Below, one piece after another: positions 1 through 64,000 of a DNA stretch of 64,000 nt. Location of the stretch: NCBI RefSeq assembly GCF_018977255.1, contig NW_024704762.1, forward strand, positions 7,688,001 through 7,752,000, written 5' to 3'. Position 1 is the stretch's first letter. Every line of letters begins with the position of its first letter. The position numbers and the translations under genes are program-made. This DNA is from Callorhinchus milii (Eukaryota). A model generated the notes under the pieces. The model was not told where the DNA came from, made no database searches, and was given only the letters and a program-made list of their open reading frames with translations.

Positions 1-2
1 AA

Positions 3-3
3 A

Positions 4-28
<25 letters not shown>
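3..28. repeat. (AG)n microsatellite
   Basis: Directly visible dinucleotide run. Confidence 0.95.
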
Positions 29-34
<6 letters not shown>

Positions 35-2167
35 AAAAGTGATAACTAGCAGGAATCTTGTTAGCGGCATCCATTGCCGTTAATTTCTGTGCATCTGGAA
101 TGCAATGCACACTCTCCAAGGAAACAACACCCTGCCCACGAGGTTCAAAAAAGCTTGATAGCACTGGAATGATTGACTCGCCCAAACCGCATAGCTTGTC
201 AATTGCAGCCACCGCCTGGCGAGCTTCTAGCTGGTACCATTCTACTTATTAGGGCTTTGGCTGGCAGGGGTTAACAGGAGCCAAGCGGAAAGAATCCCTG
301 TCTACAGTGGTTGGCCTGCCCTCCCCACTGCTGCCCCCCTCCACCCAACCACCATCCCACCCCGAGCCAAGCTGGCTACTCTGTCATTGGTAGCGCCTCG
401 GAATACCACAGGCTTATTAGGGCTTTGGCTCGGTGGGTTAACAGGAGCCAAGTGTTCTGGCTCTGGAACAAGATACCGAGAGCGCCACAGGGTGTTGACT
501 TGATTCTGAAATTCTAAGCACAGTTAGTTCACATAATCCCGCTCTTCTGTTTTCTCCCTCCTGGACCTTCTTATATGTCTCCTCTTCAAGTATCTATCTA
601 ATTCTCCTCCCACCCCACAAAAAAGGGACTGCTTGAGCAATAACAACTTGCATTGTTATAGCACCCTTCACGCAGGCCAGTGAGGGCCTCGGAGCGCACA
701 TCAACGGTTTGCGGAAAACGATTACCGCCAACATGTGTGTGGAGTCAATCCCTTTAATTCTCTCTGTCGCCATCCTTTAAACATCTGTTCTGAAAACCCT
801 CCAATTCGCTGGAGCTTTATTGTCGGGTCAAGTTGACACGACGCAGAACCAACGCAGATTGAGGAAACAAAAGTATGGATGTTGTTCTTTGAAAACAAAC
901 CAATTCAATCTCTGGTTTCCGTTAATCAGATTGAATCTCTGCCAAATTCTCTGTAGCAAGTGGAGCTTTTTTCTCCTTTCCCCCCCTCCCCAAAGATTAA
1001 TGGCGTGTGGCCGCAAACACTGCAAATGAAGCAAGCAAGCCATCACTTAATAATTAAACAGAGCAGACCAATGTCGTGTGTGTGTATGCATGTGTTTGTG
1101 TAATCGTGTGTGTGTATGTTTGCGTGTGCATGAGTTTGTTTAAGTGTACGTGTACGTATGTGTGTACGCGAGAGAGAGAGAGAGAGATTGAGTAAGAGGC
1201 AAGGAAGTGGTCTATAGGGCAACAAGAAGTGACCCCCCGAACATTCAGACCAGTTTCGCTAAATCTGTGTTCAAACAATAGTGTGTTTGCAGATTTTCTT
1301 TCTTGATGGAATACGCTTCGATTTGTGGCGTAAACCAGGAAATATTCCATCAAGAAAATTCAGCTTGCTGGTCGACCCGAAAAGGTCAACAGAAAGAGGA
1401 AGCAGAAAAAAAATTATCAACTGGCTCTATAAGGAATTGAATTAGCCACCCACACAATGACTCACCATTTTGTCTGTTATACATCTCACAGAGATTAAGT
1501 AGGATAATTACATTAATATAGTGACTGTTGTCAAAGTACTTCACTTACACTAATACTGTAAAGTGTAGTGACTGTCGCATTTCTGGTCAAAGGTGGGAGC
1601 CAATTGTTAGATGACAATTCCCAGAAACAGCCTTGTAGTGAATGATTCATTTATCAGGAGGATTTGATCAACCAGAAAATCAGGAAAAACAAAAACTCCC
1701 AATAGTCTCACGGGATCTTTAACATCTGACTGGCTTCACTTTGTAAGGCATCACCTGAAAACCGTCACCTACCATAAAAACACTCACCAAGGCTAAGTGT
1801 TAGTTTGGAATTATAGTAATCTTAATAATCCTTGCACTTGATCATGCTTTAAGGCACCTTATTACGTTGTTGAGACACCTCTCAACGTTCATCGCAGAAT
1901 ATATTGTAAAGCTAATTGGCCATTTATTTTCTGGGTGAAACGCAGCAGCCAATTGTGCACAGCAGCGTCCCCACAAACAGTCGTGGATTGAGTGACCAAA
2001 ATGTTGTTATATAAACGCACAATCCCTAATCTGAACCCTAGGGGTATACTGACTCATCCCAGGATGAGTATTTAATGGATCTTGGCACTGGGGCGGAAAT
2101 CAAACCCTCTTTTCCTGGAGGCACTGATTCAGGCTGGGGTATAGTTCAACGGGCACCAGGCACTCTC

Positions 2168-2330
2168 TATAATAATAATCCTTGCATTTGATATAGCGCT
2201 TTTCACGTCGGGAGGACGTCCCAAAGCGCTTCACAGAACACACTGTAAAGTGAATTGACTGTATATTTATGGGCGAACGCGGCAGCCAATTGCGCACAGC
2301 AATGTCCCACAAACAGTCGTAGATTGAAAA
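2168..2330 (-). mobile_element. tRNA-derived SINE, 5'-truncated 3' part
   Basis: Reverse complement of the common SINE body (gctgtgcgcaattggctgccgcgttcgccc...atcaaatgcaagg) ending in a (TTA)n tail; many copies in the window. Confidence 0.85.
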
Positions 2331-3399
2331 TTTATTGTTGTTTTGGGTTTTGGAGGGATTATGTACCTAACACAAGAGCCAGCAGCTCGCCATTAAGCTT
2401 TGGCAGAGAGATTCAGGCCTTGCTATGGCCTGTGGCACAGACAACAAGAGCCAAATGGTCTCTGTCCGCGTTAACAATTTTTTAAACTTTACCTCAACAG
2501 CTTCGCAAAGCCCTATACAACCGGGAATTGCGACACTGCTGTGCGCAAATCAGCTGCCACATTCGCCTACAGAATACACAGGCACTACACTTGGTGTAGA
2601 ATTAATAACACAATACACAGTATTCATAGTAAATCCAGTCAAGCTCCTTGTGATACATCCTGACATGAAAGACACTTGTATCAAAGGCACCGATTGTTAT
2701 GATTATTGTAACAACAAGTCATTGTATCTTACGCGAAGTAAAAACATCTCAAGCGCTTCACGGCGACTGAGGATCAGGGAGCAGAGGCAGGAGAATTTAA
2801 GACCGTTGATCAAACGCACGGATCCAAGATAGAGTTTTAAGAGGTTTTTGGAAGCGGGAAGAAAATGTACACTTTAAAAGTATGTTCCAGACAACGAGAA
2901 CATTGCGAGTAAAATCTCAGCTACCGATGATGCACTGGGTCGAGGCATATGCATATAATAAAGTAGTTAAAACGTCACATCTACACAATAAACAACAAGA
3001 TTACATTTCTATAGCGCCTTTCACATCAGGAGGATGCCCCAAGGCGCTGGAATGTATTCAGTCAATTCACTTTACAGTATATCCGGTGAAGAACTTTGAG
3101 ACGTCTCAATGATGTGACGAGGCGCTGTATCACGTGCAACGTTTATTATTATCTTTGCATTGGGCCTTATCACATTGTCGAGATGTCTCAAAACTTCACC
3201 ACATATATCGTAGAATTCAATGATTGCGTAGTCTGTAGAAGAATTTCATGTGTGTGAGGGTGGGGGGTGTGATGAAATCACGGGGTGGGTACATAATACA
3301 GGCGAAGGGGGAAATCATACTTATGGGTTGGGGGTTGGGAGAAAGAGGTATCCACAGCAAACAAAATAATAAAGGGGGTGAAAAAGGTAGAAATGGAGG

Positions 3400-3690
3400 T
3401 GGTTTCCTTACTCCACACGCCTCTGTTTACCTGGCGGTAAGTCGGAACCCGGTTGTTAAGTCAATTGGTGGATCGTTTTTCGGGGGTAATAATCCCTTCA
3501 AAATAAATAATAATTTGTTCACTCAATGTATGACTGTTTGTGGGGACGCTGCTGTGTGCCAGCCGGGTTCGCCCACAAAATACGCAGTCAATCCGCTCGA
3601 CAGTATATCCCGCGAAGCGCTTTGAGACGTCTCGACGAAGTGATCGGGTGCTGTATCAAACGCAAAGTTTATTATTATTATTATTATTAT
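3400..3690 (+). mobile_element. tRNA-derived SINE, older copy lacking the head
   Basis: ttccttactccacacgcctctgtttacc...body...(TTA)n tail at about 3669-3690. Confidence 0.8.
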
Positions 3691-5009
3691 TCATTGCTAT
3701 TAGTAAATAATCCAAGCAACGACAAAACAAAGACACGAATGAAAGTGAGGGGGACAAAGGCACGAGAGAGGAAACGCGATCCAAGCAATCTCATTCTAAC
3801 CCGACGACCTAGAAGAAATAACCTTTGCGAAGATATTTTCCACCTCCATCTTACGCAACTCCTTTCTTAAAGTGTGGTTTCACAGGGAGAGGTTGATAAT
3901 CCTTCCTCCCCCCTCCCCCACCTTCTCTCTCCACCCCCCACCCCCTTCTTTGCAATCTGCAAAGATCTCTCTTCAGCTCAATAATGACTATAAATAAAAA
4001 GTCTTAAGGCTTTCTCTTTCACTCAAATAACCACCTCTCTGTGGATTTTGCTCATAAAACAACACAATAGAGGAATATAAATATTATAATATTTATGTAT
4101 ATCTAAATCGGATATATATATATACACATACACACAATAACAACAAAAATGAACATAGGAATACAGTGCAGCCATTTTCAGCCAACAGAAACCTAAAAGG
4201 AAAAGGACAAGAGATACTCCCACACACCCAGAGCCAAGCAAACAGGGAGAGAGAGACAGGGGGAGAGAGAGNNNNNNNNNNNNNNNNNNNNNNNNNNNNN
4301 NNNNNNNNNNNNNNNNNNNNNNNNNNNNNNNNNNNNNNNNNNNNNNNNNNNNNNNNNNNNNNNNNNNNNNNNNNNNNNNNNNNNNNNNNNNNNNNNNNNN
4401 NNNNNNNNNNNNNNNNNNNNNNNNNNNNNNNNNNNNNNNNNNNNNNNNNNNNNNNNNNNNNNNNNNNNNNNNNNNNNNNNNNNNNNNNNNNNNNNNNNNN
4501 NNNNNNNNNNNNNNNNNNNNNNNNNNNNNNNNNNNNNNNNNNNNNNNNNNNNNNNNNNNNNNNNNNNNNNNNNNNNNNNNNNNNNNNNNNNNNNNNNNNN
4601 NNNNNNNNNNNNNNNNNNNNNNNNNNNNNNNNNNNNNNNNNNNNNNNNNNNNNNNNNNNNNNNNNNNNNNNNNNNNNNNNNNNNNNNNNNNNNNNNNNNN
4701 NNNNNNNNNNNNNNNNNNNNNNNNNNNNNNNNNNNNNNNNNNNNNNNNNNNNNNNNNNNNNNNNNNNNNNNNNNNNNNNNGNNNNNNNNNNNNNNNNNNN
4801 NNNNNNNNNNNNNNNNNNNNNNNNNNNNNNNNNNNNNNNNNNNNNNNNNNNNNNNNNNNNNNNNNNNNNNNNNNNNNNNNNNNNNNNNNNNNNNNNNNNN
4901 NNNNNNNNNNNNNNNNNNNNNNNNNNNNNNNNNNNNNNNNNNNNGTGAGAGGGCGAGACAGACACAGACAGACACAGACAGACAGACAGACAGACCCACA
5001 GACAGTTAC

Positions 5010-5139
5010 CTGCGCTGGAGTTGGGTCTCTCGGTGTCGGGTTGGTATCTGTTCCAGTCCTTCAGATTACTGCTGTTGTAAACCAACGCGCAAAAGAGCAC
5101 CGACAGTACACACAGTGTAATAAACAGCCGCCACTTCAT
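5010..5139 (-). CDS. Putative first coding exon of a type II membrane (signal-anchor) protein; remainder not identified
   Basis: aaaATG context; MKWR + hydrophobic LFITLCVLSVLFCALVY + polar stem with NSS sequons; ends at donor CAG|GTAACT (phase 1) just before a (TCTG)n repeat and an N-gap. Confidence 0.55.
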
Positions 5140-5851
5140 TTTGTTTTCAGGACACAGTCACTCACTCACATCCCCCACTTCCCCTTCACTGCTCTTTCCT
5201 CACCCCACAGCCCCACAGCCCCCCTCCCCCCCCCCCCCCTCCCCTCCCCTCCCTCCCCCTCCCTCCCCCCTCCCCTCCCTCTCCCTCCCCCTCTCTCNNN
5301 NNNNNNNNNNNNNNNNNNNNNNNNNNNNNNNNNNNNNNNNNNNNNNNNNNNNNNNNNNNNNNNNNNNNNNNNNNNNNNNNNNNNNNNNNNNNNNNNNNNN
5401 NNNNNNNNNNNNNNNNNNNNNNNNNNNNNNNNNNNNNNNNNNNNNNNNNNNNNNNNNNNNNNNNNNNNNNNNNNNNNNNNNNNNNNNNNNNNNCAAGCGA
5501 ATCCGGATCAGCCTTAACTTCTCCTGGAATCCCAACTGCGGAAGCAGCAGAGCTCAGTTTGCAGAATTGCGCAATGTGCCTCTTCCCATTTCGCTTCGCT
5601 GTGGCGNNNNNNNNNNNNNNNNNNNNNNNNNNNNNNNNNNNNNNNNNNNNNNNNNNNNNNNNNNNNNNNNNNNNNNNNNNNNNNNNNNNNNNNNNNNNNN
5701 NNNNNNNNNNNNNNNNNNNNNNNNNNNNNNNNNNNNNNNNNNNNNNNNNNNNNNNNNNNNNNNNNNNNNNNNNNNNNNNNNNNNNNNNNNNNNNNNNNNN
5801 NNNNNNNNNNNNNNNNNNNNNNNNNNNNNNNNNNNNNNNNNNNNNNNNNNN

Positions 5852-6050
5852 CTGTGTGTGTGTCTGTCTATCTGTGTGTGTGTCTGTCTATCTGTGTGTG
5901 TGTCTGTGTGTGTGTCTGTCTATCTGTGTGTGTGTGTGTCTGTGTGTGTGTCTGTCTATCTATGTGTGTGTGTGTCTGTCTATTTGTCTGTGTGTGTCTC
6001 TGTCTGTGTGTGTGTCTCTATCTGTCTGTGTGTCTCTGTCTGTGTGTGTT
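5852..6050. repeat. Compound (TG)n/(TCTG)n/(TCTA) microsatellite
   Basis: Directly visible next to an N-gap. Confidence 0.95.
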
Positions 6051-7519
6051 TGCAGTCAGTCAGTGCAGGGATCCTGGTGGCCTCCTCTCACACTCTCTCT
6101 CTTGATGTCCACCAGAGATCTGAGCAGAACACAGCCCTCAGTGAACCACAGATCCATTGGGAGTTGTGACTTATTTGACACACAAAACCAGCCTCACTTC
6201 ACTCACTCTCTCACCACTCCCTTTCCCGTACTTCATCCATCTCCTCCTACTCTATTCCTGCTTCCTCTCCTTCTTCCTGCCTGGAAAGCACTGATTTCAG
6301 CCTGGAGCCCAGTTCTACACAACAACAACAAAATTACATGTAGAGCGCCTTTCACGTCGGGAGGACGTCCCATAGCGCTGGGTTCGGATTCACTTGCAAC
6401 GAGAGAGGGAGGGAGGGCGAGAGGAGAGGAGGTGGGGTGAGGAAAGAGAAGTAAAGGGGAGGGTGGGTTCTGCGTCTGTGTTTTAAAAACAAAATGAAGT
6501 GGCAGCTCTTTATTCCAAAGTTCTACTTCCCTATCAGCGTCTTGGGGAAGTCCCCTCCCGACGTGAAAGGCTCTATATAAAATGTAATCTGTTGCTGTCG
6601 TTGTTGTTGCTGTATTTTTGCTTCCCCCACACACACGCACACGCAAACACACACAATCTCCAATGGCGATTTATCACTTGTGAGCTTTGACTGCGCCTTG
6701 AGACGTCTTGCCGACATGAGAGGCGCCTGTACGAGTGTAATTTGCTGACACGGATGGGGTATTTGAGCGATGGCAGGGTAATTTAATTAGAAACTGGTCA
6801 TCCGCTTCGCGGCTGTTTGTGAGACGTCGCTGTCTGCAAAGTGGCCGAGGCGTAGCTTACAAAATACACAGTCACTACACTCGACAGTAAATCCCGTTAA
6901 GCCTTTTGAGACATCCTCCCGACATGAAAGGCCCCTTAGCGAATGCAAGGATTATCACAACATTTTATTCTGTCTCCAGGATGGACTCATTTTGCCTTCT
7001 GTCAATGACTGAAAATTCTCTCAATAAATTCATTTCAGGACCTCTGTAAATGATTCCATTCCATTAATACCTAATCCAGAGTATTGCTCATGTATATAAA
7101 TTTGTCCTTTCCTCTGCGCATTGTAATTGAATGAATCTCAACACACGAGCAATTTTATGGCTCTAATTCTTAGCAAAACATATCCTAACTGCACACTTGC
7201 AATCCACTGACTGACCCAACTGGGAGATTGTGAAGGTTTATGCAGCAATAAGGAAGTAAATACAATGCAATACTATTCACATTTCTATAGAGCCTTCACA
7301 CCCTGGGTGGAAAGCGCTTCACAGAATATACTGTAAAGTGGCCTAACTATGTATTCTGCGGGCGAAACCCAGCAGCCAGTTTGCACACAGCGATGTCTGA
7401 CAAACAGCCATGGAGTGGGGGATTGCTTCTAGGGTCCTGGGAGAAACACCCTTTCCTTTTCAAATCATGCCATGAATAGTGCCAGATGTTAATCCATATG
7501 AACAGTGCCTGTTTAACAG

Positions 7520-7660
7520 TGCCTGGGACCTCAGTTTAACGTTAAGAATGGCACCTCCGACAATGCAATAGACCCCCAGCACTGCATTGGAGTGTCAGCC
7601 CAGATTGTGAATTCAAAGTTTCGAAGTGGAGCTTGAACCGACAACATTCTGACCCAAGTT
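7520..7660 (-). mobile_element. Deu-domain SINE fragment (SacSINE1/AmnSINE-like)
   Basis: cctcagtttaacgt...ggcacctccgacaatgca...gcactgcattggagtgtcagccc...cttgaacc resembles the reverse complement of a DeuSINE 5' region (recognition from memory); similar piece at about 14645-14790. Confidence 0.6.
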
Positions 7661-8193
7661 CTCTCTTCTATCTCCCTCCTCAACGTTTCCTGTGTTTCCT
7701 TTGTGAGAGGAGAGGTTTGATCTAAAAGCAAACTGTTCCATTTCCTTCTGACGTAACAAGTAAAAAAAGGTACCAGTATCTGGGATCTGGTCCAGTCGTC
7801 AACTGCTGTGTGTTTTCTGTAGATTATTTGGGGCCCAGAGGGTAATTTACAATTTCAAAGAAACACTCTTTGTTTTATTTTATGAGTCATTTTCTCTCAT
7901 CTTTTTCCAGCTGTAGGGAGACTAACATGGATCATTGGTAAAGCTGCTTCTGAGAAGCTCTGCTTTTTCTCTCTCTTTCTCTTGCTCTTTCGCTGTTCAA
8001 GACTTGAATACAACTCCCTCATCCAAGATGATTTTCTCTGCTTTTACCTTCGACGGGCAGAGTAGCAGAGAGTACAGGACAAAGCTTCACATTCGGTAGG
8101 CAATCGATTTCTCACCTCTAGTCTCCCTCCCTCCTATTCTAATCTTTCTTGCCTTCTCCAGCCCTTGCTTCTTCCTCTGGGGGTTCTTCACTT

Positions 8194-8490
8194 GTGGAAG
8201 CCCTTAGAGTAGTGGTTAGCGCTCTCGCCTCGCAAACGAGTGGACCCGGGTTCGATTCCCTGGCAGAGCAAAACCTTAAGCAAGTTTCCTTACGCCACAC
8301 GCCTGTTTACCTAGCAATAAGTAGGAACCTGTTGTTATTTGACTGGCGGATCACTTTCTGGGTGTAATAATCCAATAAAAATCCACACCTGTTTGTGGGA
8401 CATTGCTATGCGTAATTGGCTGCCGCATTTTGCCCACAAAATACACAGCCAATTCGCTTTACAGTATATCCTGCGAAACATTTTGAGAGC
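8194..8490 (+). mobile_element. Near full-length tRNA-derived SINE
   Basis: Degenerate A box (tagagtagtgg), B box (gggttcgattcc), then the common SINE body. Confidence 0.8.
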
Positions 8491-8717
8491 CAATTGCGCA
8501 CCGCAGTATCCCACAAACAGTCGTGGATTGATCCGCCAATCGACTAACAGCTTAATGCACCTACTTACTGCAAGCAGTTGTTGTTGTTTAGCTCAGTCAT
8601 CCATTCCTTCTGGCCTCACTGTGTGGTACAGAGTTGGAGCTTGCAGACTGTACGCTCACAGGTTCAGTTCCTGGTGTGGCTAAGACGATACAAAACTTTG
8701 GCTTTTAATATATAATA

Positions 8718-8885
8718 TACGACTGTTTGTGGGACATTGCTGTGCGCAATTGGCTGCCGCGTTCGCCCACAAATATACAGTCAATTCACTTTACAGTATA
8801 TTCTGTGAAGCGCTTTGGGACGTCCTCCCGACGTGAAAAGCGCTATATCAAATGCAAGGATTATTATTATTATTATTATTATTAT
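8718..8885 (+). mobile_element. Young SINE 3' part with (TTA)n tail
   Basis: Nearly identical to the copies at 34087-34255 and 35509-35670. Confidence 0.85.
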
Positions 8886-9095
8886 ATGTGATTGCAATCT
8901 ACAGCCTTTCCCATTCTCAGATTCCCATCTTTCTATCTCATTCATGTGGTTATGTATATACTGGTATGCTGTTGCCTGTTTTCTTGATATACAGTAAAAC
9001 TCTCATAAGTCTGATCTGTATAAATATAATTTATACATAAATAAATATGTATATATCTCTATAAATCGTATAATACAATACATAATATAATATAT

Positions 9096-9515
9096 AGAAC
9101 ATAAATAAGAACATAAGAATTAGGAGCAGGAGTAGGCCATTCGGCCCCTCGAGCCCTGCCCCACCATTCGATAAGATCATGCCTGATCTTCAGACATAAC
9201 TCTAATTACCTGCCCTATCCCCATATCCCCTAATCCCTCTGTTTTTTAAAAATCTATCAGTCTCAGCCTTGAGGATGTTCAAGGTCTGAGCAGCTACAGC
9301 CTTCTGGGGAGTGAATTCCATAAATTCACTACCCTCTGAGTGAAGAAATGTTTCCTCAACTCTGTTCTAAAAGGCTGACCCTTAATTTTAAGATTGTGAC
9401 CCCTGATTCTCCTTCCAGGGGAAACAGACCCTCAGTGTCTACTTTACCAGCCCTTTAAGAATCTTATATGTTTCAATAAGATCTCCCCTAATTGTTCTGT
9501 ACTCTAGAGAATATA
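9096..9515 (-). mobile_element. CR1 LINE 3' fragment
   Basis: agaacataagaattaggagcaggagtaggcc is the reverse complement of a CR1 3' end with (TTCTTATG)n tail, followed by CR1 ORF2 C-terminal sequence. Confidence 0.8.
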
Positions 9516-10574
9516 GCCCTATAATACAACATAATATAATATAATACAAATATACAATCAATTCACTTTACAGTATATTCTGTGGAGCGCTTTGAGACGT
9601 CTAGAAGAGGTGAAAAGCGCTATATCTAATGCAAGATTTATTATTATTATTGTTATTATAATCGCCCAAGTCCCATTCAAGGCTTTATATTCTATATAAT
9701 TTGATCAAATCCCTACTTAGCATATGTCATATTAAATGTACGGTCCTAACTAATATGACTTATGTGAGGTTTACTGTGGTGAGAATATTATGTTAGTATA
9801 TAACTACTGGGTATTAGCTGCTGTTAATTACTCTAGTCTCAGAACTGAGCCCTCACTTTCGGTGGGTGTGACCGCTGAGGTTTCTCTCCCACCTAGAAAT
9901 TGATTTGATTGCGTTTAAAAACAGGATGTCGCCGCAGAAATGATGTTTTCAACGGCACGCTGTTTGGTTTGTGCAAATGCACACTTCCTTATTTTTACAC
10001 GGTGTCCAAATCAGATTTCCACCATCCACATCTAGGCAGTCACTTCCCATCATGCAGCCTCTGTGTACAGAAGATAAGATTTAAAGCATCATACATTAAG
10101 CGTTTCGGTTTTGTGGGCCAGAAGACATCTGTGTGCTTCAACTGTGAAGTGAAAGCTTGCACACCCTTGCAAACTGCTGTGCTCTTTAGTGTTTAATTGA
10201 CTACACTTGAGCAGGAGGTAAGCAGAGTCTCCTTAGGCTGTGAAGTGTCTGGGAAAGGAATTACTACGAATTGAGTGAATCCTTTGCATCATCAGAATCT
10301 TAGGGAATAGAAAGCTGTGGGAGAGAGTAAGGTGTGAGGAGACTCTTGTGTAGTAGACTTGGACTTGTTAGGTCAATTGCCCTGTTTCCATGCTGTACAA
10401 GTTCCTTAACTTAGTTCCTGAATAATGACAGTTACAGGAGAAGTGTATTGGATTAATGGCTGTGTTTCTCTGGTGAGTTTATCTAATTTTGAATTGTATT
10501 ACTCTTTGCTCAGTTTGTTGCTGAACTCAATGCAATGTAGGAAAGAGGCAGTTAAGGAGTGACCTAATAAGATA

Positions 10575-11046
10575 TCTTTAAAATGATGAAGCATTTTGAT
10601 AGGGTAGAAATAGGGAAGATGTTTCCACTTGTGCGGGAGACCAAAACCAAGGGACGTCAATATAAAATAGTCAGTAATTAACAACCACAACAACAAGATT
10701 ACATTTGTATAGTGCCTTTCACATCGGGAGGACATGAAGGGAGGAAATATGAAGGGAGGATGTGAAAAATGTAATATATCAAATAGGGAAGTTAGAAGAA
10801 ATTTCCTCACACAGAGAGTAGTGGGAATGTTGAACATGCCACCACAAGGATTGTTGAGGCAAATAGCATAGATGTATTTAAGGGGAAGCTAGAGAGGTAC
10901 ATGAGGGAGAAAGGAATAGAAGGTTATGCTTGAAGGCTTAATGAGGAAAGGCAGGAGGAGGCTCATGTGGAGCACAAACACCGGCATAGACCAGTTGGGC
11001 CGAACGGCCTGTTTGTGTGCTGCATATTCTAATGTAATGTATTCTA
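10575..11046 (+). mobile_element. CR1 LINE 3' fragment, interrupted by an L2 tail piece
   Basis: ttttgatagggtag...tttccactt...gagagtagtgggaatg...ggcctgtttgtgtgctgcatattcta tail. Confidence 0.75.
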
Positions 11047-11438
11047 AGGCAAATTTGGCCCCAAGAACACGCAATACCTCATCTGGGGACTGTCCCCACA
11101 AATGGGGGATAAATGGTCACCCTACTTAAAAGGCCATCGATTTTATGAAAATGTAACTTGTAGGCTACAGGATAAACTAGCCCCAATCTTGATCATTAAG
11201 AGTTCCTCCAAGTGAAAATGATGAGACCAGGTTAGTTAAACAGAGTGCTATAACTAATAATACTACTAATAATAATACTCCTTGAATTTGATATACTGCT
11301 TGTCACATCTTCTAGACGTCTCAAAGGGCTTCACAGAATATACCGTAAAGTGAATTGACAGCGTATTTGTGGGCGAAACACGGCAGCCAATTGCGCACAG
11401 CAGTGTCCCACAAACAGTCGCGGATTGAGTGACCAAAT

Positions 11439-13445
11439 TCATAGAATCATAGAATTATACAGCTCAGAAGGAGGCCATTCGGCCCACCGTGTCTGTGCTG
11501 GCTCTTTAAAAAGAGCTATACAAATCAATCCCATTCCCCGCACTCTCCCCATAGCCCTGCAAACTCGTCCTCCCCAAATAATTATCTACTTCTTTCCTAA
11601 AAGTTGTTATCCAATTGGTGTCCACCAGCCTTTCAAGCAATGCATTCCAGATCCCAACAACTCGCTGTGTGAAAGCATTTTCTCCTCACCTTCCCTCTGT
11701 TTCTTTTAACAACTGTTTTAAATCGGTTTCCTCGGGTTACCGACCCACCCGCCAGTGGAAATAATTTCTCCTTGTTCACCCTATCGAATCCCTTCATAAT
11801 TTTGAAAACTTCTATTAAGTCTCCTCTTAGCCATCTCTGCTCCAAGGAGAATAATCCTAGCTTTGCTCGCCTCTCCTGATAAATGAAGTCCCTCATTCCT
11901 GGTAAATCTCATTTGCACCCTCTCCAATGCCTTGACATCCTTCCTAAAGTGTGGTGCCCAGAACTGAGCAGTCTCCAGCTGAGGCCTAACCAGTGTTTCC
12001 TAAAAGGTTCATAGTAACTTCCTGATTTTTGTATTCTCCGCTCCTATTTATAAAGCCTAGTATCCCTTATGCTTTTTTTAACAGCTTTATCTACCTGTCT
12101 CTCCACCTTCAAAGATTTACTTATATGAGCCCCCAGGTCTCTCTGTTCCTTCGCCCCCTTTAAGATTCTGCCGTCAGCTTATATATTGCCTCTCCTCATT
12201 CTTCCTCCCAAAATACATCACTTTGTATTTCTCCACATTAAACTTCATCTGCCACGTGTCTGCCCTTTTTACCAGTCAGACTATATCGATTTGCAATCTG
12301 CTACTATCCTCCTCATTGTTTGCTATTTTTCCTGGTTTAGTAACATCTGCAAACTTGGAAGTTGTACTCCCTATACCAAAGTCCAGGTCATTTATATAGA
12401 TCATAAACAGAGGTGATCCCAATACTGACCCCTGGGGGACACCACTGCACTTCCCTCCAGTCAGAAAAACAACTGTTCACCACCACTCTCTGCTTTTTGT
12501 CTCCCAGCCATTTTTGTCTCCTGTATCCATGCTGCCACTTTCGCTTTAATACCGTGGGCTTCTATTTTGCTTATAAGTCTATTATGTGGCACTTTATCAA
12601 ACCCTTTTGAAAATCCATATAAACTACATCAACTGCACTGCCTTCATTCACCCTTTCCGTTACTTCATCAAAAATCTCTTATCAGGTTTGTTAGACATGA
12701 TTTGCCTTTAACAAATCCATGTTGGCTGTCCTTTATTAACCCATATTTTTCTAAGTGACAATTAATTTTGTCCCGGATTATAGTCTCTAGAAGTTTCCCC
12801 GCTACTGGGGTTAGGCTGACTGGCCTGTAGCTCCCGGGTTTATCCTTCTGCCCCTTTTTATACAGTGGAGGAACATTTGCAACCCTCCAGTCCTCTGGCA
12901 CCACCCCGGTGTCCAAGGAGGATTGAAAGATTGTGACCAGAGCCTCTGCTATTTCCACCCTTGCTTCCCTCAGTAACCTAGGATGCATCCCGTCCGGACC
13001 GGGTGACTTTACCTTGAGCACCGACAACCTTTTTAGTACCTCCTCTCGGTTTATTATTATCTTATTCAATTTCTCTCCCCTCTCCTCCCATACTGTGGCA
13101 TTGGCTGCATTCTCTTCTTTTGTGAAGACAGATGCAAAGTATTCATTCAGTACATCAGCCATGGCCTCTGCCTCCACAAGAAGATTTCCTCTTTGGTCCC
13201 TAATTGGATCCACCCTACCTTTGACTAACCTTTTATTCTTTATATGCTTATAAAGTACCTCAAGGCTCCCTTTCGTGTTACCCGCTAATCTTTTCTCATA
13301 CAATCTCTTTGCCCCTGTTATTTCCTTCTCAGTTTTCCTCTGTGCTTTCTATATTCTATTTGATAATCATCTGTATTTTGGACCTCACATTTATCATAAG
13401 CCTCTTTTTTCTGTTTTATTTTAATCTCTATTTCCTTATTCGTTC
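11439..13445 (-). mobile_element. CR1 LINE, 5'-truncated, frameshifted ORF2 (reverse transcriptase)
   Basis: ORF pieces KSPGPDGMHPRLL, PEDWRVANV, YRPVSLT, QHGFVKGKSCLTNL, KFADVTK, LGLFSLE..LRGDLIEVFK; (ATTCTATG)n tail at 11439-11456. Confidence 0.92.
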
Positions 13446-15379
13446 AGGGAAGTGGATTTTTTTTTGAGTGATTGTTACTCCCCGGAAAAGCGATCTGCTA
13501 TCGACCAACAACTGGGATGCAAGTGACTGTTAGGTAAACAGGCACCTGTGGAGTAAGGAAAGTTGCCTAAAGTTTTGCCCCGCCCGAGAATTGCCTAACA
13601 TCACGCCCCCCTCTCCCCGGCTCGGTGTCATACTCCGCCACTATCAAGGGCTCTGGGATACTACTATGTTTGAGGAGCGCTTTATAAATGCAAGTTGTTG
13701 TTGGTGGTGCAAAATTGGCTAATGAGAGGAGTTGCTTACACTGATAGTTTCAACCCAATAAGTCAGAGTGATGCGAGGCTGACAGGCAGTTTACCAGACA
13801 GTGTTTAAAATGCATCACTGCAGCATAGTATTAGCTGGTTAAACTCCAGCAGTTCCGTACCCTTCCCCCACCAACCCCCTAACGTATACTCTGGGGTCCC
13901 CAAAGCCTTGGCTCTTGCCAACCTGCGACTAATATTTTCCGGGATTAGGTAAGCGGTTTGCTGTAGAGTTGTACTGACGGCAATACAGTGTGTGTTTCAA
14001 GCTCCGGTTTTACTTGTAGCATCAGGAATTGCGGTACGTTCAATTTTTTTTTATATATGTCTCCCTAGTATTTGGGTAATTTGATAGTTTACAAAACATG
14101 GATATCCTCCCTTTGGGCTTTAGCTTGCAGGGTTAACAGGAGCTGAATGGGAAGATTCCCTGCTTCGCCTATTCTTTTACGTGGACTTCTACAGATTTGT
14201 TCAGATTGTACAGAATGGAAATAGGGCAGGTAGCCCAACTAGTCCAGGTCTGTGTTCATACTCCACAAGATTCTCAACACTCCTTACACCCTCCCACATC
14301 GCTTTCTATTGCCAAAGGTTTCCGATAAGCCAGGCTGTCTGTCTGTCTTTGAAGGTGACCAAATTATTATTATTACATGGACTGGCACGTTACACAGAGG
14401 AGTAGAAATTGTGTTTTGACAGGGAAAGAAAGAACACGAGCTTGTATTGTAATAGCATAAATAATTATATATGAATAATTATAGCTGACTGAAAGAGTTT
14501 CGCGATAATTACAGTCAGGGTACAGTGACTGAATTGGAGATCAAAGTGGCATCCATTGTGCTCACAGCCATGAAGAATGGCCAATTGACGCGGGGAGAGA
14601 AACTCCATTCAGCATTTAAGCATCTATCTGAAGAACAGGTAGACGGGACCTGGGTTTAATTTTTCCTCTGGAGGACGTTACCTTAGAAGGTTGCAAAGTT
14701 CCCCCAGCATTGCACTGGAGTGTCAGCCTAGGCTCTGTGAAGTAGTCCGAACACAGGGCTTGAACCTTCTACTGCAAACCTCACCGGATGCCGTCACAAC
14801 GTCAACTCACTTTGGGGAACGAAAGGATGGTGGGTGGGCTGGCATGTGGGCTAGAAGGCATCAGCAGGCTTTGCATTGTGACCACATGATATGAAAGCAG
14901 CAGGTGTGAAACTGGAAATGTTATTGCTGAAATACTGCGGAGGGTGGGGTGTGTGTTTGTGTGAGGGTTGTGGGTAGTGTTCTCTTCAGTCTCTGTGTTA
15001 ATACCAAAACGTCAGCTGTTGTTTTGTCATGGTTCCTTGGCGACAGCAGGTTCTCTGTGTTCAGACATGCAAAACTTTCCAAGTCAAATTCTCCTCTGTC
15101 CAAGTTGACCCTGAATGCCGATAAGGGGTGGAAAAATACAGTGTTTCGTTGCAGGTTTTCAATGGGACAATTATGAGGTTGAATCTTTTAGGTAAAACTG
15201 TATAACGATCCACTCGGGTGTGAAATGGGGGGAAGCAGGGAGATCGAAAGCACGGTTGAAGAGGAGGGTTTTGAGGTGGGTCTTGAAGGTGGCGAGGGAA
15301 GGGGTGAGATGGAGGGACTGCGAAATGGAGTTTCAGAGGGTGGGTTCAGAGTGGCAGAAGGCCCGCCCGCCTCTTCACC

Positions 15380-16432
15380 CTCTATATGCTCCCCATCGGT
15401 GACATCATCCGCAGACATGGAGTTAACGTCCACATGTATGCGGATGACACCCAACTCTACCTTTCCTCCTCTACTCTCAACTCCACGACCACCGATGTCC
15501 TGACAGCTGCCTGTCCGACATCGAGTCCTGGACGAGAGACAACTTTCTTCAGCTCAACGTGCGAAAAACCGAGGCCCTCCTGATTGGCTCACGTCAACGC
15601 CTCCGCACCTCAGGCGCTGACACCATCAGCATCCAAGGCTGCACTCTCCACCTCTCAAAGCCAGTCAGGAACCTCGGGTTTTGTTCGACCCTGAGCTGTC
15701 CTTTCTCCCTCACATCCGCACCACAACTGGCACCGCCTTCCATCACCTTCGGAACATCGCCAGACTACGGCATTACCTCACCCCTCACGCTGCTGAAACC
15801 CTGGTCCACGCCTTTGTCACCTCAAGGCTGGACTATGGGAACTCTCTCCTCGCCGGCCTTCCCGCCACCTCCCTCCACACTGCAGGTCATTCAGAACTCT
15901 GCAGCTCGTGTACTGTCCCGCACCAGACACCGCGACCACATCACTCCCACCCTCGCTCGCCTCCACTGGCTCCCCATCCCCCAGAGGATTGATTTCAAGA
16001 TCCTCATCCTCACCTACAAGGCCATTCACGGCCTTGCTCCCTCCTACCTCTCCAACCTACTATCCCCCTACCTACCTGCCCGTACCCTCCGTTCCTCTGG
16101 CTCCGGTCTGCTCCACGTCCCCCGCCCCAACCGCCCTACCATCGGTGGTCGGGCCTTCAGCCTCTCAGCCCCCAGGCTCTGGAACTCCATCCCCCAGTGC
16201 CTTCGCCGCTTCCTCCCTTTCCTCCTTCAAGGCCGGTCTCAAAACCTTTCTCTTTGACCGTGCCTTCAGCTCCCCTCTCGACTCTCTTCCCCCTCCTCGC
16301 TCCCTCCCTTCCCTCCCCTCACCCTGACCATTTCCCCCCTGCTCGGGTCATGACCCAACTGTGCAGCGCCTTGGGACGTCCTCCTGACGTGAAAGGCGCT
16401 TTATAAATGGAATCTTGTTGTTGTTGTTGTTG
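15380..16432 (+). mobile_element. L2 LINE 3' portion (degenerate RT C-terminal half)
   Basis: [42 protein letters not shown]; 3' end gcgccttgggacgtcctcctgacgtgaaaggcgc + (TTG)n tail. Confidence 0.92.
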
Positions 16433-16433
16433 T

Positions 16434-17600
16434 AGTGGGGCAAGCAAGGTGGGGGACGTGAAGCAGGCCGGAGCCCGCTGAGCGGAGGGAGCGAGCAGGG
16501 TGGTAGGGTGTTAGGTGGTCGGAGAAGTAGGGACGAGCAAGACTGTGGAGGGCTTTGAAGGTGAGGACCAGGATCTTGAACTGTATTCTCTGTGTGATGG
16601 GAAGCCAGTGGAGTCGGGCAAGGATGGGGGTGATAGGGTCGCGGAGCCTGGTGCGGGAGAGGACACAGACTGCAGAGTTCTGGATGATCTGCAGCCTATG
16701 GAGGGAGGATTTGGGAAGGCTGACAAGCAGGGAGTTTGCATAGTCGAGCCTCAGTGCAATGAAAGCGTGTATGAGGGTTTCAGCAGCCTGTGGTGTGAGA
16801 CAATGTCGGAGTCGGGCGACGTTGCAGAGGTGGGGAAAGACAGATCGGGTCATGGCGCAGATGTGGGGTAGAAAGGATAGTTAAGGGTCAAACAAGACCC
16901 CAAGGTTCCAGACTGGCTTAGCAAGGTGGTGGGTTTCATACGGGTTATGGTGGTGGTGAGAGCGGAGGGGAAGATAGGTTCAAAGGTGTGGAGGGAGGGG
17001 TGGGTAGGGGCTGGGGTTGGAGGGGGAGATGGGGAGGGGGTAGCAGTTGCATTGGCAGAGGCAGCTGAGCAGATTCCCTTGACTTTGGATTCGAGTAAGT
17101 CCAGCTTCGCCTCGCAGTTGGCATTTGAGGTGAGGATGGGTGAGGCGTGAGAGAGTGGCCGGAGGAGTCGGTTTGTGATGGAGAAGAGGAGCCTGGGGTT
17201 GTCCTTGGAGTAGAACAATGATTTAGGGGAGGCGAGGGCAGAGTGGTAGGATTTGACACGTGCCTGGGCTTTAAGGGAGCGGAGGTGGCTGGTGTACCAG
17301 GGTGATTTGCGTGAGTAGGAGACAGTTCAGGAAGAGAGGGGAGCGAGGGAATTGAGAGTGGAGGAGGGAGCTGTGGAGAAGTTTGACTGAGGAGGATAGA
17401 TCATTGCAGGAGGACGCCCAGAGGGGAAGGAGTTCAGATAACTCCGAGGCAGGCGAGAGAGAGAGGGGGAGCAGTAGATAAGGAGAAGTTTGAGGGAAAG
17501 ATTGGAGCGGTGATAGAGGAGGGGAAAGTTCCAGAGGAGCAAAGGGATCGTCTGAGCCGGGAGGGACGAGTTGTGAAATTAGCAGGCGATGCGGTGACTT
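16434..17600 (-). mobile_element. L2 LINE fragments (internally deleted), tail-to-tail with the previous L2
   Basis: HAFIALRLDYANSLL, PITPILARLHWLP, DNPRLLFSITNRLL. Confidence 0.85.
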
Positions 17601-18786
17601 AATGTTAAGAGCACAAGTGTTTCTTGAGCCCTGTCCTGCTGCTGGTTCCATCCTTAAAATAAAGCATTGACCATCATCTATTGCACTTATTCAAGGACCC
17701 TTGTTTTTGTAAATTGAAAATGACGCAACTGGTTTGGGTTTGTAGAGTCCTGACTAGAAACTCAGATTGAAATGAGCAGCCAGGACATTGTGTTGACTGC
17801 GATACACTATGTACAGACCCACAGGCACACAGTCACTGAAGAGATAGAGGGGGATCTTATCCAGACCATTAAACCTTTTTTTGGGGGGGAGGGGCGCGGG
17901 TCAGCGAGAGAACGAGAGAGAGAGAGAGTGGGTAATGTTAGGAATTGGGGAAAGAGAAAATAAGCAGAGAGTAAAGAGAGGGGAGAGGCGCAGAAGGAGA
18001 GAAGAAAGAAGGGAGGAAGACAAAAGGGAAGGATTGTTAGAAAATGTAATTGATTATTTCTCGTACAAAGGCTTGGGCAAACTGAGCTAACTGGAATCTA
18101 AGTAGGTAAAACAACATAGTTTGTCAGTGAGAGCATCGTATCTGTTGATTGATGAGTCATGAGCTGGATTGCGCTAGAGTCGCCCTGGAATACTGTGGAC
18201 CCGCCTGCCTCAGGAACCAGACTGGAGACCGCTGCAGAGGGTGGGATCGATTCCGACACATCACCTCGGAGCCAGGAGACCCTCTTGCCTCACTCCTCTC
18301 CATGCCTCGCTGGGAGAAAGTGAGTGAGAGAGAGGGAGAGAGAGAGAGACAGAGACAGAAATGGAGGGTGGCAGAGTGGTAGTCATGTGCAGTGTCTATC
18401 ACAACACCGTGTAGCTTCTGCTGTTTGCCTCCACTCCATCAGGGCAACACACCTCTACCCGGTACACTGTGTGATCACATCAATTTAAGGAGAGGAGGTG
18501 GGGGGTAGTGCTTACGGTCACCTCACCCCTCCCCCTGGCTCGGGGTCAGACTCCGCCACTGTCAAGCGCTCCGGGATGCGATCCCCCCCCATGTTACTTA
18601 ACCACGAGTTCTAGTCACTCAATCCTGAATCCTGACCTGCGTCACGTCCTCACCTTGTAGGACCTGAGGATGAATCCCATTTTTTCTCTGTTGCTCTCGG
18701 TCTATCTCAGGGGTTTTTCTCCCGGGGGAAAGAAACAAACAACAACAACTTGCGTTTGTATAGCACCTGTCACGTCGGCAGGAAGT

Positions 18787-19320
18787 CTGGCTTAGCAAGG
18801 TGGTGGGTTTCATACGGGTTATGGTGGTGGTGAGAGCGGAGGGGAAGATAGGTTCAAAGGTGTGAAGGGAGGGGTGGGTAGGGGCTGGGAGGGGGAGATG
18901 GGGAAGGGGTAACAGTTGCAGTGCCAGAGGCAGCTGAGCAGATTCCCTTGACTTTGGATTCGAGGAAGTCTAGTATCGTCTCGCAGTTGTCATTTGAGGT
19001 GAGGCGTGAGAGGGTGGGTGGAGGAGTCGGTTCGTGGTGGTGAAGAGGAGCCTGGGGTTGTCCTTAGCCTCCAAGATTGTCTAGGAGTAGAACGACGATT
19101 TAGTGGAGGTGAGAGCGGAGTGGTAGGATTTGACATGGTCCAGCCAAATCTGCCGGTGGACAGTTAGATTTGATTTAAACCAGGTGCGCTTATCGGAACG
19201 CGCCTGGGCTTTAAGGAAGCGGAAAGAAGACCGAGGTCCACCCACAACAAAACCAACAACAACAAATTGCATTTGTATAGCGGCTTTCACGTCAGAAGGA
19301 CATCCCAGGCTGGAGCGTCA
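18787..19320 (-). mobile_element. L2 LINE fragment plus L2 tail
   Basis: Diverged homolog of 16915-17270 (HRQIWLDHVKSYHSALT); duplicated at 41654-42187. Confidence 0.75.
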
Positions 19321-20504
19321 GCGATTTGGACCTGAATTGGGGTTTGTGATCAGGAGGGAATAGGAGGCTCAGGCGAAGAGGAGGATCTTGAAGGAGGCAA
19401 TTTTTTTTAAAAGTCGAATTCGCCATCTTCAAATCCCACTAAAAACCTGCCTCTTCGACTGCATCCGGTCGTCTTCCCGATTCTCCCTCTTCTTGTCGTC
19501 TGACCCGACCACTGCCCAGCGCTCCGAAACGTTATCCCACGCGAACGGGGAGATGTACGAATGCAAGTTGTCGTCGATGTTGACAATCCGCTCCCACAGG
19601 CTGGAATTCTGAGCCTCACTGGCGAGAGAACAAAAAAACAACAACACGTTTAACAAATGTGCAAGTATCCTTATGGCTTAAAAATTATTTTGAGCTTCCT
19701 GCTCCTGAACAGAAAGGGTTAACGCAACAGCTACCTCTGCTGCTTTCTGCAGATTTGCCTCACAGGTATGCTGGTTGCGAGTTAAAGTGGAGGCTACGAG
19801 ATCCGACAGATTACAATCCTTGTGGCTAGCGATTGTTTTCAGCCGCTTTCAATCAGCTAGAGTTTAAGGTTTATCGTGCCGGTGCCAGCAAATTGACTGT
19901 TTCTGTCGACAAGCCAACTGCGGAGTGGAGCGCTCGTTGCGTCCCATTATCCAGTTCTCAGAGAGAGCTTTCCAGTTTTCTGATACTGAAAGGTAATCGC
20001 ATAATTACCTACACTTGGCACCGGGTATGTTCTCTTTCCTTAATCGACCTTGGCCGCAAATTTCTAATTTTTCTAAACGACTTGTTGCAGGCAACCGGAG
20101 TCCGGCAATGATAATGTAATAATAATCAGAATCTGTGTATTAAGAGTCCTTCCCATTATCATTTTATGTTTCTGCTCTGGGTGTAGCTTGATTGCCATTT
20201 TGTAAAAACTTATTGGTGGTCTGTTTTCTTACTCCACTCAGTGTTGCTGTCTCCGTCGTTCATTCTTTTCTGATGTCTTTCGCTGACTCTCTCTCAGTCA
20301 CCCTATCTCTATCTACCTGTTTGTCTGCTCGGTGAACAGACAGCAGAAAGAGAAGCTCTGGGATTCTATCCTCCCTGAGGGGCACTATATAAATGCAAGT
20401 TGCTGGTCTGACTTTCTCTGTGTGTATATATCTTATCTCTCTCTTGCCTTGTCTCTGTCTATACATCTCTCTCTCTCTCTTCTATCTGGATTTATCTGTT
20501 TCTG

Positions 20505-21678
20505 TGTGAAGTTTGGTAGAAAAAATATAAAAGCAGATTATTTTCTCGATGGGGAAAGGTTAGGTCGTGTCAGTATTCAGAGGGATTTAGGTGTCCTTGT
20601 ACACCAATCACAGAAAGTTAGAATGCAGGTACAGCAAGCAATTAGAAAGGCTAATAGCATGTCAGCACTTATTGAAAAGGAGTTAGAGTACACGAGTAGC
20701 AAAGTTTTGCTGCAATTGTATAGAGCCTTGGTGAGATCGCACCTGGAATATTGTCATCCTCAAAGCTTACTCTCCCACCTAGCTTAGTATCATCTGCAAA
20801 TTTAGATATTTTAAGTTCTATGTCCTTTTCTAGATTGATATAGATTGTAAATATTTGAGGCCCAAGCACTGATCCTTGTGGCACTCCACTCGTCACATCC
20901 CACCAATCTGAGAAGGACCCGTTTATCCCTACTCTCTGTTTTCTTCCCGTTAGCCACTCTTCGATCCATGCTAATACATTGCCTTTAGTTCCATGTGCCC
21001 TAATCTTGTGTAGCAGCCTTTTATGTGGCACCTTGTCGAATGCCTTCTGAAAATCTAAATATAGTACACCTACTGGTTTCCCCCCCTATCTAATCTGCTA
21101 GTTACATCCTCAAAAAACTCTAAAGGATTTGTTAAGCATGACTTCCCTTTTGTAAAGCCATGTTGACTCTGCCTAATCATATTATGGTCCTAAGTATCCC
21201 ACTACAATGTCCCTAATTAAGGATTCTAGAATTTTCCCTACCACCGATGTCAGACTGACTGGTCTATAATTCGCCATCTTCTCTCTCCCACCCTTCCTAA
21301 ATAGTGGTGTTACGTTTGCGACCTTCCAATCAATGGGAACCATTCCAGAATCCAAGATCAATTTTGCAAGATCAAAAACAAAGCATCTGCTATCTCTACA
21401 ACCACCTCTTTTAAAACCTGAAGACGCAGGCCATCAGGTCCAGGGGATTTGTCATTTTTTAATCTCAACAGTTTCTCTAGTACTAATTCTTTACTGATGT
21501 TAATTTTCCTAAGTTGCTCACTAACATTGGCTTCTTGGTTCCCTCTACTTTTTGTAAGAAAGGATAAACTCGCTTTAGAGGGGGTGCAATGTAGGTTCAC
21601 TAGGTTGGTTCCTGGGATGAGGTGGTTGATGTATGAGCAGAGGTTGAGTATTCCTGCTCCTAATGTTCTTATGTTCTT
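20505..21678. mobile_element. Rearranged CR1 LINE (+/-/+ pieces)
   Basis: + FGRKN..RDLGVLV..HLEYC; - [20 protein letters not shown]; + RKD.LALEGVQ.RFTRL and CR1 tail; duplicated at about 43372-44544. Confidence 0.85.
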
Positions 21679-22559
21679 TCTCTGTTTCTATTATTTTTCG
21701 GTCCTATCTCTTTGGATTTGACACTTCGCACAGACAGCCTGGATCATCGGCAGACACCCTGCTGACCAAAAAAACAATTTGCAATTCTCTGTCCCCTTTT
21801 CAAATAACACAATTGTCTATGTGGCTTTGTGTATCAGAGAATTCCACAATCTCACAGCAATGTAAGCAAATGATCTCTTATCTCAATTGTACCAGGTTTA
21901 GCTTTAATTTAAGACTATAATGCTTTGCATTGTATTCTTCCGCTGGGGTCTAGCGTCCAGGGCTGCCATTAATCTAAAGATTATAAACCAGTTTTTNATT
22001 AACCTTTCACTAGAACTAATAACTACAAGTGGCACTTCACCGAAGATAATATCTCAGGGATTAATCTAGATAAATATTGCCAGGTGGCTTACAAACTGAG
22101 AAGATATTTTCTAGCATCTCATGCAGGAGTTAATAATAATAACCCTTAGCATAGCAGTGTCCCACAAACAGTCGTGGATTGAGTGACCAAATTATTATTA
22201 TTTTTTCGAAGGGATTATTACACCTGGAAAAGCGATCTGCTAGTCAACTAGCAACTGGAAGCCTTAACAATAACAGCACCCCAGAGTGCTTGCCAACTCA
22301 CAGAAAACGATGACTCATAATACAATAGTTCAGGGCTTTGCATTGTGACAATTATTAATTTTGTTTGCTCTTCCCCTGCCTCCTTCTCCCCACTCCCCCC
22401 TACACACCCTCCCCCTCCCCACTTTTCTCCTCATTGCCATTGATCCACATTAGTGTGGGGTTTTAATTAATGTGATTGAGAAACATGAATGACGGTTTTG
22501 GTAAAACGCAAACAGGATGTGGTCAAAAAAATGTCACTAAATAATATTGAAAATATTGA

Positions 22560-22912
22560 AACTGGTTAGAACACTTGCTTGGTAAGCGAGAGGACAAGGG
22601 TTTGATTCTTGGTAGGGTGAAACCTTAGGCAAGTTTCCTTACAACGCACGCCTCTGTTTACCTAGCAGTAAGTAGGAACCCGGTTGTTAGTCGATTGATG
22701 GATCATTTCTCCAGGGGTAATAATCCCTTTAAAAAAATAATAAATTGGTCACTCAATCCACGACTGTTTGTGGGACGTCACTGTGCACAATCAGCTGCCG
22801 CGTTTTGCCCACAAAATACACGGTCAATTCACTTTACAGTTTATTCTGTGAAGCACTTTGAGACGTCTCGAAGACGTGAGAAGGTGCTACATCAAATGAA
22901 AGGATTATTACT
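22560..22912 (+). mobile_element. tRNA-derived SINE, older near full-length copy
   Basis: Degenerate B box (gggtttgattc), SINE body, short (TTA) tail; copy at about 45427-45779. Confidence 0.75.
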
Positions 22913-23607
22913 ATATAGGATTATTATAAAACTAGCTTGGATGGTTTTGCAAAACCTGTTTGCTCACTTAAAACATTCTGCCACATTTCTCCTCCTCTAA
23001 ACCATTTAACTGCGTTAAGAATAGAGTAAGCACGTTATTCCTGGATGAAAAGTATTCTGTGATGAGTTTGTGCATTGATGTGCATTGAGGATATTGCTGG
23101 AGTCTTAACCAGCTAAACACCCAAAGCTTACCATGGGGAGCAAGCACTGCCTCCAAACAAAAACTTCCAATACCTGAAAGGTTCATAACGAATGCCCCTT
23201 TTTAACAGATAATTTATCTTGCTAAACCACTCAATCAACACTCCAATGGATCACAGCAGATTGAGACACTTCATGCAATATAACAATTGCTTTGTGGGTG
23301 GGCGGTTAAATACCGGTCAGTTTATTTATTGATCTGAATTCGGAACATCTCCGGGGGAAAAAACGTAAGTGAAAGTGTTCTAGAAAGAAGTAGGTGAAAA
23401 TATTCACCCCAGGACATGATCTGGAACAGTGGTGGGACAACTTTGGTTCTTGATTGTTCTTGATTGATAGCTACTGGAAACATTTATTTGACACACGCAG
23501 TCATCTAGAACACGGTGATGATTGACAGGCCATTTTATGACTCATCCGGGCTGACTACAGCAGATCTAGACACTAGAGAATCATTGTTGGATGTCTTACA
23601 AGCTGAG

Positions 23608-24085
23608 CAACAACAACAACTTGGATTTATATAGCGTCCTCCACGCCAGACAGCGTCTCAGAGCGCTTTACGATAACGGATTCCGGGACCGAGCCGGGGG
23701 AGGGGGAGGAAGATTACCAAAGCGGCTTTTTGGGAGAGATATTGGCGGAGACGGGCGATGTGTCAGAGGTGGTAGAAGGCAGTGCTGGTGAGAGACTGGA
23801 TGTGGGGGAGGAAGGATAATTGGGGGTCGAAACTGCTGCCTAGGTGGCATACGGGTTCAGAGAGTTTTAGCGGGAGGTCGGGTAGGTGGAGGAGGTGAGA
23901 GCCGTGAGATTTTAGACATTGACGAGAGCCAAAGAGTATGGCTTCCGTCTTGTCAACGTTCAGCTGAAGGAAGTTTGCGCTCATCCAGCCCCTGAGATCT
24001 GACAGGCAGAACATCAGGGGACTGGGGGTCGCAAAGAGAGGTGGAAAAATAGAATTGGGTGTCATCTGCATACACGTGGAACTGT
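23608..24085 (-). mobile_element. L2 LINE fragment
   Basis: FHVYADDTQFY, WMSANFLQLNVDKTEAILFG; (TTG)n tail at 23608; copy at 46475-46952. Confidence 0.8.
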
Positions 24086-24409
24086 ACTTTTCTGCAGTGA
24101 AGAACTATCACACATAACAACAAATCAGCACTATCTCTGCTCACAGAGAGAGGAGATACAGGCTAGCTCAGAAAATAACCTTTGAGAACAGGAAGGAGAA
24201 GAGGGAAGTTGAAAAGCACTTTCTTCCCCTCGCAAGCTGGTCCTTGAAATGTGGAAGAAAATTTAAAATACAGCACTTTGCACTCCTCCCTGGAGCTGAT
24301 ATACATCAGAGTGGGTAATATCATGCTTGTGACTTGCGTGAATGTTGGAGGCTATTTCCAAGTGTGGTTGGAAAAAATGTCACCAAAGAACTGTGGAAAA
24401 TGCTGAAAT

Positions 24410-24775
24410 GGTTTGGCATATTTTGCCTTAACCTAGAGGACATTGGTTTCAATTTCCGGGCAAGAACCTTAGGCAAGGTTCCTAACTCCACACGCCTCTG
24501 TTGACCTAGACGTAAGTAGGAACCCGGTTGTTAGTCGATTGGCAGATAGCTTTCCGGGGGTACTAATCACTTCAAAGCAAAAATGTGGTCACACGAACGA
24601 TGACTGTCTGTGGGACACTGCTGTGCGCAATTGGCCTCCGGGTTTTGCCCCAAAAATATACAGTCAATTCACTTTACAGTATATTCTGTGAAGCGCTTTG
24701 ACACGTCCTGAAGAAGTGATAAGGAGCTATATCAAATGCAAGGATTATTATTGTTAATAAGTAATAATAATGATA
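24410..24775 (+). mobile_element. tRNA-derived SINE
   Basis: SINE body and tail; copy at about 47277-47642. Confidence 0.75.
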
Positions 24776-25450
24776 ATAGTCCTTTCATTTGATACATTGC
24801 CTACAAGTAGGGAGGAGTAGGCATCCAATTTGCACACAGCAATTGGTCAAACAGTGACAAATTTTACTGGCAGATTCTAGGCTTGGACACCTCGGTAGAA
24901 ACTCTCTTCTCTTTCCTAATAGTGCCATCCACTTGAATGGTTAGACAGAACCCCAAACCATATTAAGATTTCTTGGAGACCTGGGGACCAAGAACGTTTG
25001 GGGTTCCTCCACAACCTGGAGACAAATAACCCCACCCCTGTTGGTTGCATTAGACAAGTGATATAATAATAATCCTTGCATTTGATATAGCGCTTTTCAT
25101 GTCTTCTAAATGTCTCAAAGCGCTTCACAGAATATACTGTAAAGTGAATTGACTATATATTTGTGGACGAAACGCGGCAGCCAATTAGTACAGCAGTGTT
25201 CCACAAACAGTTGTGGATTGAGTGACCAAATTATTATTATTATTATTTTTATTATTGTAAACTTTTGGGACTGACCCTCCTTGTAGCTTCCAAACTAACA
25301 GGAGACACTTGCTGAACAGGTTTTACAGGAGGTCAGAGGAGGTTGGACTAATCATGTTGCTTAACATAACACTTTGGGTTAAATTCCTGTCATTTAGTCT
25401 CATTCTCTGAATTTGGCACACCTCTTGAAGTAAGTAAGCATGTTATATAA

Positions 25451-25501
25451 GGAAAGAAAGGTAGAAAGAAAGGTAGAAAGAAAGGTAGAATGAGAGAGAA
25501 A

Positions 25502-25564
<63 letters not shown>

Positions 25565-25588
25565 GTAGAAAGGTAGAAAGGTAGAAAG
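25451..25588. repeat. (GAAA)n/(AGGTAGAA)n purine-rich satellite running into an N-gap
   Basis: Directly visible. Confidence 0.95.
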
Positions 25589-25877
25589 NNNNNNNNNNNN
25601 NNNNNNNNNNNNNNNNNNNNNNNNNNNNNNNNNNNNNNNNNNNNNNNNNNNNNNNNNNNNNNNNNNNNNNNNNNNNNNNNNNNNNNNNNNNNNNNNNNNN
25701 NNNNNNNNNNNNNNNNNNNNNNNNNNNNNNNNNNNNNNNNNNNNNNNNNNNNNNNNNNNNNNNNNNNNNNNNNNNNNNNNNNNNNNNNNNNNNNNNNNNN
25801 NNNNNNNNNNNNNNNNNNNNNNNNNNNNNNNNNNNNNNNNNNNNNNNNNNNNNNNNNTAATTCTCCTCAGGTGAAGA

Positions 25878-27011
25878 ATGAAGAAATTGTACAAGACACT
25901 CTTTGAAATGATTCTGCTCATGATGGTCGGGTCTTTTGGTATACTCTTTCTACTGTGCAGTCCAAAGGAATCAGCCACACACAGCCACGTTCAAAAGGCT
26001 GCCCTCAGGCGTGTACTCCTCCCAAAGTCTACCGTGACCAAAGCCAAGATAACAAAAACGGGATCCGTCTGCAAAGTAAATGCCTCCGTTCTCCAGCTTC
26101 CCGGCTTCTCTGAGCAGCTAGCCCACATCCAGGACTATCTGAAATACAGGCATTGCCGGGCATTTGAACTGCTCCGCAACCTTCCTGACAAATGTAGGGA
26201 GGAAGTCTTCTTGTTGCTGGTGGTAAAATCCAACCTGTTCAACTATAATCAGAGGGAGATGGTGAGGAAGACGTGGGGCAAGGAGCGGGAGATACAAGGG
26301 GTAAGAATCCGAAGGATCTTCATCGTGGCCCAGACCCCAAACCTGCAGGAACGGGGTAAAGCGAACCAACTGTTGGAAATAGAAAACAAGGAGCACCAGG
26401 ACATCCTGCAGTGGGATTTCCTGGACTCCTTCTTCAATCTAACCCTCAAACAGTATCTGTTCCTCCAATGGATGGATGATTACTGCCCATCCGCCCAGTT
26501 TATCTTCAACGGTGATGATGACGTCTTTGCTAACACTGACAACATGGTGGAGTTCCTGTTGTCCTCTGGGTCGGGCCAGAAGCATCTGTATGTGGGATAC
26601 CTCATTTATGGCGGCGGGCCTATACGTGAGAAATGGAGCAAGTATTTCATCCCCGAGATAGTGACCACCTCAAAATCCTACCCATCTTATGTTGCGGGAG
26701 GGGGCATACTCATGTCGTACTTCACCTCCAAAGCCATCTACAAAGCTTCCCAGACTCTGGAGCTGTATCCCATCGATGACGTGTTCTTTGGGATGTGCCT
26801 GGAAAAGGCTGGACTGAGCCCGAAGTCGCACATGGGCTTCAGGACGGCTGGTGTCAGAGATCCATCTTCGAATCGCATATCCTTTGATCCCTGCTTTTAC
26901 CGCGAGCTCCTGCTCGTCCACCGCTTCTGCCCTTACGAGTTGTTGCTCATGTGGAAAGCAGTTCATGACCCCAACCTGAAGTGTAGCCTATCGCAGGACA
27001 CCCCAACGTAG
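25878..27011 (+). CDS. B3GNT3: UDP-GlcNAc:betaGal beta-1,3-N-acetylglucosaminyltransferase (GT31), B3GNT3-like, paralog a copy 1; single coding exon
   Basis: 377 aa; N-terminal TM; YRHCR, FLLLVVKS, R..VRKTWG, DILQWDFLDSFFNLTLKQ, FNGDDDVF (NGDDD is typical of B3GNT3), YPSYVAGGG, PIDDVFFGMCL; splice acceptor ttctcctcAG at 25870, with the ATG 7 nt into the exon. Confidence 0.9.
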   Translation: MKKLYKTLFEMILLMMVGSFGILFLLCSPKESATHSHVQKAALRRVLLPKSTVTKAKITKTGSVCKVNASVLQLPGFSEQLAHIQDYLKYRHCRAFELLRNLPDKCREEVFLLLVVKSNLFNYNQREMVRKTWGKEREIQGVRIRRIFIVAQTPNLQERGKANQLLEIENKEHQDILQWDFLDSFFNLTLKQYLFLQWMDDYCPSAQFIFNGDDDVFANTDNMVEFLLSSGSGQKHLYVGYLIYGGGPIREKWSKYFIPEIVTTSKSYPSYVAGGGILMSYFTSKAIYKASQTLELYPIDDVFFGMCLEKAGLSPKSHMGFRTAGVRDPSSNRISFDPCFYRELLLVHRFCPYELLLMWKAVHDPNLKCSLSQDTPT

Positions 27012-28034
27012 CGGACCTGCTGCCATCTCAACAAGTCGGTTCCACCTCCTAAACACAGAGAAACCAACCTTAACGGCCGTGGACCTGAGGCTTCAAAGGA
27101 ACGTTGGTGCCTCTCGAGATTGGTTGGAGTTTTTCTACCAGTGATTGACTGGGAGTTGTGAGTTTTGCACTGGGATAGTTGCGAATTCCTCGCCTCCACA
27201 ATGTACTGACTTGATTTGTCACATTGCCATTTAATTGTCAGTCTCGTTGAGACTCTATCTCTGAGGTTTACTCTGTGAATGGTCTTACATCTGTACAGTA
27301 GTGAGACTTTGGGAGGGGGTGGGCTGTCGTGGCTGGGGTGTGTGGGAGGGGATTGGGGGGAGATACGGTGGGGAGAGAGATACAGGGGATGTTGGTATAT
27401 TAATTCTAGACACCATTCTCCTGCGAATGATACAACTTGGGGAACATGAGAGCAAATATTGCTTATTGCCCTGCTTTTTAAAAAAATATACAGTATATCA
27501 TGAAAACTTAAAGCCACTTGATTATTTTTCATAAAGAAGGGGGAGGTGGGCATTATCCCAGTGCACACTCAGCAATGGCTAGACAGCTTCTAGTGGAAAT
27601 TTCCTTCAGTCTGGAATGAAGAGAGAGCCATCAACATCCAGTCGAACTAGAAGTACCTGAACTGCTGTGGTTTTAATACATGGTCGCCACTAGATAATCA
27701 TAATAATAATAATCCTTGCATTTGATATACCACTTTTCATGTCTGTGGATGGCTCTGAAAAGCACAGCATACCTCTACTCTGCTGCTGCTCAGTAATAAT
27801 GTATAATAATCCTTACATTTGATATAGAGCCTTATCACATCTTCGAGATGTCTCAAAGCGCTTCACAGAATATTCTGTAAAGTGGATTGACTGGGAATTT
27901 TGTGGGGAAACGCGGCAGCCAATTGCGCACAACAGGGTCCCACAAACAGTCGAGGATTGAGTGACCAAATTATTATTTCATGTGAGACTCCCCTTGGTGT
28001 ATTTACTGTGATGGGACAGTTGTCATCTGCATAC

Positions 28035-28590
28035 TGTTGGGATCTCAACTCCCATTGTTCGAGTCAAAAGACCAGACAATAAAGTTTTGTGGCTAACTCA
28101 GTTGATTCAAATGTAAGCACAGCAAGAATACGTGCAACATACACTACCCAGTCCTGGAGCAGTCAGCGAGCTTTGGCCCTCCGCCCCTGTGTGCCTGGTT
28201 CCCTGCTGATTCTGCTGCTTTATGTCAACAATCTTTCAACTTTATACCTTTTTGTTTATCCAATTATCAGGCACGTAGGCCTTTTGCAACTGGGCAAAGA
28301 GTCAAGCGCTCTGTTACTTCTGTTTAGCCCAAGAACCGGGCATTTTGATTGCAAAACAGCTTGTATCCTCCCAAGGCCAATGATTGTCTTACTTCAACAT
28401 TTCATATTGACCATTTCTTCTTAACCAGACAAAAATAACTTATGTTATTAACAGATGCTGAGTGATGATTCAAGTACAAAATGGTATTATCCGCCATTTT
28501 GATTCATATAAACAAAATTAACAACTTAACCTTTACAATTTTATTCAGCTCTGCCTTGAAGTGTTTCATTACATATATCATATTCTAACA
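28035..28590 (-). repeat. 3' LTR (556 bp)
   Basis: Direct repeat of 34485-35033; TG...CA termini; TATAAAG on the minus strand near 28245. Confidence 0.93.
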
Positions 28591-28906
28591 GTCCCCACCT
28601 TGAGGGAGAAAGATCCTTCTTGATCCCTCACACATGGCTATGTTTTTTCGCAAGGCGGCAAGTTCATAACATTGAAGTTTAGACTGCATCTTAGTAGTAA
28701 AGGGGCGAAGGTAGGTTAAAGCAATCAGTAAGATAAGTAGTACAATAAGATGAGCAATTACAAAGGCATACGAGAATAAAGTAATCAATATGACGCCCAT
28801 CTATTGATGTCAGGATTTGTTTTCGTCCATGAAGCCAGAAAAGGTGTCCGATCCACAGGAACCGCAATAATTCTTTCACGTTCTTGGTCTTTTGCGCCTT
28901 CAGCTT
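28591..28906 (-). pseudogene. env-like remnant (splice acceptor + transmembrane segment + tail)
   Basis: Acceptor tgcttgatttattttgcAG at 28907 just after the pol stop; hydrophobic ILITLFSYAFVIAHLIVLLILLIALTYL followed by a basic tail running into the PPT. Confidence 0.4.
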
Positions 28907-28937
28907 CTGCAAAATAAATCAAGCACAGTATCTTTAA

Positions 28938-31420
28938 TTATTCCTTAGCAGTTTTCAATTGATTAATATGATGCCATCGTCCAATTTTCCCATTTCCTTT
29001 TTTAGAGGAAATTGTATCAAATATACCGATGGATTGGCTTTGTCAATGATGGGAAATGGCCCTTTCCATTTAGGATCGAATGGCCCACCTTTGTTGCCAT
29101 AATCCCGAACCATTACGTTATTCCCAATTTGATATTCAAACGTTTTTACTGTTTTGTCAAAATGCTTTTTCGTTTGTACTGTAGATTTTCCCGTGTTAGT
29201 GGCTACAAAGGTATTGTATTTTCGTCACCCAATTTTCACTAACTACTCCAAGTGTCAGAGGGGTGCAGGTAGGTATGATACTATGGCCCAGAATGCGCAT
29301 TACCCTGCCTGTCATTGCCTGGTGCGGGGATATTCCGATAGTGGAATGGGGCATGGCCCCTAAGACCATCCAACACATTGGTAACATCTGAGCCCATTTT
29401 GTGGGATCCGCACAATACTTTTTCAATAACATTTTAAGGGACCTGTTTCCCCTTTCCACCACTCCTGACGATTGAGGGTGGTGGGCAATATGGAATTTCT
29501 GTGCTATTCCCAGCATATGTTGCAATTCAGTAAAGATTCATCCTGTAAGATGTGACCCCTGATCACTATCTGCCTGTACAGGCAGTCCCCACCTGCAGAT
29601 CACCTCACAAAGTAGTACCTTGGCCGCATATAGGGCTGTGTTAATGTGAGTGGGGAACGCTTTGATCCATTTGGTGAATTTATCCAGTACAACTAAGCAG
29701 TATTTGTATTCACCTTGTACTTGGGGTAAGGGGCTTATATAGTCAATTTGGAGGTGTGCCCAAGGACCGTCAGGAGGAGGAGCTGAAAGGACAGCCCTAT
29801 TGAATGAGGGACCTGGGTTGTGTTGAAGGCACACAAGACATCGTTGGGTGGTTGGGCCACATCTAATTGACTGCAGGCCACCATGCAGTGGTAAGAATCT
29901 TTGCAGTAGTGGAATCGGTTGACATGTGGCCACCTGTTGGGTGAGTGTGGAACAGATGGAATAAATCCTCCGAAAAGGGCGGATGGTACATACACAACCA
30001 AAGGCTTGTCTACGGCGCCTGCATACATCAAGACATGTCCGGTCCCGAAACACTCGTTGTGAGGTAGCCCATGAGGTAGGTTGTGGCAGAGGGCAATTCT
30101 GATCATGCCATGCTTTAACATTACAGTAGGGCTCCCAATGATTCTGGATTGAGACGAGATCATCGGTAGTCATTTTTTGTCTTTGGACCGCCATCACTTG
30201 ATATAGATCAGTTGGTGGTGTGGTCCGCCTGTGTATTTTCCCTTATGTGTTTGGAGTCTATTTTGGAATGTCCCTTCACTTTGGACAGACATAAGGGTGT
30301 CTGTCTATCCTGGAGAGTCTTCCAAATCGTCGCCAGGAGGGATCGATGGGTGAGGGCCTTCCCGTCAGGTACCATCTGAGCCCTGAGGTGTTCCTCTTTA
30401 GTTTCGGTAACAATCAAAATGTCATCAATGTATTGTAAAACCTCTGGACTTTTGCAGGGTCTAAGGACTTCAGTCATTCACTTGGGGAAAACAGTTATGG
30501 AGAGTTATGGAACCCCTGAGGTAACCTAACCCAGGGGTACTGGCGGTCTTGGAAAGTGAATGTAAATTTGTATTGGCCTTCTTTTTGGATGGGAATGCTC
30601 CAGAAACCATTTGAAATATCTAAGGTGGAAAACCAGCGACCCCCCCCTCCTCCACCCTTTGGGTACTTGGGACCAGAGAGTGGGAGAATCACTCACCACC
30701 GGGGAGGAAGCCGGAGCGATAGCATTCAATTTACGGTAATCGATAGTAAGACACCAACTGCCGTCAGGCCAAGTAGAGGAGTTGGTGGTGAAAGTGCCTT
30801 CTCGGATCACCCCTTGCTCTAATAAAGAGGAAATAGTGTCCTCCACATCGGGATGACTTTCGATGGGGATAGGATGCTGCTTAGCTGTCCCCTGGGACGG
30901 TCTGTTAATGCCTTTGTCCCCCTTTAGAAGGCCACAGTCATATTTATGGCGGGTGATCGCACTTAGATTATCAGCCAACACTTGCTGCACCTCCAAGTCT
31001 GTGTGTTCGGGTGGAGGGTAAGACTCAGGCTTTTTTACCGCGACGACAGACAATACATCAGATATCACGTGTGGGCCATAACCTGCATTATTGCCTCGCA
31101 CCCAAAGGCATTCGTTAGCATAATCTACAGTAACTGCGTATTGGCACATAGCATCAGACCCAAACAGACCTCGACCATTAGGCATAGGCATTGCCACCAC
31201 ATCTCGCAAACACATCTGGATGTTTCCAGCCATTAAATGAACCTGGCTTAATTGCATCGCATTCTGAGTCGCCCCCATTAAACCCACTTAAAGATTCCCA
31301 TTTCCCCCTTGGTTCCTGGATAGTTTTTGAGGTTCAGGGGTTTGTGAAATGGTGACATTCGCCTCAGAGTCAACCAAGAGCAATTGCTGAGGGGCCCCTT
31401 TGTACGCGAACGATGATACA
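28938..31420 (-). pseudogene. pro-pol of the provirus (frameshifted, internal deletion between RT and RNase H)
   Basis: Protease LLVDSEA; RT TIDYRKLN, TLDISNGFWSIPI, RLPQGFHNSP, YIDD; RNase H KVKGHS..NTQAD; integrase CLVC, LQIDYI, DSDQGSH, HPQSSGVVERGN; GPF module PKWKGPFPI..WHHINQLK, TAA at 28938-28940. Confidence 0.88.
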
Positions 31421-32171
31421 AGGACGATTATCCCGAGTTGGGAGGAACTTAATGCATCCCGAGCTCGGGCTCGCAGGGCCCCAGATCCTGTCAATGTGGC
31501 ACCTCCGTTGGAGGAGCGTAAGGGGTGGTGGAATTAACTTCTGCCACCTGACGAGTAGAGCTCCCCCCCGCGTAACCTGCTTGGCAGTTAATAACACCAC
31601 AAGTTTTTCCAATGTATCTTGTAACGGGTCTGGGCGTTTGGAGCCACCTGTTGGCTGATCAGGATAATCCCTGGACTAGTGTCCATCCCGTCCGCAATGG
31701 TAACAGGCGCAATCACTGGTCCCTTGTCCAGCGTCAGCGCGCCGGAACCCGGTGCCGTTTCGTCGACCACGTCCGCGGCCAAAACCCGCTCTATTTGACT
31801 TTCAGTTAGAGTGTGAGGGGTCCTCCACCTCACACACTTGCTTTTTCACCTGCACTTCACAGCGCCTAACCTAGTTTATCAGCCTGACAGACTTTAACCA
31901 ACAACTCATCCCAAAGGGTCTTAGTGGACACTGAGGCCAAGACCCCAAGCGCGGTTTTAGTCTTTTCACTCAGCTTATCCAAAAAGGTTCGCTTATATTG
32001 GCGGGAGTCTCGGAATGTCATGCCCACCTGTGCATTTTGCTGGGACAGTTCGTAAGTCTGATGGAGGCAAGCCTCAAACATTTGAGTTGTTTCACCCCTT
32101 CTTTGGGGTGCATTGATGTACCTGATCCATGACATTCAAATTATTCAGCGCCAGCACATTTAGAATGTCAT

Positions 32172-32785
32172 TTAGAACTTCTCCGCCACTTCCTCACCCC
32201 TCAGACCGCTGAAACTCTTGTTCATGCCTTCATCACATCCAAGCTCGTCTATGCAAACGTCCTGCTTGTCGGCCTTCCCGACTCCTCCCTCCATAGACTG
32301 CAGATAATCCACAACTCTGCAGCCCATGTCCTCTCCCGCACCAAACTCCGTGACCCCATCTCCCCCATTCTCGCCCGTCCTCACCTACAAAACCCTCCAT
32401 GGCCTCGCCCCACCCTACTTCTGCGACTTCCTAACCCCCTATCAACCCTCCCACTCCCTCCGCTCAACTGGCTCCGACTTGCTCTATGTCCCCTGACCCA
32501 CCCGCCCCACTATTGGCGGGAGAACCTTCAGTCACTCTGCCCCCAACCTCTGGAATTCCATCCCCCAGTCACTCCGCCTCACCCCCTCCTTAGCCTCCTT
32601 CAAGTCCCGCCTCAAGACCTTCCTCTTCGACCATGCCATCGGCCACCTCCCCCCTTCCCCTCCCCTCTCTTCTCCCCCCCCNGATCCCAGCTCGGGTCTG
32701 CAATGCTGTACATTGTCCAGCGCCTTGGGACGTCCTCCCGACATGAAAGGCGCTATACAAATGTAATCTTGTTGTTGTTGTTGTT
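32172..32785 (+). mobile_element. L2 3' fragment nested in proviral gag
   Basis: gctgaaactcttgttcatgccttcatcacatcc...gggacgtcctcccgacatgaaaggcgc + (TTG)n tail. Confidence 0.85.
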
Positions 32786-33531
32786 CGTGTTGGGTGGCGG
32801 CAGGCAACCGAGTAGCCGCTTGCAACTGTCCTTTAATGTTAGGCATTGAAGGCAGTTAGGAGCGCTCGTTTGCAATTAGAGGCGGACAATTCTGGGTGAG
32901 TAGCGACAAAGTAGTCCCGCGTATTTTGTAATTCAAGAGGGCTTCTTTCATCAGTAATCATAGAAATCGCCTGTACTAATGCCTGGCACTCACCATGGTT
33001 AATGGGTCTTTCCTCCTCATACAGGGCTGTTACGGCATGCGTTATGGGGTTAGTGCGGGCATTTCGATATACCACTTCTATCTTTCGGTGGCCCGGGCAT
33101 TGAGGCTTAATCGGGTTGCCCCCCAACAGTAGTTTGGCGTATCCTCGCGATAATTGGCCGCCTTATCCTCCAGGCTATCCCGCCCTACATCATAATCATT
33201 ATCTCCTCTCGTTACTGCAACTATGACTGCCTGACGTTGCCCTAGCTTACGCTGCAAATCTTTGATCTGAGCCTGGCATCTAGTATGATCGTCGGTTCCC
33301 GTCCCGATTTATTTTAATTCTTCTCCTGGCACCCCTCGAGGGTCACTCAGCTCCTTCTGCAATCGACTAATCTGCTGATCCTTTGCTCTCACTTTCCCTT
33401 TCTCTTTCTTTCTGTTCTTCTTTAGCTGCCCTTTGCCAAGTTAACAACAGCCTGCTGCTCCCCCACACGACAGTTCAATTCAGCAATTCTCTTGTACCCG
33501 ACCCCTCAACTCTCTTACAGTTTCTTGGTAT

Positions 33532-34086
33532 TGTTTGGATTTCCGATCCCACAGCCCAAAATTTGACTCGACAATCCAAATATGGTGTAGCAAGGTTTAT
33601 TATGAACAGAGTGAACACAACATGTATTAACATATTACAACGTCACGGAAAATCTTCCTTGTGATTCTTAAAGGGAACTCTCCAAACTGGTCTCTCTCTC
33701 TCTCTCTCTCTGGAGCCTTCCTGTTCTTCTAACCTAGAGGTGTGATAGTTATACCCTTTCTTCAAGTGTCCTTCCTATGGCCCCTCTACCCCTTCCTGAT
33801 ACAGTCACGTACTCACGTTGATCAATCATTTGGCTTGGTGCCAACCTGACTGAGTCTCCCCATGGTCTTCCCTTTGTCCTGTCTAAGATAGGAGATTGAT
33901 CAGTTTAGGGCTTTATCTGGTGCTTATTATTTTATTATGTGGGATCATTACTGTATTCCTTTTATGTGACTGGTTATTTCTTATTAGTATCCTAGTTTAA
34001 GTCCTCTCGTTTAAACAACTTGCTCATCAGTTGCTATTCTTGAGGGTTGCCTTTTGTCGCTTGGCAGGGCCTGTCAGAATCAAGCT
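33532..34086 (-). mobile_element. Possible second-family LTR fragment nested in gag
   Basis: Starts TG on plus; minus strand has TATAA (about 33750), (GA)n and AATAAA (about 33600) in LTR order; interrupts gag-like coding sequence. Confidence 0.4.
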
Positions 34087-34255
34087 ACGACTGTTTGTGG
34101 GACACTGCTGTGCGCAATTGGCTGCCGCGTTCGCCCACAAATATACAGTCAATTCACTTTACAGTGTGTTCTGTGAAGCGCTTTGGGACGTCCTCCCGAC
34201 GTGAAAAGCGCTATATCAAATGCAAGGATTATTATTATTATTATTATTATTATTA
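34087..34255 (+). mobile_element. Young SINE 3' part nested in the provirus
   Basis: SINE body with a long (TTA)n tail. Confidence 0.88.
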
Positions 34256-34484
34256 CATTTGTTTAATGTTTCATTCTTCTCATTTTTGACGCCTTCTTCC
34301 TTAAGGCATCCCGCTTGCATCTCTTTCTCAACCCTTTCTCGGGCTTGAGTATAAGGGTCTTGTGCACTCACTATACCCATTCCATTGCCTTTTACAGAAC
34401 CTTTAATCTTCTCCTCGTACTTTTCCCATGCCCTCGTCATATTGAATAATTTAGTTAGTCACTTGTCTGCCGCGGTTGCCAATT

Positions 34485-35033
34485 TGTTGGGATCTCAACT
34501 CCCGAGTCAAAAGACCAGACAATAAAGTTTTGTGGCTAACTCAGTTGATTCAAATGTAAGCACAGCAAGAATACGTGCAACATACACTACCCGGTCCTGG
34601 AGCAGTCAGCGAGCTTTGGCCCTCCGCCCCTGTGTGCCTGGTTCCCTGCTGATTCTGCTGCTTTATGTCAACAATCTTTCAACTTTATACCTTTTTGTTT
34701 ATCCAATTATCAGGCACGTAGGCCTTTTGCAACTGGGCAAAGAGTCAAGCGCTCTGTTACTTCTGTTTAGCCCAAGAACCGGGCATTTTGATTGCAAGAC
34801 AGCTTGTATCCTCCCAAGGCCAATGATTGTCTTAATTCAACATTTCATGTTGACCATTTCTTCTTAACCAGACAAAAATAACTTATGTTATTAACAGATG
34901 CTGAGTGATGGTTCGAGTACAAAATGGTATTATCCGCCATTTTGATTCATATAAACAAAATTAACAACTTAACCTTTACAATTTTATTCAGCTCTGCCTT
35001 GAAGTGTTTCATTACATATATCATATTCTAACA
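34485..35033 (-). repeat. 5' LTR (549 bp)
   Basis: Differs from the 3' LTR by a 7-bp indel and about 6 substitutions (counted by eye). Confidence 0.93.
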
Positions 35034-35508
35034 ATACTTTGTTTATTTGTTAACCCAGATCTCACAAAGCTGAGATGTATTAATTCTTGCTTCCTCTATG
35101 GATTCACCAGCGTATAAATCTTTGTAATTCCTATACCATGTCTGGTGAAGGTTGGATTTGTGCATTTTTGGAATGGAAAATAAACCTTTGAAGGGATTAT
35201 TCTGCTCCTTTGTCTGTCTTCCTCTTATACTTCTCTTGGTGAGGTAGAGTTCAGCCTAGCGTTTCCATTTCTATAGTGCCCTTCACACGGAATAGCATCT
35301 CAGAGCACTGCAGTGTGGCAGGGTTGGATGTCAAGCAAAGGGGAGCATGGGGTTGACCAGCGATGCGGTTGGAGAGATGAATCCTAATATACAGTCAATT
35401 CATTTTACAGTATATCCTGTGAAGTGCTTTGAGACATCTCAACAACGTGATAAGGCGCTATATCAACTGTAAGGATTCTAATTATTAGTAGTAAAGCATA
35501 GAGGAGGT

Positions 35509-35845
35509 AATAATAATAATAATAATAATAATCCTTGCATTTGATATAGCGCTTTTCACGTCGGGAGGACGTCCCAAAGCGCTTCACAGAACATACTGCA
35601 AAGTGAATTGACTGTATATTTGTGGGCGAACGCGGCAGCCAATTGCGCACAGCAGTGTCCCACAAACAGTCATAGATTGAAAATGACCAATTAATTATTG
35701 TTTTTGGTTTTTTTTTGAAGGGATTATTATTAGGCTCTGTGTGGAGTAAGGAAACTTGCCCAAGGTTTCGCCCTCTGCCTGGAATTGAACTCAGGTCTCT
35801 CACTTGCAAAGCGAGTGCTCTAACCACTGAGCTACAGGACGCCAC
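35509..35845 (-). mobile_element. Full-length young tRNA-Ala-derived SINE
   Basis: A box TAGCTCAGTGG, TGC anticodon-like loop (gctTTGCAAg), B box GAGTTCAATTCC, (TTA)n tail; absent from unit 2. Confidence 0.92.
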
Positions 35846-36345
35846 GATTACTAGTTGCCTTCACTTGTCCTCTTCCCACTTACCACTCCTTCTTCGTTGA
35901 TACTGATCTAAGTCAATGTGAGTTAGTGTGAATATGTGTGGTAGAAAAATGTCACCAAAGAAAATAAATTAGTACATGAGGGAGAAAGGAATAGAAAGTT
36001 ATGCTGATAGGTTTAGTTGAGGAAGGTCAGCAGGAGGCTCATGTGGAACATAAACATGACCAATTGGGCCGAATGACCTGTTTCTGTGCCGTGTATTCCA
36101 TGTAATTCTATGACAAGATAGTTTGCCTTAATTAGTAGTAATATTGAGAATTATCGTAATGTTGACATGTGTTCCGCCCCGAAATATACAGTCAATTCAC
36201 TTTACAATATAAAGTTCACAAACACAGAGGTTGCGAGTATATTTTCTGGTAGAAAATGCCTAGATTTTTCATAGTACCATTGTAGTAAAGCTCTGCCTTC
36301 CCTAACAAACAAACACCTTTGGAATTTCCGTGTATAGGTGGGATA

Positions 36346-36652
36346 GTAATAATAATTCTTGCCTTTGATATAGCGCCTTATCACATCTTCAATATGTCTC
36401 AAAGCACTTCACAGAATATACTCTGAAGTGAATTGACTGTGTATTTTGCGCAGCCAATTGCGCGCAGCAATGTCCCACAAACAGTCGTAGATTGAAAATG
36501 ACCAATTTATTATTGGTTTTGGAGGGATTATTATTAGGCTCTGTGTGGAGTAAGGAAACTTGCCCAAGGTTTCGCCCTGACCTGCCGGGAATTGAACTCA
36601 GGTCTCTCGCTTGCAAAGCGAGTGCTCTAACCACTGAGCTACAGGACTCCAC
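36346..36652 (-). mobile_element. Full-length tRNA-Ala-derived SINE
   Basis: Same A/B boxes and body; copy at 53458-53764. Confidence 0.9.
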
Positions 36653-37006
36653 AAACCCGCACTAGGCTCCATGACCCTATCACCCCCATCCTCGCCCCAA
36701 CTCCACTGACTTCCCATCTCACAGAAGATACAGTTCAAGATCCTGTTCAGTTCAAACAGGCGCCATTCAAATGTAAATTTATTGCTGAATGCAAAATTTC
36801 GAGATCAACTGGTTTGACAAGTGAATAGAACATTCTGGGCAACAGCTGCAATACAAGGATTGCCTTGTGTTGAAATCCAGCCACTTTATTTGCTTCTCAG
36901 AATCCAGAGCAACAACCGAAAATAATCGAGTGAAAAGAGTGATTAGTTGTAGATGTGCTATTTTAATTACCATTATTGTCCCTCTTCCTCTCTCCTCAGA
37001 TTGAGA

Positions 37007-38113
37007 ATGCCTAATTGCAGCAGGTTAGTCTTTCTGTTCCTTGTCACTTTGACTCTGGGTTTAATCTTTGTACTGTTTTTCATTGGGAGCTATAGCATTT
37101 CAGAATCTTGCCTGAGCCCTGTGTGGCACCCAAAATACACCCAGAGCAAATACAAGACGACAAGAGTAAGGTCCATCTGCAAAGTAAATACCTCCGTTCT
37201 CCAGCTTCCCGACTTCTCTAAGGAACCAGCCCAGCTCCAGAACTTTATGAAATACAGGCATTGCCGGGAATTTGAACTGCTCCACAACCTTCCTGACAAA
37301 TGTAAGGAGGACGTCTTCTTGTTGCTGGTGGTAAAATCCAACCCGTTCAACTATGATCGGAGGGAGATGGTGCGGAAGACGTGGGGCAAGGAGCGGGAGG
37401 TACAAGGGGTAAGAATCTGAAGGATCTTCATCGTGGCCCAGACCCCAGATGTGCAGGAACAGGGTAAAGCGAACCAACTGTTGGAAATAGAAAGCAAGGA
37501 GCACCAGGACATCCTGCAGTGGGATTTCCTGGACTCCTTCTTCAATCTAACCCTCAAACAGTATCTGTTCCTCCAGTGGATGGATAATTACTGCCCATCC
37601 GCCCAGTTTATCTTCAACGGTGATGATGACGTCTTTGCTAACACTGACAACATGGTGGAGTTCCTGTTGTTCTCTGCGTCGGCACAGAAGCATCTGTATG
37701 TGGGATACCTCTTTGAAGGCAACAAGCTGGTACGTGACAAACGGAGCAAGTACTATATCCCCTTGATATTGTCCACCTCAAATATCTACGCGCCTTATAT
37801 TGGGGGAGGGGGCATCCTCATGTCTTCCTACTCTGCCAATGCCATCTACAACGCTTCCCAGACTCTGCAGTTATTCCCTATCGATGATGCGTTCCTTGGG
37901 ATGTGCCTGGAAAAGGCTGGACTGAGCCCAAAGTCACATGATGGGTTCAGGACGCTTGGCATCAATGACCTGTTACGCAAAGGCAAAACTGAACAGCCCT
38001 GCATTTTACGCAAGCTCATGTTAGTCCACCGCTACCTGCCTCTCGAGTTGCTGCTCATGTGGGATGCTGTCAACAACCCCAACCTGAAGTGTGGCCATCA
38101 ACCCCATCCATGA
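37007..38113 (+). pseudogene. B3GNT3: B3GNT3-like paralog b with one in-frame nonsense codon
   Basis: Acceptor ctctcctcAG at 36999, ATG 37007 (MPNCSRLVFLFLVTLTLGLIFVLFF TM); TGA at 37418-37420 where paralog a has CGA (Arg); same frame continues with all GT31 motifs to 38113. Confidence 0.85.
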
Positions 38114-39039
38114 AGCCACCTCACTGTTTCTTGACCTGAAGCTTTAAATGAACTTTCGTGCCTGTCAAAATCACTTTTGGCGGTTTTCTATCCGTGATTG
38201 GGAGTTGTGAGCTAATAATTCTTGCTTTTCATATACCACCTCGTCACATCTTCGAGAACAGCTCAAAGCCCCTCACAGAATGTACTGTGAAGCGAATTGA
38301 CTGCGTATCTTGAGTGCGAAACGTGACAGCCAGGAAGGTTATAGCGAATGGGGCTCCAGCAAATCAATCTTTGTAAATCTTTGTAAGTGTCATGTTCTTC
38401 CTGGGGCAGTTTGGTTGGATTCACTGTTGTGCACAATTAGAATGTAAAATAGTTCATTTTCTATCCTTTTTTTCTTCTTTCTTCTAGCAAATTCTTATGT
38501 TCTTATGAAGAACTCTCAACATGATGTTAAATGACTTAGGCAGATCCTTTGAATCCCTGTGAGTGTTGATTAAATGTCGTGAGGCCACAGATGTGGCTCT
38601 AAAACAATTTTATATCATTTTCTTGGGATTAACTTTTATGGTCTTCCATGCAGTTACCTGGTTATACTATTGGGGGTCGCAACAAGCTAACCCCCCCCTC
38701 CCCACCCCCACCCCCCGCAGGGGGAAATTGAACGCAGGTCTCTGTACTGTTACAGTAAAGCAGTCACTTGTTATTCTCTGAATTCGAACCCTCCTTGTGA
38801 CTCTCATCTCACAGTCTGCGCTGACCCACCGGTGCGACACTGAGGGGAGCGTTGTTGCGTTGTCACAGGCGCCGCCGTTCGGATTACGTAACAATAATAA
38901 TAATCCTTGCATTTGAGATAGCGCCCCATCATTTCGTTGAGACGTTTCAAAGAGCTTCCCGGGATACACTGTAAATTGGATTGACTATATCTTGTGAGCG
39001 AAACGCGGCAGCCAGTTTGCGTACAGCGGTGTCGCACGA

Positions 39040-40470
39040 ACAACAACAACAACCAAATTACATGTGTTACAGCGCCTTTCATGTTGGGAGGATGTCCCAA
39101 GGCGCTGGACAGACAGAGTTACGGACCCGAGCTGAGGGTCGGGAGGGAGCGGGGAGGGCAGGGGGAGATCGAAAGCACGGTCGAAGAGGAGGGTCTTGAG
39201 GTGGGTCTTGAAGGTGGTGAGGGAGGGGTGAGATGGAGGGACTGCGGGATGGAGTTGCAGAGGGTGGGTGCAGAGTGGTGGAAGGCTTACCCGCTGATAG
39301 TGGGATGAGTGAGGTGGGGGACGTGAAGCAGGTCAGAGCCACCTGAGCGGAGGGAGAGAATAGGGTGGTAGGGGGGTTAGATGGTCGGAGAGGTCAGGGG
39401 GAGCAAGACTGTGGAGGGCTTTGAAGGTGAGGACCAGGATCTTGAACTGTATTCTCTGTGTGATGGGAAGCCAGTGGAGTCGGGTAAGGATGGGGGTGAT
39501 AGGGTCGCGGAGCCTGGTGCGGGAGAGGACACAGACTGCAGAGTTCTGGATGATCTGCAGCCTATGGAGGGAGGAGTTGGGAAGGCTGACAAGCAGGGAG
39601 TTTGCATAGTCGAGCCTCAGTGCAATGAAAGCGTGTATGAGGGTTTCAGCAGCCTGTGGTGTGAGACAATGTCGGAGTCGGGCGACGTTGCAGAGGTGGG
39701 GGAAGACAGATCGGGTCATGGCGCAGATGTGGGGTAGAAAGGATAGTTAAGGGTCAAACAAGACCCCAAGGTTCCAGACTGGCTTAGCAAGGTGGTGGGT
39801 TTCATACGGGTTATGGTGGTGGTGAGAGCGGAGGGGAAGATAGGTTCAAAGGTGTGGAGGGAGGGGTGGGTAGGGGCTGGGGTTGGAGGGGGAGATGGGG
39901 AGGGGGTAGCAGTTGCATTGGCAGAGGCAGCTGAGCAGATTCCCTTGACTTTGGATTCGAGTAAGTCCAGCTTCGCCTCGCAGTTGGCATTTGAGGTGAG
40001 GATGGGTGAGGCGTGAGAGAGTGGCCGGAGGAGTCGGTTTGTGATGGAGAAGAGGAGCCTGGGGTTGTCCTTGGAGTAGAACAATGATTTAGGGGAGGCG
40101 AGGGCAGAGTGGTAGGATTTGACACGTGCCTGGGCTTTAAGGGAGCGGAGGTGGCTGGTGTACCAGGGTGATTTGCGTGAGTAGGAGACAGTTCAGGAAG
40201 AGAGGGGAGCGAGGGAATTGAGAGTGGAGGAGGGAGCTGTGGAGAAGTTTGACTGAGGAGGATAGATCATTGCAGGAGGACGCCCAGAGGGGAAGGAGTT
40301 CAGATAACTCCGAGGCAGGCGAGAGAGAGAGGGGGGAGCAGTAGATAAGGAGAAGTTTGAGGGAAAGATTGGAGCGGTGATAGAGGAGGGGAAAGTTCCA
40401 GAGGAGCAAAGGGATCGTCTGAGCCGGGAGGGACGAGTTGTGAAATTAGCAGGCGATGCGGTGACTTAAT
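39040..40470 (-). mobile_element. L2 LINE with intact 3' tail, containing the unit 1/unit 2 junction
   Basis: (CAA)n tail at 39040, LHWLP and RLDYANSLL motifs; copy at about 54170-55605. Confidence 0.85.
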
Positions 40471-43400
40471 GTTAAGAGCACAAGTGTTTCTTGAGCCCTG
40501 TCCTGCTGCTGGTTCCATCCTTAAAATAAAGCATTGACCATCATCTATTGCACTTATTCAAGGACCCTTGTTTTTGTAAATTGAAAATGACGCAACTGGT
40601 TTGGGTTTGTAGAGTCCTGACTAGAAACTCAGATTGAAATGAGCAGCCAGGACATTGTGTTGACTGCGATACACTATGTACAGACCCACAGGCACACAGT
40701 CACTGAAGAGATAGAGGGGGATCTTATCCAGACCATTAAACCTTTTTTTGGGGGGGAGGGGCGCGGGTCAGCGAGAGAACGAGAGAGAGAGAGAGTGGGT
40801 AATGTTAGGAATTGGGGAAAGAGAAAATAAGCAGAGAGTAAAGAGAGGGGAGAGGCGCAGAAGGAGAGAAGAAAGAAGGGAGGAAGACAAAAGGGAAGGA
40901 TTGTTAGAAAATGTAATTGATTATTTCTCGTACAAAGGCTTGGGCAAACTGAGCTAACTGGAATCTAAGTAGGTAAAACAACATAGTTTGTCAGTGAGAG
41001 CATCGTATCTGTTGATTGATGAGTCATGAGCTGGATTGCGCTAGAGTCGCCCTGGAATACTGTGGACCCGCCTGCCTCAGGAACCAGACTGGAGACCGCT
41101 GCAGAGGGTGGGATCGATTCCGACACATCACCTCGGAGCCAGGAGACCCTCTTGCCTCACTCCTCTCCATGCCTCGCTGGGAGAAAGTGAGTGAGAGAGA
41201 GGGAGAGAGAGAGAGACAGAGACAGAAATGGAGGGTGGCAGAGTGGTAGTCATGTGCAGTGTCTATCACAACACCGTGTAGCTTCTGCTGTTTGCCTCCA
41301 CTCCATCAGGGCAACACACCTCTACCCGGTACACTGTGTGATCACATCAATTTAAGGAGAGGAGGTGGGGGGTAGTGCTTACGGTCACCTCACCCCTCCC
41401 CCTGGCTCGGGGTCAGACTCCGCCACTGTCAAGCGCTCCGGGATGCGATCCCCCCCCATGTTACTTAACCACGAGTTCTAGTCACTCAATCCTGAATCCT
41501 GACCTGCGTCACGTCCTCACCTTGTAGGACCTGAGGATGAATCCCATTTTTTCTCTGTTGCTCTCGGTCTATCTCAGGGGTTTTTCTCCCGGGGGAAAGA
41601 AACAAACAACAACAACTTGCGTTTGTATAGCACCTGTCACGTCGGCAGGAAGTCTGGCTTAGCAAGGTGGTGGGTTTCATACGGGTTATGGTGGTGGTGA
41701 GAGCGGAGGGGAAGATAGGTTCAAAGGTGTGAAGGGAGGGGTGGGTAGGGGCTGGGAGGGGGAGATGGGGAAGGGGTAACAGTTGCAGTGCCAGAGGCAG
41801 CTGAGCAGATTCCCTTGACTTTGGATTCGAGGAAGTCTAGTATCGTCTCGCAGTTGTCATTTGAGGTGAGGCGTGAGAGGGTGGGTGGAGGAGTCGGTTC
41901 GTGGTGGTGAAGAGGAGCCTGGGGTTGTCCTTAGCCTCCAAGATTGTCTAGGAGTAGAACGACGATTTAGTGGAGGTGAGAGCGGAGTGGTAGGATTTGA
42001 CATGGTCCAGCCAAATCTGCCGGTGGACAGTTAGATTTGATTTAAACCAGGTGCGCTTATCGGAACGCGCCTGGGCTTTAAGGAAGCGGAAAGAAGACCG
42101 AGGTCCACCCACAACAAAACCAACAACAACAAATTGCATTTGTATAGCGGCTTTCACGTCAGAAGGACATCCCAGGCTGGAGCGTCAGCGATTTGGACCT
42201 GAATTGGGGTTTGTGATCAGGAGGGAATAGGAGGCTCAGGCGAAGAGGAGGATCTTGAAGGAGGCAATTTTTTTTAAAAGTCGAATTCGCCATCTTCAAA
42301 TCCCACTAAAAACCTGCCTCTTCGACTGCATCCGGTCGTCTTCCCGATTCTCCCTCTTCTTGTCGTCTGACCCGACCACTGCCCAGCGCTCCGAAACGTT
42401 ATCCCACGCGAACGGGGAGATGTACGAATGCAAGTTGTCGTCGATGTTGACAATCCGCTCCCACAGGCTGGAATTCTGAGCCTCACTGGCGAGAGAACAA
42501 AAAAACAACAACACGTTTAACAAATGTGCAAGTATCCTTATGGCTTAAAAATTATTTTGAGCTTCCTGCTCCTGAACAGAAAGGGTTAACGCAACAGCTA
42601 CCTCTGCTGCTTTCTGCAGATTTGCCTCACAGGTATGCTGGTTGCGAGTTAAAGTGGAGGCTACGAGATCCGACAGATTACAATCCTTGTGGCTAGCGAT
42701 TGTTTTCAGCCGCTTTCAATCAGCTAGAGTTTAAGGTTTATCGTGCCGGTGCCAGCAAATTGACTGTTTCTGTCGACAAGCCAACTGCGGAGTGGAGCGC
42801 TCGTTGTGTCCCATTATCCAGTTCTCAGAGAGAGCTTTCCAGTTTTCTGATACTGAAAGGTAATCGCATAATTACCTACACTTGGCACCGGGTATGTTCT
42901 CTTTCCTTAATCGACCTTGGCCGCAAATTTCTAATTTTTCTAAACGACTTGTTGCAGGCAACCGGAGTCCGGCAATGATAATGTAATAATAATCAGAATC
43001 TGTGTATTAAGAGTCCTTCCCATTATCATTTTATGTTTCTGCTCTGGGTGTAGCTTGATTGCCATTTTGTAAAAACTTATTGGTGGTCTGTTTTCTTACT
43101 CCACTCAGTGTTGCTGTCTCCGTCGTTCATTCTTTTCTGATGTCTTTCGCTGACTCTCTCTCAGTCACCCTATCTCTATCTACCTGTTTGTCTGCTCGGT
43201 GAACAGACAGCAGAAAGAGAAGCTCTGGGATTCTATCCTCCCTGAGGGGCACTATATAAATGCAAGTTGCTGGTCTGACTTTCTCTGTGTGTATATATCT
43301 TATCTCTCTCTTGCCTTGTCTCTGTCTATACATCTCTCTCTCTCTCTTCTATCTGGATTTATCTGTTTCTGTGTGAAGTTTGGTAGAAAAAATAGAAAAG

Positions 43401-46400
43401 CAGATTATTTTCTAGATGGGGAGAGGTTAGGTCGTGTCAGTATTCAGAGGGATTTAGGTGTCCTTGTACACCAATCACAGAAAGTTAGAATGCAGGTACA
43501 GCAAGCAATTAGAAAGGCTAATAGCATGTCAGCACTTATTGAAAAGGAGTTAGAGTACACGAGTAGCAAAGTTTTGCTGCAATTGTATAGAGCCTTGGTG
43601 AGATCGCACCTGGAATATTGTCATCCTCAAAGCTTACTCTCCCACCTAGCTTAGTATCATCTGCAAATTTAGATATTTTAAGTTCTATGTCCTTTTCTAG
43701 ATTGATATAGATTGTAAATATTTGAGGCCCAAGCACTGATCCTTGTGGCACTCCACTCGTCACATCCCACCAATCTGAGAAGGACCCGTTTATCCCTACT
43801 CTCTGTTTTCTTCCCGTTAGCCACTCTTCGATCCATGCTAATACATTGCCTTTAGTTCCATGTGCCCTAATCTTGTGTAGCAGCCTTTTATGTGGCACCT
43901 TGTCGAATGCCTTCTGAAAATCTAAATATAGTACACTACTGGTTTCCCCCCCTATCTAATCTGCTAGTTACATCCTCAAAAAACTCTAAAGGATTTGTTA
44001 AGCATGACTTCCCTTTTGTAAAGCCATGTTGACTCTGCCTAATCATATTATGGTCCTAAGTATCCCACTACAATGTCCCTAATTAAGGATTCTAGAATTT
44101 TCCCTACCACCGATGTCAGACTGACTGGTCTATAATTCGCCATCTTCTCTCTCCCACCCTTCCTAAATAGTGGTGTTACGTTTGCGACCTTCCAATCAAT
44201 GGGAACCATTCCAGAATCCAAGATCAATTTTGCAAGATCAAAAACAAAGCATCTGCTATCTCTACAACCACCTCTTTTAAAACCTGAAGACGCAGGCCAT
44301 CAGGTCCAGGGGATTTGTCATTTTTTAATCTCAACAGTTTCTCTAGTACTAATTCTTTACTGATGTTAATTTTCCTAAGTTGCTCACTAACATTGGCTTC
44401 TTGGTTCCCTCTACTTTTTGTAAGAAAGGATAAACTCGCTTTAGAGGGGGTGCAATGTAGGTTCACTAGGTTGGTTCCTGGGATGAGGTGGTTGATGTAT
44501 GAGCAGAGGTTGAGTATTCCTGCTCCTAATGTTCTTATGTTCTTTCTCTGTTTCTATTATTTTTCGGTCCTATCTCTTTGGATTTGACACTTCGCACAGA
44601 CAGCCTGGATCATCGGCAGACACCCTGCTGACCAAAAAAACAATTTGCAATTCTCTGTCCCCTTTTCAAATAACACAATTGTCTATGTGGCTTTGTGTAT
44701 CAGAGAATTCCACAATCTCACAGCAATGTAAGCAAATGATCTCTTATCTCAATTGTACCAGGTTTAGCTTTAATTTAAGACTATAATGCTTTGCATTGTA
44801 TTCTTCCGCTGGGGTCTAGCGTCCAGGGCTGCCATTAATCTAAAGATTATAAACCAGTTTTTTATTAACCTTTCACTAGAACTAATAACTACAAGTGGCA
44901 CTTCACCGAAGATAATATCTCAGGGATTAATCTAGATAAATATTGCCAGGTGGCTTACAAACTGAGAAGATATTTTCTAGCATCTCATGCAGGAGTTAAT
45001 AATAATAACCCTTAGCATAGCAGTGTCCCACAAACAGTCGTGGATTGAGTGACCAAATTATTATTATTTTTTCGAAGGGATTATTACACCTGGAAAAGCG
45101 ATCTGCTAGTCAACTAGCAACTGGAAGCCTTAACAATAACAGCACCCCAGAGTGCTTGCCAACTCACAGAAAACGATGACTCATAATACAATAGTTCAGG
45201 GCTTTGCATTGTGACAATTATTAATTTTGTTTGCTCTTCCCCTGCCTCCTTCTCCCCACTCCCCCCTACACACCCTCCCCCCTCCCCACTTTTCTCCTCA
45301 TTGCCATTGATCCACATTAGTGTGGGGTTTTAATTAATGTGATTGAGAAACATGAATGACGGTTTTGGTAAAACGCAAACAGGATGTGGTCAAAAAAATG
45401 TCACTAAATAATATTGAAAATATTGAAACTGGTTAGAACACTTGCTTGGTAAGCGAGAGGACAAGGGTTTGATTCTTGGTAGGGTGAAACCTTAGGCAAG
45501 TTTCCTTACAACGCACGCCTCTGTTTACCTAGCAGTAAGTAGGAACCCGGTTGTTAGTCGATTGATGGATCATTTCTCCAGGGGTAATAATCCCTTTAAA
45601 AAAATAATAAATTGGTCACTCAATCCACGACTGTTTGTGGGACGTCACTGTGCACAATCAGCTGCCGCGTTTTGCCCACAAAATACACGGTCAATTCACT
45701 TTACAGTTTATTCTGTGAAGCACTTTGAGACGTCTCGAAGACGTGAGAAGGTGCTACATCAAATGAAAGGATTATTACTATATAGGATTATTATAAAACT
45801 AGCTTGGATGGTTTTGCAAAACCTGTTTGCTCACTTAAAACATTCTGCCACATTTCTCCTCCTCTAAACCATTTAACTGCGTTAAGAATAGAGTAAGCAC
45901 GTTATTCCTGGATGAAAAGTATTCTGTGATGAGTTTGTGCATTGATGTGCATTGAGGATATTGCTGGAGTCTTAACCAGCTAAACACCCAAAGCTTACCA
46001 TGGGGAGCAAGCACTGCCTCCAAACAAAAACTTCCAATACCTGAAAGGTTCATAACGAATGCCCCTTTTTAACAGATAATTTATCTTGCTAAACCACTCA
46101 ATCAACACTCCAATGGATCACAGCAGATTGAGACACTTCATGCAATATAACAATTGCTTTGTGGGTGGGCGGTTAAATACCGGTCAGTTTATTTATTGAT
46201 CTGAATTCGGAACATCTCCGGGGGAAAAAACGTAAGTGAAAGTGTTCTAGAAAGAAGTAGGTGAAAATATTCACCCCAGGACATGATCTGGAACAGTGGT
46301 GGGACAACTTTGGTTCTTGATTGTTCTTGATTGATAGCTACTGGAAACATTTATTTGACACACGCAGTCATCTAGAACACGGTGATGATTGACAGGCCAT

Positions 46401-48863
46401 TTTATGACTCATCCGGGCTGACTACAGCAGATCTAGACACTAGAGAATCATTGTTGGATGTCTTACAAGCTGAGCAACAACAACAACTTGGATTTATATA
46501 GCGTCCTCCACGCCAGACAGCGTCTCAGAGCGCTTTACGATAACGGATTCCGGGACCGAGCCGGGGGAGGGGGAGGAAGATTACCAAAGCGGCTTTTTGG
46601 GAGAGATATTGGCGGAGACGGGCGATGTGTCAGAGGTGGTAGAAGGCAGTGCTGGTGAGAGACTGGATGTGGGGGAGGAAGGATAATTGGGGGTCGAAAC
46701 TGCTGCCTAGGTGGCATACGGGTTCAGAGAGTTTTAGCGGGAGGTCGGGTAGGTGGAGGAGGTGAGAGCCGTGAGATTTTAGACATTGACGAGAGCCAAA
46801 GAGTATGGCTTCCGTCTTGTCAACGTTCAGCTGAAGGAAGTTTGCGCTCATCCAGCCCCTGAGATCTGACAGGCAGAACATCAGGGGACTGGGGGTCGCA
46901 AAGAGAGGTGGAAAAATAGAATTGGGTGTCATCTGCATACACGTGGAACTGTACTTTTCTGCAGTGAAGAACTATCACACATAACAACAAATCAGCACTA
47001 TCTCTGCTCACAGAGAGAGGAGATACAGGCTAGCTCAGAAAATAACCTTTGAGAACAGGAAGGAGAAGAGGGAAGTTGAAAAGCACTTTCTTCCCCTCGC
47101 AAGCTGGTCCTTGAAATGTGGAAGAAAATTTAAAATACAGCACTTTGCACTCCTCCCTGGAGCTGATATACATCAGAGTGGGTAATATCATGCTTGTGAC
47201 TTGCGTGAATGTTGGAGGCTATTTCCAAGTGTGGTTGGAAAAAATGTCACCAAAGAACTGTGGAAAATGCTGAAATGGTTTGGCATATTTTGCCTTAACC
47301 TAGAGGACATTGGTTTCAATTTCCGGGCAAGAACCTTAGGCAAGGTTCCTAACTCCACACGCCTCTGTTGACCTAGACGTAAGTAGGAACCCGGTTGTTA
47401 GTCGATTGGCAGATAGCTTTCCGGGGGTACTAATCACTTCAAAGCAAAAATGTGGTCACACGAACGATGACTGTCTGTGGGACACTGCTGTGCGCAATTG
47501 GCCTCCGGGTTTTGCCCCAAAAATATACAGTCAATTCACTTTACAGTATATTCTGTGAAGCGCTTTGACACGTCCTGAAGAAGTGATAAGGAGCTATATC
47601 AAATGCAAGGATTATTATTGTTAATAAGTAATAATAATGATAATAGTCCTTTCATTTGATACATTGCCTACAAGTAGGGAGGAGTAGGCATCCAATTTGC
47701 ACACAGCAATTGGTCAAACAGTGACAAATTTTACTGGCAGATTCTAGGCTTGGACACCTCGGTAGAAACTCTCTTCTCTTTCCTAATAGTGCCATCCACT
47801 TGAATGGTTAGACAGAACCCCAAACCATATTAAGATTTCTTGGAGACCTGGGGACCAAGAACGTTTGGGGTTCCTCCACAACCTGGAGACAAATAACCCC
47901 ACCCCTGTTGGTTGCATTAGACAAGTGATATAATAATAATCCTTGCATTTGATATAGCGCTTTTCATGTCTTCTAAATGTCTCAAAGCGCTTCACAGAAT
48001 ATACTGTAAAGTGAATTGACTATATATTTGTGGACGAAACGCGGCAGCCAATTAGTACAGCAGTGTTCCACAAACAGTTGTGGATTGAGTGACCAAATTA
48101 TTATTATTATTATTTTTATTATTGTAAACTTTTGGGACTGACCCTCCTTGTAGCTTCCAAACTAACAGGAGACACTTGCTGAACAGGTTTTACAGGAGGT
48201 CAGAGGAGGTTGGACTAATCATGTTGCTTAACATAACACTTTGGGTTAAATTCCTGTCATTTAGTCTCATTCTCTGAATTTGGCACACCTCTTGAAGTAA
48301 GTAAGCATGTTATATAAGGAAAGAAAGGTAGAAAGAAAGGTAGANNNNNNNNNNNNNNNNNNNNNNNNNNNNNNNNNNNNNNNNNNNNNNNNNNNNNNNN
48401 NNNNNNNNNNNNNNNNNNNNNNNNNNNNNNNNNNNNNNNNNNNNNNNNNNNNNNNNNNNNNNNNNNNNNNNNNNNNNNNNNNNNNNNNNNNNNNNNNNNN
48501 NNNNNNNNNNNNNNNNNNNNNNNNNNNNNNNNNNNNNNNNNNNNNNNNNNNNNNNNNNNNNNNNNNNNNNNNNNNNNNNNNNNNNNNNNNNNNNNNNNNN
48601 NNNNNNNNNNNNNNNNNNNNNNNNNNNNNNNNNNNNNNNNNNNNNNNNNNNNNNNNNNNNNNNNNNNNNNNNNNNNNNNNNNNNNNNNNNNNNNNNNNNN
48701 NNNNNNNNNNNNNNNNNNNNNNNNNNNNNNNNNNNNNNNNNNNNNNNNNNNNNNNNNNNNNNNNNNNNNNNNNNNNNNNNNNNNNNNNNNNNNNNNNNNN
48801 NNNNNNNNNNNNNNNNNNNNNNNNNNNNNNNNNNNNNNNNNNNNNNNNNNNNNNNNNNNNNNN

Positions 48864-49549
48864 AGAAAGAAAGGTAGAAAGAAAGGTAGAAAGAAAGGTA
48901 GAAAGAAAGGTAGAAAGAAAGGTAGAAAGAAAGGTAGAAAGAAAGGTAGAAAGAAAGGTAGAAAGAAAGAAAGAAAAAAGGTAGAAAGAAAGGTAGATAG
49001 AAAGGTAGATAGAAAGGTAGATAGAAAGGTAAGTAGAAAGGTAAGTAGAAAGGTAGATAGAAAGGTAGATAGAAAGGTAGATAGAAAGGTAGATAGAAAG
49101 GTAAGTAGAAAGGTAAGTAGAAAGGTAAGTAGAAAGGTAAGTAGAAAAAGAAAGAAAGAAAGGTAGGTAGAAAGAAAGGTAGGTAGAAAGAAAGGTAGGT
49201 AGAAAGAAAGGTAGGTAGAAAGAAAGGTAGGTAGAAAGAAAGGTAGGTAGAAAGAAAGGTAGGTAGAAAGAAAGGTAGGTAGAAAGAAAGGTAGGTAGAA
49301 AGAAAGGTAGGTAGAAAGAAAGGTAGGTAGAAAGAAAGGTAGGTAGAAAGAAAGGTAGGTAGAAAGAAAGGTAGGTAGAAAGAAAGGTAGGTAGAAAGAA
49401 AGGTAGGTAGAAAGAAAGGTAGGTAGAAAGAAAGAAAGGTAGAAAGAAAGGTAGAAAGGTAGAAAGAAAGGTAGAAAGGTAGAAAGAAAGGTAGAAAGGT
49501 AGAAAGAAAGGTAGAAAGGTAGAAAGAAAGGTAGAAAGAAAAGTAGAAA

Positions 49550-49585
<36 letters not shown>

Positions 49586-49589
49586 AAAA
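48864..49589. repeat. Compound purine-rich satellite (AGAAAGAAAGGT, AGATAGAAAGGT, AGGTAGAAAGAAAGGT, GAAA units)
   Basis: Directly visible; ends about 30 nt before the B3GNT splice acceptor. Confidence 0.95.
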
Positions 49590-49627
49590 GTGTTTACTGT
49601 GGTCCTTTAATTCTCCTCAGGTGAAGA

Positions 49628-50761
49628 ATGAAGAAATTGTACAAGACACTCTTTGAAATGATTCTGCTCATGATGGTCGGGTCTTTTGGTATACTCTTTC
49701 TACTGTGCAGTCCAAAGGAATCAGCCACACACAGCCACGTTCAAAAGGCTGCCCTCAGGCGTGTACTCCTCCCAAAGTCTACCGTGACCAAAGCCAAGAT
49801 AACAAAAACGGGATCCGTCTGCAAAGTAAATGCCTCCGTTCTCCAGCTTCCCGGCTTCTCTGAGCAGCTAGCCCACATCCAGGACTATCTGAAATACAGG
49901 CATTGCCGGGCATTTGAACTGCTCCGCAACCTTCCTGACAAATGTAGGGAGGAAGTCTTCTTGTTGCTGGTGGTAAAATCCAACCTGTTCAACTATAATC
50001 AGAGGGAGATGGTGAGGAAGACGTGGGGCAAGGAGCGGGAGATACAAGGGGTAAGAATCCGAAGGATCTTCATCGTGGCCCAGACCCCAAACCTGCAGGA
50101 ACGGGGTAAAGCGAACCAACTGTTGGAAATAGAAAACAAGGAGCACCAGGACATCCTGCAGTGGGATTTCCTGGACTCCTTCTTCAATCTAACCCTCAAA
50201 CAGTATCTGTTCCTCCAATGGATGGATGATTACTGCCCATCCGCCCAGTTTATCTTCAACGGTGATGATGACGTCTTTGCTAACACTGACAACATGGTGG
50301 AGTTCCTGTTGTCCTCTGGGTCGGGCCAGAAGCATCTGTATGTGGGATACCTCATTTATGGCGGCGGGCCTATACGTGAGAAATGGAGCAAGTATTTCAT
50401 CCCCGAGATAGTGACCACCTCAAAATCCTACCCATCTTATGTTGCGGGAGGGGGCATACTCATGTCGTACTTCACCTCCAAAGCCATCTACAAAGCTTCC
50501 CAGACTCTGGAGCTGTATCCCATCGATGACGTGTTCTTTGGGATGTGCCTGGAAAAGGCTGGACTGAGCCCGAAGTCGCACATGGGCTTCAGGACGGCTG
50601 GTGTCAGAGATCCATCTTCGAATCGCATATCCTTTGATCCCTGCTTTTACCGCGAGCTCCTGCTCGTCCACCGCTTCTGCCCTTACGAGTTGTTGCTCAT
50701 GTGGAAAGCAGTTCATGACCCCAACCTGAAGTGTAGCCTATCGCAGGACACCCCAACGTAG
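49628..50761 (+). CDS. B3GNT3: B3GNT3-like GT31 glycosyltransferase, paralog a copy 2
   Basis: 377-aa translation identical to 25878-27011; acceptor at 49620. Confidence 0.9.
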   Translation: MKKLYKTLFEMILLMMVGSFGILFLLCSPKESATHSHVQKAALRRVLLPKSTVTKAKITKTGSVCKVNASVLQLPGFSEQLAHIQDYLKYRHCRAFELLRNLPDKCREEVFLLLVVKSNLFNYNQREMVRKTWGKEREIQGVRIRRIFIVAQTPNLQERGKANQLLEIENKEHQDILQWDFLDSFFNLTLKQYLFLQWMDDYCPSAQFIFNGDDDVFANTDNMVEFLLSSGSGQKHLYVGYLIYGGGPIREKWSKYFIPEIVTTSKSYPSYVAGGGILMSYFTSKAIYKASQTLELYPIDDVFFGMCLEKAGLSPKSHMGFRTAGVRDPSSNRISFDPCFYRELLLVHRFCPYELLLMWKAVHDPNLKCSLSQDTPT

Positions 50762-51785
50762 CGGACCTGCTGCCATCTCAACAAGTCGGTTCCACCTCCT
50801 AAACACAGAGAAACCAACCTTAACGGCCGTGGACCTGAGGCTTCAAAGGAACGTTGGTGCCTCTCGAGATTGGTTGGAGTTTTTCTACCAGTGATTGACT
50901 GGGAGTTGTGAGTTTTGCACTGGGATAGTTGCGAATTCCTCGCCTCCACAATGTACTGACTTGATTTGTCACATTGCCATTTAATTGTCAGTCTCGTTGA
51001 GACTCTATCTCTGAGGTTTACTCTGTGAATGGTCTTACATCTGTACAGTAGTGAGACTTTGGGAGGGGGTGGGCTGTCGTGGCTGGGGTGTGTGGGAGGG
51101 GATTGGGGGGAGATACGGTGGGGAGAGAGATACAGGGGATGTTGGTATATTAATTCTAGACACCATTCTCCTGCGAATGATACAACTTGGGGAACATGAG
51201 AGCAAATATTGCTTATTGCCCTGCTTTTTAAAAAAATATACAGTATATCATGAAAACTTAAAGCCACTTGATTATTTTTCATAAAGAAGGGGGAGGTGGG
51301 CATTATCCCAGTGCACACTCAGCAATGGCTAGACAGCTTCTAGTGGAAATTTCCTTCAGTCTGGAATGAAGAGAGAGCCATCAACATCCAGTCGAACTAG
51401 AAGTACCTGAACTGCTGTGGTTTTAATACATGGTCGCCACTAGATAATCATAATAATAATAATCCTTGCATTTGATATACCACTTTTCATGTCTGTGGAT
51501 GGCTCTGAAAAGCACAGCATACCTCTACTCTGCTGCTGCTCAGTAATAATGTATAATAATCCTTACATTTGATATAGAGCCTTATCACATCTTCGAGATG
51601 TCTCAAAGCGCTTCACAGAATATTCTGTAAAGTGGATTGACTGGGAATTTTGTGGGGGAAACGCGGCAGCCAATTGCGCACAACAGGGTCCCACAAACAG
51701 TCGAGGATTGAGTGACCAAATTATTATTTCATGTGAGACTCCCCTTGGTGTATTTACTGTGATGGGACAGTTGTCATCTGCATAC

Positions 51786-52341
51786 TGTTGGGATCTCAAC
51801 TCCCATTGTTCGAGTCAAAAGACCAGACAATAAAGTTTTGTGGCTAACTCAGTTGATTCAAATGTAAGCACAGCAAGAATACGTGCAACATACACTACCC
51901 AGTCCTGGAGCAGTCAGCGAGCTTTGGCCCTCCGCCCCTGTGTGCCTGGTTCCCTGCTGATTCTGCTGCTTTATGTCAACAATCTTTCAACTTTATACCT
52001 TTTTGTTTATCCAATTATCAGGCACGTAGGCCTTTTGCAACTGGGCAAAGAGTCAAGCGCTCTGTTACTTCTGTTTAGCCCAAGAACCGGGCATTTTGAT
52101 TGCAAAACAGCTTGTATCCTCCCAAGGCCAATGATTGTCTTACTTCAACATTTCATGTTGACCATTTCTTCTTAACCAGACAAAAATAACTTATGTTATT
52201 AACAGATGCTGAGTGATGGTTCGAGTACAAAATGGTATTATCCGCCATTTTGATTCATATAAACAAAATTAACAACTTAACCTTTACAATTTTATTCAGC
52301 TCTGCCTTGAAATGTTTCATTACATATATCATATTCTAACA
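51786..52341 (-). mobile_element. Solo LTR at the orthologous proviral insertion site
   Basis: Single 556-bp LTR flanked by ATAC on both sides (51782-51785, 52342-52345), with the same flanks as the full provirus. Confidence 0.93.
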
Positions 52342-54539
52342 ATACTTTGTTTATTTGTTAACCCAGATCTCACAAAGCTGAGATGTATTAATTCTTGCTT
52401 CCTCTCTGGATTCACCAGCGTATAAATCTTTGTAATTCCTATACCATGTCTGGTGAAGGTTGGATTTGTGCATTTTTGGAATGGAAAATAAACCTTTGAA
52501 GGGATTATTCTGCTCCTTTGTCTGTCTTCCTCTTATACTTCTCTTGGTGAGGTAGAGTTCAGCCTAGCGTTTCCATTTCTATAGTGCCCTTCACACGGAA
52601 TAGCATCTCAGAGCACTGCAGTGTGGCAGGGTTGGATGTCAAGCAAAGGGGAGCATGGGGTTGACCAGCGATGCGGTTGGAGAGATGAATCCTAATATAC
52701 AGTCAATTCATTTTACAGTATATCCTGTGAAGTGCTTTGAGACATCTCAACAACGTGATAAGGCGCTATATCAACTGTAAGGATTCTAATTATTAGTAGT
52801 AAAGCATAGAGGAGGTACAGGCTAGTTTAGAAGAGAATGTTTGAGAAACAGAAGGAGCTGGAAAGAGAGGCGTGAAGTAAAAAGCACTCACTTCCCTTCA
52901 CAAGCTGTCCTTTGGAAACCGCAATAAAAGAGTGAATTCAGCACTTTGCGTGGGACAATTACTAGTTGCCTTCACTTGTCCTCTTCCCACTTACCACTCC
53001 TTCTTCGTTGATACTGATCTGAGTCAATGTGGGTTAGTGTGAATATGTGTGGTAGAAAAATGTCACCAAAGAAAATAAATAAGTACATGAGGGAGAAAGG
53101 AATAGAAAGTTATGCTGATAGGTTTAGTTGAGGAAGGTCAGCAGGAGGCTCATGTGGAACATAAACATGACCAATTGGGCCGAATGACCTGTTTCTGTGC
53201 CGTGTATTCCATGTAATTCTATGACAAGATAGTTTGCCTTAATTAGTAGTAATATTGAGAATTATCGTAATGTTTGACATGTGTTCCGCCCCGAAATATA
53301 CAGTCAATTCACTTTACAATATAAAGTTCACAAACACAGAGGTTGCGAGTATATTTTCTGGTAGAAAATGCCTAGATTTTTCATAGTACCATTGTAGTAA
53401 AGCTCTGCCTTCCCGGACAAACAAACACCTTTGGAATTTCCGTGTATAGGTGGGATAGTAATAATAATTCTTGCCTTTGATATAGCGCCTTATCACATCT
53501 TCAATATGTCTCAAAGCACTTCACAGAATATACTCTGAAGTGAATTGACTGTGTATTTTGCGCAGCCAATTGCGCGCAGCAATGTCCCACAAACAGTCGT
53601 AGATTGAAAATGACCAATTTATTATTGGTTTTGGAGGGATTATTATTAGGCTCTGTGTGGAGTAAGGAAACTTGCCCAAGGTTTCGCCCTGACCTGCCGG
53701 GAATTGAACTCAGGTCTCTCGCTTGCAAAGCGAGTGCTCTAACCACTGAGCTACAGGACTCCACAAACCCGCACTAGGCTCCATGACCCTATCACCCCCA
53801 TCCTCGCCCCAACTCCACTGACTTCCCATCTCACAGAAGATACAGTTCAAGATCCTGTTCAGTTCAAACAGGCGCCATTCAAATGTAAATTTATTGCTGA
53901 ATGCAAAATTTCGAGATCAACTGGTTTGACAAGTGAATAGAACATTCTGGGCAACAGCTGCAATACAAGGATTGCCTTGTGTTGAAATCCAGCCACTTTA
54001 TTTGCTTCTGAGAATCCAGAGCAACAATAATAATAATCCTTGCATTTGAGATAGCGGCCCATCATTTCGTTGAGACGTTTCAAAGAGCTTCCCGGTATAC
54101 ACTGTAAAGTGGATTGACTATATCTTGTGAGCGAAACGTGGCAGCCAGTTTGCGTACAGCGGTGTCGCACGAACAACAACAACAACCAAATTACATGTGT
54201 TACAGCGCCTTTCATGTTGGGAGGATGTCCCAAGGCGCTGGACAGACAGAGTTACGGACCCGAGCTGAGGGTCGGGAGGGAGCGGGGAGGGCAGGGCAGG
54301 GGGAGATCGAAAGCACGGTCGAAGAGGAGGGTCTTGAGGTGGGTCTTGAAGGTGGTGAGGGAGGGGGTGAGATGGAGGGACTGCGGGATGGAGTTGCAGA
54401 GGGTGGGTGCAGAGTGGTGGAAGGCTTACCCGCTGATAGTGGGATGAGTGAGGTGGGGGACGTGAAGCAGGTCAGAGCCACCTGAGCGGAGGGAGAGAAT
54501 AGGGTGGTAGGGGGGTTAGATGGTCGGAGAGGTCAGGGG

Positions 54540-56792
54540 GAGCAAGACTGTGGAGGGCTTTGAAGGTGAGGACCAGGATCTTGAACTGTATTCTCTGTGT
54601 GATGGGAAGCCAGTGGAGTCGGGTAAGGATGGGGGTGATAGGGTCGCGGAGCCTGGTGCGGGAGAGGACACAGACTGCAGAGTTCTGGATGATCTGCAGC
54701 CTATGGAGGGAGGAGTTGGGAAGGCTGACAAGCAGGGAGTTTGCATAGTCGAGCCTCAGTGCAATGAAAGCGTGTATGAGGGTTTCAGCAGCCTGTGGTG
54801 TGAGACAATGTCGGAGTCGGGCGACGTTGCAGAGGTGGGGAAAGACAGATCGGGTCATGGCGCAGATGTGGGGTAGAAAGGATAGTTAAGGGTCAAACAA
54901 GACCCCAAGGTTCCAGACTGGCTTAGCAAGGTGGTGGGTTTCATACGGGTTATGGTGGTGGTGAGAGCGGAGGGGAAGATAGGTTCAAAGGTGTGGAGGG
55001 AGGGGTGGGTAGGGGCTGGGGTTGGAGGGGGAGATGGGGAGGGGGTAGCAGTTGCATTGGCAGAGGCAGCTGAGCAGATTCCCTTGACTTTGGATTCGAG
55101 TAAGTCCAGCTTCGCCTCGCAGTTGGCATTTGAGGTGAGGATGGGTGAGGCGTGAGAGATTGGCCGGAGGAGTCGGTTTGTGATGGAGAAGAGGAGCCTG
55201 GGGTTGTCCTTGGAGTAGAACAATGATTTAGGGGAGGCGAGGGCAGAGTGGTAGGATTTGACACGTGCCTGGGCTTTAAGGGAGCGGAGGTGGCTGGTGT
55301 ACCAGGGTGATTTGCGTGAGTAGGAGACAGTTCAGGAAGAGAGGGGAGCGAGGGAATTGAGAGTGGAGGAGGGAGCTGTGGAGAAGTTTGACTGAGGAGG
55401 ATAGATCATTGCAGGAGGACGCCCAGAGGGGAAGGAGTTCAGATAACTCCGAGGCAGGCGAGAGAGAGAGGGGGAGCAGTAGATAAGGAGAAGTTTGAGG
55501 GAAAGATTGGAGCGGTGATAGAGGAGGGGAAAGTTCCAGAGGAGCAAAGGGATCGTCTGAGCCGGGAGGGACGAGTTGTGAAATTAGCAGGCGATGCGGT
55601 GACTTAATGTTAAGAGCACAAGTGTTTCTTGAGCCCTGTCCTGCTGCTGGTTCCATCCTTAAAATAAAGCATTGACCATCATCTATTGCACTTATTCAAG
55701 GACCCTTGTTTTTGTAAATTGAAAATGACGCAACTGGTTTGGGTTTGTAGAGTCCTGACTAGAAACTCAGATTGAAATGAGCAGCCAGGACATTGTGTTG
55801 ACTGCGATACACTATGTACAGACCCACAGGCACACAGTCACTGAAGAGATAGAGGGGGATCTTATCCAGACCATTAAACCTTTTTTTGGGGGGGAGGGGC
55901 GCGGGTCAGCGAGAGAACGAGAGAGAGAGAGAGTGGGTAATGTTAGGAATTGGGGAAAGAGAAAATAAGCAGAGAGTAAAGAGAGGGGAGAGGCGCAGAA
56001 GGAGAGAAGAAAGAAGGGAGGAAGACAAAAGGGAAGGATTGTTAGAAAATGTAATTGATTATTTCTCGTACAAAGGCTTGGGCAAACTGAGCTAACTGGA
56101 ATCTAAGTAGGTAAAACAACATAGTTTGTCAGTGAGAGCATCGTATCTGTTGATTGATGAGTCATGAGCTGGATTGCGCTAGAGTCGCCCTGGAATACTG
56201 TGGACCCGCCTGCCTCAGGAACCAGACTGGAGACCGCTGCAGAGGGTGGGATCGATTCCGACACATCACCTCGGAGCCAGGAGACCCTCTTGCCTCACTC
56301 CTCTCCATGCCTCGCTGGGAGAAAGTGAGTGAGAGAGAGGGAGAGAGAGAGAGACAGAGACAGAAATGGAGGGTGGCAGAGTGGTAGTCATGTGCAGTGT
56401 CTATCACAACACCGTGTAGCTTCTGCTGTTTGCCTCCACTCCATCAGGGCAACACACCTCTACCCGGTACACTGTGTGATCACATCAATTTAAGGAGAGG
56501 AGGTGGGGGGTAGTGCTTACGGTCACCTCACCCCTCCCCCTGGCTCGGGGTCAGACTCCGCCACTGTCAAGCGCTCCGGGATGCGATCCCCCCCCATGTT
56601 ACTTAACCACGAGTTCTAGTCACTCAATCCTGAATCCTGACCTGCGTCACGTCCTCACCTTGTAGGACCTGAGGATGAATCCCATTTTTTCTCTGTTGCT
56701 CTCGGTCTCTCTCAGGGGTTTTTCTCCCGGGGGAAAGAAACAAACAACAACAACTTGCGTTTGTATAGCACCTGTCACGTCGGCAGGAAGTC
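54540..56792. repeat. Third copy of block X
   Basis: Matches 16535-18786 and 39400-41653; diverges after gtcggcaggaagtc. Confidence 0.92.
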
Positions 56793-56842
56793 CCATAGCG
56801 CTGGACAGTCAGGGATGTGCACTGGGTTGGGGTTTAAAATAC

Positions 56843-57005
56843 CAGCCTGGCTCAGCCGGTAGCACTCTCGCCTCTGGAGTCAGAAGGTTGTGGTTCAAGC
56901 ACCGCATTGGGATTCAGTTGGTCTAGACTGATACACACAGCACACCAATGTGGTGCTGGAGGAGTCGGAGGAATCATGAGATGTTTAAACTGAGGTCCTA
57001 TCTGC
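56843..57005 (+). mobile_element. Deu-domain SINE fragment
   Basis: tggctcagccggtagcactctcgcctctggagtcagaaggttgtggttcaagc tRNA-like head. Confidence 0.65.
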
Positions 57006-58324
57006 GGGTAAAATATATACAGTCAATTTCATTTGACACTTTACAAAAAAAATCAATTAAAACAGAATGTTGGCCTGATGTTGCTACATGTGAAATGACT
57101 GCCATGTTTGCCTGGTGGGGGGGGAAAAAAACCCATCACTGCATGACAGTAATTGAAGTGAAGCACTTTGTGGGGGTTTTGAGGTGATTAATAATAGAAG
57201 GCGATTTCTCTCATGAGCTCATTATGGAATGGAAAGTGTGACACGGGTGTGGATACCAGCAATCTGTACCGAGATGGTCTGCTCCTGTTAATAATAATAT
57301 TGATAATAATCCTTGAACTTTACATAGCTCCTTATCATGTCTTTCAGACGTCTGAAAGCGCTTCACAGAATATACTGTAAAGTGAGTTGGCTGTACATTC
57401 TGTGGATGAAACACGGCAGCCAATTGCGCACAGCAGCGTCCCCACACAAACAGTCGTGGATGGAGTGACCAAATCTATGTATCTATTTATCTATTTATTT
57501 AGTTTATTGAAAGGTTTATTATGTAATGGGGTAACGTGGCCTTTTCTGGGAAGAGACGTCAGCAATGAGGTAACTTCATCTCCGGACTGCATCATAGGGC
57601 GGAGAGGGTGTTGGAGATTTAGTTCTGCCTTTCGATGTGACTGCGCTCCTAAGATAATAAAAGTTGCCTTGATGTTAAACTCTGTACTTTGAAAAGAAAA
57701 GATAATGAGTCAAGGCATTGCGCTATCACACAGCTACCCCTGACCCTTGGAACCGCAGCTCTGATAATTAGCACAAAAATACTTGACATTGGGACTGGAT
57801 TGAGTAGTGCTTGAGTGACAAACAAATAGCCTGGACTCAAAGGGCAAGGCGAGATGGAGAGAGGGGAGCACAGCAGATGGGGTGGTGGTGTGGGGGGATG
57901 CGGTGTGTGAGGGGGATGACGGGTGGGGGAGAGGGGGGTGAAAGAGATGGAGTGGGGAAGGAAGTGGAGAGGCGTCGGGAGAAGATTTTAGTAAGTGGGG
58001 TTGTGTTTGTTACCATTACGTCTTGAAAAGTATAATTATTGCTTAATTAAAAATAATTGTAGGCCCACAGCTGTCGCAGAGCTTCAACAAAATGTGTCCA
58101 AACAGTGGCCATTTTGCTTGTCAGATGTGGAGGCACTTCCACATTGGTGAACCAACATCCAATTCAACCTGAGGGATTGAAATGGATCCCTTGTCACCTT
58201 ATCGCATCAAAACACCTCAAAGGCTGGTATACACGTGACCAGTAGCCACTGGGTTGGACAGCGTCGGTTAAACATCTCAATCGAAGGACAAGATCTCCAA
58301 CATTGCTCCCCCAGCTCTGTACTG

Positions 58325-58645
58325 GGGCGAAACCTTCGGCAAGTTTCCTTACTCCACACACACACACGCCTCTGTTTACCTAGTATTAAATGGGAACCCG
58401 GTTGTCAGTCGATTGTCGGATCGCTCTCTGGGGGTAATAATCCCTCCAAAATAATAATAATTTAATCACTCAATCCACGGCTGTTTGCGGGACACTGCTG
58501 TGCGCAATTGGCTGCCGCGTTTTGCCCACAAAGTGCACAGTCACTCCGCTTTACGTTGTATCCCCTGAAGCGCTTTGAGACGTCTCGAAGACGGGGGGGC
58601 AAGGCTCTGTCTCAAATGCAAGGATTATTATTAGTAGTAGTATTA
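58325..58645 (+). mobile_element. tRNA-derived SINE lacking the head
   Basis: gcgaaaccttcggcaagtttccttactccacac...body...(TTA/GTA) tail. Confidence 0.8.
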
Positions 58646-59340
58646 CTGACCGCCAGCCTGGACTGTGAGCTCAAAGTGAGTATATTCGCCAAACACAAGG
58701 AACACGCTCACAAAATAAATGGTACCGTAAGCCCGGCAGGTTATGCGGCAGATAAACACCGATCTCAGGTTACGCTCAAAAAAGTTATGATACAAAGTGG
58801 AATGAATTGAACCAAATTGTAGAGATTGGAGCAATGCCTTGGGAATCACAGCAAAAGCGCGCCAGCCTGTGGCCAAACCAAGAAATAGCAAGTCTGTTCG
58901 TAGATTCGAGCATCCTCATATCGTTTACACAAGTTGCATAATACAGAGTCTGGATCGAACTCTGTTGTTGTGAAATGTGCCCAATCACAAAGCAGGGAAT
59001 GTGATGTTAATGAGCTGGTCCTTATTAACCAGCCAGATAACTAGCTAACTAATTGCTAGTTGCAATAAGCTAGATATAATTCAAAAATATCAAATGCAAG
59101 GATTATAATTATTATTATTATTATTATTAACTAGGAGCTTTACTTGTTATCTTCTTCAGGTGGACAGTGTAGCGGGAGCTTTACTTTGTATATAACCCAT
59201 CCTGTAGCTGACCCGGGAGTTGTGAGAAGTGACGCTGTGAGCCTGAAAATGTGAAAAAGCTGCATTTTCAGCAAAAATATCCCTTTGTCTGAAGGAAAAG
59301 GAAACAATTTATCACAGTTGCATCTCAGTCACTTGTATTA

Positions 59341-59770
59341 GGTCAGCTTGGCTCAGTTGGTAGCACTCTCACCTCTGAGCCAGGACGCTGTGTGGTTTCA
59401 AGCCCCACATCGAGACTGGAAACTCACATAGACTGGGGTGACATTCCGGGGCAGTGCTGGGGGTGTGGGAGATTCACCATGTTCTGGATGAGACGTTAAA
59501 CTGAATTCCCATCTGCTCATACCTTCCCAGGTATTCAGGTTAATGTTGAAGATCCTGCAGCGCTATTTGAAAAGAGAAGGGAATTTCTCCCAGTTTTCCT
59601 GACTCAACAATCCTCGAGATAAAAATGGCCATTCACTTGCACGGCTGTTTACTGCGCGCAATTTGGCTGCCGCGTTCACCTACAAAACCCATAGTCACTA
59701 CACGTTACAGTAAACCCTGCGAAGAGCTTTGAGATGCCTTCCTCCTGGAGCAAAGGCGTTGTATCAAACT
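59341..59770 (+). mobile_element. Deu-domain SINE, near full length, degenerate
   Basis: gtcagcttggctcagttggtagcactctcacctctgag head; ggatgagacgttaaactga; ttggctgccgcgtt core. Confidence 0.65.
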
Positions 59771-59879
59771 CCAAGCGATGGGGGAAGGAAGAGAAGCCGG
59801 GTAGACAAACATATCTTGTCCTTATAATTTAAAAAGGAAAAAAAATACATGTCGAACAACATTTTCATATCAGTGTAAC

Positions 59880-60010
59880 TTTCAAGGCCAAGCCGAACGA
59901 CAATCCAGCACATTCTATCAACCACCAAGGCCGTGAGGGTCAGAAGCCAGCTCCCCTCCAAGTAACACATGGCCAGTTGAGCCAGCAGCTGATAGCTGAT
60001 GGTATAAAAG
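59880..60010 (+). promoter_or_regulatory. Proximal promoter of the relaxin-family gene: TATA box, NR5A1/SF-1-type and GATA sites
   Basis: TATAAAA at 60003-60009; TCAAGGCCA at 59882-59890; CCAAGGCCG at 59925-59933; GATA motifs ctatca (59915) and tgatag (about 59990). Confidence 0.6.
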
Positions 60011-60177
60011 TAGCCATCGATCCACCAGGAGCTCAGAGCCCGCGTCTGTGCAGTGAGTCCCACTCCAAGCCGTGTGGTTATCTGCTTCCTCCGACCGAGC
60101 TTTGTTTTTACTTCATCTCCTCCGACCAGAGGCCGTTCTTCCTTGACTGAGACACCAGCCACTCCTCCACAAGCAGA

Positions 60178-60367
60178 ATGAAGCTGGTTCTCTGGGCCCT
60201 GAGCTGTTGCCTCTTGGCTTCCATGCCGAGTGCGAGAGCGCAGGTGACTGAATACGGAATCAAGGTCTGCGGCCGGGAGTTTGTCCGCATGGTCATTGAC
60301 TCCTGTGGAAGCTCCAGGTTGAGGAGGCATTCCTCTGAGAGAGCCCAGAGGAGGCACAGCCTTCACG
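60178..60367 (+). CDS. INSL3: Insulin/relaxin-family prepropeptide, exon 1 (signal peptide, B chain, start of C peptide)
   Basis: MKLVLWALSCCLLASMPSARA-QVTEYGIKVCGREFVRMVIDSCGSSRLRR; donor CACG|GTAAGT, phase 1. Family is certain; the INSL3 label is inferred from synteny and promoter. Confidence 0.8.
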
Positions 60368-60469
60368 GTAAGTGATGGCACCTGTGCCTATTGACGCCTC
60401 TTATCTGAACATTAATGGAGCTTTATTCAGGTGGGGAGGAAGAGGGGTTAAGAAGAAAAGTTTTCAGGC

Positions 60470-60735
60470 AGAGATTTACACTTGTTTTTCCACACAAAAG
60501 GCAGTCATGGAAATCTGGAACTCTTTCCCCCTCAAAAGGCTGTGGATTCTGGCTGGATCAATGGAGATTTTCCAGGCTGAGGTGGATAGAGCTTTGTTAG
60601 GTGAGGGTAGCAAGGGATATGGAGCAAAGGCAAGGAAATGGCACTGAGGTACAGGTAAGCCATGATCTAATAGAATGGAGGAACAAGCTCGAGTCACTGA
60701 ATGGCCTACTCCTGATCCTCGATTCCAATGTTCCT
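60470..60735 (+). mobile_element. CR1 3' fragment in the intron
   Basis: aatctggaactctttcccc...aagggatatggag...aatggcctactcctgatcct CR1 3' end. Confidence 0.75.
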
Positions 60736-61699
60736 AGAGAGCCATTTAGGACATGGAATGACTCACCACAGACAAACTTGCGGTCGAATTGTGTAAGCGT
60801 TGAAAAGGGATATTGTATAACTGCTGGAGGGAAGTGAATGTAAAGGCTGTGAGAACCAGTGTTGGGCATCTCATGTGGTTCAGAGCTGCGAGTTTTATGT
60901 TTACTAGAAACAACATAAAACACCCGCTCAGGACTTTTAAGGTAACCTGGATATTCGACCATCTAACCAATAATATCGATCATCATAATGATCCTTGCAT
61001 TTGATATGCTGATGAAATTTTTATTTATATTTATATTTTAGTCATGCATTCGGTTTCTTGATTGTTCTGGCCAGGATTGTGTGGGTGAGGGGGTAAGTGG
61101 ATGTGGAGGAGGGGTGGTGTTTGAGGGATAGAGGTGGTTAAGAGTACAAATGGGGAAGGGACCAGGTTGTAATAATCAAATCCTGGCATTTGATATATCG
61201 CCTTATCACGTCGTCGAGATGTCTCAAAGCAGCCAGTTGCGCACAGCACAAACAGCCATGGAGCGAGTGACCAATTTTACTTGGGGGGGGGGGGATTGTT
61301 GGCCAGGACATTGGGAGAAAGAAACTCCCGACTCTTTGCGAATGCCTCTGAAGTGGGCAGAGAGTCACTGTGTACAAAGACAGCAGGTTACCCTCCCAGA
61401 GAAAGTGATGGGGAACATTCAAGTCGACTATTGGTGAATGCAGCAAGTTCTGCAATTACTTTCTGTGTAATTTTAACTGGATTTTTTTTTAAGATACTTA
61501 GTCTCATCATCAACAACTCCCAAGTCATGTTTAGCGTGGGCCAGAGCCCTGGGACATCTTTCCGACATGAAGGGCACTATACAACTGTAATTTGTTGTTG
61601 TTCTTGGTCAGATCGAGAGCTCTTGCTCCAATCCAATGTTAAGAGGAGCGCATGGGTCTGATATTTCCATCTCGTGCCATGTTGAAATCATGACGACGA

Positions 61700-61895
61700 T
61701 AATAATCCTCGCATTTAACAGATCGCCTTTCAATCCACGACGGTTTGTGGGACGTCGCTATACGCGATTGGCTGCCGCGTTTCGCCCACAAAATGCACAG
61801 TCAATTCACTTGACAGTATGTTTTGTGAAGCGCTTTGAGACGTCTCGAAGATGTGACAAGGCGCTATATCAACTGCAGGGGTTATTATTAATTAT
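61700..61895 (+). mobile_element. SINE 3' part in the intron
   Basis: SINE body and (TTA) tail. Confidence 0.75.
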
Positions 61896-62123
61896 CACCT
61901 CCAACTTTCTCAAAGCACTTTACAAAGTTTTTTTTGTCAAGTGTCTTGATAAGGGCAAGTGTCCAAATTGTAGGCAATGCAACAGCTAATTTGTACGCAG
62001 CGATATTCCCACAAACACCCGTGAAGCACTTGTGTGTATGTTTTTTTTAAAAAGATCTTTTCATTTGGACAAAACTAAGTGCTTTGGGTTCAATTAAATG
62101 AAATAAATTGTGTTGCGTTGCAG

Positions 62124-62431
62124 GCAAGCTGTTGGATCCTCTGGATAGCAGTCTCTGGGGTAGCAACGAGGAGCCTGAGAGCTCAGAGATCGACAGCACG
62201 GACTCCTCTCAGAGCGAGTCGGACGCAGCGGGAGAAGCAGACACCTGGCAGCTCTCGGCAGCCGGTTTCCGGGAATCTGTCAGTCCCGCGGGGATGGGTG
62301 ATGAGCCGCAGGAGGGAGGGGTCGCCGTACCTTCTCCCGGAAGGGCCTCGCGTCTCAGGAGGGGTGTTGGACTGGCCAGGGTTTGCTGCAAGTGGGGGTG
62401 TTCCAGAAGAGATCTCACACGACTTTGTTAA
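62124..62431 (+). CDS. INSL3: Insulin/relaxin-family prepropeptide, exon 2 (C peptide, A chain)
   Basis: Acceptor ttgcgttgcAG at 62123 is phase-compatible (165 aa total); RLRR convertase site, then GVGLARVCCKWGCSRRDLTRLC* (CC-x3-C-x8-C). Confidence 0.85.
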
Positions 62432-64000
62432 TGGATAGGATGGGGATGAGGGATTTGTGGGCAGCTGCTCTTAGAATCCACTGCAATATAACCAGACAAT
62501 TTATTTTTGGGAGGCCGAGGCGTTGCTCAAATCAAAGACAATTTGAACATCGTTCCGCGAGCCACCTTCCTTTCCCCCTTCACCCCTGCCCTCCCCGTCC
62601 ATCCAAATTCTTGGAAGCAATGATATAATTACCATCACTGCTATTTATAGAAAAAATGTAGAGGCAGAGCCATAGCCTTTCCAGTAGGGTCACTAGTTAA
62701 CTATCAGGTGTGGGTGACTTGTTTGCCACACTCCTCTCTGGTTCTGAAGCCAATTGTTGCCTCACCTGCTCCCAACCATCAACCCCAACCCGATTCTTTC
62801 TCTAACAAAAAACATCCTGTGTACCATTTCACAAGGAGCAATGAATGGGGTGGTAGTGGGGGGGAGGGGGAAGAAACGCTGCAATTGAATGTTTAGCGAT
62901 TCAGAAACTGGAGGCAAAGTCAGATGGCGAAATTTGACTTTTGGTAGACAAAGAATTCTTCACTTTATTCCATGAAATATATCATTTGTCTGCTTCCAAT
63001 TACTGCGCTAGGGTTTTGTAGGGATATTCGCAATTTTACAGCCTGTCCCTAAACATTTTGTGTGATAACTGAAGAGGAAAATAATAATTAATAATAATAA
63101 TAATCCTTGCCTTTGACATAGCGTCTTATGTTGTTAAACCGTCTCAAAGCGCTTCACAGGATTTGACTGTGAAATGCAGTGACTGCAAATGTAAGCTTAG
63201 AAGCAAATGTTTTGGACGCCAAAGGAACATGAAATTAAATTATAAACAACCTTTACTGGATTCATTAGCAACCCAGATATATTTAAATATGTTATATTAA
63301 TTTATTTCACCGCATACTAAAATAGAGCTAATTGGTGCATGTTTTGAAAAGTGCCTTTGGTGTATGGGTTAAAGCTTCATCATATTTATAGACTGTGGTT
63401 TTTTTTGTGTGTGTGCGTAATTTTGTGAGAGATCCTCATAAATTCTCTTGAGCATGGGAAAAGGGGAGTGGGGGAAAGAGAGAAAAGAGTCCGTGAATTC
63501 ACTGAATGTTTCTCGTATGAATTCCTCAAATCTGTTACTTTCCTGACATTTAATCCCTTCCCTAATCTCGCGCTCCAGTGTTTTTGTGGTTGGATTTTGG
63601 ATAGTTAAAATAAGACCTCTTTATCCCCTTTAAACATCCACAAACCCCTTCCCCTTTCCCCCTTTCCTACAAAGCCCAGCACTTTTCACCTCTACTGAGA
63701 GTGTGAGTGATTGAGCCCCCATCTTACCCCGCGGTGTGTGGGGGAAGAAAAAGCTCCATTGCTGTTGTGCATTGGAGCTTTATTTTTACACAGCACCTGT
63801 GCACTATTGAAATGCACCCAATTTTTTTTAACCAGAGGGTGGGAGGGAGAAGAAGGAGTGAAGTCACATACACACACAGGCTGTTGCTCAGAAATGACGC
63901 AGCTTTTGATCGAGAAGAACTGCGCTTATGATTTTTAAAAAGTCAATTTGCTTTAAGAACCTTCCTTTACAACATGGTTCTCTCATCGACTGACTCCATC

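What the first reader, a model, noticed from the sequence alone, without database searches (positions are those of the whole stretch)
28035..35033. Endogenous retrovirus with foamy/lokiretrovirus-like hallmarks in a probable cartilaginous fish
The RT segment FSTLDISNGFWSIPI...FTFQDRQYPWVRLPQGFHNSP...YIDD closely parallels foamy virus RT (TLDLANGFWAHPI...FTWQGKQYCWTRLPQGFLNSP) rather than the MPFGL motif of Ty3/Gypsy. RNase H is retrovirus-type (KVKGH..N..AD) and integrase carries a GPF module. Gag starts with a long coiled-coil, the TSD is 4 bp, and the PBS loosely resembles tRNA-Ser. This combination recalls lokiretroviruses, the sister lineage of other retroviruses. As I recall, these were reported from lampreys, bony fishes, amphibians and reptiles, so a chondrichthyan member would extend the host range. 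The classification is inference.
Basis: partly seen in the sequence, partly recalled or inferred. Interest (0 to 1): 0.75.

Follow-up and report, generated by a model that had tools for sequence, protein, structure and literature searches.

The report
Chimaera retrovirus fossil, paramyxovirus-like envelope family
This is a broken retrovirus fossil in a chimaera-type fish genome: its enzymes group with already described elephant-shark retroviruses and not with lokiretroviruses, but the stub of its deleted envelope gene likely comes from an envelope family predicted to fold like the fusion protein of measles-type viruses, a kind of envelope so far reported mainly for loki- and foamy viruses.

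Summary
The provirus is real: minus strand, LTRs 34485-35033 and 28035-28590 (K2P 0.011), 4-bp target duplication, broken gag-pol, env almost wholly deleted. It is not a lokiretrovirus. RT and integrase trees put it with the published elephant-shark CmiERV lineage I (Han 2015, snakehead-retrovirus-like); Loki, foamy and Gypsy clades are separate, and AU tests reject joining it to Loki (RT p 0.033, IN p 5e-5). The primer site matches host tRNA-Arg(TCG), not Ser. True Loki copies in this assembly lie on small contigs that look like lamprey DNA (99.4% to a lamprey protein). One probable RNA run holds a GT-AG spliced transcript of the provirus; a recombinant solo LTR of the same insertion lies at 51786-52341. 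The scan reported the same F-type/Ig envelope pattern before in other shark-type genomes (e1-9971634).

The parts
34485..35033 (-). 5' LTR (549 nt)
35034..35037 (.). target-site duplication ATAC (other copy 28031-28034)
34467..34481 (-). primer-binding site complementary to host tRNA-Arg(TCG), decayed at its 3' end
34250..34440 (-). start of gag (charged, E/K/Q/R-rich)
   Evidence: same sequence in second family copy L065
34080..34250 (.). inserted high-copy host SINE-like repeat with (ATT)n tail
   Evidence: the label SINE is inferred from size, tail and copy number
33532..34088 (-). nested solo LTR of another, high-copy ERV family, partly alike to the CmiERV-I LTR
   Evidence: 72-80% to L067-L073; 83% over 209 nt to L044 LTR
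32790..33530 (-). gag, probable coiled-coil region and start of capsid, with stops and frameshifts
32988..32994 (-). splice donor (exon ends 32994, intron begins GTGAGT)
   Evidence: table 8 record 28
32180..32785 (+). inserted old host repeat, likely a LINE 3' fragment
   Evidence: 69-79% to several host copies; no Pfam hit, LINE label recalled
31634..32135 (-). gag capsid C-part and decayed CCHC zinc knuckle
31100..31440 (-). protease, decayed active-site motif at 31369-31371
   Evidence: no Pfam hit
30388..30993 (-). reverse transcriptase in three frame pieces, YIDD at 30421-30432, truncated just after it
30223..30363 (-). C-terminal remnant of RNase H, fused directly to the RT stump by a deletion of about 370 codons that removed the tether
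   Evidence: L046 pol residue 307 joins L046 RH residue 83
28947..30161 (-). integrase (zinc finger, core, GPF module), with stops and frameshifts
28906..28920 (-). env-type splice acceptor just after the integrase end (exon starts 28906)
   Evidence: same position in relatives L044-L047, L179
28588..28800 (-). env remnant: likely membrane anchor and tail of an F-type, Ig-domain env family
28591..28602 (-). polypurine tract, same as in CmiERV-I-clade relatives
28035..28590 (-). 3' LTR (556 nt)
51786..52341 (-). solo LTR of the same insertion in a duplicated block; recombinant of the two LTRs, crossover between LTR positions 359 and 371

Best explanation
The element is a defective endogenous retrovirus whose RT and integrase group with the elephant-shark CmiERV lineage I clade (published as snakehead-retrovirus-like, clade Huo), outside the Loki, foamy and Gypsy clades, and whose ancestor likely entered cells with an Ig-tipped envelope predicted to be of paramyxovirus-F type. 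Shown: LTR pair, 4-bp TSD, tRNA-Arg(TCG) primer site, PPT, gag-pro-pol order, deletions, nested repeats, tree placement, solo-LTR recombinant. Inferred: a retrovirus primed by tRNA-Arg integrated in the germ line; the family spread (at least 46 LTR matches), mostly collapsed to solo LTRs, and this copy lost tether, part of RT/RNase H and the env ectodomain, so it cannot copy itself. Inferred: within one pol clade two unrelated envelopes were used (gamma-type in CmiERV-I, F-type in the window's subclade), so at least one env exchange happened. Likely: the locus is still transcribed and spliced through the old env acceptor into a short RNA without an intact viral ORF.
For: RT tree, 76 rows: window with 8 own-genome loci incl. 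L044 at 100/95, inside canonical retroviruses 100/99, Loki 14 rows one clade 100/100; same under a mixture model, quick tree and with the host's own foamy-like loci added, which join foamy viruses 100/99 without the window. IN trees 100/99. AU: window+Loki rejected RT p 0.033, IN p 5e-5; window+foamy IN p 0.010; window+Gypsy RT p 0.004, IN p 0.008. L044 = CmiERV_Scaffold 2 family, placed with snakehead retrovirus by Han 2015. Env stub: profile of 15 distinct anchors from other loci scores it 16.7 bits, next best of 16 other targets 3.3; 0 of 1000 shuffles reach 18.9 bits; pairwise E 3e-5 to bamboo-shark P0233; nearest IN relative L177 keeps the same tail. Env family: Ig domain (Pfam ig E 2e-4), profile hits Loki Env at 38.8 bits, best of 425 scored shuffles 7.5; model of P0233 hits only pneumo/paramyxo F and foamy Env in the rows listed, best E 1e-9, Z up to 8.5. 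Spliced contig 32994>28906 at GT-AG.
Against: Only 154 RT columns survive; on RT alone window+foamy was not rejected before host foamy-like loci were added (p 0.14). Snakehead retrovirus itself is not resolved with this clade in any of my trees (one clade not rejected, p 0.44), so 'snakehead-like' rests on Han 2015 and a hand count (30 of 45 identical against 25 WDSV, 24 FFV, 23 Loki-Oja). The env stub is about 42 aligned residues of a hydrophobic segment; shuffles do not control for membrane-anchor composition, and the first genome-wide hit was E 0.14. The F-fold was predicted for a bamboo-shark homologue (mean pLDDT 57, pTM 0.39) whose own pol I did not see; Z 7-8.5 is middling for this size; Pfam Fusion_gly did not hit any piece; the Atlas feature search pointed, weakly, to TLV_coat clusters. 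The RNA label of run X5 is a guess and it is one run of one study.
Confidence: 0.8

Rival explanations
1. It is a lokiretrovirus, the first in a cartilaginous fish.
For: Env family homologous to Loki Env; integrase scores higher against Loki IN (43.5%, 164 bits) than snakehead IN (33%, 94 bits); relatives have tether plus RNase H.
Against: RT motif LPQG, not (C/T)PFG; RT and IN trees and AU tests exclude it from Loki; a Loki RT query scores this clade at 39-45% against 67-68% for real Loki copies.
Confidence: 0.02
2. It is a fish foamy-like ERV (CmiFLERV type).
For: Best PDB hits are foamy Pol; F-type Env is also a foamy trait (PMC11468914 abstract and passages); CmiFLERVs are published for this host.
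Against: Host foamy-like loci L214, L225, L228, L229 join foamy viruses 100/99 without the window; IN AU p 0.010; Gag has a CCHC knuckle, which foamy Gag lacks (passage).
Confidence: 0.03
3. Classification as above, but the 3' stub is only T-rich untranslated sequence or the tail of a gamma-type env, so nothing can be said about an F-type envelope for this family.
For: Short hydrophobic match; weak tblastx look-alikes to T-rich 3' regions of gamma-env relatives; no family copy with a longer env was found (1 match, itself).
Against: Those 3' regions and the gamma, Loki and snakehead anchors score 3.3 bits or less against 16.7; the SYAF...L..R...S.L pattern recurs in P0233; IN places the window among F-env carriers (87/92).
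Confidence: 0.15

Closest known systems
CmiERV lineage I of the elephant shark (Han 2015, PMC4422223; whole text and first part of Dataset 1 read)
   Same: Same pol clade (RT 61%, IN 63-66% identity to L044-type copies), LTR start TGTTAGAAT, PPT, 4-bp TSD, env acceptor position, host.
   Different: Different LTR family, tRNA-Arg(TCG) instead of tRNA-Ser primer, and likely F-type/Ig env instead of gamma-type env (TLV_coat E 1e-10 in L044/L046); four short words of this LTR/PBS were not found in that paper's supplements.
Snakehead retrovirus / clade Huo (Xu et al. 2018, PMC6001957, passages read)
   Same: Highest hand-counted identity over the 45-aa RT motif region (30 of 45); coiled-coil Gag with one zinc knuckle; arginine-type primer site (13 of 18 to host Arg-TCG; Arg primer recalled from Hart 1996, not held); its env weakly hits the same profile (6.0 bits, best of 121 scored shuffles 2.1).
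   Different: Not resolved as one clade in my trees; IN only 33% identical; no accessory ORFs seen; Ig domain not found in its env by Pfam.
Lokiretroviruses (Wang & Han 2021, PMC7947760, parts 1-3 of 4 and one supplement part read; 2022, PMC9040795, passages)
   Same: F-like Env with detectable homology; related integrase; dual RNase H in relatives.
   Different: RT and IN outside the Loki clade; LPQG motif; N-terminal Ig domain in Env. Both papers state no detectable Env similarity between Loki and canonical retroviruses; this env family is a counter-example.
Foamy viruses (Fernandez et al. 2024, PMC11468914, passages read)
   Same: Env of the paramyxo/pneumo-F structural class; LPQG RT motif.
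   Different: Separate RT/IN clade; CCHC knuckle present; env type I anchor with Ig head rather than foamy leader peptide and RBD.

Membership tests
Lokiretrovirus | RT falls in the Loki clade, sister to canonical retroviruses | tested here: not met
   (AU p 0.033)
Lokiretrovirus | RT motif (C/T)PFG(Y/L)xNSP | tested here: not met
   LPQGFHNSP against 7 Loki rows seen
Lokiretrovirus | Integrase in the Loki clade | tested here: not met
   (AU p 5e-5)
Lokiretrovirus | Env related to paramyxo/pneumovirus F | tested here: inconclusive
   ectodomain deleted in the window; stub matches an env family that is Loki-homologous and predicted F-like
Lokiretrovirus | Tether plus second RNase H | tested here: inconclusive
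   tether deleted here, present in relatives; shared by all retroviruses, so not diagnostic
Foamy / foamy-like ERV (clade Tu) | RT and IN group with foamy viruses | tested here: not met
Foamy / foamy-like ERV (clade Tu) | Gag without CCHC knuckle | tested here: not met
   decayed knuckle at about 31634-31720 aligned to the relatives' zf-CCHC
Metaviridae (Ty3/Gypsy) | RT/IN group with Gypsy; single RNase H | tested here: not met
   AU p 0.004 RT, 0.008 IN
CmiERV lineage I clade (snakehead-like, clade Huo) | Pol groups with CmiERV lineage I | tested here: met
   RT 100/95 and 99/94, IN 100/99
CmiERV lineage I clade (snakehead-like, clade Huo) | Clade groups with snakehead retrovirus | tested here: inconclusive
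   unresolved; not rejected, p 0.44; published placement in PMC4422223
CmiERV_Scaffold 2 family proper | Same LTR, tRNA-Ser PBS, gamma-type env | tested here: not met
Odin retrotransposons | RT sister to Loki, no env | not tested
   no Odin sequence was in hand; the window nests among vertebrate ERVs inside canonical retroviruses

The most novel reading that the evidence does not exclude
A non-foamy canonical retrovirus lineage of chimaeras, sharks and frogs uses an Ig-tipped F-type Env that is sequence-homologous to Loki Env and, more weakly, to snakehead retrovirus Env; with foamy Env this would make the F-type fusogen the ancestral retroviral envelope, with gamma-type Env a later replacement whose swap is caught here between sister subclades of one pol clade in one genome.
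Probability: 0.35. Interest if true: 0.75.

Novelty: new variant of a known kind. Interest (0 to 1): 0.45.

Why it matters
As a locus it is an ordinary dead provirus of a clade already reported from this host. What matters is the envelope. Wang & Han argued for independent env origins of Loki and canonical retroviruses because their Envs showed no similarity; a canonical-RT lineage with a Loki-homologous F-type Env bridges that gap and makes the origin of retroviral env testable with an Env tree across Loki, foamy, snakehead and this clade. The work also gives a practical warning: Loki copies in this assembly sit on contigs that look like lamprey DNA, so a genome-wide screen would wrongly extend Loki to cartilaginous fishes.

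Tried and rejected
PDB sequence search favoured foamy Pol only because closer RTs are not in the PDB. tRNA-Ser primer rejected. Searches for a longer copy of this family's 3' region found only the window; IN DNA search found one partial 94% copy and otherwise 65-72% relatives, 40 matches. Direct blast of the stub against gamma-type env gave nothing. Pfam and PDB sequence searches did not recognise the F-type env. Loki-bearing stretch L120 laid on 4 whole-genome-sized runs of the host label: no long piece covered it; contigs show presence, not absence, so this is not counted as evidence. Contig depth over the internal region was about half or less of the flanks in X1-X3 but is no copy number. 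The mixture-model careful tree and its AU test did not finish (quick tree used). Hart 1996 (snakehead genome) and Wang, Chen & Cui 2023 (cartilaginous-fish foamy virus) were not held. Literature searches for an F-type or Ig-bearing env in snakehead-like or shark ERVs returned no such paper; subscription journals and bioRxiv supplements are not covered, and a 2024 foamy-virus cryo-EM paper in Cell (recalled, not seen) may discuss Env homologues. Only 3 of 76 parts of the Wang & Han supplement were touched (one read, one search), and it is cut when stored. Rows left out of trees: 16 redundant rows of 92; subsets of 30-40 rows for AU tests.
Full report
Observation. The window holds an LTR pair at 28035-28590 and 34485-35033 that differs by 6 substitutions and one 7-nt indel, with TG...CA ends and the 4-bp duplication ATAC. 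The element reads on the minus strand: 5' LTR, primer site, gag, protease, RT, RNase H, integrase, a 360-nt 3' region, polypurine tract, 3' LTR. The quoted RT motifs are present and foamy Pol is the best PDB hit. All genes are broken. Against an intact relative (L046) about 370 codons covering the RT end, tether and RNase H start are missing. Gag is interrupted by a SINE-like repeat, a solo LTR of another family and an old repeat fragment. K2P distance 0.011 gives 25 My with the rate assumed by Han 2015 or 2.5 My with the mammalian rate; the decay of the interior suggests the sequence is older than that.

Family and host. The LTR has 46 matches in the genome. Of 9 other loci inspected, none carried the window's first or last internal bases; 5 had an exact 4-bp TSD, 3 one mismatch, 1 none. 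Partial internal copies are L043 and L065. More distant relatives (IN DNA 65-72%) include L044, whose LTR ends, PBS, PPT, gag start and env end read the same as CmiERV_Scaffold 2 in Han 2015; the host is therefore very likely the elephant shark. Han placed that lineage with snakehead retrovirus, and Xu et al. call this group clade Huo.

Primer. A pattern from the primer site found one host gene, tRNA-Arg(TCG). The window matches 14 of the first 15 nt, L065 17 of 18. CmiERV-I copies have the tRNA-Ser-type site instead (Ser label recalled).

Classification. In the Wang & Han RT alignment the 7 Loki rows seen have (C/T)PFG, whereas gamma, epsilon, snakehead and foamy rows have LPQG; by hand the 45-aa segment has 30 identities to snakehead, 25 to WDSV, 24 to FFV and 23 to Loki-Oja. 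Reference rows were fetched by motif: Loki, snakehead, foamy, epsilon, gamma, delta, beta; their labels rest on motif, length and source names, not on record titles. In a 76-row RT tree (154 window columns) the window joins 8 own-genome loci including L044 at 100/95, inside canonical retroviruses (100/99), with Loki one separate clade (100/100). A mixture-model quick tree agrees. The host's own foamy-like loci join foamy viruses at 100/99 and leave the window out. Integrase trees give 100/99 for the same clade. AU tests reject window+Loki (RT 0.033, IN 5e-5), window+Gypsy (0.004, 0.008) and window+foamy on IN (0.010) but not on RT alone (0.14). Snakehead retrovirus is unresolved relative to this clade (p 0.44).

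Envelope. CmiERV-I copies carry a gamma-type env (TLV_coat, ISD and CX6CC). The window's 71-codon hydrophobic frame (28588-28800) did not match it, but gave a weak hit (E 0.14) just downstream of another relative's integrase. That relative (L173) and L055 carry a different env: Ig domain, basic cleavage site and fusion-peptide-like segment, 26 matches in the genome. A profile of 15 distinct anchors (25 of 28 loci gave one; window excluded) scores the stub 16.7 bits against at most 3.3 for 16 other targets; 0 of 1000 shuffles reach it. Among 36 pol-bearing loci, 4 hit this env profile and 6 the gamma-type TM; the window's nearest integrase relative L177 is one of the 4, and the F-env carriers and gamma-env carriers fall in sister subclades, with moderate support. 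Homologues exist in bamboo sharks, sevengill shark, sawshark and a frog (7 hits). A profile of this family hits a Loki Env at 38.8 bits (best of 425 scored shuffles 7.5) and snakehead Env at 6.0 (best of 121 scored shuffles 2.1). A model of the bamboo-shark protein P0233 (pLDDT 57) matches RSV, hPIV3, henipavirus, hMPV F and foamy Env (E to 1e-9; Z 8.5, rmsd 5.3 over 221 residues). So the family likely used an F-type Env; this step is an inference from a short anchor plus phylogenetic context.

What the locus does now. It encodes no intact enzyme. Its LTRs still recombine: the solo LTR at 51786-52341 has the same flanks and is 3'-LTR-like up to position 358 and 5'-LTR-like from 372. The interior is held by 5 runs of 2 studies at half of its words or more. 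In run X5, guessed to be RNA, one 944-nt contig joins 32994 to 28906, exactly at a GTGAGT donor and the env-type acceptor conserved in relatives; X1-X3 are unspliced there. This is likely a spliced, short-ORF transcript; no function is implied.

True Loki in the assembly. A Loki RT finds 8 copies at 67-68%, all on small contigs. One RT is identical to, and its polyprotein 99.4% identical over 1354 aa to, a Lethenteron reissneri protein; 0 of 20 stretches match host repeats, while 19 of 20 control stretches match the window. They give no host-range extension. Wang & Han list Callorhinchus, Rhincodon and Scyliorhinus among screened genomes and no chondrichthyan among Loki hosts.

Comparison and novelty. 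It works like any retrovirus-derived provirus and belongs to the CmiERV-I pol clade, as a distinct Arg-primed family. It is not a member of Loki, foamy or Gypsy. F-like Env is published for Loki and foamy viruses; both Wang & Han papers report no Env similarity between Loki and canonical retroviruses. My searches found no paper on an F-type, Ig-tipped Env in this clade, with the limits given. The scan itself reported the same pattern in other shark-type genomes, seen only after my own env analysis; those are unchecked notes, not evidence. Interest 0.45.

Noticed in passing
G000 contigs C364, C466, C548, C556, C771, C909, C1182 (L078-L085, L108-L127): Eight young lokiretrovirus copies with long ORFs; one is 99.4% identical over 1354 aa to a Lethenteron reissneri protein, 0 of 20 stretches match host repeats and CpG o/e is mostly 0.7-1.0 against 0.46-0.66: likely lamprey DNA in the assembly. 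Many Gypsy hits on contigs C75-C1624 may share that origin.
   Followed up: yes
window 16433-41654 and 39298-56792: Near-identical (98.8-99.8%) duplicated blocks; the second carries the solo LTR in place of the provirus and lacks a SINE block and one galactosyltransferase paralogue. Recent tandem duplication or two haplotypes side by side.
   Followed up: partly
window 25875-27011, 37129-38096, 49771-50738: Cluster of single-exon galactosyltransferase (B3GNT-like, PF01762) genes; the provirus lies about 1 kb downstream of one, in opposite orientation.
   Followed up: no
window 33593-32994 joined to 28906-28563 (run X5): GT-AG spliced contig at depth 34 against 4-9 for unspliced internal pieces; X1-X3 contigs run through the donor unspliced.
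   Followed up: partly
window 28035-35033: LTRs differ by 1.1% although the interior has three nested insertions, many breaks and 81-87% identity to other family copies: either LTR gene conversion or late copying of an already broken RNA by a helper.
   Followed up: no
L045, L047, L062, L177, L179, L187, L188: Relatives with env reduced to 150-390 nt between integrase and PPT; L045 and L179 share the same length and L062 has 99.5% identical LTRs, suggesting spread of env-deleted forms.
   Followed up: partly
IN trees: Loki integrase is sister to integrases of coelacanth and frog ERVs of the window's wider RT clade (97/90, 100/97), suggesting that group as the source of the Loki integrase.
   Followed up: no
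L214, L225, L228, L229: Host foamy-like RT loci on large contigs (100/99 with foamy viruses), probably the published CmiFLERVs; L214 has a 494-aa open frame.
   Followed up: partly
L053: Epsilon/gamma-side ERV with 98.7% identical LTRs, long ORFs and gamma-type env.
   Followed up: no
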